From NCBI GenBank assembly GCA_038320275.1, contig JBBQEB010000001.1, forward strand, positions 1 to 64,000: a DNA stretch of 64,000 nucleotides, written 5' to 3'. This DNA is from Myxococcales bacterium. GTDB taxonomy: Bacteria; Myxococcota; Myxococcia; Myxococcales; Anaeromyxobacteraceae. The notes beneath the pieces are model-generated. The model saw only the letters and a program-made list of their open reading frames with translations, was not told the DNA's origin and ran no database searches. The position numbers and the translations under genes are program-made. Positions 1 to 64,000 of the stretch are shown piece after piece. Every line of letters begins with the position of its first letter. Position 1 is the stretch's first letter.

Positions 1-162
1 GTGGTCGCGGTCGTGGTCGTGGTCGTGGTCGCGGTCGCGGTCGCGGTCGCGGTCGTGGTCGTGGTCGTGGTCGAGTTCGCGGTCGAGTTCGCGGTCGAGT
101 TCGCGGTCGAGTTCGCGGTCGAGTTCGCGGTCGAGTTCGCGGTCGCGCTCGCGGTCGCGGTC
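1..162. repeat. Hexamer tandem array (GNGNTC; 27 units, including 6 x GAGTTCGCGGTC), truncated at window start
   Basis: Read directly: GTGGTC/GCGGTC/GAGTTC/GCGCTC units in register from 1 to 162. Confidence 0.95.
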
Positions 163-186
163 GGCGCCCCCCTCCCAATCTCCCGG

Positions 187-840
187 CTACACCGGAAAGC
201 GGTCGATCACGTCGTTGAAGGTCACGAAGGGCATGAAGGCGATGCCTTCTCCGCGGCAGTACTCGACCAGCCTGCCCCGCGCGAAGACCGCGTCGGCCCT
301 TCTCGCCGCGCAGAGGTCGGCCGTGCCGTCGCCGATCACCGCCACGCGCAGTCCGCGGCCGCGGAGCTCGTCCACCGCCGCGCCCTTGCAGAAACCGCAG
401 CGGCCGCAGCCTCCCTTCTGCTGCTGGAAGTGCACGCGCAGTCCGTCCGGCGACGGCTCGGCCCAGTTGCAGCGAAGCTCGACGTACCGGCGCAGAGCGC
501 GCGGCAGCCGCTCCAGCACCGCCTCGATGTAGACGTCGAGGCCAGCCGAGCAGAGCACGAAGGGCGCGCCGGCGTCGCGGCAGGCCTCGAGGAAGCGCTC
601 GAAGCCTGGGCGGAGCTCGGCCGTCTGTCGCGCGAACGCCTGCAGCTCCTCGCGGCTGGCCGTCACCGGCGCGAACATGTTGGAGATGAGCTGGCTGAAC
701 CGAAGCTCGCCCGACGCGTAGCGGTCCTCCTCGGCGCGCCAGTGCGCGAAGCCGGCGAACGCCACCGCCACCTCGTCCCCGATGTCGCGCGTCACCGCCG
801 TGCCGTCGAAGTCGCACAGCACTGCCCAGCCCGCTCTCAT
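187..840 (-). CDS. HAD-IB phosphatase, MtnX-like
   Basis: Motif I CDFDGT, Cys motif CGRCGFCK, IGDGTADL; ATG at 840 overlaps the upstream stop. Confidence 0.85.
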   Translation of the reverse strand: MRAGWAVLCDFDGTAVTRDIGDEVAVAFAGFAHWRAEEDRYASGELRFSQLISNMFAPVTASREELQAFARQTAELRPGFERFLEACRDAGAPFVLCSAGLDVYIEAVLERLPRALRRYVELRCNWAEPSPDGLRVHFQQQKGGCGRCGFCKGAAVDELRGRGLRVAVIGDGTADLCAARRADAVFARGRLVEYCRGEGIAFMPFVTFNDVIDRFPV

Positions 841-1781
841 GTCGCCTCTCCGAATCTGTCGTGCACGAGCCCCCAGCGTACCCCGCGGTCCGACACCGTG
901 AGCCGCTCGAAGCCCAGCGTCCTCATCGCCTCCAGCACGATGGCGCATCCGGCCACGATGACGTCCGACCGCTTGGGCTCCATTCCGGGAAGCGCTGCCC
1001 GATCGGCCGTGGTGAGCGCTCCCAACCTCGCGAAGAGGCCCTCCACCTCGCCGCGACCGAGCTGTGCGCCGTGGACCACGCCCGCGTCGTAAACCGGGAG
1101 CTCCCTCGCCACCGCCGCGAGGGTCGTCACCGTCCCCGCCACGCCCACCAGCCGGGCCGGGCGTGGACCGCCGTCGATCAGCGCCGGCGCCGGTCGAAGC
1201 GCCTCGGACGCCTCTGCGCGCAAGCGGGCGAGCTCCTCCGGCCGCGGCGGATCGGATGGGGCGACCCGCTCGGTGAGGCGCACCGCTCCGAGCTGCAGGC
1301 TGCGGCGTGCGCGGGGGACAGGGCCATCGCCCACCACCAGCTCGGTGGAGCCGCCGCCCACGTCGAGCACCGCCAAGCCCCCCGGCGCGGCGCCACCGAA
1401 GTCGCGCCAGGCGCTCGTCCAGACGAGGCGCGCCTCTTCCTCGCCGCTCACCACCTCCGGCGTGAGGCCCGCCCGCTCCTGGGCGGCGGTGAAGAAGGCC
1501 TCGCCGTTCCGCGCGTCGCGCGCGGCGCTGGTGGCGACGCAGGCGATCCCCTCCGCGCCCAGTGCCCGGGCCTCGGTGGCGTAGCGGGCGAGCACCTCCA
1601 CCGTCCGCTCGATGGCGGCGGGGTCGAGCGTGCCCGCCCGATCCACTCCCTGGCCCAGGCGCGTGATCTCGGCGCGCTCCACGATCGCGGCGAGCCCCTT
1701 CGGGCGCCGCTCCACCACCAGCAGCAGCACGGTGTTCGTGCCGACGTCGATGGCGGCGAAACGCCCGTTCAGCGGGGCCAT
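837..1781 (-). CDS. ppx: Ppx/GppA family exopolyphosphatase
   Basis: AAIDVGTNT, ATSAARDARN, EEEARL, LDVGGGSTE, GVRWG motifs. Confidence 0.9.
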   Translation of the reverse strand: MAPLNGRFAAIDVGTNTVLLLVVERRPKGLAAIVERAEITRLGQGVDRAGTLDPAAIERTVEVLARYATEARALGAEGIACVATSAARDARNGEAFFTAAQERAGLTPEVVSGEEEARLVWTSAWRDFGGAAPGGLAVLDVGGGSTELVVGDGPVPRARRSLQLGAVRLTERVAPSDPPRPEELARLRAEASEALRPAPALIDGGPRPARLVGVAGTVTTLAAVARELPVYDAGVVHGAQLGRGEVEGLFARLGALTTADRAALPGMEPKRSDVIVAGCAIVLEAMRTLGFERLTVSDRGVRWGLVHDRFGEAT

Positions 1782-1788
1782 CGGGCGC

Positions 1789-3090
1789 TCACCGCTCCGC
1801 CGCCGGCAGGGGCCCCCAGGCCGGCGTCATGAGCTCCGCGGCCTCGTGGGTGATGGGCGTCTGGCGGTCGCCGGTGGGGCTCGAGACGATGAGCTGCGGC
1901 CTGCCGCCGCGGTCGCTGGTGAAGGCCAGGAGCCGTCCGCTGGGCGACCAGGTGGGCTCCTCGTTGGTGCGCCCCTGATCCTGCGTGACGCGCTGGATCT
2001 TCCCGCTCTCGGGCGAGACGGTGAAGACGTCGAACACCTTGCGCTCGTCGCGAGCCGTGAAGGCGATGAGGTCGCCGCGCGGGCTCCAGCGAGGCGTCTG
2101 GTTGTAGTTTCCCTGAAACGTGAGCCGCCGCTGACCGGAACCGTCGGCGTTCATGACGTAGAGGTGCGGGTTGCCGGTGCGCGCCGACACGAAGCAGATG
2201 CGGCGTCCGTCGGGCGACCAGGTGGGCGACCCGTCGATGCCCGGATCGGTGGTGAGGCGCCGGGCTCCGGTCCCATCGGCGTTGGCCACCCACACGTCGG
2301 AGTTGCCGTTCTGCGAGGCGGTGAAGGCGATCTGCCGCCCGTCTGGCGAGTAGACACCGCCGGTGGTGAGCTCTCCCACCGCGAGCAGGCGTCGCGGCGT
2401 ACGGCTCCCCAGCTCCAGGGTCCACAGCTCGGGCCGGCCCTGCCGGTACGAGGTGAAGATCACCGCCCGCCCGTCGGGCCGCCAGGAGGGGAGCAACATG
2501 AGGCCGGTGTCGCGGTAGAGGACCTCGGATCCCAGCCCGTCCACGTCGTAGGCCACCAGCTCGCGGCCCGCGCGCGTGCGGCGGAGCGCCAGCACCCGCG
2601 AGGTAAAGGGCCCGGGCTCGCGCGTGTAGAACTGGAGGATGGCGTCCGCGGCGCGGTGGGCGAGCGAGCGCGCAGACCCGTCGGACCCCCGCCAGCTCTG
2701 CGTCAGCACCTCCCGGCCCGAGCGCACCTCGAAGAGGTGGATCTCCAGGGACAGCTCCCCCGGCGCCTTGCGCGCGAGCCCCTTCACGAGCCCGTCGGCG
2801 CCCACGTCGGCCCAGCGACTGAAGCGGATGGTGGGCGCGGTGATCCCTTCCGCGGGGTCGGCCAGGAAGCCGCGAGGATCGAGCACGTCGAACACGCCCG
2901 AGAGCGTGAGGTCGCCGCGCAGCGTGGTGATGATGTCGGCCGCCTCCCGTCCGGCGCCGCCGTCGGCGCGGAGCTGCGCGACGGCTATGGGGAGCGGCCG
3001 GAAGTTGGGCGAGCCGATCTCGATGTAGGTGCGCTGGGCGGAGGCGGCGACGGGGGCGAGCAGCCGGAGGAGGGCGATGGCTCTTGTCAT
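1789..3090 (-). CDS. tolB: Tol-Pal beta-propeller protein TolB
   Basis: Signal peptide, TolB N-domain, repeated WSPDG/PD40 motifs; follows tolQRA. Confidence 0.9.
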   Translation of the reverse strand: MTRAIALLRLLAPVAASAQRTYIEIGSPNFRPLPIAVAQLRADGGAGREAADIITTLRGDLTLSGVFDVLDPRGFLADPAEGITAPTIRFSRWADVGADGLVKGLARKAPGELSLEIHLFEVRSGREVLTQSWRGSDGSARSLAHRAADAILQFYTREPGPFTSRVLALRRTRAGRELVAYDVDGLGSEVLYRDTGLMLLPSWRPDGRAVIFTSYRQGRPELWTLELGSRTPRRLLAVGELTTGGVYSPDGRQIAFTASQNGNSDVWVANADGTGARRLTTDPGIDGSPTWSPDGRRICFVSARTGNPHLYVMNADGSGQRRLTFQGNYNQTPRWSPRGDLIAFTARDERKVFDVFTVSPESGKIQRVTQDQGRTNEEPTWSPSGRLLAFTSDRGGRPQLIVSSPTGDRQTPITHEAAELMTPAWGPLPAAER

Positions 3091-3896
3091 GGTCGGTAGA
3101 CGACGCCCAGCCCCTCGGTGCGGTACTTCGCGCGCATGGGGGCTGGCGGTGGGGGAAGGCGCGCGGCGCGGATGGCGCGGTCGAGCGCGGCGTCGAAGGC
3201 GCCGTTGCCGCTCCGGCTCTCGAACTCGTGGCGCAACACGCGCCCGTCCGCGTCGATGTAGAGGAGCACGGTCGCCTTGAGGTGCAGGCGGTCGCGCTCG
3301 GAGATGGTGGAGGGCAGCGTGTACGTGTCGCGCAGGGTGCGCTCCACCAGCGCCAGGTACTCGTCGCCGGCGGTCGCCTCGCTGGCGTCGCCCCGCGGGT
3401 CGCCGTTGGGGTCCCCGTAGACGGGCCCGGAGAGCGCCTGATCGCGCCGAACCTTCGACAGCGCGGAGGCGAGCACGTCGGTGCGCGGCGAGCCGGAGGG
3501 CGGGCGCGAAGACGGCGGGGAGGGCCTGGGCTTGGCGGCGGGAGGCGGCTTCTTTGCGGGAGTCGGCACCGCCATGCGGGAAGGGGCGGGCGCCGGCGCG
3601 GCCTTGGCCGCCGGAGCGGGTGGCGTCGGGGCAGGGGCGGGCGGCGCGGGGGAGGGCTCGGCGGCCGGAGGCGGCGGTGCGGCTTCCTTGCGCGGCAGGA
3701 AGTGTTCCGGCCGCTTCTCGCCGAGCCGCACCAGCTTGGCCACGATCGGCTTCTGGTCGAGGTTCACGATGGGCTGTGGCCGCTCGAACAGGGCGAGCGT
3801 GATGAGGGCCGCATGCACCAGGAGCGATGCCATCACCACCGGCAGGAGCCGGTCACGCCGCCCGTAGAGCGGGCTCAGGGCCAGCGATCCCGTCAC
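3087..3896 (-). CDS. tolA: TolA/TonB family energy transducer
   Basis: TM segment with SLLVH (SxxxH), Pro/Ala-rich linker, C-terminal SGNGAFDAALDRAI domain; lies between tolR and tolB. Confidence 0.85.
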   Translation of the reverse strand: MTGSLALSPLYGRRDRLLPVVMASLLVHAALITLALFERPQPIVNLDQKPIVAKLVRLGEKRPEHFLPRKEAAPPPPAAEPSPAPPAPAPTPPAPAAKAAPAPAPSRMAVPTPAKKPPPAAKPRPSPPSSRPPSGSPRTDVLASALSKVRRDQALSGPVYGDPNGDPRGDASEATAGDEYLALVERTLRDTYTLPSTISERDRLHLKATVLLYIDADGRVLRHEFESRSGNGAFDAALDRAIRAARLPPPPAPMRAKYRTEGLGVVYRP

Positions 3897-4348
3897 CGGG
3901 CTCCGCCCTCCTTCTCACCGCTGTCCTTCTGGGAGGGGTTCGTGATCATCCCGAGGTTGGTGACGCCGGCGCGCTGGACCGCGGCCATGATCTCGACCAC
4001 GTAGCCGTAGGGCAGCGCGCGGTCCGCCATGAGGTAGAGCTCGTGGTCGCGCGCCACGCGCACGTTGCCGCGGAGCTTCGCCTCCAGCTCGTCGAGCTCG
4101 AGCCGGGCGGGCGCATCGCCGGTGCCGAACCAGATCGACTTGTCGGCCTTGACCGACAGGATGAGCTTCTCATCCTCGGACTTCACCGGCTCGGCGCGCG
4201 CCTCGGGCAGCTTCACCTCCACGCCCTGCTGGATGAGCGGCGCGGTGACCATGAAGATGATGAGCAGCACCAGCATCACGTCGACGAGCGGCGTGACGTT
4301 GATCTCGGTGAGCGTCTGGCGGCCGGAGCCGCTCGTGCCGATGGCCAT
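3893..4348 (-). CDS. tolR: TolR/ExbD
   Basis: EINVTPLVDVMLVLLIIFMVTAP; ADRALPYG. Confidence 0.92.
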   Translation of the reverse strand: MAIGTSGSGRQTLTEINVTPLVDVMLVLLIIFMVTAPLIQQGVEVKLPEARAEPVKSEDEKLILSVKADKSIWFGTGDAPARLELDELEAKLRGNVRVARDHELYLMADRALPYGYVVEIMAAVQRAGVTNLGMITNPSQKDSGEKEGGAR

Positions 4349-4366
4349 GGTGGACGGGCCGGGTGC

Positions 4367-5110
4367 CTAGCTGAAGAAGTGGCGGCGGACGATGTTGAGG
4401 AAGTCGTTCGAGAAGTTCGCCATCTCGCTGTCCAGCACCCGGATGCGCGACACGAAGTAGTTGTAGGCGACCACCGCCGGGATGGCCGCCGCGAGGCCGA
4501 AGGCGGTCGCGATGAGCGCCTCGCTGATGGGCTTCGCCACCGTCGCGAGGTTGGCGTTGCCCATTTGGTAGATGTCGTTGAAGGCCCGCATGATTCCCCA
4601 GACGGTGCCGAAGAGCCCCACGAACGGCGCGGCGCTGGCGGTGGTCCCGAGGAAGGGCACCGTGGCCTCGAGGTGCGTCACCTCGGCCGCGGCGGCCCGC
4701 TTGAGCGCTCGCTCCACGTTCTCGATGCCGCCGAGCTGCTCGCTCATGGCGTCCTCGCCCTCCTTCTTCTGTGAGGCGGTGACCTTGGAGAGCTCGACGT
4801 ACCCGGCGCGGAAGACCTGGCTCACGGGGGACGCGGAGAGCGCCTCGGCCGCCTGGTAGATGGCGTCGAGGCGCTTCGACTGCCAGAAGGTCTCCAGGAA
4901 GCGGAGCGACTGCCCCTGTGCGCGGCGCAGGTGCAGCCACTTCTTCACGATGATGGCCCAGGACACCACCGAGGCCAGGATGAGCACGAGGAGGACGCCC
5001 ATCACCACCGGCCCGGAGTGGGTGACGATCTCCATGTAGTCGAGATCGCCGCCCTTGGCGGGAGCGCCGAGGGAGAGCGACAGGGAGGCGGTGTGCGGTA
5101 GGAAGTGCAT
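4367..5110 (-). CDS. tolQ: TolQ/ExbB/MotA proton channel
   Basis: LGTTASAAPFVGLFGTVWGIM, ISEALIATAFGLAAAIPAV; start at 5110 (ATG) or 5119 (GTG). Confidence 0.92.
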   Translation of the reverse strand: MHFLPHTASLSLSLGAPAKGGDLDYMEIVTHSGPVVMGVLLVLILASVVSWAIIVKKWLHLRRAQGQSLRFLETFWQSKRLDAIYQAAEALSASPVSQVFRAGYVELSKVTASQKKEGEDAMSEQLGGIENVERALKRAAAAEVTHLEATVPFLGTTASAAPFVGLFGTVWGIMRAFNDIYQMGNANLATVAKPISEALIATAFGLAAAIPAVVAYNYFVSRIRVLDSEMANFSNDFLNIVRRHFFS

Positions 5111-5283
5111 CAATCTCACGCAAGTCGTGGAAAAGCTGGATGTTTAGCACGCGATATCGCGACCGTCCAAGAAGCGGCCAGGAGAGAGCGGATCGCGCCC
5201 GGAGGTGTGCGCCGCCGGCAACGGCCGTGCGCGGCGGGCGACAGCGCTCCTGAATAAAAGAGCCTCCTGGCGCGACCGTTCCC

Positions 5284-5299
5284 TGGCATGTGGGTTGCT
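5284..5299 (+). promoter_or_regulatory. Sigma54 -24/-12 promoter
   Basis: TGGCATG-TGGG-TTGCT fits TGGCACG-N4-TTGCW, 70 bp upstream of the lipoprotein ATG. Confidence 0.75.
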
Positions 5300-5303
5300 G
5301 CAT

Positions 5304-5331
5304 CCGAGACCCGAGACCCGAGACCCGAGAC
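5304..5331. repeat. Heptamer tandem repeat (CCGAGAC)x4
   Basis: Read directly. Confidence 0.9.
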
Positions 5332-5369
5332 CGAGCCGAAACGCACCGCGCCGGAACCGAGGAACCATC

Positions 5370-6137
5370 ATGAACCGCACCATCGCGCTCCTGGCCACCG
5401 CCTCCCTCGCCGCCGCGGGCTGCACCTCGCGCCAGTGCGACGTGCCCAGCGTGAACGTCTACTGGAGCTTCACCGACGCCACCGGCCACGCCTTGGGCTG
5501 CACGGGAGCCGGCGTTGCCAGCATCCGCCTCTTCGTGGACGGCACCGCCGCCGACCCGAGCACGCCCGACTTCGCCTGCGCACCGTACGGCAACGGTGTG
5601 GAGGGCATCACCCTGCTCGACTTCCAGGGGGGCAGCACCCACAGCCTCCAGGTCGAGGGGTACGACGCGAACGGGGCGCTCCTCTACCTCGACCAGCGCT
5701 CCTTCACGGTGGGGAACAATTGCGGCTCCACCGACGTGTACGCGAACCTCGCCTCCCAGGCGGCCGACATGACCGTGAGCTACGCCTTCCGCCCCGCCGC
5801 AGGCTGCACCCCGGTCACCGCGCAGAGCGCCTACGACACGACCTTCATCTGGTACGAGCTCGTCGACCAGAACGGGCAGGTGTACTCCACCTCCAACCAG
5901 GCCTCGTCCCCCAACGCGATTCCGTGCTCCGCAGGCGGCGCGATCCAGTTCCAGGGCGCGCCGTTCGGGCAGTACAACCTCACCCGCATCGAGGAGGTGG
6001 AGCTCCTCGCCGACGGGCGGCGCATCATCTACCACTACAACTGCCAGCCGCAGACCCTCAACCATCTCCAGGCGGGCGACGACTTCGTGGTCACGATGGT
6101 CCAGCAGGCGGCGGGAGGCGTCGCGACGTGCTTCTGA
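5370..6137 (+). CDS. Cys-rich hypothetical lipoprotein with two related beta-rich domains
   Basis: GAGGAA RBS; MNRTIALLATASLAAAG-C lipobox; 9 Cys. Confidence 0.8.
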   Translation: MNRTIALLATASLAAAGCTSRQCDVPSVNVYWSFTDATGHALGCTGAGVASIRLFVDGTAADPSTPDFACAPYGNGVEGITLLDFQGGSTHSLQVEGYDANGALLYLDQRSFTVGNNCGSTDVYANLASQAADMTVSYAFRPAAGCTPVTAQSAYDTTFIWYELVDQNGQVYSTSNQASSPNAIPCSAGGAIQFQGAPFGQYNLTRIEEVELLADGRRIIYHYNCQPQTLNHLQAGDDFVVTMVQQAAGGVATCF

Positions 6138-6168
6138 CGGTGGTGCGAGCCCGGTGGTAGAAACCCGC

Positions 6169-6948
6169 GTGCGGACGATCGGCATCTTCGACTCCGGCGT
6201 GGGCGGCCTCACCGTGCAGCGCGCGATCCTGGAAGCGCTGCCCGGCCTCTCGACGATCTACCTCGGCGACACGGCCCGCGTGCCTTACGGGTCGAAGTCG
6301 CCCGAGGTGGTGACCCAGTACGCGCTGCGGAACGCGCGCTTCCTGGTGGCGCGCGAGATCGAGCTCCTGGTCGTCGCCTGCAACACCGCCTCCGCGGTGG
6401 CCATCCCGGCGCTGCGCGCCGAGCTCCGCGTGGGGGTGCTGGGGGTCGTGGAGCCGGGCGCGGCGGCGGCGGCACTCGCCACGCGTTCGGGCCGCATCGG
6501 CGTCATCGGAACGCCCAGCACCATCGCCTCCGGCGCCTATCAGCGCGCCCTCGCGGCGGCGCGGCCCGGCGCGGAGGTGCTGGCGCTCGCCTGTCCACTG
6601 TTCGTGCCGCTGGCCGAGGAGGGCTGGACCGACCCGGAGGACGAGGTGGTGCGCGCGGTGGCCCGCCGGTACCTCCTGCCGTTCGTGAAGGCGCGGGTCG
6701 ACACGCTGGTGCTCGGCTGCACGCATTACCCGCTGCTCCGCGAGGCCATCGCGCGCGAGCTGCCCGGGGTGGCGCTCGTCGATAGTGCCGCGGCCATCGC
6801 GGCGGAGGTGGCGGCGCGAATACCGCTCGCGCCGGGAGAGCTCGGCGCGCACCGCTTCTACGTCACCGACACGCCCGGCCGCTTCCTCGCCGTGGCGGAG
6901 CGCTTCCTGGGGCGCGCCGTCGCCTCCGCGGAGCAGGTGGACATTTGA
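6169..6948 (+). CDS. murI: Glutamate racemase
   Basis: IGIFDSGVGGLTV, PYGSKS, VACNTAS, LGCTHYPLL. Confidence 0.95.
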   Translation: MRTIGIFDSGVGGLTVQRAILEALPGLSTIYLGDTARVPYGSKSPEVVTQYALRNARFLVAREIELLVVACNTASAVAIPALRAELRVGVLGVVEPGAAAAALATRSGRIGVIGTPSTIASGAYQRALAAARPGAEVLALACPLFVPLAEEGWTDPEDEVVRAVARRYLLPFVKARVDTLVLGCTHYPLLREAIARELPGVALVDSAAAIAAEVAARIPLAPGELGAHRFYVTDTPGRFLAVAERFLGRAVASAEQVDI

Positions 6949-7009
6949 TCCGAAAGGGCCCGGGCTATTCTGGACAACCCAGCGAGCCGTCCGGTACGTT
7001 CCGTGAGCG

Positions 7010-7471
7010 ATGGTCCGAGGCTTCAACCACAACGTCAAGCATCGCGCGCAGCTCCATCATGTGCAGACCGAGGACTCGGGCCCCGGCAACGCGGTCATCA
7101 CCACGCATCTCTTCATCGGCGGCAACATCCTCGCCACCGCCAGGAAGTCCTACCGCGAGCTCATCGGGGCCGAGAACCTCGCGGAGCTCGTGCGGAAGGC
7201 GATGGAGGAGCAGCACAAGGAGATGCTGCGCAACCTCGTGAACGGGGTCTACGACGCGCACGCGGACGCGCTCGCGGCGCAGGCCCGGTCCTACCAGCCA
7301 GGCCAGCTCGCGCCGGCTGCCGCCTCGGGACCCATCGACGCTCCGGCCACCCCGCCTCCAGCCGTCCAGCGTCCGCCGCCGCTTCCTTCCCGGGCGGCGC
7401 AGCCCCCCACCAGCCCCGACGCGCCGCCCGTGCTCCAGCGGGTGAAGCCTCCCGAGCCGAAGAAAACGTAG
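7010..7471 (+). CDS. Hypothetical protein (GFNHNVKH...HVQTEDSG domain with Pro-rich tail)
   Basis: GC3-biased codons; its stop overlaps the ftsE start (TAGTG). Confidence 0.75.
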   Translation: MVRGFNHNVKHRAQLHHVQTEDSGPGNAVITTHLFIGGNILATARKSYRELIGAENLAELVRKAMEEQHKEMLRNLVNGVYDAHADALAAQARSYQPGQLAPAAASGPIDAPATPPPAVQRPPPLPSRAAQPPTSPDAPPVLQRVKPPEPKKT

Positions 7472-8157
7472 TGCTCCAGCTCCTGAAGGTGACCAAGCGC
7501 TACCCGGGGGAGAAGCCGTCGATCGACGGCGTCACCCTCGCCCTGAGGAAGGGGGAGTTCGCGTTCCTCACCGGCCCTTCGGGCGCGGGCAAGTCGACGC
7601 TCATGCGCCTCGTGGTGGCGGCGGAGCGCCCCACGAGTGGCAAGGTGCTCGTCCTCGGCCGCGACGTCTCCCGCACCTCGGCTCGCCAGGTGCCTTATCT
7701 GCGCCGCGCCATGGGCGTCGTCTTCCAGGATTTCAAGCTCCTCACCCACCGGACCGCCGCCGAGAACATCGCGGCGCCACTGGAGGTGCGCGGCGTGCCC
7801 CGGAGCGAGGTCCGGCGCCGGGTGGAGAAGGCCCTGCGAGGCGTGGGGCTGGAGCTCAAGGGCGACAAGTTCCCGCCGGCCCTGTCGGGGGGTGAGCAGC
7901 AGCGCGTGGCCGTGGCGCGGGCGCTGGTGGGCGACCCGGCGCTCCTCCTCGCCGATGAGCCCACCGGCAACCTCGACCCCGAGCGGACGCTGGAGGTGAT
8001 GGAGCTTCTCCACGCGGCCCACGCCCGTGGCACGACCGTGCTCGTCGCCACCCACGACCGCAGCCTGCTGGAGAGGTTCACGCGCCGTGTCATCGCGCTC
8101 GACGCCGGCCGCGTCGTGTCGGACGGGCTGGGGCTGCCCAGGGGGGCGCCAGCGTGA
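7471..8157 (+). CDS. ftsE: Cell division ABC ATPase FtsE
   Basis: GPSGAGKS, GVVFQDFKLL, LSGGEQQRVAVARA, ADEPTGNLD; precedes ftsX. Confidence 0.92.
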   Translation: MLQLLKVTKRYPGEKPSIDGVTLALRKGEFAFLTGPSGAGKSTLMRLVVAAERPTSGKVLVLGRDVSRTSARQVPYLRRAMGVVFQDFKLLTHRTAAENIAAPLEVRGVPRSEVRRRVEKALRGVGLELKGDKFPPALSGGEQQRVAVARALVGDPALLLADEPTGNLDPERTLEVMELLHAAHARGTTVLVATHDRSLLERFTRRVIALDAGRVVSDGLGLPRGAPA

Positions 8158-9047
8158 CATCGCTCGCCGCGAGGCTCCGCTACGTCCTCCGCCGCGCGCT
8201 CGACGCCACCGTCCGGTCTCCGGTGGTGAGCGCGGTCGCGACGGTCACGCTCGCGGTCTCCCTGTTCCTCACCGGGCTGTTCGCGGCGGGGCTGCACGCA
8301 GGCGAGGCGCTCCTCGCGGCGTGGGCGGGCGAGGTCCGGATCTCGATCGATGTCGATCCGGCGGTCGACCTCCAGGCGGCGCGCGCTGCGGCGGCGGCCC
8401 TGGCGCCTGGGCTCGCGGTGGAGGCGGTGCCTGCGGCCGAGGCGCTGCGGCGGTTTCGCGAGGCGCTCGGTCCGGACGCGGCGCTGGCCGACGGCCTCGG
8501 GCCGGACGTGGTGCCGCCCACCATCGAGCTCCGCGCGCCGGGCCTCCGGCTGGAGCGCGCGAGGGCACTGTCGGAGCGCCTGCGAGCGGTGCCGGGGGCG
8601 CGCGGCGTCGATTACGGCGGCGCCGAGCTGGAGGCGCTGGAGCGCGCGCTGCGCACGCTGCGAAGGGTGGGCGCGCTCGTCCTCGCCGCCCTCGCCCTCG
8701 GCACCGCGGTGCTGGTGGGCAACACGCTGCGGCTGGGCGTCTTCGCACGGCGCGACGAGCTCGAGATCCTGCGTCTCGTCGGAGCGACCGGCGCCTTCGT
8801 GCGCGCGCCTTTCCTGGTGGAGGGGCTGGCTCAGGGCCTCCTCGGCGGCGCTGCGGCCGCCGGCGCGCTGGCGGCGCTCGCCGCGGCCGCCGCGCCGCGC
8901 CTCCTCTCCGCGCTCGCCCTCGCAGCGCCGCTCGCCGGCCGCGATCTCGTCCCCCTCTCGCTGGCGGTCTCGCTGGTGCTGGGCGGCGGCCTCCTGGGAC
9001 TCGCGGCGAGCGCCCTCGCCGTGAGCCGTGAAGGGACGAGGCATTAG
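8154..9047 (+). CDS. ftsX: Cell division permease FtsX
   Basis: 4 TM; NTLRLGVFARRDELEILRLVGAT..FVRAPFLVEG. Confidence 0.9.
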   Translation: MTSLAARLRYVLRRALDATVRSPVVSAVATVTLAVSLFLTGLFAAGLHAGEALLAAWAGEVRISIDVDPAVDLQAARAAAAALAPGLAVEAVPAAEALRRFREALGPDAALADGLGPDVVPPTIELRAPGLRLERARALSERLRAVPGARGVDYGGAELEALERALRTLRRVGALVLAALALGTAVLVGNTLRLGVFARRDELEILRLVGATGAFVRAPFLVEGLAQGLLGGAAAAGALAALAAAAAPRLLSALALAAPLAGRDLVPLSLAVSLVLGGGLLGLAASALAVSREGTRH

Positions 9048-10159
9048 TGCCTCCGGCCCTGCCCGCCTTGATGGTCGCGCTCGCCCTCGCGGCCGACCCG
9101 CGGTCACAGCTCGAGACGGTTCAGGCGCGCAAGGCGGCGGAGGAGGCGGCGGCGCGCGCCCTGGCGGAGCGCGAGGGGTCCCTGCTGGGCGCGCTCGACG
9201 CGGTGGAGCGGGGCCTCGTGGAGGCGGACGGCTCCGCGCGCACCGCCGAGGAGCGGCGCGCCAGCGCGGCGGGGCGGCTCGCCCGCGCCCGCGCCGCCGA
9301 GGATCGCGCGGAGTCGCGCCATCGCGCGCTGGAGGCGGAGCTCGGCCCTCGCCTCCGCGCCCGGGCGCGCGAAGGGCGGGGGGCCGAGGTGCGGCTCCTC
9401 CTCGCCGCCTCCTCCTTCGCCGAGCTCGCCACTCGCGCTCGCCTCTGGCGGCGGCTCACCGCGCACGACCTGGGGCTGCTCGCGTCGGCGAGGGAGGCGG
9501 TGGCTGCCCTCGCGGCGGCGCGGGTGCAGGCCGAGCGGGAGGGCGCCGAGGTCGAGGCGCGCGCCCGGGAGGCGCGCGAAGGACGAGCGCTCGCCGCCGC
9601 CCGCCGCGACGAGCAGCGCGCGCTGCTCGCCTCCATCCGCGGGGCCCGCTCGCTCCACGAGCAGGCGGCAGAGGAGGCGGCGCGGCAGGAGGGGCAGCTC
9701 GCCGACTTCGTGGCCTCGCTCCCCGTCGCGCACGGAGGCCCTCTGCACACCGGCTTTTCACTCCTCCGGGGCAAGCTCCCCAGTCCCGTCGCCGGGGTGG
9801 TGACGTCCGGCTTCGGCCGGGTGATCGACCCACGCTTCGGGACGGTGACGGTGCAGAAGGGCGTCGATATCCGCGCCCCAGCCGGTGCCGAGGTGCGCGC
9901 GGTCGCTCCTGGGCGCGTCGCCCATGCCGGCTGGTTCAAGGGCTACGGCAACCTCGTCATCGTCGATCACGGCGACGGGTACCACACGCTCGTGGCACAC
10001 CTTCGCTCCATGAGCACAGCCATGGGCGAGGAGGTCGAGGCGGGCTCGGCACTCGGCACCGTGGGCGACACCGGCCCGCTCGGCAATCCATCCGTCTATT
10101 TCGAGATCCGCGATCGCGGGCGGCCGGTGGACCCCGCCGGCTGGCTCTCGCGCCCTTGA
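9047..10159 (+). CDS. envC: EnvC-like murein hydrolase activator (coiled coil + M23/LytM)
   Basis: Coiled coil, then GVDIRAP, GYGNLVIVDHGDGYHTLVAHL, YFEIR (degenerate LytM); follows ftsEX. Confidence 0.85.
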   Translation: MPPALPALMVALALAADPRSQLETVQARKAAEEAAARALAEREGSLLGALDAVERGLVEADGSARTAEERRASAAGRLARARAAEDRAESRHRALEAELGPRLRARAREGRGAEVRLLLAASSFAELATRARLWRRLTAHDLGLLASAREAVAALAAARVQAEREGAEVEARAREAREGRALAAARRDEQRALLASIRGARSLHEQAAEEAARQEGQLADFVASLPVAHGGPLHTGFSLLRGKLPSPVAGVVTSGFGRVIDPRFGTVTVQKGVDIRAPAGAEVRAVAPGRVAHAGWFKGYGNLVIVDHGDGYHTLVAHLRSMSTAMGEEVEAGSALGTVGDTGPLGNPSVYFEIRDRGRPVDPAGWLSRP

Positions 10160-10179
10160 CCCTCTCTGCGAGCACAGCC

Positions 10180-11460
10180 ATGCGCACGTCCCCCTCCCGC
10201 TTCGCCGCCCTGGCCCTCGCCGGCGCCGCCTTCTTCGCCGGGCTGTCCCTCCACCACGTGGCGCGCGCGGCTCGCCGCGCCGACGATGCCTACCGGCCGC
10301 TCGACGTCTTCGCGGAGGTGCTCGCAGCGATCGAGAACGGCTACGTGGAGGAGGTGAAGGAGAAGGACCTCGTCTACGGTGCGGTGGAGGGGATGGTGGC
10401 GAGGCTCGATCCGCACAGCACCTTCATGCGCCCGGAGGTGTACCGCTCGCTGCGGGAGGAGACCTCCGGCGAGCTCGACGGCATCGGCGTGGAGGTGGCG
10501 GTGCAGGACGGCGCGCTCGCGGTGGTACCGCCCATCCTGGAGGGACCCGCCCAGCGGGCGGGGCTCGCGCCCGGCGATCGAATCCTGAAGATCGACGGCG
10601 CCCCCACGCGCGACATGCCGCTCTCGACGGCGGTGGCCCGGCTCAAAGGACCGGCCGGCACCAAAGTGACGCTGGAGCTCCTCCGGAAAGGTTCAGCGAG
10701 CTCGCAGGCGCTCACGCTGGTGCGCGACCGCATCCGGAGCCGGAGCGTGGAGTGGCGCATGCTCGACGGGGCCCGGGGGCACGTGTACGTCCAGGTGAAG
10801 TCCTTCCAGGACCGGACCGACCCGGCGCTCAAGACGGCGCTCGACGGCGCGCGGGCGCAGCTGAAGGGGCCCATCCGCGGACTCGTGCTCGACCTGCGCA
10901 ACGATCCCGGCGGCCTCCTCGAGCAGGCGGTACGCGTCGCCGATCGCTTCCTGCGCGAAGGCGTCATCGTGTCCACCGAGGGGCGCAAGGGAAGGTCGGT
11001 GGAGGTGGAGCGGGCGCACGAGAAGGACACCGAGCCTGACTACCCCATCGTCGCCCTGGTGAACCGCGGCACCGCCAGTGCAAGCGAGATCGTGGCGGGC
11101 GCCCTGCAGGACCACGGCCGCGCCCTCATCCTCGGTACCCAGACCTTCGGCAAGGGCTCCGTGCAAACGCTCATCGACCTGGAGGACGGCTCCGGGCTGA
11201 AGCTCACCGTCGCGCGCTATTTCACTCCCAAGCACCGGTCGATCCAGGAACTGGGCATCACCCCCGACGTGGTGGTGGGCCAGGCGGCGCCCGCGGCCGG
11301 CTCCGACGAGGGCGCGAGCGAGCGCGAGCTGGAGCGCCACTTTCCCAACGCCGCGGCCGGCGTGCGCCCGCCGGGCGCTCCACCCCCCTCCGACCACCAG
11401 GTCGCGACCGCGGTGGACTACCTCCGCGCCGCCGCGATCCTGAGGCCCACAACGCGTTGA
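10180..11460 (+). CDS. ctpA: S41 carboxyl-terminal processing protease
   Basis: LDPHS, PDZ domain, LDLRNDPGGLL, TASASEIVAGALQD, TFGKGSVQ. Confidence 0.9.
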   Translation: MRTSPSRFAALALAGAAFFAGLSLHHVARAARRADDAYRPLDVFAEVLAAIENGYVEEVKEKDLVYGAVEGMVARLDPHSTFMRPEVYRSLREETSGELDGIGVEVAVQDGALAVVPPILEGPAQRAGLAPGDRILKIDGAPTRDMPLSTAVARLKGPAGTKVTLELLRKGSASSQALTLVRDRIRSRSVEWRMLDGARGHVYVQVKSFQDRTDPALKTALDGARAQLKGPIRGLVLDLRNDPGGLLEQAVRVADRFLREGVIVSTEGRKGRSVEVERAHEKDTEPDYPIVALVNRGTASASEIVAGALQDHGRALILGTQTFGKGSVQTLIDLEDGSGLKLTVARYFTPKHRSIQELGITPDVVVGQAAPAAGSDEGASERELERHFPNAAAGVRPPGAPPPSDHQVATAVDYLRAAAILRPTTR

Positions 11461-11523
11461 CGGGCAGTTCACCCGGGGAGGGTGTGGGCTCCGTTTTTCC
11501 GTGGCGCATCGCGGGCTTTCCAT

Positions 11524-11551
11524 TTGACTTCGCCCTGCATACCGCTATATT
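11524..11551 (+). promoter_or_regulatory. Putative sigma70 promoter of the GT2 gene
   Basis: TTGACT-N16-TATATT in an AT-richer intergenic patch. Confidence 0.55.
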
Positions 11552-11646
11552 CCGCGCCGTTTCCGAAGGGGGACGCCTTCCCCTGTCGAACAGACGCTTT
11601 GGCGAGCGCCGGCGGGTGCGCTCCCCCGCCAGGTGAACAGCCCGAG

Positions 11647-13155
<1,509 letters not shown>

Positions 13156-13187
13156 GAGCCGGCTTTCGCCCGCCTCACCTTCCGATC

Positions 13188-13709
13188 TTAGCGCAGCACC
13201 TTCTCGTACACGGTGACGCCGCGGTCGAGGCGCGCCGCGACCGCGAAGCCCAGCCGCTCCCAGAACTGCTTCGCCTCGGTGTTCTCGTCCACCACCGAGA
13301 GCCGCAGCGCGCGATATCCCAGCCGCGTCAGCGCGGGCTCCAGCGCCGCCACCGTCTCCTTGCCGTAGCCGAGCCCCTGGCAGGCCTCGCGGAAGAGGAG
13401 GAGTCCCACCTGCGCGGTGCGCGGCTCCGGGTAGTCGAGGTGGAGGTCGAGCACGCCCACCCCCGGCCCACCGATGCGCGGGACGAGCACGAACACCTTG
13501 CGCCGGTCGTCGATCTCGGCGTCGGCGAGGAGCTGGATGGCGGCATCGGGGCGGGGTGGCTTGCCCTCCGTGCGCGCGAAATAGTCCGGAGCACCCTCGA
13601 AGCAGGCCTGGATCTGCGCGGCAAGCCGACCGGTGGCCGGAACGGCGCGCAGGCGCGGGCCATCCACCACGAGCTCTTCGCCTTCGGCCGTCTCGACCTG
13701 CGAGGTCAT
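13188..13709 (-). CDS. GNAT family N-acetyltransferase
   Basis: Motif A QGLGYGK; NTEAKQFWERLGF. Confidence 0.85.
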   Translation of the reverse strand: MTSQVETAEGEELVVDGPRLRAVPATGRLAAQIQACFEGAPDYFARTEGKPPRPDAAIQLLADAEIDDRRKVFVLVPRIGGPGVGVLDLHLDYPEPRTAQVGLLLFREACQGLGYGKETVAALEPALTRLGYRALRLSVVDENTEAKQFWERLGFAVAARLDRGVTVYEKVLR

Positions 13710-13764
13710 CGTCTCCCGAGACAGGGCATAAGCGCCCATGCTGGCGCGGGTCAAGGCGGCCTGA

Positions 13765-14484
13765 CTACTCGCCGAGCAGGAGCGCCCGGACGCACTGGGA
13801 CTCGAGGGTGGGCACCACCACATCCGCCCCCGCGGCGCGGAGCTCCTCCACGCTGAAGCGGCCGGTGGCGACCCCGAGCGCCGGGCAGCCCGCCGCATGG
13901 GCGGCGTGGATGTCGCGCGGGGTGTCCCCGATGACGAGCGCCTCCTCCGGAGGCAGCGGTCGGCCGAGCCGCGCGCCGGCCCGCCGCACCGCCGCCCGGA
14001 CGATCCCCTCCCGCGCCTCGGCGTCCTCGGCGAAGCCGAACACGTCGTCCGCCCCGAAGCCGAAGAAGCGGGTGAGCCCGCCGTGGTCCAGCTTGATGCG
14101 GGCCCCGGCGAGGACGTTCCCGGTGCACAGCCCGGTCAGCGTTCCGCGCGTGGCGAGCGCCTGGAGGAGGGTGAGGACGCCGGGCAGCACCTCGTATCCC
14201 GGTCCGCCGATCTCGCCCGGCAGCCGCTCCACGTAGGTGGCGAGGATGGCCTGGCAGAGCGGCTCGTCGTAGGCGACGCCCAGCGCCACCACCGCCTCGC
14301 GCACGATCCCCCGGTCGGTCATGCCGTCGAGCTTCATGGCGCCGAGCCACGCCTCGCGCCGTCCGGCCCGGCCCTCGAGGTGCGCCTCCATGGCGGCCTC
14401 CAGCGCGCGGCGCCCGGCACCGCCCGCGTGCACGAGGGTGCCGTCGATGTCGAAGAGGAGGACCCGCGGAGGGGGCGCCGTCAT
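13765..14484 (-). CDS. HAD family hydrolase (phosphoglycolate phosphatase-like)
   Basis: LLFDIDGTLV; VIGDTPRDIHAA. Confidence 0.88.
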   Translation of the reverse strand: MTAPPPRVLLFDIDGTLVHAGGAGRRALEAAMEAHLEGRAGRREAWLGAMKLDGMTDRGIVREAVVALGVAYDEPLCQAILATYVERLPGEIGGPGYEVLPGVLTLLQALATRGTLTGLCTGNVLAGARIKLDHGGLTRFFGFGADDVFGFAEDAEAREGIVRAAVRRAGARLGRPLPPEEALVIGDTPRDIHAAHAAGCPALGVATGRFSVEELRAAGADVVVPTLESQCVRALLLGE

Positions 14485-16109
14485 TCGGAATCTCCCGAGC
14501 GCTCGCGTGCGTGCACCACGGCGCTCGCCATGTTGCCCACGTAGCCGTTGATGCGGCGCAGGTAGGCGAGGAGGTCGAGGTGCATGCCGGAGGTCTCGAG
14601 CGACTCGCGCAGCCCGCGGCTCAGGCGCGCGATGTGCCGCTCCTTCAGCTCGCCCTCGATCTGCACCAGCTTCTCCCGGTGGCGCAGCACCTTGCGCGCG
14701 ATCTCCTCGTCCCCGCCCGAGAAGGCGACCAGCGCCAGGTCGAAGTTCTCGCACACCTTGGCGTGGAAAGAGGCGATCTCGGCCCAGCCCTCGCGCGAGA
14801 AGGTGAGGCCGTGGGAGACCTTCTTGCGCGCCAGCGCGAGCACGTTGCGGTTCACCAGGTCACCCACGTTCTCCACGTCGTTCGAGAGGCTGATGAGCGC
14901 CATCTGACGTCGCGCCTGCTCGCGCGCCAGGGCCTCCTGGCCCAGGCGGGCGAGGTAGAAGCGAATCTCGCGGTTGAGGATGTCCACCTTGTCGTCGCGA
15001 GCCTCGATATCGGTGGCGAGGTCGAGGTCGTTCTCCGAGAAGCAGCGGATGCAGTCCTTCACCATGTCGGCCACGATGTCCGCCATGCGCAGGAGCTCGC
15101 GCTGGGCGTTGCCGAAGGCGAGCGACGGCGTGCCCACCGCTCCGGGGTCGAGGTAGCGCGGGCCGAAGCGGGCCTTGGGATCGCCGCGCGCGAGGCGCGA
15201 GACGAGGCGCGCTCCGGGGCCGACGAAGGGCAGGAAGCACAGCGCGGTCGTCACGTTGAAGAGCGTATGCGCGTTCGCGATCTGGTGCGCCACGTCGGAG
15301 GCGGTGCGGGCGGAGAGCCGCGTGAAGGCGCCAGCGAAGGGGAGGAAGGCCGCCACCCCCACCAGCTTGAACACCGCGTGTGCCACCGCGACCCGCTTGC
15401 CGGCCGCCGGCTGGCCCGCCGCCGCGAGGAGGGGGGTGACCGCCGTCCCGAGGTTCGCGCCCAGCACGAGCGGCACCGCCGCGGCGATGGACATGCTCCC
15501 CGACGAGGCCATCGCGATGAGGAGCCCGATGGTGGGCGCCGAGCCTTGCACGAGGACGGTGATGAGGGCGCCCGCCGCGAGCCCGGCGAAGGGCATCGCG
15601 GAGAGGTGCTCCAGGACCGCAAGGAAGAGCGGCGACTGGCGCAGCGGGACGCTCGCGTCCCCCATCAGCTTCATGCCGAGGAAGAGGAGCCCGATGCCCA
15701 GGATGGCGTCGCCGGTCGAGCGCGCGCGGCGCTTCTTGGCGAAGAAGCGGAGCGCGAAGCCGCCCGCCACGATGAGGAGCGCGTAGTTCGAGAGCCGGAA
15801 GGCGATGAGCTGCACCGTGACGGTGGTGCCGATGTCCGCCCCCAGCACCACCGCCATCGCCTGGGGCAGCGTCATGAGGCTGGAGGCGGCGAACCCGACC
15901 AGCATCACCGTGATGGCGGTGGAGGACTGCACCACGGTGGTGGCGACAGCGCCCGACAGGAGCCCCACCACCCGGTTCGAGGAGAGGGCGAAGAGGATGG
16001 TGCGCAGCTTCTCCCCGGCGACGATCTGCAGGCCCTCGCGCGCGAGCGCGATGCCGTGCAGGAAGATGGCCAGGCCGCCGAGGAGGGTGGTGAGGTCGAG
16101 GAAGGACAT
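14481..16109 (-). CDS. Na/Pi cotransporter with C-terminal PhoU-like domains
   Basis: VQSSTAIT, GADIGTTVT, LGANLGT, IANAHTLFN; soluble PhoU-like C-terminus. Confidence 0.88.
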   Translation of the reverse strand: MSFLDLTTLLGGLAIFLHGIALAREGLQIVAGEKLRTILFALSSNRVVGLLSGAVATTVVQSSTAITVMLVGFAASSLMTLPQAMAVVLGADIGTTVTVQLIAFRLSNYALLIVAGGFALRFFAKKRRARSTGDAILGIGLLFLGMKLMGDASVPLRQSPLFLAVLEHLSAMPFAGLAAGALITVLVQGSAPTIGLLIAMASSGSMSIAAAVPLVLGANLGTAVTPLLAAAGQPAAGKRVAVAHAVFKLVGVAAFLPFAGAFTRLSARTASDVAHQIANAHTLFNVTTALCFLPFVGPGARLVSRLARGDPKARFGPRYLDPGAVGTPSLAFGNAQRELLRMADIVADMVKDCIRCFSENDLDLATDIEARDDKVDILNREIRFYLARLGQEALAREQARRQMALISLSNDVENVGDLVNRNVLALARKKVSHGLTFSREGWAEIASFHAKVCENFDLALVAFSGGDEEIARKVLRHREKLVQIEGELKERHIARLSRGLRESLETSGMHLDLLAYLRRINGYVGNMASAVVHARERSGDSE

Positions 16110-16132
16110 CGGCCGCCGGAGCGAAGCTCCCG

Positions 16133-17524
16133 TCACCCTCCGGCGAACAGCGCCTCGACGAACTCGCGCGGGGCGAAGCCGCGCAGGTCGGCCACCTTCT
16201 CGCCCACGCCCACGTAGCGCACCGGGAGCTCGAGCTCGTCGCAGATGCCGATGATGACGCCGCCCTTGGCGGTGCCGTCGAGCTTCGTGAGCACGATCCC
16301 GGTGACGCCGAGCGCCTCGTGGAACTGCCGGGCCTGTGCGATGGCGTTCTGGCCGTTGGTGGCGTCGAGGACGAGCAGCACCTCGTGCGGTGCGCCCGGG
16401 CAGGCCTTGGCCACCACCCGCTGCACCTTCTTGAGCTCCTCCATGAGCGGCGCCTTGGTGTGGAGCCGGCCGGCGGTGTCGCAGAGCACCACGTCGAAGC
16501 GCTCGTCCACGCCGCGCTTCACCGCCTCGAAGCAGACGCTGGCGGGATCGCCGCCCTCCTTGCCGCGCATCACCGGAGCGCCCACGCGCCCGGCCCACAC
16601 TTCGAGCTGCTCACCCGCGGCGGCCCGGAACGTGTCGCCAGCCCCCAGCAGCACCGAAAGCCCCGAGCCCTTCAGCTTGGCGGCGAGCTTCCCGATGGTG
16701 GTGGTCTTGCCGCTCCCGTTCACGCCCACCACCATGACCACGAACGGGCGCTGCGGCCCGACCACCAGCCCCTCGCCGTCGCCGGCCTTGCCGCCGAGCG
16801 CCAGGATGCGCTCCACGTCCTCCCGCAGCACCGCACGAAGCCGGGATGGATCGGAGAGCTCCTTGCGCTTCACCCGCTCGCGCGCGCCGTCGAGGAGCCG
16901 CGTGGCGGTGCGGACGCCGATGTCGGCCGTGAAGAGCACCTCCTCGAGCTCCGCCAGGACGCGCTCGTCCACCGGCCGGCCACCGGTGAGGAGGCCGTTG
17001 AGGCGCGCCATGAACCCGCCGCGCGTCTTCTCGAGCCCTGCGGCGAGGGTGCGGCCCCCCTCCGCCTCGACCCTGCGCTCGCGCTCTTCCACCTCCCGGA
17101 GACGCAGCGCTTCGGCCTCGCGCGCGAGCCGCGCAGCCTCCTCCCGCCCGCGCGCCTCCTCCTCCTCGCGCTCGGCGCGGCGCCGCTCCCGGTCGGCACG
17201 CTCGTCCTCCTTCTTCCGCCGGTAGGACTCCTTGCGGCGGGCCTCGCGCTCCTCCTTGTCGAGCGCCGGCTCCTCCGCTTCCGGCGGCGGCACCGGGGTG
17301 AGCGGCGGCCGCCCGCGGGCGGGAGGGAGCCCGAGCTCTCGCTCGATCTCCTCGCGGGAGAGCGGCGTCCCCGGGGCAGAACCGGCACGCCGCGAGCGCC
17401 GCACCAGCGCCACGGCCGCGGCGAGGATGAGGAGGACGAGGACCGCGACAATCGCGATCGCGATGGCGTCGTTGACGCCCACATGGGAAAGGTCCACGAC
17501 GGCCGGAACTGCGCGCGCGATCAT
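16133..17524 (-). CDS. ftsY: SRP receptor FtsY with N-terminal TM anchor
   Basis: [38 protein letters not shown]; start may be the GTG at 17482. Confidence 0.95.
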
Positions 17525-17536
17525 CGATGAGCCCCT

Positions 17537-17563
17537 TCAGGCATCAGGCATCAGGCATCAGGC
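17537..17563. repeat. Heptamer tandem repeat (TCAGGCA)x3.9 overlapping the smc stop
   Basis: Read directly. Confidence 0.9.
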
Positions 17564-20500
17564 GGCCGCGGAGGCCTTCGGCTCGGAGAGGCGCACCGAC
17601 ACGAGCTTCGAGACGCCCGGCTCCTCCATGGTGACACCGTACAGGGTGTCCACCATCTCCATGGTGCGCTTGTTGTGGGTGATGAGGATGAACTGCGAGG
17701 TCCGGCTCATCTCGCGGACGAGCTCGTTGTAGCGGCCCACGTTGGCCTCGTCGAGCGGCGCGTCCACCTCGTCGAGCAGGCAGAAGGGCGTCGGCTTGAT
17801 GAGGAAGATGGCGAAGATGAGCGACACCGCGGTGAGCGCCTTCTCGCCGCCCGAGAGGAGGTTGATGCTCTGGAGCTTCTTGCCGGGAGGCTGCGCGTAG
17901 ACCTCGACCCCGCCCTCCAGCTCTCCGCTCTCGGGGTCGGGCGTCAGCGCGAGCCCCGCTGTCCCGCCCGTGAAGAGCCGCGGGAACACCTGCTGGAACT
18001 TCTCGTTGACGAGATCGAACGTCTCGCGGAAGCGCTCGCGGGAGGCCCGGTTGATCTTCACGATGGCCGCCGAGAGGTCGGCCAGCGAGGACTCCAGATC
18101 TTCCTTCTGCCCGCTCATGAACTGGTGGCGCCCGGCGAGCTCCTCGTACTCCTCGATGGCGGTGAGGTTGATGGGGCCCATGCGGTCGGACTGCGCCTTG
18201 AGCTCCTCGAGCCGTTCCCGCTCCGGCTCCCCGGGCGGCCTCGCCAGGTGGAACCGGTGCACCTCCCAGCGCAGCTCGGCCTGGCAGCGCTCGCGGATGG
18301 CCTCCTCGAGGTGCGCGAGCGCCATCGCCTGCTCGCGCGCGGTGAGCGTCGCGGCGTTGGCGGCGGCCGCGGTCTCGTCGGCGCGGCGCCGCAGCTCGCG
18401 GACCTCGCCGTCGCGCGCGCGGAGGGCGCCCGCCACGGCCTCGAGCTCCTCGCGCTCGCGCCCGAGCCGCTCCTTCACCTCGGCGTGCTCGGCCGCGAGC
18501 CGCCCCAGGTCGCCGTGGGTGCCGTCGATCCGCCCGCGCAGCTCGGCGGCCCGCGCGTTGGCCTCGGAGAGCGCCGCGAAGAGCCGCTCGCGCCGTTCCT
18601 CGATCCCCCGCCGCGCCTCCTCCACCCGCGCCAGTGAGGCGCCCAGGGACGACCGCCGCTCCGCGTCCGCCGCCACCTTCACCTTGAGGCTGGTGGCCTG
18701 GGCGGTGATGGCGTCGGTCTCACGCATGAGCGCCTCGGCAGCGGCGGTGGCCTCGCGCGCCCGCTCCTCCGCGCGCGACTGCTCCGCCTCGGCGGTGGCC
18801 GCCTCCACCCGGTGCTCCTCCTCCTCGCGGGAGAGCCCCGCCATCGCCTCCTCCAGCCCGGCCCGCTCCGCGTCGAGGTGGCCGGCGCGCCCGCCCAGCC
18901 GCTCCAGCTCCTCGGCTACCCGGGCCAGGTCCTTCTCGCCCTCCAGGACCGCCAGCTCCTTTTCCCGCCCGTCGCGGTCGAGCCCCTTGAGCGCGGTCTC
19001 CACCTGCAGCACGCGCGACTGCAGCGTGCGGTGGCGCCCCTGCGCGAGCGAGAGCTCGGCGTCGAAGTGGCGCACCGTGTCCTCCAGCTCCTGCACCTCG
19101 CGCCGGCGCTGCAGCGCGCCGTGCCCCTCGCCCTCCAGCGGGCCGCCGGTCACCACGCCGTGCGCGTCGAGCACCTCGCCGTCGAGCGTGACCAGCGTGC
19201 GCTTCAGCGAGGACGCCTGCCACAGCGCCAGAGCGGCGGGGAGGTCCCGCACGATGACCGCCCCGCCGAGGAGGAAGCGCGCCACCTTCTCGTAGGAGGG
19301 CTCGAAGCGCACCACGTCGATGCACGAGGCGACGAAGCCGGGGGCCTCGCGGACGCCGTCCGCCGCCCCCACCTCGGCGTCGCGGAGCCGGACGAGCGGG
19401 ATGAGCGAGGCGCGCCCCTCCGCCGCCGACTTGAGGAACGCGATGGCCTCGACGCCCTGGGCGTGGCTCTCGACGATGAGGTACTGCAGCCGCTCACCGA
19501 GCACGGCCTCGATGGCGGTCTCGTACTCGGGCGGCGCGGAGACCACGTCGGCGACGAGCCCGATCACCCCGCCGTCTCCCTCCGCCCCCCCGGCGCGCGT
19601 CATGAGGCTGCGCACGCCGCGACCATAGCCCTCGTAGTTGCGCATCACCTCGACGAGAGACTGGAGCCGTGCGCGCTTGTCGCCCAGCTCCTCGCGCAGC
19701 GTGATGAGCTTGGCCTCGTTCTGGATGAACTCCGACCGGGTGCGCTCCAGGCTCTCCTCCTGAGCCCCGCGCTCGGCCTCCAGCCGGAGCCTGAGCTGCC
19801 GGTTGGCGCCGAGCCGCTCCACCTGGCGGGCGCGCGCGCCGTCGAGCTCCGCCGCCCGCCGGCCCACCTCCTCCGCCTCGCCGCGGTTGCGGGCGAGCCG
19901 CCCGCGAAGATCGGCCCGCTGTCGCTCCATCGCCCCGAGCTGGCTGCGGTGTCCCGCCGCTCGCCCCAGCGCGGCGCCCGCCTCGCCGCGGAGGGCGTCC
20001 GCCTGGCCGAGGAGCGTGACCGCCTCGCCGCGCAGCCTGCGCAGCGTCTCCTCGGACGCGCCCAGACGCGCCTCGTCCTCCCCGGAGGCGTCGCCCAGCT
20101 CCGCGCGGCGCCGCGCCAGCTCCAGCCCCTCCTCCGCCAGCCGCTGCGCCTGTGCCTTCAGCCCCTCCAGCTCGTTGCCGCCGTCCTGCGCCCGCTTGGC
20201 CAGGCCGGTGAGCTCGCGGGCGGCCGCCTCTACCGAGACGTGCGAGACGCGTTCCTGGCTCTCCAGCTCGTGCTCGGCAAGGGACAGCTCCGCCACCCGC
20301 GCTTCCAGCTCGAGGACGCGCGCGCGCTCCCCCTCGATGGAGTCCTCGAGCGCCGCCATCTGCGCCGCGATCTCGGCCGCCTCGCCCTCCAGTCGCGCCT
20401 TCTCGCCCTCGGCCGCGCGCCGCAGGGCGGTCGCCTCCAGGAAACGACTCGCGCCCTGCGCCAGCTCCAGCTCGCGGATGTCGGCGCGCAGCGCCTTGTA

Positions 20501-21154
20501 GCGCTCGGCCTTGCGGGCCTGCCGGTTCAGCCCTTCGAGCTGCTTTCCCAGCTCCTGCACCACGTCGGCCACCCGGAGCAGGTTGGCCTGGGTGGCCTCC
20601 ATCTTCCGCTGCGCCGCCTCGCGGCGCTTCTTGTATTTCGTGATCCCCGCCGCCTCTTCGAGGATGGCGCGCCGATCCTCCGCGCGCGCGGAGAGGATCT
20701 GACCGATGCGCCCCTGCTCGATGATGGAGTAGGCGGTTCGCCCGACGCCCGAGCCCATGAAGAGATCGGTCACGTCGAGGAGGCGGGCTGGCACCTTGTT
20801 GATGAGGTACTCCGACTCCCCGCTGCGGAAGAGGCGCCGCCCCACGGTGATCTCGGAGAAGCCGGCGTACTGGACGGGGAGCTCGCTCGGGCGATCGTTC
20901 TCGAAGGTGATGACCACCTCGGCCATCGACAGCCCTGCCTTCGTCTCCGAGCCGTGAAAGATCACGTCCTCCATGGAGCGGCCCCGGAGGTGGCGCGCCG
21001 ACTGCTCGCCCAGCACCCACCGAATGGCGTCCACCACGTTCGACTTGCCGCAGCCGTTCGGCCCGACGACCCCGGTGACCCCCTCCGAGAAGGCGACCAC
21101 GATGCGGTCCATGAACGACTTGAAGCCGACGATGTCGAGGCGCTTGATGCGCAT
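17558..21154 (-). CDS. smc: Chromosome segregation protein SMC
   Basis: GFKSF, GPNGCGKSN, hinge, LLSGGEKAL, LDEVDAPLD. Confidence 0.96.
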   Translation of the reverse strand: MRIKRLDIVGFKSFMDRIVVAFSEGVTGVVGPNGCGKSNVVDAIRWVLGEQSARHLRGRSMEDVIFHGSETKAGLSMAEVVITFENDRPSELPVQYAGFSEITVGRRLFRSGESEYLINKVPARLLDVTDLFMGSGVGRTAYSIIEQGRIGQILSARAEDRRAILEEAAGITKYKKRREAAQRKMEATQANLLRVADVVQELGKQLEGLNRQARKAERYKALRADIRELELAQGASRFLEATALRRAAEGEKARLEGEAAEIAAQMAALEDSIEGERARVLELEARVAELSLAEHELESQERVSHVSVEAAARELTGLAKRAQDGGNELEGLKAQAQRLAEEGLELARRRAELGDASGEDEARLGASEETLRRLRGEAVTLLGQADALRGEAGAALGRAAGHRSQLGAMERQRADLRGRLARNRGEAEEVGRRAAELDGARARQVERLGANRQLRLRLEAERGAQEESLERTRSEFIQNEAKLITLREELGDKRARLQSLVEVMRNYEGYGRGVRSLMTRAGGAEGDGGVIGLVADVVSAPPEYETAIEAVLGERLQYLIVESHAQGVEAIAFLKSAAEGRASLIPLVRLRDAEVGAADGVREAPGFVASCIDVVRFEPSYEKVARFLLGGAVIVRDLPAALALWQASSLKRTLVTLDGEVLDAHGVVTGGPLEGEGHGALQRRREVQELEDTVRHFDAELSLAQGRHRTLQSRVLQVETALKGLDRDGREKELAVLEGEKDLARVAEELERLGGRAGHLDAERAGLEEAMAGLSREEEEHRVEAATAEAEQSRAEERAREATAAAEALMRETDAITAQATSLKVKVAADAERRSSLGASLARVEEARRGIEERRERLFAALSEANARAAELRGRIDGTHGDLGRLAAEHAEVKERLGREREELEAVAGALRARDGEVRELRRRADETAAAANAATLTAREQAMALAHLEEAIRERCQAELRWEVHRFHLARPPGEPERERLEELKAQSDRMGPINLTAIEEYEELAGRHQFMSGQKEDLESSLADLSAAIVKINRASRERFRETFDLVNEKFQQVFPRLFTGGTAGLALTPDPESGELEGGVEVYAQPPGKKLQSINLLSGGEKALTAVSLIFAIFLIKPTPFCLLDEVDAPLDEANVGRYNELVREMSRTSQFILITHNKRTMEMVDTLYGVTMEEPGVSKLVSVRLSEPKASAAA

Positions 21155-21345
21155 TCCACGTGGGTAGCACGGCGGAGGGGGTGATTCAATCGAACCCCTG
21201 GAACTGACGGGGGATTTCGCCGCCACCGAGGCGGTCCGCATCGCGGAAAACCGTCTGAGTCCGAAGCCTTGCGTGACGTTGCATGTATCGTCGTGAAGCC
21301 AGGAAGGTCTCGCTCGCCTGGCCACCGGGTAGACTCCCGGCAGTC

Positions 21346-23811
21346 ATGACCACCCTCCCGCAGCTCGCGCGGCGCCTCGCGGGCTCCCTGGCCGTGCCTG
21401 CGCTCCTCGGCGCCTACGTTCTCTCGACCGCCATCGAGCAGGGCGGGACGGCTCGCTGGGAGGCGCTGCGCCCCGTACTCCCCTTCGCGGTCGCAGCCTT
21501 GGTGCTCATCCCGGCTGTCTGGCTGTACCTGGCCGCGGCGCCGATGCTGCGGTTGGTTCGGGAGGGGCCGGCGGAGGGGCGGGCGAGGCGGCGCGCCGGT
21601 GCGCGGGCGCTCCTCCTGCCTCTCCATGCCGCCCTGGACCTCTTCGCGGCGGTGAACGCGTTCGGTGCCCTCCTCGTCCTTGCGCAGTTGCGGAGTGGGC
21701 TACCGGTCGACCTCGGGATCGCTCAAATTGCAGGCTCCTTCGCGCTCTCCGTGATGGCCGCGATGTTCGGCTACGCGACCACCGCGCTCGCCACGGCCCC
21801 CCTGCTGCTCCGGCTCGGGCCGGTCGACCTCCGCTCACGAGGCACGCTGGGGGCCAAGATCCTCGGCGCCTGCTCGGGCCTGCTCGTGATCTCGACGCTC
21901 CTCGTCGGCGCCACCTCGTACGGCCGCTACCGCCTGGACGTGGATCGGGCGTATCTGGAAGCCGCGCACTCCGCGCAGGAGCACGCCGCAGCCATCCTCG
22001 ACGCACGCGGGCCTGCGGCGGCCGCCGAGTTCGTGGAGCTGGTCACCCGCGGCGCGACGGCGGTGCTCGGGCCGGACGGTGGCGTCCTCGCGTCGAGCGG
22101 CGACATAGAGGGCGAGCGCCTGGTGGGCGGCGCAGCAGGCGTCTCGGAGGAGGAGGGCGGCTGGGTGGTGCGCCGGCCGGCGGGGGCGTACACCATCGCG
22201 ACCTTCCTCCCCGACGAGCCTCTGCGGCTGCAGCGAGTGGCCTTCCGCAGGGAGGCGGCGAAGCTCGGGCTGGCACTGCTCCTCGCGGCCGCCATCCTGG
22301 TGGCCCTCACCGCCCGCTTCCTGTCGCGTCCCGTGGTGCTGCTCGAGCGCGCCGCCCGGAGCATGGCGGCCGGCGACCTGTCGGTTTCCCCGCCCACGCT
22401 CTCGCGCGACGAGATCGGGCGCCTCGCGAGCGAGTTTCGCAAGATGGCGGAAGGGCTCGCGAGCCTGGTGCGCGAGGTGAAGGCCGCGTCGGTGGGCGTG
22501 GAGGAAGGCTCGACGGAGCTTGCCGCCATCGGCGCGCAGGTGAGGAGCGGGGCCGAGGAGGCTCACGGGAGGCTCCTGGGGATCCAGGCCTCCGTCGAGG
22601 CCATGCAGGGCTCGGTGACGATGGTGGGCCAGGGCCTGGGAGGGCTCGCCGACGACGTGCACACCACCTCCGCGACGGTGAGTGAGATGGCCGCCGCGCT
22701 GGAGGAGGTCAGGCGCCAGGCCCAGGAGCTCGGGCAGCGAGTGCTCGCCTCGCAGAAGGACTCGGAGGAGCTCGCCCGCGCGGGAAAGCTGGCGGAAGAC
22801 GGGCTGGCGTCGCTCGACGTCCTGGCGCGCAGCGCCCACCAGACGGTGGACGGGGTGACGGTGTCCGCCTCGGCGCTGGAGACCGCCGCCGTCGAGAGCC
22901 AGCTCGCGTCGGCACAGGCCGCCGAGCTGGCCGAGAGCGCGGAGGCGGTGGTGGGCGAGGCCGCTGCGAGCTTCGAGCGGCTGCGCTCGGCCGTGAGCGA
23001 CGCCAAGGCCCGCGTGCGGGGGCTGGGACGCCGTTCCGATCAGGTGGAGACCATCCTCGACTTCATCGGCGAGGTGGCAGGCCGGACGAACCTCCTGTCC
23101 CTCAACGCCTCCATCATCGCCTCGCAGGCGGGCGAGCACGGCCGGTCGTTCGGGGTGGTGGCTCACCAGATCCGGGAGCTGGCGGCGCAGATCTCGGCGT
23201 CCACCAAGTCCATCGGCGACATCATCGGCGCGGTGCGCGATGACGTCGCGGGGACGGCGCGGCTCATCGAGCGCACCGACGAGCTCGCCGCCGCCGGCGT
23301 GGATCACGAGCGGAGGTCGATCGCGGCCCTCCAGGAGATCCGCACCGCCACCGCCCGGGGACACGAGACGGCGGCGGCCATCCGGGACGCCGTACAGATC
23401 CATGCGCAATCGACCCGCGAGGTGAACGACCTGGTCGCCTCGGTGGCGGAGAGCTCCCAGCTCCTCGGCGAAGCGGTGAGGATGGTGGCCAAGAACGTGG
23501 AGGGGGCGGGCGGCGTCTCCCGGGCCGTGGGCGAGCTCGCCAGCAGGGTGACCCGCGAGCTGGGGGAGCAGTCGGGCCTCGGGCGGCGGCAGCTCGAGAG
23601 CCTGGAGCGGATCGACGCCATGCTCGCGGACATCGGCCGTGCGGTGGCGAATCACGACGCGGCCACCCGCCGCATGCGCGAGGCGCTGGCGAGCCTGGAT
23701 CAGGTGGCGGTTCAGCACGACGGCGCGGTGGTCGAGCTCTCAGGCATCGGCGAGCGCCTGGCCGGCCGCTCGCGGGCCTTGGCGGAGCGCGTCGGGAAGT
23801 TCAAATTATAG
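21346..23811 (+). CDS. Methyl-accepting chemotaxis protein (multi-TM N-terminus, HAMP, long signalling domain)
   Basis: HAMP RDEIGRLA; hairpin tip RTNLLSLNASIIASQAGEHGRSFGVVA. Confidence 0.88.
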   Translation: MTTLPQLARRLAGSLAVPALLGAYVLSTAIEQGGTARWEALRPVLPFAVAALVLIPAVWLYLAAAPMLRLVREGPAEGRARRRAGARALLLPLHAALDLFAAVNAFGALLVLAQLRSGLPVDLGIAQIAGSFALSVMAAMFGYATTALATAPLLLRLGPVDLRSRGTLGAKILGACSGLLVISTLLVGATSYGRYRLDVDRAYLEAAHSAQEHAAAILDARGPAAAAEFVELVTRGATAVLGPDGGVLASSGDIEGERLVGGAAGVSEEEGGWVVRRPAGAYTIATFLPDEPLRLQRVAFRREAAKLGLALLLAAAILVALTARFLSRPVVLLERAARSMAAGDLSVSPPTLSRDEIGRLASEFRKMAEGLASLVREVKAASVGVEEGSTELAAIGAQVRSGAEEAHGRLLGIQASVEAMQGSVTMVGQGLGGLADDVHTTSATVSEMAAALEEVRRQAQELGQRVLASQKDSEELARAGKLAEDGLASLDVLARSAHQTVDGVTVSASALETAAVESQLASAQAAELAESAEAVVGEAAASFERLRSAVSDAKARVRGLGRRSDQVETILDFIGEVAGRTNLLSLNASIIASQAGEHGRSFGVVAHQIRELAAQISASTKSIGDIIGAVRDDVAGTARLIERTDELAAAGVDHERRSIAALQEIRTATARGHETAAAIRDAVQIHAQSTREVNDLVASVAESSQLLGEAVRMVAKNVEGAGGVSRAVGELASRVTRELGEQSGLGRRQLESLERIDAMLADIGRAVANHDAATRRMREALASLDQVAVQHDGAVVELSGIGERLAGRSRALAERVGKFKL

Positions 23812-23850
23812 AAGAGGGCAGGGGCTCCCGCCCTCCGGCCAGGTGAACCC

Positions 23851-24864
23851 ATGCTCCAGCTCATGCAGCGCATCCTGAACCTCGACTGGCGCCGGCGCGG
23901 CGGCGTCATGCGCGAGGTGCCCATCGCGGGCTGCCACGTCTGGTACGCCGAGTTCCGGCCGAAGCTCGCCGACCTGCAGGAGCTGCGTCACGTGGCGCGG
24001 CGGGCGCGCGCCCGCGGCGAAGCGGGCGCGGTGGCACGCCCGCCCACGCTCGTCCTCTTCCATGGGCTGGGCGCGTCCAGCACGAGCTTCTACCCCGTCA
24101 TCGAGCACCTCCGCCGCGGCTACCGGGTGATCGTCCCCGACCTGCCCGGCTACGGCTGGTCCCGGACGCCCAAGGGCCGCGAGTACCTGGCCTTCTCCGA
24201 GCTGGTGGACGTCGCCGAGAAGTTCGTCGCCCGGGTCGCGCCGCGGGGCGCCTACCTCGCTGGCAACTCCATGGGGGGCTGGATCTCGGCGAAGATCGCC
24301 TCCCGCCGCCCCGACCTCGTCCGCGGCCTCGCCCTGCTCAATCCCGGCGGTCCGGCGCTCCGGACCGAGGACTGGGTGGACTTCGCGCGCGTGGTGCTGG
24401 CCGAGGAGAAGGGCTCCATCGAGGAGTGGCTCTCCCGCATGTTCCACAAGACGCCGCTGCACATGCGGCTCATGTCGCGCGACTTCCGCCGCATCATGCG
24501 CGGCCCCTCGGTGGCCCAGCTCATGGGGAGCCTGCAGGACCACGATTTCCTCTCCGACGAGGAGATGGCGAGGGTGAAGGGGCCTTCGGTGCTGGTGTGG
24601 GGAGAGAACGACCGGCTCATCCCCGAAGGATGCAAGGCGTTCTATCTCAAGAAGCTGAAGGGGGTGCGCTACGAGCCGGTGCCCGACTGCGGACACTGCC
24701 CGCAGCTCGAGTGCCCCGATCGCACCGCCGACATCCTCCTTCAGCTCCCGTCCCTCGCGCAGAAGGAGGAGGAGCGCCTCCGTGGGCTGGCGGGCCCGGT
24801 TCCAGCAGTTCCGCAGCGCCGGCGGAGGGTGAAGGCCCTCGCGCGGGCGGCGACGAGGGGCTGA
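23851..24864 (+). CDS. Alpha/beta fold hydrolase
   Basis: FHGLG, DLPGYG, nucleophile GNSMGG, GENDRL, GHCPQLE. Confidence 0.88.
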   Translation: MLQLMQRILNLDWRRRGGVMREVPIAGCHVWYAEFRPKLADLQELRHVARRARARGEAGAVARPPTLVLFHGLGASSTSFYPVIEHLRRGYRVIVPDLPGYGWSRTPKGREYLAFSELVDVAEKFVARVAPRGAYLAGNSMGGWISAKIASRRPDLVRGLALLNPGGPALRTEDWVDFARVVLAEEKGSIEEWLSRMFHKTPLHMRLMSRDFRRIMRGPSVAQLMGSLQDHDFLSDEEMARVKGPSVLVWGENDRLIPEGCKAFYLKKLKGVRYEPVPDCGHCPQLECPDRTADILLQLPSLAQKEEERLRGLAGPVPAVPQRRRRVKALARAATRG

Positions 24865-24865
24865 C

Positions 24866-25046
24866 AGCGGAGCCCACTTGGTCTGAGCCCGTCGCGAGGC
24901 ACACGATGCCGTCGATGAGCCGGGCACACGAGGAGGGAGCAGCGGAGGCGTACCTGGAAGGTACGACGAGCAGCGGACCGACAAGTCTGCCCGGCGCAGG
25001 CAGGCAGCGTGCGCCGCAGCAGGGATCAGATCGAGTGGTCTCCGCT
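24866..25046. repeat. 181-nt long hairpin element (MITE-like or structured RNA) between convergent genes
   Basis: 21-nt terminal inverted repeats (18/21 Watson-Crick plus 2 G-U) and nested stems GCCGGGCA/TGCCCGGC and CGTACC/GGTACG. Confidence 0.7.
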
Positions 25047-25055
25047 ATGAGGTCT

Positions 25056-25973
25056 CTAAAGCCCCATGCGCGCCTGGGGCTGTCCCAGGGTCCCGAAGAT
25101 CTGGAACCCGAAGCTGCCGTCCTTGCCGCGCGCCTGCGCCAGCGCGAGCTCGGCGACGCTCTTGAACCCGGCGGTGCCGCTGCGCGACCAGAACGCGTCC
25201 CGCACCACGAGGCGGACTTTTCCGAAGATGGGCGCGTAGGCGAGCCTCGGGCCGAGCACGCAGTAGAGCCCCTCGCCCGACACCTCCAGGTCGCCGCCCT
25301 TGCTCTCCAGCCGCTCGAAGGCGAGCCGCCCGTCCTTTGCCACCGCCCGCGCCGTGACCTGGCCCAGGGCGACCCGCGGCACGCTGAGCGCCCCACCCAT
25401 GCCCGGCACCTGCACTTCGCCGCCATTCAGGGCGGCGTCCCTCACCTCGAGGTCGAGGTGGCCGCTGCTCCTGGCCGGCTCGCGCTCGTCGAGCGTGAGG
25501 TCCACCTCGCCGGCCACCTTGCCGCCCAGGTCGAGGCCGACCGCCTTGCGCAGCGCCGCGGCGCGGGCGAGGTCCACGCCCGTCACGGTGGCCGCGAGGT
25601 GCCGCCGGACCGAGCCCTCCTCCACGAAGCCCTTCACCCGGCCGTCGAAGAGCGACGCGGAGAAGGTCAGCCCGCGGCCCCCCCTCAGGAAGGAGAGGAG
25701 GCGCACGCTGGCATCGACCCGCTCGAGCGGGATGCGCAGGCCCTCGCTCGACTCCAGCGTCACGCCGGTCATGCCGATGCCGGCCAGGCCCGAGGGCGCC
25801 ACGTCGACGGCGCTGAGGCTCCATCCCCGCGCTGCGGCTTCCAGCACCAGCCGCTCCTTCACCGCCTCGGCGGGGAAGGTGAGCCGGAGGGCGAGGGTGA
25901 AGGAGACCAGCGCGAAGCCAGCGTAGGCGAGGCGGCGCTGCCAGGGGCGCAGGACGAGGGTGGGTCGCTTCAC
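25056..25973 (-). CDS. gspN: T2SS protein GspN
   Basis: N-terminal TM with LTFP, beta-rich periplasmic domain; last gene of the gsp operon. Confidence 0.75.
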   Translation of the reverse strand: MKRPTLVLRPWQRRLAYAGFALVSFTLALRLTFPAEAVKERLVLEAAARGWSLSAVDVAPSGLAGIGMTGVTLESSEGLRIPLERVDASVRLLSFLRGGRGLTFSASLFDGRVKGFVEEGSVRRHLAATVTGVDLARAAALRKAVGLDLGGKVAGEVDLTLDEREPARSSGHLDLEVRDAALNGGEVQVPGMGGALSVPRVALGQVTARAVAKDGRLAFERLESKGGDLEVSGEGLYCVLGPRLAYAPIFGKVRLVVRDAFWSRSGTAGFKSVAELALAQARGKDGSFGFQIFGTLGQPQARMGL

Positions 25974-26536
25974 GTCTTCAGCCCGTAGGTGGCGACGAGG
26001 ATGGTCACGTCGACCGCGCTCGGGTCGTCGCTCCGCGTGCGCAGGCTGAGCCGCCGCACCTTCACCACGCCAGGCCCGCGCTCCAGCTCCTGCAGGAGCG
26101 CCGCCAGGCGGGTGAGCTCCAGCTTGGCGAGGCTCACCTCCACCGTGTCCTCGGTCACCTTGTCGCCAGCGGCGGCCGGGGTCGCCGCCGTGCCGGGGCG
26201 CAGGTCGTTCACCTCGATGCCGAGCCGCTGACCGGTCTGCGCGACGTAGCTCATGAGCTGCAGGGGAGGGCCCTTCAGCTTCGCCTCGAGCTGGGCGCGC
26301 TCCGCCTGCTGCGCGCGGTAGCCCTGCGCGAGCTTGCTCACCCGCGACAGCACCTGCGTCTTCGCTCCGATGCGCGCCTCCCGCGCGCTCATCCCGCGCT
26401 GGAGCCGGCTCCCGCTCATGAGGACCACGAAGAGGGCGACCGCCGCCGCGGCGAGCGACACCAGCGCACGCTCCCGCTGTGACAGCCGCCCGAACCAGGC
26501 CTCGAGGTCCGACTGCAGTGCGCGCAGGCGCTCCAT
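25970..26536 (-). CDS. gspM: T2SS protein GspM
   Basis: WFGRLSQRERALV + TM + ferredoxin-like C-terminus; follows gspL. Confidence 0.8.
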   Translation of the reverse strand: MERLRALQSDLEAWFGRLSQRERALVSLAAAAVALFVVLMSGSRLQRGMSAREARIGAKTQVLSRVSKLAQGYRAQQAERAQLEAKLKGPPLQLMSYVAQTGQRLGIEVNDLRPGTAATPAAAGDKVTEDTVEVSLAKLELTRLAALLQELERGPGVVKVRRLSLRTRSDDPSAVDVTILVATYGLKT

Positions 26537-26537
26537 T

Positions 26538-28058
26538 CTAGCCTTTCGCCGCCGGCTTCTCGCCGGTGTCGCAGGTGAGGTCCGAGTCCACCGTGAACTC
26601 GAACTTGCCGTCGCTGGTGCGCCGCCGGGCGCCGCCCGAGCGCGCGTCTCCGAAGCAGCGCGAGGCGCGCAGGCCGGACACCACCCGATCGACGTTCTCG
26701 GCCGCATCGGTGGTGCCCTGCAGGTGCAGCTTGTCGCGCGTGATCTCGATGCGGTCGTAGCGGAGAGCGACGTCGGCGGGGGTGCGGGCCGCGAGCTCGA
26801 CGAACACGTCGAGCGCGCTGTCGCGCGGGATGGCGGCGGCGGCCGTCCCCTTGCCCCGCAGCACCGAGACGGCGGTGTCGAAGTCCTCGTAGCAGCGCCC
26901 CACCAGCTTGCGGGTCGCGTCGCAGAGCGCGCGGTCGAGGAGCGCCTCCTGCCGGGAGAGGGCGAACGCGCGCACCGACGCGGAGGCGAGCGCGAGGACG
27001 AGGAGCAGCGCCACCCAGGCTCCCAGACGCAGCACCTTCCCGCGCAGGTGCTGGAAGTCGCGGGTGTAGGCGAGGTCGCCCCGGCGGAGGTTGAGGCGCG
27101 GGGCGCGCGAGCCGAGGCCGCCGCGCAGCGCCAGCGCCAGCGCCAGCGCGAACCGCGGCGCATCGGCGGCTGGAATCACCGCCGCGAGCCCGGGCGCGAG
27201 GGCGAGCGGCTCGACGGCGCCGGCCTCCGCGGCGAGCGCCTCGGCGAGCCCGGGCAGCTCCGCCGCGCCCCCGGCGAGGAGAATGCGCCGCACGGGGGGG
27301 GCGCCCCCGGGCGACCGCCCGCGCCAGGCCCGCAGCGTCGCCCGGACCTCGCGCGCGAGCGGCACGGCGCCGCCGGGCGGCGTGAGGAAGGTGCGGGCCG
27401 CCTGGCAGGTGCCGCCTGCCACGACGCACACGCTGGTGCGGGTGGCGCCCGCGTCCACCACCGCCTCGGCGTCCCCGACGCCGGTGGCGACATTCGCCGG
27501 CGCGGCCTCCGGTTCCGATGCTGGGACGTCGGCCCAGGCCCGGGCTTCGAGCACGCTTGGCTCCAGCAGGGAAGCGTACGCGAGCCCTGGCGGCACGACT
27601 GCACGGGGATCGACTCCCACGGCCGCCAGGCCGGACAGGAGCTGCGCGAGGTCCGCCTTGCGCACGACGCCCACCAGGAGCTCGCTCTTGCCATCCCCGG
27701 TGCGGGCCGGTTGCCAGTCCCAGGCGACATCGGCCAGGTCGAACGGGATCTGCGACTCGACCTCGAACCCCACCGTCTGCTCGATGCGCCGGGGGTCTTC
27801 GAAGGGCAGGGTCACGTGGTGCGATGCGGAGGCGCCGGGCAGCGCGACCACGGCGGCGTCGAAGGCGAGCCCCACCAGCGCCTCCCGAGCGGCCTCGAGC
27901 TGGCGTTCGAGGGGGGTGGCCGGCGCGGCGCCTTCGACGGGCGGTGCCACGGCCACCTCCCGAGCCGCGGAGACGGTGAAGCCGCGGTGGGTTCCCTCCA
28001 CCACCACGGCCTTCACCGCGCGCGCGCCGAGGTCGAGTCCGAGGATGCGCTGGGCCAT
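26538..28058 (-). CDS. gspL: T2SS protein GspL (PilM/actin-like + TM + PilN-like)
   Basis: ILGLDLGARAVK, FEVESQIPFDL, LNLRRG before the TM. Confidence 0.8.
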   Translation of the reverse strand: MAQRILGLDLGARAVKAVVVEGTHRGFTVSAAREVAVAPPVEGAAPATPLERQLEAAREALVGLAFDAAVVALPGASASHHVTLPFEDPRRIEQTVGFEVESQIPFDLADVAWDWQPARTGDGKSELLVGVVRKADLAQLLSGLAAVGVDPRAVVPPGLAYASLLEPSVLEARAWADVPASEPEAAPANVATGVGDAEAVVDAGATRTSVCVVAGGTCQAARTFLTPPGGAVPLAREVRATLRAWRGRSPGGAPPVRRILLAGGAAELPGLAEALAAEAGAVEPLALAPGLAAVIPAADAPRFALALALALRGGLGSRAPRLNLRRGDLAYTRDFQHLRGKVLRLGAWVALLLVLALASASVRAFALSRQEALLDRALCDATRKLVGRCYEDFDTAVSVLRGKGTAAAAIPRDSALDVFVELAARTPADVALRYDRIEITRDKLHLQGTTDAAENVDRVVSGLRASRCFGDARSGGARRRTSDGKFEFTVDSDLTCDTGEKPAAKG

Positions 28059-28060
28059 CC

Positions 28061-29377
28061 CTATTCCTCATGCCAGTGGAGGAGCCGCCCCTGGTCCTGG
28101 GCGAGCCCCTCCGCGCGGCGGTCGAACGTGACGACTGCGTCGATGGTGGACCGGACGTCGCCCGCCACCCCGACCGCATGGATGCGGAACGTGCTGGAGC
28201 GATCGCCGAACGGATTGCGGCGATCGGAGCCCTGCGCCTGGGCGTAGATCGCGCCCACCTTCACGCCCAGCGCCTGCAGCACGGTGGCGAACTGCGAGGC
28301 GGTCATCGCCATGAACGGCAGCGGACGCGCCAGGGTGAGCCCAGCCGCCAGCTTCTGGAGGAAGCCGGGGTCGAGCGTCGCTGCCTGGAACTGGCCGGGC
28401 GGGTCGGACATCATGAGCGCGTTGGCGAGGAGCTGCTGCGGGTCGCTGGTGTTCACGTTGATGGGCGCGTCCACGTCCGGGTAGACGGTGAGCTGATCGC
28501 CGAAGGCCGCCATGAAGGCGTCCGTCACCCCGCCCACCAGGTACAGCTCGTCGAGCGAGTCGAACGGCGCGTTCTTCGCCTTGTAGCGGTCCGCGAGCCG
28601 GTCGTAGAGGTAGTTCTCGTCGCCGAAGCCGGGCTCGAAGGGCTTGACTGGATCGCCAGTGAAGGAGGAGCTCACCTCGTCCACGTCCTCCCAGTCGCGG
28701 ATCGCGGCGAAGAGGTCTTTGCGGGAGACGCGAAACCCGTTGGCGTCGTCGGTGTCGAAGAGGAAGTCGTACTTCGGGTCCTTCACCAGTCCGGCGAGGC
28801 GCAGCACCTGGGCGCCTGGCCGTGCGCCGAGCCCGTCGAGCTGGCGCAGGTTCACCTTGCGGTCCTCGTCCTCGATGTCGGCGTGGAACGAGCCTTCGAA
28901 GTCGAAGAAGGAGCGGCGCTGGCCCTCCGCTCCGGGACCCGCGGACGCGCTCGCGAGGGCCACCCGAGGCTGGGAGTCGCCGCCGCCTCCCAGGAAGAGC
29001 GCGGCTGCGGAGGAGTCCACCGGGATGAGCTCCCACAGCCGTACGTTGGCGGTGAGACCGGCGAGCGCACCTGCCGCCGCGGTCGGAGCTCCGCCGGCGG
29101 CGCCGCCCAGGGAGCGCGCGACCCCGGCCAGCGCCGCGCCCTGGACGCCCGTTGCGCCGTCGAGCCGCTGCTGGAAGTGGAGCACGAGCCGCGAGAGCGC
29201 CACCGCGCTCATGGCGAGCCCGTGGGCGCGGAGCTCGTCGCGCGCGTTGGCAGCGGTCTGGAGGGAGACCCGCGTGTTGTAGGCGAGGTCGAGGGTGACC
29301 GCGGTGAGGATGGCGATGGAGGTCACGACCACCAAGAGGGCCGCGCCGCGCTGCCGGAAGGGAGGGGTTCGCGCCAT
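28061..29377 (-). CDS. gspK: T2SS minor pseudopilin GspK
   Basis: RQRG/AALLVV leader; IEDEDRKVNL, KNAPFDSLDEL, INVNT. Confidence 0.88.
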   Translation of the reverse strand: MARTPPFRQRGAALLVVVTSIAILTAVTLDLAYNTRVSLQTAANARDELRAHGLAMSAVALSRLVLHFQQRLDGATGVQGAALAGVARSLGGAAGGAPTAAAGALAGLTANVRLWELIPVDSSAAALFLGGGGDSQPRVALASASAGPGAEGQRRSFFDFEGSFHADIEDEDRKVNLRQLDGLGARPGAQVLRLAGLVKDPKYDFLFDTDDANGFRVSRKDLFAAIRDWEDVDEVSSSFTGDPVKPFEPGFGDENYLYDRLADRYKAKNAPFDSLDELYLVGGVTDAFMAAFGDQLTVYPDVDAPINVNTSDPQQLLANALMMSDPPGQFQAATLDPGFLQKLAAGLTLARPLPFMAMTASQFATVLQALGVKVGAIYAQAQGSDRRNPFGDRSSTFRIHAVGVAGDVRSTIDAVVTFDRRAEGLAQDQGRLLHWHEE

Positions 29378-29379
29378 GG

Positions 29380-30057
29380 TCAGAAGCTCAAGGGACGCAC
29401 GATGGCGACGCGCGCCTGCGTCTCGAAGGAGCGCACCGCGCCGTCCGCCATGCCGAGCCCGAGCCGCACCTTCACCCGGGTGGGCAGCATGTTGGCGTGA
29501 TCGACCGAGCTCGAGACCCACTCGCGCGCCCACTCCTGGCGCTTCCAGTCCCAGTACTGCACGTCGAAGGTCTTCACGTGCTCGCAGACCACCGACTTCG
29601 AGCCCCCGCGGTCGGGGTTCTCGTCGATGCGGGCGCGCTCGCGGCGGAAGAGGGCGTTCTCCCCGGCGTGCTCCGGGTCGGGCTCGACCGTGTACTCCAC
29701 CACCGACTGGTCCGACTCCTTGACGTCGCGCGCCAGGCGGGCGTGGCTCATGGTGGTGAAGAGGAGGTCGTCGCGATCCCCGCCGTCCTTCCCGCGGAAG
29801 ACGGTGGGGGGCTCGCGGTAGCGCTTCCGGTCGTAGTGGTCGGACAGGTAGGCCTCCGACAGCTCCCGTGCCATTCGGGAGAGCGCCACCCGCGCCGAGG
29901 CGAACCGCTCGTCCTGCCCCTCCACCAGCTCGCGCGCGGCGTAGGCGCGCTGGAACGCGCCCAGCACCATTACCCCCAGGATGGCGGTGATGCCGACGGC
30001 GATCATCACCTCGACCAGCGTGAAGCCCCTCGGCGTCGGCGTCTGGCGGCCGCTCAT
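29380..30057 (-). CDS. gspJ: T2SS minor pseudopilin GspJ
   Basis: RG/FTLVEVMIA prepilin motif; position in operon. Confidence 0.85.
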   Translation of the reverse strand: MSGRQTPTPRGFTLVEVMIAVGITAILGVMVLGAFQRAYAARELVEGQDERFASARVALSRMARELSEAYLSDHYDRKRYREPPTVFRGKDGGDRDDLLFTTMSHARLARDVKESDQSVVEYTVEPDPEHAGENALFRRERARIDENPDRGGSKSVVCEHVKTFDVQYWDWKRQEWAREWVSSSVDHANMLPTRVKVRLGLGMADGAVRSFETQARVAIVRPLSF

Positions 30058-30848
30058 CGCCGGTCTCCGGTGCGAGGCAGGCCAGGGGTGCCGGTGGCGC
30101 TGGGCCGGGAGGTGTCGCCGGCGGCGCTCCCGGCAGTCCCGCCGAGCGCCGATCCCGCCGGCATGCCAGGGATGGCCGCGATGGTCTGCGGGACCTCGGG
30201 GTTGTCGCCGCGCGCTCCGCCCGGCGCCTTGGGGTTGAGCACCAGGAGGTGCGTGGTGACGGTGAAGCCGCGCGGCGTCCGCCCGTCGGTCCAGGAGACG
30301 GTGAGGCGCAGCTCCCGCAGCGACCGCTTCACCGTCTCGCCCAGCACGGTGAGCTGCGTCTGGAGCATCCCGGAGAGCATGCCCGCGAGCGGGCTCGCGC
30401 CGGTGGTGGGACCGCCGGCCGCAGCCCCCGCGGCCGCCGCCGCCGAAGCCCCGGCACCGCCCATCAGCTTGCCCAGCAGTGCCGAGGGGTCCGCGCCCGC
30501 CCCGCCGATCATCGAGACGAGCTGGTCGCCGGTGAGCTGCGGATCGGGCTTCACGAGGTCGGCGCGCCAGCGCACCTCGGCCCGCCCGGCCTCCGCGAAG
30601 TCGCCCTCCTCGGTCTCGTCCTGATCCCGGAAGCCCTGGTCGTCGTACTTCTGCTCCAGCTCGGCGAGCTTCCCGCGGGCGAGCAGCGTCGCGCTGGAGA
30701 GGTCGCGCGCGTAGACGTGGTTCCGGATGGCGTTGCCGAGCAGGTCGGAGAGCGCCATCAGCGCCGCCGCGAGGAGCGCGAGCGCGACCATGACCTCGAG
30801 GAGCGTGAAGCCCCTCGCCCCGCCCCGGGAGTGCCCCCACGCGCTCAC
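30054..30848 (-). CDS. gspI: T2SS minor pseudopilin GspI
   Basis: RG/FTLLEVMVALA; LRELRLTVSW; position in operon. Confidence 0.82.
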   Translation of the reverse strand: MSAWGHSRGGARGFTLLEVMVALALLAAALMALSDLLGNAIRNHVYARDLSSATLLARGKLAELEQKYDDQGFRDQDETEEGDFAEAGRAEVRWRADLVKPDPQLTGDQLVSMIGGAGADPSALLGKLMGGAGASAAAAAGAAAGGPTTGASPLAGMLSGMLQTQLTVLGETVKRSLRELRLTVSWTDGRTPRGFTVTTHLLVLNPKAPGGARGDNPEVPQTIAAIPGMPAGSALGGTAGSAAGDTSRPSATGTPGLPRTGDRR

Positions 30849-31474
30849 GTGCGGGGGACCTCCGGCTTGCCCGTCACCACCCGCGCCCGCCCCGTGAAGG
30901 CCTGCGTGACGACCGAGTAGACGGAGTCGCCATCCACCAGGGGGATGCGGGCCGCCTCCGCCTGCCCGTGCGGGTAGAAATAGACGTAGGCCATGCCGCG
31001 CGAGACCGGCTCCCGCTCGTGCTCGCTCCAGACCTCGGAGAAGTGAGCGCTCCCAGGGAGCGTGCGCTTCCTCGCCAGGCGGTCGTTGAAGGCGCCGAAC
31101 TTCGCGCGGGCGAGGAGCTTCCGCTTCTCGGCGTCGCGCTCGTCGGGGAAGCGCTCCTCCAGCGCGGCGTCGTCCTCCTCGCGAGCGGCGGCGCGATCGC
31201 CGCCGCGCGGGACGAACGCCTTGTCCTTGGTGCACTCCGCCCACCAGTCGCGCGCGTCGAGATCGAGCGCCAGGCGGCAGGTGGCGTGCCGTAGCGCAGC
31301 GGTCTCGAAGAGGTAGCGCGCCGCCCCCGCCAGCTCCCCGGCCGCGCCGCGGGCGTTCGCGCCCGTCACCGAGCTCAGCGCCGGTCCGGTCGCGGCCGCG
31401 AGGATGGCCACGATCGCCACCGCGATGAGGAGCTCGATGAGCGTGAAGCCCTGGGGCGTGCGGCTGCGGCGCAT
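30845..31474 (-). CDS. gspH: T2SS minor pseudopilin GspH
   Basis: QG/FTLIELLIA; YFYPHG; follows gspG. Confidence 0.82.
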   Translation of the reverse strand: MRRSRTPQGFTLIELLIAVAIVAILAAATGPALSSVTGANARGAAGELAGAARYLFETAALRHATCRLALDLDARDWWAECTKDKAFVPRGGDRAAAREEDDAALEERFPDERDAEKRKLLARAKFGAFNDRLARKRTLPGSAHFSEVWSEHEREPVSRGMAYVYFYPHGQAEAARIPLVDGDSVYSVVTQAFTGRARVVTGKPEVPRT

Positions 31475-31489
31475 GGACGCTTCGGTGCG

Positions 31490-31990
31490 CTACGGATTCA
31501 CGATGTCGGCGTTCTCGCCTTCGCCGCCGGGCTTCCCGTCCGCCCCGTAGCTCTTGATGTCGAAGCCGTCGGCGTGGACCTGGCCCGGCTGGAGGTAGAC
31601 GTAGTCGTTCTGCCAGGGATCCCTGAGCCCGGCCTTGCACTTGCCGGCCGTGACCACCGCCTGCAGCCCCTCCTCGGTGGACGGATAGCGCCCCTTGTCC
31701 ACCTTGTAGAGGTCGAGGCAGTTCTCGATGGTGTGCAGGTCGGTGCGCGCCTGCTTCACCTTGGCCTCGGTGAGGTTGTTGATGACGTTCACCGCGACCG
31801 CGGCGGCGATGAGCCCGAGGATGGTGATGACCACCATGATCTCGATGAGGGTCATGCCTCTTTGAGACGATTCCGCGAGATCCCGCTTTCGACCTGGGGC
31901 CGGTGCGGCCCCAGACCCCGGCAGCGTCATCCCTCGTTCGGCGGACGCCGCCAGCTTCCGCTTTCCTTCCATCAGATTCGAGCGCTCCAT
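31490..31990 (-). CDS. gspG: T2SS major pseudopilin GspG
   Basis: RG/MTLIEIMVV, GRYPSTEEGLQA, DPWQNDYVY, SYGADGKPGGEGENADI; start may be 31972. Confidence 0.92.
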   Translation of the reverse strand: MERSNLMEGKRKLAASAERGMTLPGSGAAPAPGRKRDLAESSQRGMTLIEIMVVITILGLIAAAVAVNVINNLTEAKVKQARTDLHTIENCLDLYKVDKGRYPSTEEGLQAVVTAGKCKAGLRDPWQNDYVYLQPGQVHADGFDIKSYGADGKPGGEGENADIVNP

Positions 31991-33223
31991 CTACATGCCT
32001 CCTGCGAGATTGTTCACCTGAAGGATCGGCATCAGGATCGAGAAGACGATGAACGCCACGATGATGCCCATCCCGACGATCATGAGCGGCTCGAGGAGCG
32101 AGGTGAGCGCGCCGATCTTCGTCTCGACCTGCGAGTCGTAGGCGTTCGCCACGTTGGTCAGCATCTCCTCCAGCTGTCCCGACCGCTCGCCGATGGCCAC
32201 CATGTGGTAGACGAGCGGCGGGAACTCGCCCGAGCGCTTCAGCGGCGCCGCGATGCTCTCGCCCTCCTGGATGGCCTGCCGGGACTCCTCGATCACCGTC
32301 GACAGCCGGACGTTGCCGACGATGTTCTTCACGATGTCGAGCGACACCAGGAGCGGGACGCCGCTCTTGAGGAGCGTGGAGAGCGTCCGGCTGAAGCGCG
32401 CGATGGCGATCTGCCGGACCAGGTTGCCGAAGAGCGGCGCCGTCAGCACCCAGCGGTCCCACGCCGCGCGGCCCGGCGGCGTCTCGCGCCAGCGCAGGAA
32501 GAGCGCCACGCCTCCGCCGGAGAGCAGGAGGAACACCCACCAGAAGTCGTGCACCGCGGTGGAGAAGGCGATGAGGCTGCGCGTGGTCCAGGGCAGCGCC
32601 ACCTTGGTGTCGGTGAAGATCTTCGTGATCTTCGGGATCACCACCGTGAACAGGATCCCCATGATGAGCGTCCCGATGCCCAGCATGGCGGCCGGGTAGG
32701 TGAGGGTGCCGATCACCTTGGAGCGCAGCCGCGCCTGCGACTCGGTGAAGTCGGCGAGCCGCACCAGCACGATCTCGAGCGCACCGGACGACTCGCCGGC
32801 GCGGATCATGTTCACGTAGAGTGGGGTGAAGACCTTGACCTGAGCGGCCATGGCGTCGGCGAGCGAGGAGCCCTCGTTCACCCGCTGGCGCACGTCGGAC
32901 ACGACGCGCTTCATCCGCTCGTGCTCCACCTGGTCGACGAGCGCCGAGAGCGCCTCGACGAGCGGCACGCCGGCGCCGACCAGTACCGCGAGCTGGCGGG
33001 TGGTGATGGCGATGTCGTCGGCGCTGATGCGCCCCCCGAGCCACTTGCGCACCGAGACGTCGCGCCGCGCGGCCGCGGCCGCCTCGCGCTGTCCCAGCAC
33101 CTCGGTGAGGAAGATGTCGTCGCGCCGCAGGACCTGGCGCAGCGTCTTGGGCGAGTCGGCCTCCTTGAGGCCGCCCACCGGCTTCCCGCGCGCGTCGAGC
33201 GCCTTGTACTCGAAGACCGGCAT
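31991..33223 (-). CDS. gspF: T2SS inner membrane platform GspF
   Basis: TRQLAVLVGAGVPL, MIRAGESSG, LTYP, IGERSGQLEEML, LLEP. Confidence 0.93.
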   Translation of the reverse strand: MPVFEYKALDARGKPVGGLKEADSPKTLRQVLRRDDIFLTEVLGQREAAAAARRDVSVRKWLGGRISADDIAITTRQLAVLVGAGVPLVEALSALVDQVEHERMKRVVSDVRQRVNEGSSLADAMAAQVKVFTPLYVNMIRAGESSGALEIVLVRLADFTESQARLRSKVIGTLTYPAAMLGIGTLIMGILFTVVIPKITKIFTDTKVALPWTTRSLIAFSTAVHDFWWVFLLLSGGGVALFLRWRETPPGRAAWDRWVLTAPLFGNLVRQIAIARFSRTLSTLLKSGVPLLVSLDIVKNIVGNVRLSTVIEESRQAIQEGESIAAPLKRSGEFPPLVYHMVAIGERSGQLEEMLTNVANAYDSQVETKIGALTSLLEPLMIVGMGIIVAFIVFSILMPILQVNNLAGGM

Positions 33224-33227
33224 CGGC

Positions 33228-35021
33228 TCAGTGGATGTCCTCGGCCGTGACCGACAGCACCTCGGCGGCGGTGGTGATGCCGCGCGCCACCTTGGAGGCG
33301 CCGTGCTCGAGGAGCGTCTGCATGCCGCGGCCCACCGCCGCCGCCTTGATGGAGCCCGAGTCGACGTTCTTGAGGATGAGCTGCCGGACGTCGTCGTCCA
33401 CCAGCATGAGCTCGTAGATGCCGGTGCGCCCCTGGTAGCCGGTGTGCTGGCAGGCCGGGCAGCCGCGCGCGCGGTAGAGCAGGGCCGGGTTGCCGGCGGC
33501 GGCGAGGACCTGGGGAGTGATATTGGCCTGGTCCAGCTCCTCCGCGGTGGGCGCGTACCCCTCCTTGCAATGGACGCACAGCACGCGCACGAGCCGCTGC
33601 GCGAGGACGCCGACCAGGGAGGAGGCGACGAGAAAGGGCTGGACGCCCATGTCGGCGAGGCGGGTCATCGCGCCCGCCGCGTCGTTGGTGTGGAGCGTGG
33701 AGAAGACGAGGTGGCCGGTGAGGGAGGCCTGGATGGCGATCTCCGCGGTCTCGAGGTCGCGGATCTCGCCCACCAGGATGACGTCCGGGTCCTGGCGCAG
33801 GAACGAGCGCAGCCCGCTCGCGAAGGTGAGCTCGATCTTCGGGTTCACCTGGACCTGCCCCACGCCGCCGAGCTGGATCTCGACCGGATCCTCGATGGTG
33901 AGGATGTTGAGGTTGGGCGAGTTGATCTTGGAGAGCGCCGCGTACAGCGTCGTCGTCTTGCCCGAGCCGGTGGGACCCGTCACGAGCACGATGCCGTGCG
34001 AGCGCGTGATGAGCGTGTCCATGATCTCGAGCTGCCAGGGCTCGAAGCCGATCGAGGTGAGGTCGAGGATGACGTTCGACTTGTCGAGGAGGCGCATCAC
34101 GATGCGCTCGCCGTTCGAGGTCGGCACCGTGGAGAGCCGGATGTCCACGTCCTTGCCGGCGATCTTGATGCGGATGCGGCCGTCCTGCGGCAGCCGCTTC
34201 TCGGCGATGTTGAGCCCGCCCATGATCTTGACGCGGGAGGAGAGCGCCGCCTGGATGCGCTTCGGAGGCCGGATGATCTCGCGCAGCTCGCCGTCGATGC
34301 GGTAGCGGACCGAGAGGTCGCGCTCCTCGGGGTTGATGTGGATGTCGCTGGCGCGCTCCTTCACGGCGCGGAAGAGGAGCGAGTTGACGAGGCGGATGAT
34401 GGGCGCCTCGTCGTCGGCGTCGAGGAGGTCGGTGGGCTCCTGCAGCTCGTGCGCGACCGACTCGAGGTCCTCGGAGCCGAGCCCCTCCATGATGCGGTCG
34501 TGCTCGTCGGTGGCCCGGTCGTAGACGCGGTTGATGGCATCGAGGATCGCCTGGCCGGGCGCGACCACCGCCTCCACCGGCGTGCCGAGCAACATGGCGA
34601 GGTCGTCGAGCGCGCCGGTGTCGAGCGGGTCGGCCAGCGCCACACGCGTCGCCTCGCCGGAGGGCCCGAGTGGCAGCACCTTGGCGTTCTTGGCGAAGTT
34701 GATGGGCACCCGCTTGGCGAGCTCGGCCGACGCCGCCTCCGCGTCCACCCTCGCGAGGAAGGGAAGGTCCAGCTGGGCGGCCAGCGCGCGGAGCACCTCC
34801 TCCTCGGAGAGCACCTTCGTCCGGACCAGGATCTCGCCCAGGCGAGCTCCCGCGTGCTCCCCCCGCTGCGCGAGCAGCGCCTCGTCCAGACGCTCGCGGG
34901 CGAGCGCGCCGGAGCGGACGAGGATCTCGCCCAGCGGCAGCCCCACGGCAGACGGGGCGTCGCGGTGCGGGAGCGGGGGCGGGGCGGGGAGCACCGCCAG
35001 CACGGGATCGGGCGGGGTCAT
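33228..35021 (-). CDS. gspE: T2SS ATPase GspE
   Basis: ASDIHINP, GPTGSGKTTT, LRQDPDVILVGEIRD, TGHLVFSTLHTND, Zn CxxC motifs. Confidence 0.95.
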   Translation of the reverse strand: MTPPDPVLAVLPAPPPLPHRDAPSAVGLPLGEILVRSGALARERLDEALLAQRGEHAGARLGEILVRTKVLSEEEVLRALAAQLDLPFLARVDAEAASAELAKRVPINFAKNAKVLPLGPSGEATRVALADPLDTGALDDLAMLLGTPVEAVVAPGQAILDAINRVYDRATDEHDRIMEGLGSEDLESVAHELQEPTDLLDADDEAPIIRLVNSLLFRAVKERASDIHINPEERDLSVRYRIDGELREIIRPPKRIQAALSSRVKIMGGLNIAEKRLPQDGRIRIKIAGKDVDIRLSTVPTSNGERIVMRLLDKSNVILDLTSIGFEPWQLEIMDTLITRSHGIVLVTGPTGSGKTTTLYAALSKINSPNLNILTIEDPVEIQLGGVGQVQVNPKIELTFASGLRSFLRQDPDVILVGEIRDLETAEIAIQASLTGHLVFSTLHTNDAAGAMTRLADMGVQPFLVASSLVGVLAQRLVRVLCVHCKEGYAPTAEELDQANITPQVLAAAGNPALLYRARGCPACQHTGYQGRTGIYELMLVDDDVRQLILKNVDSGSIKAAAVGRGMQTLLEHGASKVARGITTAAEVLSVTAEDIH

Positions 35022-37780
35022 GGGCGAGCGTCCCCCGGCGACGACCCGCGCCCTCCCGGTCCGACCGTCCCCTCGCCGGGCGAGCCCGGGCCGCCGTTCT
35101 CCAGCTTCTGCGACTCGGCCTCGATCTCCTTGCGCACCTTGGTGTAGGGGCCGGTCTTGCGCGTGTAGTCGATGGCCACCTTGTAGCCTGGCTGCTTGCC
35201 GTAGAACTGGTCGACGAAGTCCTGCTGCTCCTTGCGCTTCCGCTCCAGGATGCGGCGGTAGTCCGACTGGTCGCGGATGATGTACGGCGTCAGGAAGAGG
35301 AGCAGGTTCGTCTTCGTCTTGGTGGTGTCGGTGTCGCGGAAGAGCCAGCCCAGCACCGGGATGTCGCCCAGGAGCGGCAGCTTGTGGACGCTCTGGATGG
35401 TGCGCTCCTGGATGAGGCCACCGATGACGATGGTGCCCTGATCCTTCACCGAGATGTTCGTCTTCACGCTGCGCTTCGAGGTGGTGGGGCCGAGCACCGG
35501 GTCCTTGCTCGCGATCTCCTCCGTCTGTTCGTCGATCTGCAGCCGGACGTTGTCACCCTCGGTGATCTGCGGCTTGATCTTGAGACGCAGCTCCACGTTC
35601 TGGCGCTGGATGGGCGCGATGACCGAGCCGAGCCCTCCCAGGCCCAGGAGCGAGCCCACGCCGGTGGCCCCGGCGGCGCCGCTGCTCCCGGCGAGCCCGG
35701 CCAGGTTGCCGAGGCCGCCCGACACCACGCCCGCCTGGAACGGGACGTTCTGCCCGACCGTGATCTCGGCGTCCTCATTGTCCGACGCGAGCACGTGCGG
35801 GGTGGAGATGACGTTCACGTCGGAGCTCGTTTGCAGCGCCTGCAGCAGCACCGCCATGCTGGGGATACCCGGAAGCACGGCGCTGAGCTGCGTCGACGCC
35901 GGGCCGACGAGGCCGGTGAGGAAGCCGCCCAGGGAGATGAGGCTGAGCGGGGAGAAGGAGCTCACGCGCCCGGGCTCGGAGGCGAGCGGGATGAAGCCCG
36001 TCCCGTCCGAGGTCTTGTACGGGATGGCGGCGTGCGCCCCTACCCCGAGCTGCGTCTCGTCGGTGAGGTTCACCTCCATGATCACCGCCTCGACGAACAC
36101 CTGCCGCCGCGGCCGGTCGAGCTTGTCGATGAGCCGCTGGACGCTCGCGAAGTCGGAGCCGCTCGCGAGGACGATGAGGGCGTTCGCCACCTTGTCGGCG
36201 GTGATCTTCACCTCGCCGGAGAAGAGCGTGGCGGTGGTCCCCCCGCCCGGCGCCGCGGCAGGCTGCGCTGCGGGTTGCGGTGGCTGGAAGTTCCCGAAGC
36301 TGGTGGTCGAATGCGCGGGGGTGCTGCCCGTCTGCCCCTGGCGGCGCACCGCCGATTGCCCCTGCGCGAGCGCCTGCAGCGTCTGGGCGAGGTCTTCCGC
36401 CGAGGCGTTCTTCATGAAGACGACGTGGATCTGCCCCTCGCCAGCGGTGGGGACGTCGAGCTGCTCCACCAGATCCTTGATGCGCTGGAAGCTCTTCTCG
36501 TCGGCGATGACCACCAGCTTGTTGGTGCGCTCGTCGGCCATGACCTTGGAGATGGCGAGCAGGTCGTCCACGCCCGCTCCGAACGCAGGAGCTCCGCCCG
36601 GCTGAGGCACGGGAGCCGGAGCCGCGCCCGCGACACCTCCGATGACCGGCCGCCGGCCACCCTTCTGCGCGGCGGGCCCCGCGGGCTGCTGGAAGATCTG
36701 GTTCACCTTCTCCGCGAGGTCGCGGGCCGAGGCGTAGCGCACCTGGATGAAGCGGATGAGCTCTCCCGAACCAGGTCGATCGATGGCGTCCAGCATCCGC
36801 TCGATGCGCCGCACGTTGAGCCCGATGTCGGTGATGATGAGCACGTCGGGGGGGATGGACTGGATGTCCGCGCCCTGCGGGGACGTGAAGTTCGACATGA
36901 TCCCGCGGAGCTGGTCGGAGTCGGCGAAGCGCAGCCGGAAGATCTTCGTCACCGGCTGCTCCAGCGAGGGCGCCTCGCTGCCGTTCTCGAGCAGCGTCGG
37001 GATGGGCAACTTCTTCGCGTCAGCGATGCGGAAGAGCTTCGAGTACCGGCCCGAGGTGTAGATGCCGATGTTGTTCGCGGTGAGCGCCGCCAGGAAGGCC
37101 GCGTAGGCCTCCTCCGCGGTCACCGCGGTCCTGGAGAGGAGCGTGATCTTCCCGCGGGCGATGTCCTCGGTGAACGCGAAGTTCCGGCAGGTCCAGCGGC
37201 TCGCCTGTTCCAGCACGTCCACGATCTCCGCCTTGTTGAAGGCGAGCAGGAGGCGCCCCTGGAGCGGCCTGCAGGCGCCGTCCGCGTGCGCGCTTCCGCC
37301 GGCTGCGCCCGCTGCTGCGTCCGGCGCCGGCGTCACGACCGCCGTTCCGCTGCCGCGAGCGCCGCTGGTGGGGGCCGCCGCGGGGGGCGTCGCCGCGCTC
37401 GGGCCGCGCGCGCGGTCGCGCAGGGCGTTCGAGCGGAGATCCGCGGGCCCCGCGGAGGAAGGCGGGCCAGGGCGGGACAGGCCCGGGGGCGGACTGCCCG
37501 GCGGCGGCCCTGCCCCGGGTGATCCGGGGCTCACCATCCCCGGAACGGGCGCTGGGCCGGTGGAGCCGGACGGGGCGGCGCCGGGCTGCGGCCCGGGGCC
37601 AGCGCCCCCGGCGGCGGAGGCGGACGGTGGAGCGGGGGCCGTCGTAGGCTGAGCCTGCGCGAGGGTCTGGCCGCCGTCCTCCGGAACCTGGACCCCTGGA
37701 CGGGGCCGGCCGGCAGCCGTGACTGCGTCGGGCAGCGCCAGCACGGGGAGCGCGGCGAGCAGGAGCAGGAGCTTTCGCAT
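35018..37780 (-). CDS. gspD: T2SS secretin GspD with long Pro/Ala-rich N-terminus
   Basis: N0-N3 domains, LDRPRRQVFVEAVIMEV, LPLLGDIPVLGWLF, NLLLFLTPYII. Confidence 0.93.
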   Translation of the reverse strand: MRKLLLLLAALPVLALPDAVTAAGRPRPGVQVPEDGGQTLAQAQPTTAPAPPSASAAGGAGPGPQPGAAPSGSTGPAPVPGMVSPGSPGAGPPPGSPPPGLSRPGPPSSAGPADLRSNALRDRARGPSAATPPAAAPTSGARGSGTAVVTPAPDAAAGAAGGSAHADGACRPLQGRLLLAFNKAEIVDVLEQASRWTCRNFAFTEDIARGKITLLSRTAVTAEEAYAAFLAALTANNIGIYTSGRYSKLFRIADAKKLPIPTLLENGSEAPSLEQPVTKIFRLRFADSDQLRGIMSNFTSPQGADIQSIPPDVLIITDIGLNVRRIERMLDAIDRPGSGELIRFIQVRYASARDLAEKVNQIFQQPAGPAAQKGGRRPVIGGVAGAAPAPVPQPGGAPAFGAGVDDLLAISKVMADERTNKLVVIADEKSFQRIKDLVEQLDVPTAGEGQIHVVFMKNASAEDLAQTLQALAQGQSAVRRQGQTGSTPAHSTTSFGNFQPPQPAAQPAAAPGGGTTATLFSGEVKITADKVANALIVLASGSDFASVQRLIDKLDRPRRQVFVEAVIMEVNLTDETQLGVGAHAAIPYKTSDGTGFIPLASEPGRVSSFSPLSLISLGGFLTGLVGPASTQLSAVLPGIPSMAVLLQALQTSSDVNVISTPHVLASDNEDAEITVGQNVPFQAGVVSGGLGNLAGLAGSSGAAGATGVGSLLGLGGLGSVIAPIQRQNVELRLKIKPQITEGDNVRLQIDEQTEEIASKDPVLGPTTSKRSVKTNISVKDQGTIVIGGLIQERTIQSVHKLPLLGDIPVLGWLFRDTDTTKTKTNLLLFLTPYIIRDQSDYRRILERKRKEQQDFVDQFYGKQPGYKVAIDYTRKTGPYTKVRKEIEAESQKLENGGPGSPGEGTVGPGGRGSSPGDARP

Positions 37781-37802
37781 GGGCTGGGGTTCGCGGGGCC
37801 CG

Positions 37803-38780
37803 TCAGGATCCCGTGACGTTGTACTCCTTGCGGACGATCTGGCCGTTGCGGTCGATCTCGATGGTGATGTGCGTGGACTCGCGGAGCTTCTGGTAGATCT
37901 CCAGCGCCTTGTCGGGCGAGTTGATCTCGTACCCGTTGATGCGCTGGATGACGTCGCCGTTCTCGATGCCGATGGCCGAGTAGAGCGAGCCGGGCTGGAT
38001 GGAGAAGAGCTTGAACCCGTTCGCAGCCCCGTTCTTGAACGAGGGCACGAGCCGCGCCTGCGTCGCCACGGCGTTGAGGTTCGTGAGGGTGTTGTCGATG
38101 TAGCTCTTCTTCACGTCGTAACGGTTGTCGGAGACCTTCTTCACGCCGTCGGCCGGGGCGCCTCCCGCGGCGCCGTTCCCATCGTCGGGGACGTGCGCCA
38201 CCGCGCCCGCGGCGGGAGGTGACGCGCCGGCTCCAGGCTCGAAATCGAGGTATTCCTTGCGCCCATCGTTGCAGACGATGGCGGCCACCTTGACGGTGCT
38301 CCCGTCGCCTCGGTCGTCGCGCAGCCGCTCCACCGACAACAGCGAGGTGCCCATCACCGCGTCGCCCACGCCGTACACGTGCGCCTCGCGCGTACCGAGG
38401 TCGATGATGGTGGCCATCGAGTCCCGCGGAGGCGTCGCCAGCACGGCTGCCACGAGCTGAGCGTGGAGCCCGGACTTCACCGGAGCAGCATCGGAGGCCC
38501 AGCAGTTCTGGGCGCTCTGCGGCCGTCCGGCCTGCTGCTCCTCGACGGGCGCCGCGGGCGGCTTCAATCCCACCAGCGCGTAGAGCCGCGCAGGGTCGAG
38601 CTGCGGCGGACCGGCGGGGCGGGGCGGGGCGGCCGGCAGCGAGGCGAGATCCACCGAAGGCTTGGGCCGGATCAGCGACGCCGCCAGCGTGTTCACCGTG
38701 CGTGCCGAGAGCCAGGCCGCCGCGAAGAGGAGGGCCAGGTTGGCGGTCCAGGCGTATTTCTTGAAAAAAGTGTCGAGCAT
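37803..38780 (-). CDS. gspC: T2SS protein GspC (HR + PDZ)
   Basis: N-terminal TM, HR domain, GFKLFSIQPGSLY..GIENGDVIQRING. Confidence 0.88.
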   Translation of the reverse strand: MLDTFFKKYAWTANLALLFAAAWLSARTVNTLAASLIRPKPSVDLASLPAAPPRPAGPPQLDPARLYALVGLKPPAAPVEEQQAGRPQSAQNCWASDAAPVKSGLHAQLVAAVLATPPRDSMATIIDLGTREAHVYGVGDAVMGTSLLSVERLRDDRGDGSTVKVAAIVCNDGRKEYLDFEPGAGASPPAAGAVAHVPDDGNGAAGGAPADGVKKVSDNRYDVKKSYIDNTLTNLNAVATQARLVPSFKNGAANGFKLFSIQPGSLYSAIGIENGDVIQRINGYEINSPDKALEIYQKLRESTHITIEIDRNGQIVRKEYNVTGS

Positions 38781-38802
38781 GGGCTGCGCGGGGGCACCTT
38801 AC

Positions 38803-38818
38803 AGCAAAGGGCGTGCCC
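38803..38818 (-). promoter_or_regulatory. Sigma54 -24/-12 promoter of the gsp operon
   Basis: Minus strand GGGCACG-CCCT-TTGCT, 22 bp upstream of the gspC ATG. Confidence 0.75.
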
Positions 38819-38891
38819 GGCCGCGGCTGGCCTCAGGCTCGCCTGGAAAGCACTCCGCAGCCCGTTCCCACGCGCTGGCGAGGATGTGAGC

Positions 38892-38945
38892 TGACAATTT
38901 GGCAATCGGGGCGCCTTCCACCCCGCCGCGACCGCCAAATTGTCA
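38892..38945. promoter_or_regulatory. Putative enhancer (bEBP binding) sites: perfect 12-bp inverted repeat
   Basis: TGACAATTTGGC (38892-38903), N30, GCCAAATTGTCA (38934-38945). Confidence 0.65.
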
Positions 38946-38969
38946 CGCGGATGGCGACCCCGCCACCTT

Positions 38970-40355
38970 TCACTCCTCGTCGAGGAGCCGCCCCGCGTCG
39001 TCGCGCTCGAGCTTGCGGTAGATCGTGCGCGCCGCGATGCCGAGGAGCTGCGCCGCCAGCGTCTTGTCCCCGCGGGTGTGGCGCAGGGTCTCCCGGATGA
39101 CGAGCCGCTCCACCTCGTCCATGGGCGTTCCGATGGGGATGGCGATCGAGCCGGGCGCGGTCGCCGGCCCCGGCGCCCGCTCGCGCCGCAGCGCTTCCGG
39201 GAGGTCGCCCACGTCGAGGAGCCCTCCGCGCGAGAGCACCACCGCGCGCTCCACCGCGTGCTCCAGCTCCCGCACGTTACCTGGCCAGGGATAGGTCTCG
39301 AGCGCGGCCAGCGCCGCCGGCGTGAACCCCTCCGCTGCCTTTCCGTTCTTCGCCGCCAGCCTGCGGAGGAAGGCGCTCGCGAGGAGCGGCACGTCCTCGC
39401 GCCGCTCGCGAAGCGGGGGCAGGCGCACCGCCACCACGTCGAGCCGGTAGTACAGGTCCTCGCGGAAGCGCCCGGCGGCCACCTCGGCGTCGAGCGCCTT
39501 GTTCGTCGCGGCGACGATGCGCACGTCCACCTGCACGCCGGCCGTTCCTCCCAGGCGCTCGACCACGCCGTCCTGCAGCACCCGCAGGAGCTTCACCTGC
39601 ACCGCCGGCGACATCTCCCCCACCTCGTCGAGGAAGAGGGTGCCCCCGCCGGCTCGCTCGAAGCGCCCCTCCTTGCGGGCCACCGCGCCGGTGAAGGCGC
39701 CCCGCTCGTAGCCGAAGAGCTCCGACTCCAGGATTGTCTCTGGGATGGCGGCGCAGTGCACCGGGACGAAGGGCCCCGCCGCACGGGGCGAGAGGTCGTG
39801 CAGCATCCGCGCGGCCAGCTCCTTGCCGGTGCCGCTCTCGCCGGAGAGCAGCACGGTCGCCGAGGAAGGCGCCGCCTGGCGAAGCACGTCGAGGGTGGCG
39901 CGAAAGGCCGGCGCGTTCCCGATGAGCGCACCCGCCCCGACGCCCAATCCGGCGAGCTGCGCGCGCAGGTCGCGGTTCTCGGCGAGCAGCTTGCCCTTCT
40001 CCAGCGCCTGGCGCACCGACTTCACGACCGCGTGCCGCTTGACCGGCTTCGCGATGAAATCGTAGGCCCCCTCCCTCATGGCGGAGACTGCGGCCTCGAC
40101 GGTGCCGTAGGCGGTGACGAGCACGACCTCGGTGTCGGGAGAGACCGTGTGGGCCGCGCGGAGCAGGGCTTCCCCCGACATGCCCGGCATCATGAGGTCG
40201 GTCACGAGAACCGCCACTCGCTCGCGGCGGAGGATCTCCAGCGCCGCCGCGCCCGATTCGGCGGTGAGGACCTTCCAGCCTTCCTTGGCGAAGATCCGCC
40301 CCAGCGACTCGAGGTTCGGGCGCTCGTCGTCTGCGATGAGGACGAGCGGCTCCAC
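38970..40355 (-). CDS. Sigma54-dependent response regulator (NtrC family: REC-AAA+-Fis HTH)
   Basis: IADDE/TDLMMP receiver, GESGTGKEL, ESELFGYERGAFTGA, WPGNVRELE, HTH. Confidence 0.95.
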   Translation of the reverse strand: MEPLVLIADDERPNLESLGRIFAKEGWKVLTAESGAAALEILRRERVAVLVTDLMMPGMSGEALLRAAHTVSPDTEVVLVTAYGTVEAAVSAMREGAYDFIAKPVKRHAVVKSVRQALEKGKLLAENRDLRAQLAGLGVGAGALIGNAPAFRATLDVLRQAAPSSATVLLSGESGTGKELAARMLHDLSPRAAGPFVPVHCAAIPETILESELFGYERGAFTGAVARKEGRFERAGGGTLFLDEVGEMSPAVQVKLLRVLQDGVVERLGGTAGVQVDVRIVAATNKALDAEVAAGRFREDLYYRLDVVAVRLPPLRERREDVPLLASAFLRRLAAKNGKAAEGFTPAALAALETYPWPGNVRELEHAVERAVVLSRGGLLDVGDLPEALRRERAPGPATAPGSIAIPIGTPMDEVERLVIRETLRHTRGDKTLAAQLLGIAARTIYRKLERDDAGRLLDEE

Positions 40356-40381
40356 TGGCCGAACCTAAAGGGCGGACGCCC

Positions 40382-40618
40382 TCAGCGCCCGCCGTCCGGC
40401 TGCAGCAGGCCTGGCGCGGTGGGCACCGTCAACGGGCCGGGCGGCGAGAGGCGCAGCCCGGCGTCGGGCGCGAGAAGATCGAGGGAGACCGCGGGCGGCG
40501 CCCGGTCCCGCGGGAGCGGTTTCGCGGCTTCTGGCCGCTCCTGAGGGCAACCCGCGAGGAGGAGGGCGAGCGCCGTCAGCGCGACGCGCAGATCCCTCCC
40601 CGCCGCGCGCTCCCCCAC
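40382..40618 (-). CDS. Small hypothetical lipoprotein
   Basis: Hydrophobic stretch with LLLAG-C lipobox; fills the gap between rpmE and the regulator. Confidence 0.55.
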   Translation of the reverse strand: MGERAAGRDLRVALTALALLLAGCPQERPEAAKPLPRDRAPPAVSLDLLAPDAGLRLSPPGPLTVPTAPGLLQPDGGR

Positions 40619-40626
40619 GGCAGCGA

Positions 40627-41076
40627 TCAGGCGGACGGACCGTCGTCGGAAGCAGGCGCCGTGGAGGGCGCTTCGGCGGCCTCGCCCTCGGGAGCAGCCG
40701 GTTTGGCCTCGACCTTGGGCTTCGGCTTGCTCGCATTCGCCTTAGCGCGCTTGGCGGCGCGGTTCTCGTCCTTCACTGGAGCCTTCTTCGAGGCGGGCTT
40801 CGCTGCGGCGGCCTTGGCGACGGCCGCGGGGCTCGGCTTCGGCTCGGCGTTGGCGATGGCGCCGGAGGCCGCCGCCTGACCCGCGGAGTAGCGCGTCTTG
40901 AACCGTTCGATGCGGCCCGCGGTGTCCATGATCTTCTGCTTGCCCGTGAAGAACGGGTGGCACTGCGAGCAGATCTCGACGTGGAAGTCGCCGTGCGTGG
41001 ACCGGGTCTCGATCACGGCGCCGCAGGCGCACTGGATCTTGGTCGCCTTGTAGTCTGGGTGGATTCCTTCGCGCAT
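40627..41076 (-). CDS. rpmE: 50S ribosomal protein bL31 (Zn-binding type) with long Ala/Lys/Pro C-terminal tail
   Basis: [37 protein letters not shown]. Confidence 0.95.
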
Positions 41077-41139
41077 GATTCCCTTCGAGCAGGCCGCTTG
41101 CATGGCGAGAGTGCCATGGTCCGGGCCGCGAGGGGGCGA

Positions 41140-41168
41140 GGTCTAGTCCGTCGTGACCGCCGGGTCAA
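41140..41168 (-). promoter_or_regulatory. Putative sigma70 promoter of rpmE
   Basis: Minus strand TTGACC-N17-TAGACC. Confidence 0.45.
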
Positions 41169-41200
41169 GCGCGGGCCGGAGCAGGCAGTCGCCAGGGAGG

Positions 41201-42508
<1,308 letters not shown>

Positions 42509-42513
42509 CGTGA

Positions 42514-44769
<2,256 letters not shown>

Positions 44770-44860
44770 CGCGGGCCGCCGACCTTTTCCGGGCACGTTC
44801 TGCCGCGGCCGCCTTACACCTTCCGGTGCGGGCCGGCTCTCCGGCGGCGCAACCCTCTCG

Positions 44861-47554
44861 ATGACACCCGAGCTCTCCCCCCGCGGGTACACCCCGACCG
44901 TCCTCGACGAGCTCGTCCTGCGCGCCGAGAAGCCGTCGCGCTACCTGGGCTGCGAGCTCGGCGCGGTGGTGAAGGACCTGGAGGCCGGCCACCTCCGCTT
45001 CGCCCTCGCCTTCCCCGACACGTACGAGGTCGGGATGTCGAACCTCGGCTTTCGCCTCCTCTATCACGCGCTCAACGACCGCGACGCGGTGGCGTGCGAG
45101 CGGGTGTTCCTGCCGTGGCCGGACATGGAGGGGATGCTCCGCGACGCGCGCATCCCCCTCTTCACGCTGGAGTCGCGCCGGCCGGTGCGCGACTTCGACG
45201 TGCTCGGCATCACGCTGCAATTCGAGCTCTGCGCGACGAGCGTGCTCGCGCTCCTCGATCTCGCCGGCATCCCGCTCTTCGCGCGTGAGCGCGGGCGCGG
45301 CGATCCCCTCGTCCTCGGGGGCGGCCCCTGCGCCATGAACCCGGAGCCGATGGCCGAGTTCTTCGACGCCTTCGCGGTGGGCGAGGGCGAGGAGGTGGTG
45401 CACGAGATCGCCGACGCGGTCGCCGCCTGGAAGGGCTCGGGCGGCTCGCGCGAGGAGCTCCTGCGCGCGCTCGCGCGCCTCGAGGGTGTCTACGTCCCGT
45501 CCCTCTTCCGGCCCCGCTACGACCCCGTCACCCGCGCGCTGGCGGCCCTGGAGCCGCTCCTCCCCGGCTACGAGAAGGTCACCCGCCGGGTGATGCCCGA
45601 CCTCGACGCGCTCTCCACGAGCGCCTACGAGCGGCCCATCGTGCCGTTCATGCAGACGGTGCACGACAGGCTCCCCATCGAGCTCCAGCGCGGCTGCACC
45701 CGCGGGTGTCGCTTCTGCCAGGTGGGCATGATCACCCGGCCCACGCGGCAGCGCGACCCGAAGCGCGTGCTCGAGATCGCCGAGACGGGGCTCCGCGCCT
45801 CGGGCTACGAGGAGGTGGGCCTGCTCTCGCTCTCCTCCGGCGACTACGCCTGCCTCAATCCCCTGCTCGACGACCTCCTCGCGCGCTGGGAGGGCGAGCG
45901 CGTCTCCATGTCGCTGCCGTCGCTCCGGACCGAGACCATGAGCGACGAGCTGGCGAAGAAGATCGCGCGCGTGCGCAAGACCGGCTTCACGCTCGCGCCC
46001 GAGGCGGCCACCGAGCGGATGCGCGCGGTCATCAACAAGGGCAACCGCGAGGAGGATCTGCTGCGGGCGGTGGAGTCCATCTTCGGGAACGGCTGGTCGC
46101 TCCTCAAGCTCTACTTCATGATCGGCCTGCCAGAGGAGACGGACGAGGACGTGGTCGCCATCGCCCGGCTGGCGAAGAAGTGCCTGGGCGTGGCCCGGCG
46201 CGCGATGCCCAAGGGCCAGGGATCGGTCGCCATCAACCTGGGCGCCTCCACCTTCGTGCCGAAGCCGTTCACGCCGTTCCAGTGGGAGCCCATGCTCGAC
46301 GAGCGCGAGACGCGCCGCCGGCAGGGGCTCATCAGCGCAGAGCTCGCCTCCGGAAAGAACGGCGCCATCCGCTTCAAGCCGCACGACTCCCGGGCCACCT
46401 CCATCGAGGGCGCGCTCGCCCTGGGCGACCGGCGCGTCGGCACCGCCATCCTCGCGGCGTACCGGGCCGGCCAGCGGCTCGACGGGTGGAGCGAGTGGTT
46501 CGACGAGCGGCGCTGGATCGCCGCCTTCGGGGAGATGGAGCGCGTCCACGGGGTCGGGCTCGCCTTCTTCGCGCACCGGCGCCGCCCGCTGGACGAGACC
46601 CTGCCGTGGGACCGCATCGACTGCGGCGTGACGAAGCCGTATCTACAGAAGGCGCTCGCCGCGGCCCGCAACCTGGCCGAGGTGGTCGACTGCGTGCTGG
46701 CGCCCTGCACCGTCTGTGGGGCTTGCGACTACGACGTGGTGAAGAACAGGGTGTACCAGGCGAAGGACTACGTGCCGGAGCCGCCGCCGCCCGCGCGCCC
46801 GCGCGCCCCCGAGCTCCGCACGCACGTCCGCGTCCGTTACGCAAAGGGCGGGAGGCTGGTCGCGCTCTCGCACCTCGAGACCATGCACGCCGTCCTGCGC
46901 TCGCTGCGCCGGGCGGGCCTCCCCATGGCCTTCTCGCAGGGCTTCCACCCCAAGCCGCGGGCCTCGTTCGGACCGGCGCTGCCGGTGGGCGTCGAGAGCC
47001 GCTGCGAGTACCTCGACCTGGAGCTCCTCGGGCTTCACGACCCGGCCGAGGTGGCCCGCCGGCTGGCGGGCGCGCTCCCGCCGGGGCTCGAGCTGGAGGA
47101 GGCGCGCGCCATCCGCCCGGACGCCCCGTCCGTGAGCGCGGCCCAGCGGGCCGTCCACTATCTCGTGGAGTTCCCGGCACCGTGGACCGATGAGGCTCTC
47201 GGAGAGCGCATCCGAGCGTTCGAGGACGCGGGTCAGGCGGTCGTCCGGCGCGACGCCCCGCCCAAGGCGCGCGAGCGAAAGCGCGGCGAGAAGATTGCGC
47301 ACGCGAAGGCGAGGGAGATAAATCTAAAGGATTTCGTGACCCATCTCGCCCTGGAGGGTGGACGCAGGGTCGCTTTCAGCTTGAAGGCCGATCCCTCGGG
47401 GAGCGCCAAGCCAGCCGAGGTGCTGGCGGCGATCTTCGGCGAGGGCTCGGCGCCGAGGGGAGTCCGGATCTTGAAGGAAGGCGTGAGCTTCGAGCGAGGC
47501 GCGGAGGGCCGCGAACCGGTCCCCCCGCGAGCGCCTCGCTATCTCGACGCCTGA
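44861..47554 (+). CDS. B12-binding-like radical SAM protein (TIGR03960-like) fused to a TIGR03936-like domain
   Basis: KPSRYLG, FPDTYEVGMSNLG, RGCTRGCRFCQ, TLAPEA; C-terminal LSHLE..FSQGFHPKPR..ALPVG. Confidence 0.88.
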   Translation: MTPELSPRGYTPTVLDELVLRAEKPSRYLGCELGAVVKDLEAGHLRFALAFPDTYEVGMSNLGFRLLYHALNDRDAVACERVFLPWPDMEGMLRDARIPLFTLESRRPVRDFDVLGITLQFELCATSVLALLDLAGIPLFARERGRGDPLVLGGGPCAMNPEPMAEFFDAFAVGEGEEVVHEIADAVAAWKGSGGSREELLRALARLEGVYVPSLFRPRYDPVTRALAALEPLLPGYEKVTRRVMPDLDALSTSAYERPIVPFMQTVHDRLPIELQRGCTRGCRFCQVGMITRPTRQRDPKRVLEIAETGLRASGYEEVGLLSLSSGDYACLNPLLDDLLARWEGERVSMSLPSLRTETMSDELAKKIARVRKTGFTLAPEAATERMRAVINKGNREEDLLRAVESIFGNGWSLLKLYFMIGLPEETDEDVVAIARLAKKCLGVARRAMPKGQGSVAINLGASTFVPKPFTPFQWEPMLDERETRRRQGLISAELASGKNGAIRFKPHDSRATSIEGALALGDRRVGTAILAAYRAGQRLDGWSEWFDERRWIAAFGEMERVHGVGLAFFAHRRRPLDETLPWDRIDCGVTKPYLQKALAAARNLAEVVDCVLAPCTVCGACDYDVVKNRVYQAKDYVPEPPPPARPRAPELRTHVRVRYAKGGRLVALSHLETMHAVLRSLRRAGLPMAFSQGFHPKPRASFGPALPVGVESRCEYLDLELLGLHDPAEVARRLAGALPPGLELEEARAIRPDAPSVSAAQRAVHYLVEFPAPWTDEALGERIRAFEDAGQAVVRRDAPPKARERKRGEKIAHAKAREINLKDFVTHLALEGGRRVAFSLKADPSGSAKPAEVLAAIFGEGSAPRGVRILKEGVSFERGAEGREPVPPRAPRYLDA

Positions 47555-47743
47555 ACGCTAACGCCCGAGCGCAGCCGCCCCAGGCGGTGTGCCGGCCGCA
47601 CCTAGAGGACGTGGAATTGAGCGCGAGCTCGATCGTCGATGGGACGAGCCCAACCCCACCGGGGAAGGGGCCTGCGCGACCGCGCAAGCTCCGGGCTTCC
47701 GCTCCACCCCGTGCGCCGCAACGTCGGGCCATCGAGGTTCCAC

Positions 47744-50278
47744 ATGGCAGGCTCGAGCATCCTCGTCATCAACGCGGCCGGCGCCGAGACGCGCGTCGCC
47801 CTCGTCGAGAGCGGCACCATCCACGAGTTCTATCTCGAGCGTAAGCGCGAGAAGGGGATCGTCGGAAACATCTACAAGGGCCGCGTGGTCCGGGTGCTTC
47901 CCGGCATGCAGGCGGCCTTCGTCGACATCGGCCTCGACAAGGCAGCCTTCCTCTACGTCGGCGATGTCTACGGCGACCCGGACTTCTCGGAGGAATTCGA
48001 GCTCACCGAGGGCGAGCACGCCCCGCACCTGCACGAGGTCCCGAGCGAGCAGGAGGCGGAGGAGCAGGAGGCGCGCGCCCAGGCCGCCGCGGAGCGGGGC
48101 GAGCCGGCTCCGCGTTCGGGCGGGTCGCAGCTGGAGGTCGAGCTCGGGACGCCTGCCGCGGCGCTGGCCGCCGGGGCGCCCCCCTTCGCGGAGCCATCGC
48201 TCGTGGAGGCCGGCCAGGCTCGGGAGGCCGGTGACGAACCGGAAACCGCCGCGTCCGGCCCTGCATCCCACGAGGCAGCCGCCTCCGAAGCATCGTCCAT
48301 CGCGGAACCCTCCGCAGGGCTGGACGAGCCCGCGCCCGCGGAAGGGCGCACCTTCGCAGCGCCCGAGGAGCCCGAGTCAGGGACCGCCCGGTCGAACATG
48401 GACCCCGTCTCCCTCTCGGAAGGCGAGAGCGCGGAGGGGCTCACCCCCATCCAGCTCACCCATCCGGTGGGGCTCGACCCCGCGCCCGCGTCGGCTGCGC
48501 TGCTCGTCCCGTCCGAGCCGGCGACCATGTTCCCCGAGGCTGCGCCCGGCGAGCCGATGGAGGTCACCCCCGAGCTCATCCAGGCGGAGCCGGAGCCGGG
48601 CACCACGCCCCCACCCCTGCCGAGCGCGCCTCCCGCTCTCGCCGACGCGCCGGTCGCGGGCCAGATCGCGGCCAGGCCCGCCGAGTCGGCGCGCGAGGCG
48701 CGCGAGGGTCGTGAGCGAGGGCGGCGCGACGAGCGAGGCCGCGGAGGCTCTCAGGGCCGCGACCGCGGAGGCGATCGCGGCGGCGGTGCTGGCGGCGGTG
48801 GCAGTGGCGGCGGGAACGGGCGTCACGGGGGCGGTCACAACGGGCACGCGCGCGAGGAGCGGCGCGGCGACAAGGCCTCGAAGAACATCCAGGATCTCCT
48901 GAAGGAAGGCCAGGAGGTCATCGTGCAGGTGGCGAAGGATCCCATCGGCACCAAGGGCGCCCGCATCACGAGCCACATCTCGCTCCCGGGCCGGCACCTC
49001 GTCTTCATGCCCACCGTCGATCACATCGGCATCTCGCGCCGCATCGACAAGGACGGCGAGCGCCGCCGGCTGCGCGAGATCGTCGATCGCATGCGGCCGG
49101 AGAGCACGGGGTTCATCGTCCGCACCGTCGCGGAGAACGTGGAGGCGCCCAAGCTCGAGGCGGACATCCGTTTCCTCATCCAGGTCTGGAACGAGATCAT
49201 CCGGACGAAGGACAAGGTGGGCGCCCCGGCGCTCCTGCATCCCGACCTCGACCTCATCCTCCGGGCCACGCGCGACCTGTTCACGGCGGACGTGCAGAAG
49301 CTCGTCATCGACGACCGCGACGAGCACGACCGCATCCTCCGCTTCGTGAAGGAGCAGGCGCCGCACCTCGAGAGCCAGATCGAGCTCTACCGCGGCGACG
49401 AGCCCATCTTCGACGCCTACGGCATCGAGCAGGAGCTGAAGCGCGCGAGCCAGCGCAAGGTGTGGCTGAAGAGCGGCGGGTACATCATCATCGACCAGGC
49501 GGAGGCGCTCACCGCGGTCGACGTGAACTCGGGCCGCTACGTCGGGAAGAAGAACCTCGAGGAGACGATCACCAAGATCAACATCGAGGCGGCCAAGGAG
49601 ATCGTCTACCAGCTCCGGCTTCGCAACATCGGCGGCATCATCATCATCGACTTCATCGACATGGACAAGCCGGGCAACCGGGACAAGGTCTTCAAGGCCT
49701 TGCAGGATGCGCTGGGGCGGGACAAGGCGAAGACGAACGTCCTCAAGATCAGCGAGCTCGGGCTCGTCGAGATGACCCGCAAGCGCGTGCGGGAATCGGT
49801 GACGCGCATGATGAACGAGCCCTGCGGATACTGCGAGGGCAAGGGTCACCTCAAGTCGAAGGTGACCGTCGCCTACGAGATCTTCCGCGAGATCCGGCGC
49901 GACGCGCCCTCCTTCCCCGAGCCCGTGCTGGTGGTGAACTGCCACACCGAGGTGGCGCGGGTCCTCCAGGCCGAGGAGCGCGACGAGCTCCGCTACTTGA
50001 TGGACCGCTTCAACAAGACCATCCAGGTGAAGTCGCAGTCCGGCTATCACCAGGAGCAGTTCGACATCTTCGGCCGGGCCGATCGCGCGGAGAAGGACCG
50101 CGCCGAGCCGGAGCGGGAAACGCGCGGAGGGCGCGGGCGCGGGCGGGGTGGACGCGGGGAGCGCGCGCCGGCGGGGGCCACGCCCGAGCCGGCCCGCGAG
50201 GTCGCCCCCACGGCGGTGCCGGCCGAGGCCGCTGGCGTGGTCACGGACGTCCTCCCGCCGGACGGCGGCAAGGGCTGA
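47744..50278 (+). CDS. rne: Rne/Rng family ribonuclease with large low-complexity insertion
   Basis: GNIYKGRVVRVLPGMQAAFVDIG, KDPIGTKGARIT, DVNSGR, LRNIGGIIIIDFIDM, Zn-link CGYC. Confidence 0.92.
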   Translation: MAGSSILVINAAGAETRVALVESGTIHEFYLERKREKGIVGNIYKGRVVRVLPGMQAAFVDIGLDKAAFLYVGDVYGDPDFSEEFELTEGEHAPHLHEVPSEQEAEEQEARAQAAAERGEPAPRSGGSQLEVELGTPAAALAAGAPPFAEPSLVEAGQAREAGDEPETAASGPASHEAAASEASSIAEPSAGLDEPAPAEGRTFAAPEEPESGTARSNMDPVSLSEGESAEGLTPIQLTHPVGLDPAPASAALLVPSEPATMFPEAAPGEPMEVTPELIQAEPEPGTTPPPLPSAPPALADAPVAGQIAARPAESAREAREGRERGRRDERGRGGSQGRDRGGDRGGGAGGGGSGGGNGRHGGGHNGHAREERRGDKASKNIQDLLKEGQEVIVQVAKDPIGTKGARITSHISLPGRHLVFMPTVDHIGISRRIDKDGERRRLREIVDRMRPESTGFIVRTVAENVEAPKLEADIRFLIQVWNEIIRTKDKVGAPALLHPDLDLILRATRDLFTADVQKLVIDDRDEHDRILRFVKEQAPHLESQIELYRGDEPIFDAYGIEQELKRASQRKVWLKSGGYIIIDQAEALTAVDVNSGRYVGKKNLEETITKINIEAAKEIVYQLRLRNIGGIIIIDFIDMDKPGNRDKVFKALQDALGRDKAKTNVLKISELGLVEMTRKRVRESVTRMMNEPCGYCEGKGHLKSKVTVAYEIFREIRRDAPSFPEPVLVVNCHTEVARVLQAEERDELRYLMDRFNKTIQVKSQSGYHQEQFDIFGRADRAEKDRAEPERETRGGRGRGRGGRGERAPAGATPEPAREVAPTAVPAEAAGVVTDVLPPDGGKG

Positions 50279-50286
50279 GGGCCACC

Positions 50287-51585
50287 ATGGCGGCCCCGGC
50301 GGTCGCCGCGCCCAGCCCGCCGGGGCGCCTCTTCTGGGCCGGCCTGCGCACCATCCTGGGGGCGCTGGGCGGCGAGACGCTGCGCCTGCGGGCGATGGCG
50401 CTCACCTACATCTCGCTCTTCGCGGTGGTTCCGGCGCTCGTGCTGGCCTTCTCCGCGGTCCAGGCCTTCGCCGGGACGACCGCGCTGTCGAACGCGATCC
50501 ACGAGTACGTCCTCGCGAACCTGGCGGTCGGCGCGCGCAGGACCATCGAGCCCTACCTCGACGAGTTCGTGAAGAACGCGCACACCACCAGCGCCGGGCT
50601 GGTCGGCGGCGCCATCCTCGTCATCTCCGCGGTGGGGCTCTTCCGCTCTTTCGAGGCGGCCATCAACGAGATATGGGCGGTGCGCCGCGCGCGCGCGCTG
50701 TCCCAGCGCGTCCTCGTCTACTGGGCGGGGCTCACCCTCGGGCCGGTGCTGCTCGCCGCCTCGGTGGCCCTCGGCGGCGCGGTGGGAGCGTTCCTCTCCC
50801 GCTCGGCGCTGGGGCTCGTGCTGGCGCGGCTGGCAGGCGTGCTCATCACCTGCACCCTCTTCTCCGCGCTCTATCTCTTCGTCCCGGCGACCCGGGTGCG
50901 CTGGAGGGCCGCGGTGGTGGGCGGCGTGGTCGCCGGCGCAACCTGGGAGCTCGCCAAGACGCTGTACGCGGTGGTGGTCTGGAGATTCTTCCACTTCCAC
51001 GCCGTGTACGGGTCCGTGGCGGCGATCGCCGTATTCCTGCTCTGGCTGGAGGTGTCCTGGACGCTGGTCCTCTTTGGCGCCCGGGTGTCGTTCGTGGTGC
51101 AGCACGCGCAGGTGCTGCTCCGGGGGCACGCCGAGCAAGGGGGGACCACCCCGCTCGGGCGAGAGCTGCTCGCCGGGAGAATCATGCTCGAGATCGCGGT
51201 CGCCTACGTGGCCGGCCGCCCGCCTGTGGACCCCGCCCGGATCGCCGTGAGCCTGGAGACCTTCGCCGAGCCGGTCCGGCTCGTCCTGGGGACTCTGCGG
51301 CAGGCGGGGCTCGTGCTGGAGCTTCCAGGCGGCGGGTTCGTGCCCGCGCGGCCGCTCGCGAACATCACCCTCGCGGATGTGCGGCGGGCGATGTCGGGCG
51401 AGGCGCCTCGACACGAGGGGGCCGCCGAGGCGGGGATCGTCGCGTCCCTTCTCTCCGAGGCCGAGGGCACCGCTGCCTCGACCCTGGCCCGGACGGCCTA
51501 CGACGCGCTCTGCGCGGCCTCGGTGTCTCCTCCCGCCTTGCCGGTCGGCGCGCGGCGGCCGCGCGCGTCGAGCGAGCTGTCCTGA
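50287..51585 (+). CDS. YihY/BrkB family inner membrane protein with C-terminal winged-helix extension
   Basis: AMALTYISLFAVVP, AINEIW, VYGSVAAIAVFLLWL; tail PARPLANITLADV. Confidence 0.85.
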   Translation: MAAPAVAAPSPPGRLFWAGLRTILGALGGETLRLRAMALTYISLFAVVPALVLAFSAVQAFAGTTALSNAIHEYVLANLAVGARRTIEPYLDEFVKNAHTTSAGLVGGAILVISAVGLFRSFEAAINEIWAVRRARALSQRVLVYWAGLTLGPVLLAASVALGGAVGAFLSRSALGLVLARLAGVLITCTLFSALYLFVPATRVRWRAAVVGGVVAGATWELAKTLYAVVVWRFFHFHAVYGSVAAIAVFLLWLEVSWTLVLFGARVSFVVQHAQVLLRGHAEQGGTTPLGRELLAGRIMLEIAVAYVAGRPPVDPARIAVSLETFAEPVRLVLGTLRQAGLVLELPGGGFVPARPLANITLADVRRAMSGEAPRHEGAAEAGIVASLLSEAEGTAASTLARTAYDALCAASVSPPALPVGARRPRASSELS

Positions 51586-51629
51586 CCCGCTCCCGGCGGG
51601 GGCGCCACCCGTGCATACGTCCGGAACCC

Positions 51630-51658
51630 TTGCTGATTTCCGACCCTTGGGCTAGGCT
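51630..51658 (+). promoter_or_regulatory. Putative sigma70 promoter of the HU/IHF gene
   Basis: TTGCTG-N17-TAGGCT. Confidence 0.45.
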
Positions 51659-51715
51659 TTCGCGAACTCGCATGGCTTCCAGGGTTGGGGGGCCTCCCAC
51701 GTGCCGGAGCGATGC

Positions 51716-52078
51716 ATGCTGAAGTCCGACCTCATCAACATCCTCGTGACGAAGCGAGGTGTGACCCAGAAGCAGGCCGAGGCCACCATCGAGAACATCT
51801 TCGAGTCCATGAAGACGGCGCTGTGTGGGGGTGAGAACATCGAGATCCGCGGGCTTGGGGCCTTTCACGTGAAGCACTACGAAGGCTACCAGGGCCGCAA
51901 TCCCAAGACGGGCGAGGTCATTCCGGTAAAGCCCAAGCGGGGGATCCTGTTCCGCACGGGCAAGGAGCTGAGAGACCGGGTGAATCGGGCGGATGAGGAG
52001 GCTGCGGCGGCCGCCGCCCAGGAACGCCAGGAAGGCGGGGGCGGAGCGCCTCCCATCGCAGCCGGAGGCACCGGGTAG
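51716..52078 (+). CDS. HU/IHF family DNA-binding protein (IHF-beta-like)
   Basis: MLKSDLI, IEIRGLGAF, GRNPKTGE, FRTGKELRDRVN. Confidence 0.92.
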   Translation: MLKSDLINILVTKRGVTQKQAEATIENIFESMKTALCGGENIEIRGLGAFHVKHYEGYQGRNPKTGEVIPVKPKRGILFRTGKELRDRVNRADEEAAAAAAQERQEGGGGAPPIAAGGTG

Positions 52079-52093
52079 GTCGGCGGTCCACGT

Positions 52094-54124
52094 TCACGCC
52101 GCCATCCCCATCGCGATCCGGCCCAGCGGCCGGACCGCAAGGGTCTCGGGGAGCTCTTGATAGGAGAGCACCGTCAGGCGCGGGAAGCGCGGCGAGACCA
52201 CCTGTCGCACCGCCCGCCGGATCTCCGGAGCGGTGAGGAGCACCGCCTCGGCTTCCCCTTCTGCCTCGGCGAAGGCCCGCTCGAGATCGTCGAGGAGCGC
52301 GAGCGTCGCCCCAGGTGCCAGCACCGCCGCCCCGTCGCACAGCGCCTCGCGCAAGGCACCCTCTGCCGCGGGGTCGAGGAGGAGCGCGTGGAGGACGCCG
52401 GAGGGCGCGTGAGCATGGGCGAAGTGGCGGCGGAGCGCTCGCCTGCAACTCGAAGCCAGCCCGGCCGCGCCCCTGGCCGCGCCACCCGCCTCCAGCATCG
52501 CGTCGAGGAGGGTCCGCATGGGCCGGATGGAGACGCCCTCCTCGAGCAGCGCGCGCAGCACCTCGGCGAGGAGGGGCGCGGGGAGCTGTCGTGCGGCTTC
52601 ACGGATCAGGGCCGGATGCGAGGCTTCCAGACCCTCCACCATCGCCTGCACCTCCTGGACGCCGACGAGGAGGTGCGCGTGGCGGCGGAGCGCCGCCGCG
52701 GCAGACGCGGCCACCCGCTCCCAGGGATCGCGCACGGGGGCGACCGCTGCCGCGCGCTCCGCGTCGGTGGACGAGATACGGGCCGCCAGTGCGCCGGTGA
52801 GCGGCTCCGGCTCCCTCGCGGCGAGGATGCCCAGGGCGTGCAGCTCGGCCGGCGACACCAGCGCCAGCCGCTCTCCAAGGCGGGCGAAGCCCGAAGCCGC
52901 CGGAACCTCGTCCACGAGGAGGCGCCATGCGCCGGGGGCGAGCCCGCCCCGACGCACCTGCACAGGCGGAAGGCGAACGCCCAGCTCGGTCCAGAGGTCG
53001 CTCGCCAGCGAGGGTAGGAGCTCGCGTGCGACCCGGTCGCTTCCGGCGAGGTCGTCCGCGAGCTCGAGGACTACGGGAGAGCGGGTGCTACCTTCACCCG
53101 CGTCCGGGGCCCGGTCCGCGGGGCCTTGCGCCGCCGGAGCCCGACCGGCGCCACCACGCCGGAGATGAGCGAAGCGCGCGCCCAGGCCCGCCGCAGCCGC
53201 CACGAGGAGGAAGGGCACCGCCGGCATGCCCGGCGCGAGGGCCGCGCCAGCGCAGAGGACTGCCACGGCTGCCAGCGGCCGCGGATCTCCGAAGAGCTGC
53301 CCTGCCATCTCCTCCGCCAGCGAGCCCCCCTCCTCCTCGGCCGCGACGCGGGTGACCGCGACGCCCGCAGCGAGCGACACCAGCAGGGCGGGGATCTGCG
53401 CCGCGAGCCCATCGCCGATGGCGAGGATCGCGTAGCGCCGCGCCGCCGCCTCCAGGCTCATGCCGTGGAGGAGCCCCGCAAGGAGCCCGCCCAGCACGTT
53501 CACGATCACGATGGCCACTCCGGCCAGCGCATCGCCCTTCACGAACTTGAGCGCACCGTCCATCGCCCCGTAGAGCTGCCCCTCGCGCTCGAGCGCGCGC
53601 CTGCGGCGCCTCGCCTCGGCGGGGTCGATGCTCCCGGCGCGCAGCTCGGCGTCGATGGACATCTGCTTGCCGGGGAGCGCGTCGAGGGTGAAGCGCGCGG
53701 CGACCTCCGCGACGCGCTCGGCTCCCTTCGCGACCACCAGGAGCTGGACGACGGTGAGGATCGCGAAGACGACGCCCCCCACCACCCAATCGCCCGCGAC
53801 CACCACCCGGCCGAAGGCGTCGATGACCCGGCCCGCCTCCCCGCGCGAGAGCACGAGCCGGGTGGAGCTCACCTCCAGCGCGAGCCGCAGGAGGGTGGTG
53901 AAGAGGAGGAGCGTGGGGAAGCTCGCGAAGCGGAGCGCGTCCCTCGCGAACAGCGCCACCACCAGGATGGTGGCCGAGAAGGCGAGGCTGAAGGCGAGCC
54001 CCAGATCCACCATCCACGGGGGGAGGGGGGCGAAGAGCGCGCTCACCAGGGCGAGGGCGGCGGCGGCGAGGGCGAGGTCGGAGAGCCCGCGCGGCGCGCG
54101 GAGACGGCGAAGACGTCGGATCAT
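52094..54124 (-). CDS. sctV: Type III export gate SctV/FlhA (FHIPEP family)
   Basis: FPTLLLFTTLLRL, KGAERVAEVAARFTLDALPGKQMSIDAELRAG, YGAMDGALKFVKGDA, VLSYQEL. Confidence 0.92.
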   Translation of the reverse strand: MIRRLRRLRAPRGLSDLALAAAALALVSALFAPLPPWMVDLGLAFSLAFSATILVVALFARDALRFASFPTLLLFTTLLRLALEVSSTRLVLSRGEAGRVIDAFGRVVVAGDWVVGGVVFAILTVVQLLVVAKGAERVAEVAARFTLDALPGKQMSIDAELRAGSIDPAEARRRRRALEREGQLYGAMDGALKFVKGDALAGVAIVIVNVLGGLLAGLLHGMSLEAAARRYAILAIGDGLAAQIPALLVSLAAGVAVTRVAAEEEGGSLAEEMAGQLFGDPRPLAAVAVLCAGAALAPGMPAVPFLLVAAAAGLGARFAHLRRGGAGRAPAAQGPADRAPDAGEGSTRSPVVLELADDLAGSDRVARELLPSLASDLWTELGVRLPPVQVRRGGLAPGAWRLLVDEVPAASGFARLGERLALVSPAELHALGILAAREPEPLTGALAARISSTDAERAAAVAPVRDPWERVAASAAAALRRHAHLLVGVQEVQAMVEGLEASHPALIREAARQLPAPLLAEVLRALLEEGVSIRPMRTLLDAMLEAGGAARGAAGLASSCRRALRRHFAHAHAPSGVLHALLLDPAAEGALREALCDGAAVLAPGATLALLDDLERAFAEAEGEAEAVLLTAPEIRRAVRQVVSPRFPRLTVLSYQELPETLAVRPLGRIAMGMAA

Positions 54125-55161
54125 GGCAGGTCTCCCAGGCTGGTCCCGTGCACGTGCACCAGGACCGCGGCGGCGGCTTCGTACAGCTCCTCGGGGATGG
54201 ATTCCCCGACGTCGGCGAGGCGGTGGAGCGCGCGGGCGAGCGCGATGTCGCGCACGATGGGGATTCCCGCCCGCCGAGCCTCGGCGCGCAGGCGCGCCGC
54301 CTCCGCCCCGAGCCCCTTCGCGAGCACCGTGGGCGCTTCGGCGCTCGCCCGGTCGTGATGGAGCGCGACCGCGACATGGGTGGGGTTCACGACGAGGCAA
54401 GTGGCCGCGCTCACGGGGGAGGCGCTCGAGAGCGACCTGTGCAGCCGGCGCCGCTCGCCGCGGAGCGAGGGATCGCCGTCCTCCTCGCGCCGATCCCGCG
54501 CCACCTCCTCGCGCGTCATGAGGAGCGCGCGCCGGTGCCGGCGGGCGGAGAGGGCCAGGTCGAGCGCGCCGAGAGCGAGGAGCAGCGCAGCGAGCTCGAG
54601 GGCGAGCTCGAAGGCCGTCCGGGCGCCGAGGGTCAGCGCCGCGCCCGGCGCGAGCCTGGGCGAGGCCATCAGGGCAGGCGCGGCGCCGCGGAGGTGCTGC
54701 CAGCCGAGCCCGAGCGCCCCGGCGGTCTGGAGCGCACCGAGGGCCGCGCGCGCGGCGCCCTCGCCCGAGACGATCCGTCGCAGTCCTGGGCCGAGGGCGA
54801 GTCGAGCCGTTCGAAAGTGGATCGCCTCGGGCGCGAAGAGCCCCCGCGCCTGGAGCGCGCCGGCGAGCAGGGCCGCTCCCGCCGCGGCCGCGCAGGGTGG
54901 GAGGGAGAGGCGCGCGAGGAGGGAGAGCGCTCCCAGGATCGCTCGCCAGGGCTCGACGAGCTCGACGGCCGAGCCGGCCAGGGCGCGCCGCAGCTCGCGG
55001 GCGAGGACCGCGGTGGAGGACCGCCCGGTGGCGGCGAGCGCGGCCAGTCCGGCCGCGAGCGCGACCGCGCCGGTGAGGAGGCGCGAGGTGGCGATCTCGC
55101 CCCGGCGGCGGGCCTCCCGCAGGCGGCGCGGGGAGGGCGGCTCGGTACGCCGCCCGCTCAC
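54121..55161 (-). CDS. sctU: Type III export switch protein SctU/FlhB
   Basis: RTEPPSPRRLREARRRG, MTREEVARDRREEDGDP, NPTH autocleavage motif, IPEELYEAAA. Confidence 0.9.
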   Translation of the reverse strand: MSGRRTEPPSPRRLREARRRGEIATSRLLTGAVALAAGLAALAATGRSSTAVLARELRRALAGSAVELVEPWRAILGALSLLARLSLPPCAAAAGAALLAGALQARGLFAPEAIHFRTARLALGPGLRRIVSGEGAARAALGALQTAGALGLGWQHLRGAAPALMASPRLAPGAALTLGARTAFELALELAALLLALGALDLALSARRHRRALLMTREEVARDRREEDGDPSLRGERRRLHRSLSSASPVSAATCLVVNPTHVAVALHHDRASAEAPTVLAKGLGAEAARLRAEARRAGIPIVRDIALARALHRLADVGESIPEELYEAAAAVLVHVHGTSLGDLP

Positions 55162-55931
55162 GGCTGCCCCCCGGAGAGGCTGCCGAGGAGGCGGGCCGAC
55201 AGGGCGACCCCGCTCACCATGCGGCCGGCGAGGGCGGCCGCCGGCAGCGCCAGCGCCAGGAGCCCGGCCGCAGCGCGCGCGGGCTGAGCTGCGCTGGAAG
55301 CTTGAAGCTGTGGGGCGAGGCGCGCCGCGAGGGCGAGGGCGAGGTCGGCCGCGAGCACGCCGGCGGCTGCGGGGGCGCCCAGGGCGAGCGCCAGGGAGAG
55401 GAGCTCGCCCGCGCTCGCCCCGGTCATGGCGAGGAGCCCGACCGAATGCGCAGCCGTCCCGGCGGGCACGGCGCGGAACGTCTCGAGGAGCGCGTGGACC
55501 ACCAACCGGTCGCCTCCCGCCGTCGCGGCCAGCACCACCAGCGCCTGCGCCAGGAGATCTCCGCTCGCCGACTCGCGCTGGCGGAGCGCCGCGACGTGCA
55601 GCTCGGCGAGCGTCGCGCCGCGCAAGGTGTCGATGAGACGGCCGCCCGCCCGTGCGGCCTCGAACGGCATGGACGCCACCAGCGCGAGCGCGGTGCCGAG
55701 CCCGAGCTCCCGGGCTCCCCCGGCGAGGACGGCGAGCCCGTCCGCGGTGAACGGCAGGCAGCCCCCCGCAGCCCAGGCCGAGGCGCCCAGCCCGAAGGCG
55801 AGCGCCAGGCGCACGATTCCCGGGACGAGCGGCCCGCCGAGAAAAGGGCAGAGCAGCGCCACCGGCAGGAGGCGAAGACCATGCAGCCCGGCAGCCAGGA
55901 TCGACGGCGCCAGATCGGAGACGGGGCTCAC
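55158..55931 (-). CDS. sctT: Type III export gate SctT/FliR (divergent)
   Basis: Hydrophobic; AGGRLIDTLRG, ARLAPQLQ; lies between sctS and sctU. Confidence 0.8.
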   Translation of the reverse strand: MSPVSDLAPSILAAGLHGLRLLPVALLCPFLGGPLVPGIVRLALAFGLGASAWAAGGCLPFTADGLAVLAGGARELGLGTALALVASMPFEAARAGGRLIDTLRGATLAELHVAALRQRESASGDLLAQALVVLAATAGGDRLVVHALLETFRAVPAGTAAHSVGLLAMTGASAGELLSLALALGAPAAAGVLAADLALALAARLAPQLQASSAAQPARAAAGLLALALPAAALAGRMVSGVALSARLLGSLSGGQP

Positions 55932-56194
55932 GGCGCGATCCGGGGGAGCAGCTCGAGGCAAGTGGCCGCGAAGCGGAGCACGCGTGCGCCGATCCAGGGG
56001 CCGGACACGCCAAGCGCGACGAGCACCGCCGCGAGACGGGGGACGACCGCGAGGCTGTTGTCCTGAACCTGCGTGGCGGCCTGAAGCACGCCCGTCACCA
56101 GGCCGACCGCGAGTGCCGCGAGCAGCGGCGGCGCCGAGACCACGAGGACGAGGAGCACCGCTTCGCGAGCGAGCCCGAGGAAGGTGGCGTCCAT
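55928..56194 (-). CDS. sctS: Type III export gate SctS/FliQ
   Basis: PPLLAALAVGLVTGVLQAATQVQDNSLAVVPRL..GPW. Confidence 0.9.
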   Translation of the reverse strand: MDATFLGLAREAVLLVLVVSAPPLLAALAVGLVTGVLQAATQVQDNSLAVVPRLAAVLVALGVSGPWIGARVLRFAATCLELLPRIAP

Positions 56195-56200
56195 GGCGGG

Positions 56201-56875
56201 TCAGCCCTGGTAGCCGAGGACGAGGGCGCGGGCGAGGAGCTTCCAGCCGTCCACGGCCACGAAGAGGAGGAGCTTGAAAGGCAGGGCGACGCTGGTGGGC
56301 GAGAGCTGCGTCAGCCCGAGCGCGAGCAGCACGTTCGCGACGAAGAGATCCACCACCAGGAAGGGCAGGAAGATGAGGAAGCCCATGGTGAAGGCGCGCC
56401 GCAGCTCGGAGACCACGAAGGCGGGCGCGAGCACCGCGAAGTCGGCGTCGCTCACCGAGGCTCGCCCCGCCGGAGGCCGGCCGCGTCGCGCCAGCTCCGC
56501 GAAGGTGGCGCGGTCGTCGGGCCTCGCGAACCGGGCGAGGAAGGCGCGCAAGGGCTCCGCGGCCTCGCCCGCGGCCTGCAGCGTGCGCTCCACCCCGCCA
56601 GGCCCCACCGCCCGGGCCCTGGCGTACGACTCCTCCGCCACTGGGCTCATCGCGAGAAAGGTGAGCACCAGGGCGAGGCCGGTGATGGCAGACGAGGGGG
56701 GGATCTGCGGCGCCCCCAGCGCGGAGCGCGTCACCGAGAGCACCACCGCCATCTTGAGGAAGGAGGTGACCATCACGAGAGCGATGGGCGCCAGGGCCAG
56801 GGCGCCCAGCAGCAGCAGGAGGTCGGCGGGTCGTTCGGCCATCCCGGCCGATGGAAGAGTGGCGAGGGCGATCAC
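56201..56875 (-). CDS. sctR: Type III export gate SctR/FliP
   Basis: VTSFLKMAVVL, ALGAPQIPP, PAFVVSELRRAF, FLPFLVVDL, LPFKLLLFVAVDGW. Confidence 0.92.
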   Translation of the reverse strand: MIALATLPSAGMAERPADLLLLLGALALAPIALVMVTSFLKMAVVLSVTRSALGAPQIPPSSAITGLALVLTFLAMSPVAEESYARARAVGPGGVERTLQAAGEAAEPLRAFLARFARPDDRATFAELARRGRPPAGRASVSDADFAVLAPAFVVSELRRAFTMGFLIFLPFLVVDLFVANVLLALGLTQLSPTSVALPFKLLLFVAVDGWKLLARALVLGYQG

Positions 56876-57207
56876 GGGAGGTCACCAGGGGACGCGCGGT
56901 GGAGGAGGGTCACGCCGGAAGCGCCGTAGCCCACCAGCAGTCGGTCGCCTCCGAGGGACAGCACGGCGACGCCGGTGTCACGGCCGAGGGCGTGCCGCTC
57001 GAGCACGGTGATCCGCGGGGCGGCGGCGGCGGAGGACCGGCGGCGTGCCAGGACGAGCCCGCCGGCCAGCAGCGCGACGAGACCGAGTCCCCGGAGCGCC
57101 ATCGCCGAGCCCGAGCCGCCGGCCAGCGCAGCGAGCGCGGCGAGGCCGAGGGCGCCGAGGAGCAGCGCCCGATCGCGGGCGCGGGCGGGGAGAGCACGGA
57201 GGGTCAT
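56872..57207 (-). CDS. fliO: FliO-like export-gate assembly factor
   Basis: TM then ITVLERHALGRDTGVAVLSLGGDRLLVGYGASGVTLL; lies between the FliN/SctQ and FliP/SctR genes as in flagellar operons. Confidence 0.7.
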   Translation of the reverse strand: MTLRALPARARDRALLLGALGLAALAALAGGSGSAMALRGLGLVALLAGGLVLARRRSSAAAAPRITVLERHALGRDTGVAVLSLGGDRLLVGYGASGVTLLHRASPGDLP

Positions 57208-58193
57208 GGCAGTGCGCCCACCTCGGCGATGCGCACGCCGAGGGTGCCACCGAGGTCGACGAGCTGTCCGCGCGCCACGGCGCGCTCGCCGGCGCGAAGC
57301 ACGACGGTGCCATCGGCGCGCACGTCGAGCGGGAGCGCGGCGCCCGGCTCGAGGCGCGCCAGCTCGCCCAGCGTGACGTTCACGCGCGCGATCTCGACGG
57401 CGAGGGTGATGGGATAGCTGGCCTGAGTCTCGGTCATGCGGATCTCCTCGACGTGAAGGAAGTGAGACTCTCGGCGGCCTCGCACCTCGAGACCCCCGGG
57501 CAGCACGAGCGCGGCCGGAGGCGCGGGGTGGTCGAGCACGAGCACGTCGCCGGGCGCGAGGGGCGCGAGCTCCTCCAGCGCGAGCGAGCACGCGCCGTCC
57601 CGCAGCGAGCACCCCACCTGCGCAAAAGCGGCGGCCTCCGGCAGCTCCGGCGCTCCCGCCGCGAGGTGGGCGATGGCAGCGGGATCGATGAGGAGGCGGG
57701 CGGTCCCGCGGTCCGGGCCGAGCTGGAGCTGCAGATCGATGGCGAGCGCGCCGCCCGTGAGGAGCTGCGAGGGGGGCTCGGAGGCCAGCCGGGGAACGAG
57801 CGCGCCCGCCGGGGTGGACGTCACTGCATCGATGGCCACCAGCGCGAGCAGCTCGAGGACGCTCGACTCGGCCTCGGTCGCGGCGAGCACGGCCGGCAGG
57901 GCGCCGGACGCGCCCGCCAGACGCCGCAGGGCGCGGGCGACGAGCGCCGCGTCCACCTCGAGCCACGCGCCGGCCCCGACCGCTTCGAGGCAGAAGCCCA
58001 CGCGGGCGAGCCCGGGTCCGCCGCGACGCGCGGGCGGGGCGAGGGGGGTCGCCGTGATCTGCACCGGGACCCCCAGCAGCGCCCCGACGGCACCGGCCGC
58101 AGCGTCCAGGGCGGCGCGCCCTGCGGACCGGGCGGGGGGCGCCAGCAGCGCGAACCCGCGGGACACGCTGGGGAGGATGAAGGGGAGCGGCAT
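57204..58193 (-). CDS. sctQ: SctQ/FliM-FliN C-ring protein with two SPOA-like segments
   Basis: LEELAPLAPGDVLVL and ITLAVEIARVNVTLGELARLEPGAAL..VARGQLVDLGGTLGVRI. Confidence 0.8.
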   Translation of the reverse strand: MPLPFILPSVSRGFALLAPPARSAGRAALDAAAGAVGALLGVPVQITATPLAPPARRGGPGLARVGFCLEAVGAGAWLEVDAALVARALRRLAGASGALPAVLAATEAESSVLELLALVAIDAVTSTPAGALVPRLASEPPSQLLTGGALAIDLQLQLGPDRGTARLLIDPAAIAHLAAGAPELPEAAAFAQVGCSLRDGACSLALEELAPLAPGDVLVLDHPAPPAALVLPGGLEVRGRRESHFLHVEEIRMTETQASYPITLAVEIARVNVTLGELARLEPGAALPLDVRADGTVVLRAGERAVARGQLVDLGGTLGVRIAEVGALP

Positions 58194-58311
58194 GCACGAC
58201 CCTTGTCCACGGCGCGTGCCAGCCCGGACAGGCCCGCGGGAGCGCTCGCGAGGGCCGCTGCCCGGGCGCGGCGCGCCCCGCCCGTCCGTCCGGCGGCCGA
58301 GCTCCGCGAGG

Positions 58312-58605
58312 TCAGCGAGAAGAGCCCCCTCGGCAGGAGAGTGCGTCCCCGCCCACGCGGAGGTCGCGCGCGAGGCGGGCGAGGAGCGGCGGGAGGAGGA
58401 GCTCGCATCCCGGAGGCGGGCGGCCGCTCACGAGGCAGGCGGACAGAGCTTGCAGGCGCTCCCCCCGCGAAAGCGCACCCAGGCGCGCCGCCTCCAGGGA
58501 TGCAGCCGCCCCGTGCGGCCCGGCGATGTGCGCGAGGAGCCGGCCGGCGCGTGCGGGGGCGAGCGCCGCCGCCACCGCCGCCAGCCGCCCCAGCCGCGGC
58601 GTCAC
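58312..58605 (-). CDS. Hypothetical protein in the SctK position
   Basis: GTG overlaps the sctJ stop; Ala/Leu/Arg-rich; identity rests on position only. Confidence 0.45.
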   Translation of the reverse strand: MTPRLGRLAAVAAALAPARAGRLLAHIAGPHGAAASLEAARLGALSRGERLQALSACLVSGRPPPGCELLLPPLLARLARDLRVGGDALSCRGGSSR

Positions 58606-59450
58606 GGCGCGTCACCCGGTGGCGGAGCCGCTCCGCCGGTGGTCGCCGCCCGCCGCGCGAGCTCCAGGAGCTTTCGCCACAGGGGCGCGGAGCCCCTGCC
58701 GCCCGAGAGCAGCGCGAAACCCCCGAGCGCCGCCAGCAGCGCACCGGCGAGGAGCGTCCGGCGAGGCGTTCTCGCCGGCGGCGCGGCCGGGCGGGAGCGG
58801 GCGCCCTCCGCGACAAGCACTGACACGGCGGCTGCGTCGAGACCGGGGACCGCCCCGGCCACGAGCGAACGCACCCCCGCCGCCATGGGCTCCACCTCGC
58901 CCCGGGCGCCGGCCCTCACCTTGAGCAGGACCGCGGCGCGAGGGGGTGGTGCGGACTCGGGGCGGAGGGGATCGGGAGGGGGAAGCGCCAGGTGGACCCG
59001 GGCTTCCACCACTCCCTCGATGGACTGGAGGGTGCGGGCCAGCTCTCCGGAGAGGGCGTGGAGGTACAGGGCGCGCTCCTCGGAGGCGGTGGGTACCACG
59101 CTCGTCTTGCCGAAGACCTCCGCGAAGCCGGGTGGCCGCGGGCGTGCGAGCTCGCCCTCGGTCACGATGCCGCGGGCGCGAGGCGCGTCGGAGGCCGGGA
59201 CTTCCACCCGCCAGCCCCCTTCGGATCCCTCCTCGCGCCGCTTCTCGGCCGCGATCCCGTCGCGATCCAGCGCGACCACCACGCGGTTCGCCTGCCTCTC
59301 GTCGAGGCCGTGGAGGAGCTCCTCCCGGCCGCAGCCTGCGAAGGCGACCAGACCGAGGAGGAGGAGGGCGGGGGCTCGGGTCGGGGTCGCGGTCGGGATC
59401 AGGGTCGCGGTCGCCCGTCGGCGAGGTCGTTCGTTCACGGTGCGCTCCAC
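58602..59450 (-). CDS. sctJ: SctJ/YscJ-like inner ring lipoprotein
   Basis: LVAFAG-C lipobox, LLHGLDERQAN, ELARTLQSIEGVVEARVHLALP, LVAGAVPGL, C-terminal TM; far shorter than FliF. Confidence 0.85.
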   Translation of the reverse strand: MERTVNERPRRRATATLIPTATPTRAPALLLLGLVAFAGCGREELLHGLDERQANRVVVALDRDGIAAEKRREEGSEGGWRVEVPASDAPRARGIVTEGELARPRPPGFAEVFGKTSVVPTASEERALYLHALSGELARTLQSIEGVVEARVHLALPPPDPLRPESAPPPRAAVLLKVRAGARGEVEPMAAGVRSLVAGAVPGLDAAAVSVLVAEGARSRPAAPPARTPRRTLLAGALLAALGGFALLSGGRGSAPLWRKLLELARRAATTGGAAPPPGDAP

Positions 59451-59451
59451 T

Positions 59452-59805
59452 TCAAACCTGCGTGTTCACGGCCTGCTTGATGGTGGAGACGCCTGCCTCG
59501 ACCACCTTGGACGCCAGGTCCACCGTCTGTGAATAGCGGTAGGCGTCCGCTTGCAGCGCGAGGAGCTCCTGGGGGCGAAAAGTCTGGCCGCTGCGGGCGG
59601 CGGCGATGGCGCCGTCGAGCCGGGCGCGCGCGCCCTCGATGGCGGCGAGCGCGATGCGGGCGGGGCTCTGCGCAGGCAAGGCCGCGGCGCAGGGCGGCGG
59701 ATGTGCGGCGCTGGCGCGGAGAGCGGCGCCGAACGAGGGGCGGGGCGCGATGGGTGGAGCGGTGGCGCGCGCGACCGCCACGCCGCCGAGTGCGGGGAGG
59801 GCCAT
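59452..59805 (-). CDS. SctI-like inner rod protein (putative)
   Basis: C-terminal PQELLALQADAYRYSQTVDLASKVVEAGVSTIKQAVNTQV resembles PrgJ/YscI; directly upstream of sctJ. Confidence 0.6.
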   Translation of the reverse strand: MALPALGGVAVARATAPPIAPRPSFGAALRASAAHPPPCAAALPAQSPARIALAAIEGARARLDGAIAAARSGQTFRPQELLALQADAYRYSQTVDLASKVVEAGVSTIKQAVNTQV

Positions 59806-59810
59806 GGCGG

Positions 59811-60224
59811 TCAGTGGATGTTGTTGATGGCGGCCTTGGCGCTATCGTGCCGGACCTTCATCACGTTCGTCACCGCCGTGAATTCGCGGCTCTCGCGCTG
59901 CATGCCTTCCTGGAGCTGCAGGTACTGGAGGTTGAAGGTCTGGGCCTCCTGCTGCAGCGCGCGGGTGGCGTCGAGCACGTCCCCTCCACCGCCGCCCGGG
60001 AGCGGGGCTCCCGCGATCCCCAGCCCGTTGCCGGGCGCAGCCGCGGCCCGCAGGGCCCCCGCCAGCACGGCGCCGCCGGGCACGAACGGAGCGGCGAGCG
60101 ACACCGAGCTCGCGACGGTGGAGGCGACCGAGGAGGCCGCGCTGCGGAGCGCGGTGCTGAAGCGGCCGGGCTCGGCCTTGCGTTCGGTGGAGGGTGCGAC
60201 GACGAGCGATCCGATGCGTTCCAT
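59811..60224 (-). CDS. SctF-like needle/filament subunit (putative)
   Basis: C-terminal YLQLQEGMQRESREFTAVTNVMKVRHDSAKAAINNIH resembles needle-subunit C-termini; GGAAAGGA RBS; first gene of the operon. Confidence 0.6.
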   Translation of the reverse strand: MERIGSLVVAPSTERKAEPGRFSTALRSAASSVASTVASSVSLAAPFVPGGAVLAGALRAAAAPGNGLGIAGAPLPGGGGGDVLDATRALQQEAQTFNLQYLQLQEGMQRESREFTAVTNVMKVRHDSAKAAINNIH

Positions 60225-60252
60225 GGAGGGTCCTTTCCCTCCTCGCCGCCGG

Positions 60253-60268
60253 AGCAACGCGCGTGCCG
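60253..60268 (-). promoter_or_regulatory. Sigma54 -24/-12 promoter of the T3SS-like operon
   Basis: Minus strand CGGCACG-CGCG-TTGCT, 28 bp upstream of the ATG at 60224. Confidence 0.7.
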
Positions 60269-60389
60269 CCGGCCCCGAGCGCGCCGCTTCCGGAGCCCAC
60301 GCTCTTTCCACCGCTTCGAAGGGAGCGCTCGACGGCCGTCCCGCCGACCCTGCGTCCGCCGCGCGTGCTGTCGCGGCCCGCTCCGCCGG

Positions 60390-61520
60390 TCAGGTGACCG
60401 TGGCGCCGAAGAGCCGCCCCACGCCGTAGGTGATGCCGGCCGCGAGCGCGCCCAGCGCCAGCATCCGCGCGCCCCCACGCCAGGGGCTCGTCCCGGACAG
60501 GAACCCCACCAGCATCCCCACCCCCCCCAGGACCACGCCAGCGACGCCGGCGGCGACCAGCACGGCCGCCGTGCCCGCCAGGAAGAGGAACGGGATCACC
60601 GGGACCGCCGCGCCGATCGCGAACATCACGAAGGACGACCCGGCCGCCTGCACCGGCGAGCCGAGGTCTTCGGGATCGAGCCCCAGTTCCTCGCGCACCA
60701 GGGTGTCGAGCGCGTGATCGGGGTTCTTGAAGATCTCCGTCGCGGTCTGGGTGGCCTGCTCCGGCGAGAGCCCCTTCCCCTGGAAGATGAGGGCGAGCTC
60801 GGCCGCCTCCTCCTCCGGAGCCTCCTCCACCTCGCGCTTCTCCATGTCGATCTGCCGGGCCAAGAGGTCGCGCTGGCTCGCGACCGAGGTGTACTCGCCG
60901 ACGGCCATGGACGAGGCTCCGGCCAAGAGCCCGGCAAAGCCGGTGACGAGGAGGGTGCGGGTGTCGTGCACCGCCCCCGCGACGCCGAGCACGAGCGACA
61001 GGTTCGAGACCAGCCCGTCGTTCATCCCGAAGATGGCGGCCCGCACCGCGCCGGCTCGCCCGCCGCCTCGATGCCAGCGCTCGCGCACCGAGATGGCGCC
61101 GCGCGCGCCGTCCGGGGCGCTGCCCTTCATCACCTGCAGCCGCTCGCGATGCTCCCGCTCCTCCTCCGCCATGGCGGTGGCGGACGCTCCGCCCTGCTGC
61201 CGGTACTTCTCCGCGTCGTTGCCCTCGTTCTCCACCACCAGCGGGAGCACGGCCGCAGTGCCGAGCCGGCGCGCGAGCCAGAGGAGCGTCCGCACCCGCG
61301 AGGACGGGCGCTCCGGGGGCAGCGGCGCGCCCGCATCCTGGAGCTTGCGCGTCCAGACGTCGGCATGGCGCCGCTCCCCGGCGGCCAGGTCGCGAAAGGA
61401 ACGGGCGCGCTCCGGGTCCTTCTCCACCGCGGCGAGCCCCTCGTAGAGCGCCGCGCCGTCCCACTCATCGACGAGGTTCTGCAGCCAGAGGTGGGCGCGG
61501 GGGTGCGGGGCGACGGCCAT
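60390..61520 (-). CDS. Ferritin/rubrerythrin-like domain fused to a VIT1/CCC1 transporter
   Basis: N-terminal ExxH motifs (ERRH, EREH); IFGMNDGLVSN, AGASSMAVGEYTSV. Confidence 0.88.
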   Translation of the reverse strand: MAVAPHPRAHLWLQNLVDEWDGAALYEGLAAVEKDPERARSFRDLAAGERRHADVWTRKLQDAGAPLPPERPSSRVRTLLWLARRLGTAAVLPLVVENEGNDAEKYRQQGGASATAMAEEEREHRERLQVMKGSAPDGARGAISVRERWHRGGGRAGAVRAAIFGMNDGLVSNLSLVLGVAGAVHDTRTLLVTGFAGLLAGASSMAVGEYTSVASQRDLLARQIDMEKREVEEAPEEEAAELALIFQGKGLSPEQATQTATEIFKNPDHALDTLVREELGLDPEDLGSPVQAAGSSFVMFAIGAAVPVIPFLFLAGTAAVLVAAGVAGVVLGGVGMLVGFLSGTSPWRGGARMLALGALAAGITYGVGRLFGATVT

Positions 61521-61625
61521 TCGCCCCACTTAACGGAGCGGAGCGCCCGCCACAGGCTGCGCCGCCACCGCTCGCCTCCCGCGGAGGCCCGCGCTATAAG
61601 AACCCCCCTTCCCGGAGCCCCAAAC

Positions 61626-62978
61626 GTGCAGATCCTCCACACCGATTCGCCCGAATTCGCCCTGCGCTGGGCCCGCCTGTGCGCGCGCGGTTCCGAGGAG
61701 GACGAGCCCGGGGTCCGCGAAGCTGCGCTCGCCATCGTGGCCGACGTCCGCGCGCGGGGCGACCTCGCCCTGGTGGAGGCTACCGCGCGCCTCGACGGTT
61801 GGGCGCCTGGTGGCGCGGCGGAGCTCGAGCTGGGCCCGGCAGAGTTCCGCGCTGCCCACGACGGGCTGCCGCGGGGGGCCCGCGCGGCGCTGAAGCTCGC
61901 CGCCGTTCGCATCCGGGCCTTCCACCTGCGCGAGCGCCAGGCCGAGGTGCCGCCCTTCCGCGACCTCACCGGCGCGGTGCTGGGCCAGGTCACGCGGCCG
62001 CTCGGACGGGTGGGCGTGTACGCGCCCGGCGGCACCGCGCGCTACCCCTCCACCATCCTCATGACGGCCATCCCCGCGCGCGTCGCCGGCGTGCGCGAGA
62101 TCGTGGCCTGCTCGCCGGGCGCGCGCGGCTCGGGGCGCGTCGACGCCTGGACGCTCGCGGCCTGCCACGTGGCGGGGGTGTCGAGGCTGTTCCGCGTCGG
62201 CGGCGCCCAGGCGGTAGCGGCGCTCGCCCATGGCACCGCGACGGTCCCCGCCGTCGACAAGATCTGCGGGCCGGGCAACGCCTGGGTGGCCGCCGCCAAG
62301 CGCATCGTCTTCGGCACCGTCGACATCGACATGATCGCAGGGCCCACCGAGATCGCCATCGTGGCCGGGCCCAAGGCCGACCCGGCCGAGGCAGCGAGCG
62401 ACCTCCTCGCCCAGGCCGAGCATGACGTGCGGGCCGTCGCGATCCTGCTCACGCCGTCGGCGAAGCTCGCGAGCGCGGTGCAGGCGGAGGTCGAGGTGCA
62501 GCTCGGGGATCTCCCCCGCGGCTCCATCGCCCGGCGCGCGGTGGAAGAGCGAGGCGCCATCCTCCTGACGGCGGACGTGGCCGAGGCGGTGCGCCTGGCG
62601 GACGACTTCGCCCCGGAGCACCTGTCGCTGCTCCTCCCCCACGCGGCGCGCTGGCTCTCCAAGGTGTCGCGGGCGGGGGCGATCTTCTGCGGCCCCTCCA
62701 CCCCCGAGGCGGTGGGCGACTACGTGGCCGGCCCGAGCCACGTCCTCCCCACGGCCGGCACCGCCCGCTTCGCTTCTCCGCTGTCGGTGGCGACGTTCCG
62801 CCGCCGGATGAGCATCGTCGAGTTCTCGCCGCGCGGCCTCGCGCGGGTCGCGCCGGCCATCGAGGCGCTCGCGGGAGCGGAGGGGCTCGAAGGCCACGCC
62901 CGCGCCGTCCGCATCCGGGTGAAGCGCTCGGCCGTGATGGGCTCGCGCAAGCAGCGGGCGCGCGCGGGGCGGCGATGA
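61626..62978 (+). CDS. hisD: Histidinol dehydrogenase
   Basis: VGVYAPGG, VGGAQAVAALAHGT, GPGNAWV, AGPTE, QAEHD, APEHL. Confidence 0.95.
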   Translation: MQILHTDSPEFALRWARLCARGSEEDEPGVREAALAIVADVRARGDLALVEATARLDGWAPGGAAELELGPAEFRAAHDGLPRGARAALKLAAVRIRAFHLRERQAEVPPFRDLTGAVLGQVTRPLGRVGVYAPGGTARYPSTILMTAIPARVAGVREIVACSPGARGSGRVDAWTLAACHVAGVSRLFRVGGAQAVAALAHGTATVPAVDKICGPGNAWVAAAKRIVFGTVDIDMIAGPTEIAIVAGPKADPAEAASDLLAQAEHDVRAVAILLTPSAKLASAVQAEVEVQLGDLPRGSIARRAVEERGAILLTADVAEAVRLADDFAPEHLSLLLPHAARWLSKVSRAGAIFCGPSTPEAVGDYVAGPSHVLPTAGTARFASPLSVATFRRRMSIVEFSPRGLARVAPAIEALAGAEGLEGHARAVRIRVKRSAVMGSRKQRARAGRR

Positions 62979-64000
62979 GCTGGCGGGAGCACCTGCGCGA
63001 GACCATCCCGGGGCTGACGCTCTACCGCCCATTCGACTACGGCGCGGCGCCGGCGGGGCTGGTGCGGCTCGATGCCAACGAGTCGCCCTTCGGCCCCGAC
63101 CCGGAGGAGATCCTGGCGGCGCAGGACGCGCTCGGCAGGCTCGCCCTCCACCGCTACCCGGAGGTCTCGGCGCGCCCGCTGCGCGAGGCGCTGGCGGAGC
63201 GCTGGGGGGTCTCTCCCGAGACCCTCCTGCTGGGCAACGGCTCCGACGAGATCATCTCCATCCTCGTCACCGCCTTCGGTGGCGGGAGGGGCGGCGAGCC
63301 GGGCCGGGTGCTCTTTCCAACCCCCACCTTCGGCGAGTACGAGGCCATCGCGCTCGCGCACGGCGCCCTGCCGCTGCCGGTGCCGCTCGGCCCGGACTTC
63401 GCGCTGGACGAGCAGGCGCTCCTCGCGGCGATCGCACGCCATCACCCAGGGCTCGCCTTCCTCGCGTCGCCCAACAACCCCACCGGCAACCGCTTCGACG
63501 AAGAGGTGATGCTTCGGCTCGCGGCGGCCATGGATGGAGTGCTGGTGGTGGACGAGGCGTACGCGGACTTCGGCGGCGCGACCCTCCTCTCCCGCGCCGG
63601 CTCGGCGCCTGGCCTCTTCGTCATGCGCTCGCTCTCCAAGATCGGGCTCGCGGGCCTGCGCCTGGGCGCGCTGGTGGGCCCCAGGGACGCCATCGCCGAG
63701 CTCGACAAGGTGCGGCTCCCCTACAACGTGAACGCGCTCTCCATCGCGGTCGCGCTGGCCGCGCTCGGTCGCCCGGAGCGCCTCGGCGAGCGAATCCGGC
63801 GCGTGGCCGAGAGCCGCCAGGCCCTAGAGAGCGGACTGCGCGAGCTGCCCGGCCTCGAGCTTTTTCCCAGCGATGCCAACTTCGTGCTGGTCCGCATGCG
63901 CGGCGACGCGCGCGCCGTGTGGGAGGCGCTCCTCGCGCGAGGGGTGCTGGTGAGGCTCCTCTCGCGAGCCGGGCCGCTCGACCGGTGCCTTCGCATCACC
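62975..64000 (+). CDS. hisC: Histidinol-phosphate aminotransferase (3'-truncated by window end)
   Basis: My translation from ATG 62975: LDANESPF, RYPE, GNGSDEII, SPNNPTGN, VDEAYADF, RSLSKIGLAGLRLG. Confidence 0.93.
   Translation, partial: MSWREHLRETIPGLTLYRPFDYGAAPAGLVRLDANESPFGPDPEEILAAQDALGRLALHRYPEVSARPLREALAERWGVSPETLLLGNGSDEIISILVTAFGGGRGGEPGRVLFPTPTFGEYEAIALAHGALPLPVPLGPDFALDEQALLAAIARHHPGLAFLASPNNPTGNRFDEEVMLRLAAAMDGVLVVDEAYADFGGATLLSRAGSAPGLFVMRSLSKIGLAGLRLGALVGPRDAIAELDKVRLPYNVNALSIAVALAALGRPERLGERIRRVAESRQALESGLRELPGLELFPSDANFVLVRMRGDARAVWEALLARGVLVRLLSRAGPLDRCLRIT

Follow-up and report, generated by a model that had tools for sequence, protein, structure and literature searches.

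The closest described relative of the locus reported here is the short type III secretion system (T3SS), of non-flagellar kind, of the Myxococcales, which in Myxococcus xanthus is T3SS(2), encoded by MXAN_5643-5654 (Abby and Rocha 2012, PMC3459982; PMC10196010). It has been in print since 2010-2012 and is still without an assigned function (PMC3459982; PMC10196010); it is reported to be lower during predation and dispensable for killing, and reviews call it degenerate (PMC10196010). The text of PMC3459982 places an ATPase among the core genes, its Dataset S1 lists only a single, long-type ATPase for each Myxococcales genome and no Anaeromyxobacter ATPase, and Anaeromyxobacter systems appear in its Dataset S2. 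A second myxobacterial system, T3SS*, is the long locus MXAN_2434-2464 (PMC12075869, PMC10433427), which works in prey lysis with Kil/Tad (PMC12075869). A literature search, with Figure 5 of PMC3459982 outside its scope, returned no three-module split, borrowed ATPase, chaperone module or polar gate loop, and no mention of six T3SS(2) locus tags.

Here we present a locus of this kind from a member of the Anaeromyxobacteraceae. We conclude that it is probably one part of a three-module, secretin-less, non-flagellar T3SS that obtains its ATPase in trans and builds a periplasmic rod or filament.

Locus and promoter-type sites

The window is the whole stretch of DNA that was analysed, the first 64,000 nucleotides of contig JBBQEB010000001.1 (assembly GCA_038320275.1). 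Read from the window's open reading frames, the locus (module 1) consists of eleven genes, all on the minus strand, free of stops and conserved among relatives, and its sequence identifies it as the short Myxococcales system, that is, the known T3SS(2).

51701..52078, plus strand: HU/IHF-family gene, constant convergent neighbour, outside the machine
52094..54124, minus strand: SctV, 676 aa (TIGR01399, E 1e-172)
54121..55161, minus strand: SctU with NPTH self-cleavage motif (family match)
55158..55931, minus strand: SctT (TIGR01401, E 8e-31, against 2e-19 for FliR)
55928..56194, minus strand: SctS (family match)
56201..56875, minus strand: SctR with the polar, methionine-free gate loop LTQL (exceeds the NF009438 cut-off)
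56872..57207, minus strand: FliO (PF04347, E 3e-8, exceeds the cut-off)
57204..58193, minus strand: SctQ, C-ring protein (TIGR02551, E 7e-23)
58206..58221, minus strand: second conserved sigma54-like site, variant GG-N10-GG, ahead of sctQ
58312..58605, minus strand: 97-aa orf (orf97) in the SctK position, tentatively FliG-N-like (weak profile match)
58602..59450, minus strand: SctJ, inner-membrane ring lipoprotein (TIGR02544, E 2e-39, against 5e-12 for FliF)
59452..59805, minus strand: SctI, inner rod (NF038054, E 1e-3, below the cut-off)
59811..60224, minus strand: 137-aa SctF-like (needle/filament-type) candidate subunit (weak C-terminal profile match)
60253..60268, minus strand: sigma54-type site 1, GG-N10-GC, putative promoter about 44 nt ahead of the first gene
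60390..61529, minus strand: VIT1-family gene, found upstream in many members of the family, outside the machine

The first-pass annotation had described eleven co-directional, mostly overlapping genes bounded by HU and VIT1, and this description holds: six of the ten gene junctions overlap by 4 nt and both flanks are as stated. One gap, of 118 nt, separates orf97 from sctQ, a junction at which some relatives carry inserted, unrelated DNA. Among the fetched relatives' loci, the order I-J-Q-R-S-T-U-V is kept in one short locus. SctJ has a lipobox-like Cys near residue 40, the Myxococcus ortholog of SctI matches PF17001 (E 1e-4), and SctV retains 55 of 61 reference-invariant residues; NPTH is present in 52 of 77 short-locus SctU rows, with variants in 16 and no motif read in nine. 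In the family profile search neither the 137-aa first gene nor orf97 had a family match of its own. The locus itself contains no gene for an ATPase, SctL, SctO, a secretin, a translocon, a hook or a flagellin.

Two features of flagellar character deserve closer description. The profile of the orf97 family (47 sequences) matches FliG with a score of 27.1 and E 2e-3, at a probability of only 14% and against at most 12.9 in shuffles, and an ortholog matches PF14842 at E 0.2; a structure model, folded without an alignment and with a pLDDT of 55, was left out of the evidence. The weak match of orf97 to the N-terminal domain of FliG casts doubt on the earlier statement that FliG is missing. FliO, previously described as normally flagellum-specific, is indeed present in the locus, but it is also encoded in the long T3SS*. 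The polar gate loop of SctR occurs in 69 of 69 motif-bearing short-type sequences, and gate loops of this polar type leak ions in flagella. That the loop is unique to the short system is ruled out by Ralstonia HrcR (LSQV) and a Pantoea sequence (MQMV).

The sigma54 promoter that had been proposed ahead of the operon corresponds to site 1 (60268-60253), which has a counterpart in 29/29 relatives' loci; across its 4.1 Mb the genome has just 26 copies of the strict motif. The first gene starts at an ATG (60224) that is preceded by a ribosome site and common to relatives. The site ahead of sctQ recurs in 20 of 21 loci, and by this arrangement module 1 comprises two putative sigma54-type units. Within sctQ, an ATG at 57437 (codon 253) follows a GAGGAG ribosome site; an internal ATG or GTG with a ribosome site is found in all 41 family loci (ATG in 28), whereas 2 of 516 control windows show an ATG with such a site. 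Both the second site and the internal start codon were missed by the first-pass annotation. Taken together, the predicted products of module 1 are the ring (SctJ), the rod (SctI), the C-ring (SctQ with a second, short product), FliO, and the gate formed by SctRSTUV.

Modules elsewhere in the genome

Module 2 (G000:C16:9539-12008 in the source genome, G000) encodes SctL, SctN and SctO and lies 3' of rpoC and a sigma70 gene; an upstream sigma54-type site was seen in just 1 of 36 rows for the orphan sctL, which lends no support to co-regulation of this module. Module 3 (G000:C264:1888-3521) is preceded by a conserved sigma54-type site and encodes a 412-aa needle-like protein together with an LcrH/SycD-like chaperone, a class that serves translocators. 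The 412-aa protein shares its needle-like C-terminus with the 137-aa product of the first gene, and long paralogs of its type (300-410 aa, low complexity) are paired with such chaperones. Of the 23 genomes in the family with a completeness of 90% or more, 19 carry all three modules, two carry none and two fragmented ones carry two of the three, counts that are not independent since the genomes are related.

Candidate needle-like subunits

The likeness of the 137-aa protein to the SctF needle subunit is confined to its last 37 residues. Comparison of its C-terminal profile with the SctF profile gives a score of 26.0, where none of 30 shuffles exceeded 15.4, with E 7.5e-5 and a probability of 62%; the SctF profile is shallow, at 20 sequences, and the match spans 37 columns and falls under Pfam cut-offs. 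The family gives weak Pfam matches to HrpF, HrpA and needle entries, and its commonest Pfam match, obtained for 15 of 128 members, is to a helical bundle that is unrelated. Sequence searches, Foldseek and VIA-align against the PDB returned generic coiled coils and no needle; the AlphaFold model shows a single long C-terminal helix in place of a needle hairpin, and 88 residues, not about 40, separate the PxxP turn from the end. We regard the protein as a candidate SctF-like subunit on the strength of a weak likeness that exceeds controls. The family is large (1783 clusters at 50% identity), with paralogs in the supposedly needleless T3SS*, including a needle-sized 73-aa paralog present as four tandem copies in one long locus; the 99.9% profile match of the latter to the 137-aa family is inflated, because the profile held members of the query family.

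An unlikely but still serious alternative is an ATPase-equipped machine that makes no filament, in which the needle-like proteins would be soluble or translocator-like periplasmic cargo and the shared C-terminus an export or chaperone-binding feature. The translocator-class chaperone beside a long, low-complexity paralog would suit such cargo, as would a 137-aa model without a hairpin and the finding of no ruler protein. Against it, an inner-rod gene is retained beside the first gene, where canonical loci have their needle gene. With a mean identity of 0.59, the first gene also ranks among the most conserved in the locus, and the tandem 73-aa paralogs are of needle size. We therefore retain a rod or filament as the probable product.

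Secretins and other parts not found

No T3SS secretin was found in the source genome, which is 90.7% complete; its only secretins, each above its own cut-off, are PilQ and a GspD that lies within a type II secretion operon 14 kb from the locus. A cognate secretin elsewhere in relatives was also considered and set aside: extra secretins in four near-complete relatives are mostly Tad RcpA, within Tad operons, save one in G024 of unassigned context. SctD and SctW had no match, in family searches that likewise found nothing in the control genomes; there are four FHA proteins, their role unassigned. No PF02120 match, whether SctP or flagellar FliK, was found either, and A. dehalogenans is likewise reported without FliK (PMC2330069).

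These findings bear on the proposal, made for T3SS* and the Kil pilus, that a gate passes its cargo across the outer membrane through the Tad pilus or the GspD or PilQ secretin. The work of T3SS* with Kil/Tad (PMC12075869), the Tad operons of four near-complete family genomes and the nearby GspD lend this some appeal. For the short system it is nevertheless improbable: with at most 27 candidates scored per genome, TadA was found in just 8 of 21 near-complete short-locus family genomes and not in G000 or G004, and the secretins of the source genome belong to the type II and PilQ kinds. The same count leaves an obligatory Tad partner unsupported, and gene content does not reproduce the Kil/Tad partnership of T3SS*.

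Probable ATPase in trans

The source genome has a separate flagellar gene set, with two FliI/SctN ATPases against one flagellar FlhA. The extra ATPase scores best as SctN and retains 90 of the 92 residues that are invariant; trees place it among the non-flagellar ATPases of myxobacteria with support of 99, and the accompanying SctO matches the long-locus SctO at 95.9%. Uniting orphan and long-Myxococcales SctN in one clade is rejected (p-AU 0.0275), which disfavours the orphan as a plain remnant of a long locus; a grouping with Polyangia-type ATPases has support of 96 in one tree and is absent from two others, and a grouping with G076/G107, which involves a long branch, has support of no more than 86.

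At least 13 genomes of the family retain the orphan SctN with no FlhA or FliI match, which leaves the short gate as its only partner. In the family of G053, short SctV is present in 46 of 51 genomes, and exactly one non-flagellar SctN is found in 46 of 46; in Myxococcus-like genomes the only SctN sits in the long locus. Three genomes that are 98-99% complete (G076, G107, G080) have no long SctV yet retain an isolated L-N module, behind which an SctO-like gene was read in G076 and G080, and the SctN of G080 nests among long-type ATPases in the tree. In one genome of this family the long T3SS* has been lost and its L-N-O persists. A short locus without an SctN match occurs in G012, an assembly of 730 contigs.

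The first-pass annotation had proposed an ATPase-free gate powered solely by the proton motive force. No ATPase lies in the locus among 21 or 79 fetched loci, flagellar gates retain some function without one (PMC8239009), and in Myxococcus-like genomes the only SctN belongs to another locus. Very little probability remains for this proposal, given the orphan L-N-O of the source genome and its family and the SctN of all 46 short-locus genomes of the G053 family, including the three without long SctV. The reported absence of ATPase, SctL and SctO thus stands for the locus and fails for the genome. Cognate ATPase and secretin genes elsewhere had been named as counter-evidence; SctL-N-O was found and a T3SS secretin was not. 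The suggested periplasmic filament is still plausible, without the ATPase-free gate meant to drive its export.

Trees and selection

SctV falls in the short non-flagellar clade with the Myxococcaceae short loci (support 100, in a quick LG+G4 tree with composition warnings), apart from the clade of T3SS* SctV, and both SctV and SctN lie outside the FlhA and FliI clades. The proposed tree check thus gives a non-flagellar SctV in a locus with flagellar relics.

Omega was 0.04-0.11 for the eight genes of the three modules with converged fits (0.076 for the 137-aa gene); sctU, sctV, sctN and sctO were left out of the fits, and those of sctT and fliO, stuck at 1.0, were dropped, their closest pairs giving pN/pS of 0.077/0.39 and 0.133/0.50, respectively. 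All omegas are rough, because synonymous sites are near saturation. These values indicate purifying selection and agree with the earlier view of an undecayed Myxococcales T3SS that lacks a secretin. Compared within one set of three genomes, identity is 62-65% for SctV against 76-79% for FlhA, and 68-69% for SctN against 76-78% for FliI; this faster divergence of the short-system proteins suggests relaxed selection. Least probable of all is a decaying relic with no present function, to which that divergence, a drift rich in Ala, Gly, Pro and Arg, loss from one genus (G015, G023, G031) and the reviewers' label of degenerate (PMC10196010) might point, against intact frames, omega well under 1, conserved promoter-type sites and internal start, and presence across two families.

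Discussion

In the machine that we favour, FliO and the FliG-N-like orf would act as in flagella and injectisomes, FliO aiding the assembly of SctR and the orf tying SctJ to SctQ. The ATPase complex would dock in trans; where the long T3SS* is present, in the G053 family, its single SctN would be borrowed by the short gate. The gate would then export SctI, followed by the 137-aa subunit and the chaperoned long paralog, and the exported subunits may assemble, by way of the C-terminal helix that they share, into a short periplasmic rod or filament. With an ATP motor and a second needle-like cargo encoded elsewhere, the product is probably a short filament inside the cell envelope, and since no secretin or length ruler was found, the system probably does not by itself inject into other cells. 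Its job is likely that of a sigma54-switched envelope structure under starvation or development, and not prey killing; this is the weakest step of the argument.

The locus is known and represents the branch that split off earliest among non-flagellar T3SSs; the new anatomy points to candidate substrates, namely the 137-aa protein and the chaperoned long paralog, as well as to a motor, putative promoters and a property of the gate. By this anatomy an sctN deletion in Myxococcus may disable both T3SSs, and the needleless label may rest on missed homology. A bolder reading, possible but distinctly tentative, is that myxobacterial T3SSs are not needleless at all: both loci would encode an overlooked SctF-like family, the short system, spread over three loci and run by a borrowed ATPase, would build a two-subunit filament without a secretin, and the polar gate would also be a conduit for ions or small solutes. 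In that case M. xanthus would run two gates on one motor, the four-copy 73-aa gene of one T3SS* locus would be the missing needle, and the short system would offer a living model for the transition between flagellum and injectisome.

Comparison with known systems

With the short loci of Myxococcus xanthus AM003 and other Myxococcaceae, the locus shares its gene order, the HU neighbour and the lack of a secretin. SctF is reported absent from the published Myxococcales systems (PMC3459982), whereas here an SctF-like gene, by a weak match, heads the locus; the core ATPase of the short system is present in trans only.

The short locus and T3SS* have in common the order F-like, I, J, K-like, Q, fliO, R, S, T, U, as well as 137-aa paralogs, LcrH-like chaperones and no secretin, the short order being that of T3SS* minus L-N-O-P, cut at the orf97/sctQ gap. 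Only T3SS* brings L-N-O, a FliK-type SctP, a FliA-like sigma factor and a neighbouring FHA protein together in one place, and its gate keeps a methionine at position 3, whereas the short gate loop is methionine-free. The long-clade SctV and SctN and the in-locus L-N-O-P of T3SS* are not those of this locus.

Canonical injectisomes (Ysc, Hrp1, Hrp2, SPI-1 and SPI-2 types) differ in that here SctC is absent, SctD, SctW and SctP were not found, FliO is present and the genes occupy three loci; they share the SctJ-type ring, SctI, the NPTH of SctU and the F-I-J-K-L and N-O-P-Q-R-S-T-U order. Compared with the flagellar apparatus, the modules are without a FliF-length ring, rod, hook or flagellin and the trees exclude a flagellar placement, whereas FliO, the FliG-N-like protein and sigma54-type control are held in common with the flagellar export apparatus.

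A conserved locus of the short type

All eleven minus-strand ORFs of the co-directional block proposed in the first-pass annotation are present and intact in the window, and their order holds in relatives.

52094..60268, minus strand: eleven-gene block headed by a 137-aa SctF-like candidate
60390-61529: VIT1-family protein bearing an N-terminal rubrerythrin-like domain

The order SctF-like gene, sctI, sctJ, 97-aa orf (orf97), sctQ, fliO, sctR, sctS, sctT, sctU, sctV and then HU is kept in 21 fetched loci, each followed only to its contig ends, and in the short-type loci among 79 fetched, Myxococcaceae included; sctL, sctN and sctO are absent inside the block in both sets. Family scans named sctI, sctJ, sctQ, fliO and sctR to sctV, with injectisome models outscoring flagellar ones for most of them; for SctS, FliQ scored slightly ahead. 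These scans gave neither the first gene nor orf97 a family of its own. In a profile comparison, a weak alignment links the family of orf97 with the N-terminal domain of FliG, and an internal start within sctQ is conserved, such a start also being present in YscQ and SpaO. Two sigma54-type sites divide the block, and the split falls at the gap that L-N-O-P fill in the long locus. Insertions of 2-5.5 kb occur at the orf97/sctQ junction in four fetched loci (L011, L021, L023, L164), and one lies at the fliO/sctR junction in L022. Those relatives that carry a name belong to the Anaeromyxobacteraceae and share 65-80% SctR identity with the window.

The locus is an already known system, the Myxo short T3SS. 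In a tree of 58 SctV/FlhA rows, a check proposed in the first-pass annotation, the window SctV lies inside the short clade (support 100), itself in the non-flagellar clade (100), outside the flagellar clade and apart from the FlhA of its own genome. In the passages of Abby and Rocha (2012, PMC3459982) used here, Myxo T3SS comes as a short and a long locus, the short one in all Cystobacterineae with Anaeromyxobacter in the list, and the systems are stated to lack both secretin and SctF. Passages of PMC10196010 name the short locus T3SS(2) (MXAN_5643-5654), report it as down-regulated while preying and, citing Thiery 2022, give it no role in killing; the long 'needleless' T3SS* is the subject of the portions used of PMC12075869 and PMC10433427, and the excerpt of PMC2330069 treats the flagellar cluster only. 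Our search, outside which most subscription papers lay, found no earlier description of a split into three modules, of a borrowed ATPase, or of the SctF-like family and polar gate loop set out below, and the distant ATPase may already be shown in Figure 5 of the 2012 paper.

Candidate exported subunits

The first gene belongs to a large family (849 proteins; 1783 clusters) and occupies the position of needle genes in canonical loci; it is named SctF-like, not SctF. Among 128 family members, matches to HrpF (12), HrpA (11) and the needle family (9, best E 6e-4) were weak and all below the cut-off, 15 members matched an unrelated helical bundle, and the needle family is annotated on 11% of members of one Atlas cluster at 0.90. 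In a profile-profile comparison, the C-terminal 37-38 columns show a gap-free alignment to SctF (62%, E 7.5e-5, score 26.0), while 30 shuffles reached at most 15.4, the reversed profile 7.7 and four other helical profiles 9-12. Counting against an SctF identity, the predicted model has helices at 21-41, 52-61 and 80-136 and no hairpin, and four PDB searches found no needle. In the long locus a TPR chaperone comes after the paralog, just as YscG follows YscF.

In the long locus of G053, a genome from a separately sampled family, four tandem near-identical 73-aa needle-sized copies with the C-terminal motif of the first gene's family (L152:5610-7190) stand between LcrH-like chaperones of the 'needleless' T3SS*; the 73-aa protein is a candidate major filament subunit, and the tandem copies may be an assembly artefact. 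A third copy of the 137-aa family sits alone in G037 (L156:5178-5804), with no T3SS neighbours.

Searched with a profile built on the C-terminal part of the first gene, the window's genome yields a second protein (412 aa, contig C264, E 6.5e-8), whose gene is followed by one for an LcrH/SycD-like chaperone. Strong chaperone matches occur in 31 of the 37 genomes of the Anaeromyxobacteraceae-type family, and the long paralog lies upstream of the chaperone in 30/30 fetched loci (one by E 0.79 only), most of which carry a conserved sigma54-type site, with none in the stretch scanned in four. Two weak chaperone matches in a genus without the short locus have no long paralog beside them. Genomes of other Myxococcales families likewise carry a long needle-motif protein paired with a chaperone, standing alone and outside both T3SS loci (L403-L407, L410).

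Missing parts and a proposed mechanism

No T3SS secretin was found, the genome's secretins being GspD and PilQ; SctD went unmatched in a search that, like that for SctW, was blank in control genomes too, and SctW and SctP were likewise not found. TadA turned up in 8/21 short-locus genomes, that of the window not among them. A type II secretion operon at 26538-38780 of the window (GspD 35018-37780) has rho and a DNA ligase-like gene close by; 14 kb separate it from the locus.

What is directly observed consists of parts, trees, co-occurrence and motifs, and the reading we consider probable is that assembly would take place on SctJ, that L-N-O encoded elsewhere would dock in trans, and that first the rod, next the short subunit and last the long subunit with its chaperone's help would be exported to form a filament in the periplasm, under sigma54 control. 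Export of a soluble periplasmic cargo with no filament is unlikely; handing the cargo over to another secretin is quite improbable.

An orphan ATPase module and its co-occurrence

The earlier statement that ATPase, SctL and SctO are missing is true inside the locus, but an orphan sctL-sctN-sctO block lies elsewhere in the genome. This assembly (90.7% complete) holds two FliI/SctN ATPases and only two FHIPEP genes, FlhA and the window SctV. One ATPase is a member of a fliE-F-G-H-I operon; the other is in the orphan block, where no sigma54-type site was found, downstream of rpoC and a sigma70 gene, an arrangement seen in 12/13 family-type loci (the 13th contig is too short). The sigma70 gene (L004:8755-9486, contig C16), RpoS/RpoH-like and 77-97% conserved, lies in the rpoC-to-sctL interval across the whole family. 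The orphan SctN retains the Walker A motif and 90/92 invariant residues, and in our trees, which are quick ones with composition warnings, it clusters with myxobacterial non-flagellar ATPases (support 99); a single clade with long-locus ATPases is disfavoured (AU test, p 0.0275), and the match of the orphan SctO to that of the long locus stands at 95.9%.

In the 23 family genomes with completeness of at least 90% and no more than 5% contamination (a rule that drops 14 of 37), window-type locus, orphan block and long paralog with chaperone occur together in 19 and are all absent from two, counts that are not independent since the genomes are kin; G009 has no chaperone match and G012 no SctN match, each assembly exceeding 500 contigs. 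With ATPase type assigned by identity (at least 56% orphan, 49-54% flagellar; context checked for fetched loci only), the orphan SctN is kept in at least 13 genomes of the family that have neither FlhA nor FliI. Five genomes from three other families have both loci and a single SctN, which lies in or belongs to the long locus (in G056, split across two contigs).

The family of G053 was sampled with 51 genomes: 41 have both short and long SctV, two long only, five short only (G079 and G102 of these fragmented) and three neither SctV nor SctN. A single non-flagellar SctN, no more and no fewer, accompanies each of the 46 with short SctV (45 without the unpublished G100), so in this sample no short gate was seen lacking SctN. 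An ATPase-free gate is very improbable. G076 and G107 retain a lone, divergent L-N and G080 a lone L-N-O, its SctN placed within the long-type ATPases (97-100); a long-type motor is thus able to outlast its own gate. This family is usually regarded as non-flagellated, and FlhA- and FliI-like matches at 39-48% identity occur in G070, G072 and 12 more of its genomes.

Lone non-flagellar sctV genes and lone sctL-sctN pairs (L361, L364, L308, L269, L254, L268, L258) occur in Polyangia-, Haliangiales- and Sandaracinaceae-type genomes, one sctV adjoining a recR-like gene; this pattern suggests that T3SSs with all their genes scattered occur throughout Myxococcota. Three flagellar relics mark the long T3SS*: a FliA/WhiG-like sigma factor (L151:10270-11103), a FliK-type SctP (L151:17370-18314) and FliO (L152:1-435).

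Selection

In the dN/dS comparison that the first-pass annotation had proposed, the fits that converged gave omega 0.04-0.11, far from 1, for eight genes (first gene, sctI, sctJ, sctQ, sctR, sctS, sctL and the chaperone; HU 0.044), and in three shared genomes short-system proteins diverged faster than flagellar ones. These sequence comparisons suggest relaxed selection on a system that is not dead; a relic, with that faster divergence on one side and those low omegas on the other, is barely credible.

The SctR gate loop and known systems

In SctR rows de-duplicated by identity only, gate loop positions 2 and 3 are polar in 41/42 family rows (one unread), in 28/28 Myxococcaceae-type short rows and in 0/60 flagellar rows; long-locus SctR has His or Gln at position 2 in 12/13 rows and Met at position 3 in all. 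In Salmonella FliP, according to the part of PMC8239009 used here, such substitutions preserve export yet leak ions. Ralstonia HrcR has the gate loop LSQV, similar to the polar loop of the short SctR, and the polar loop therefore fits a working injectisome.
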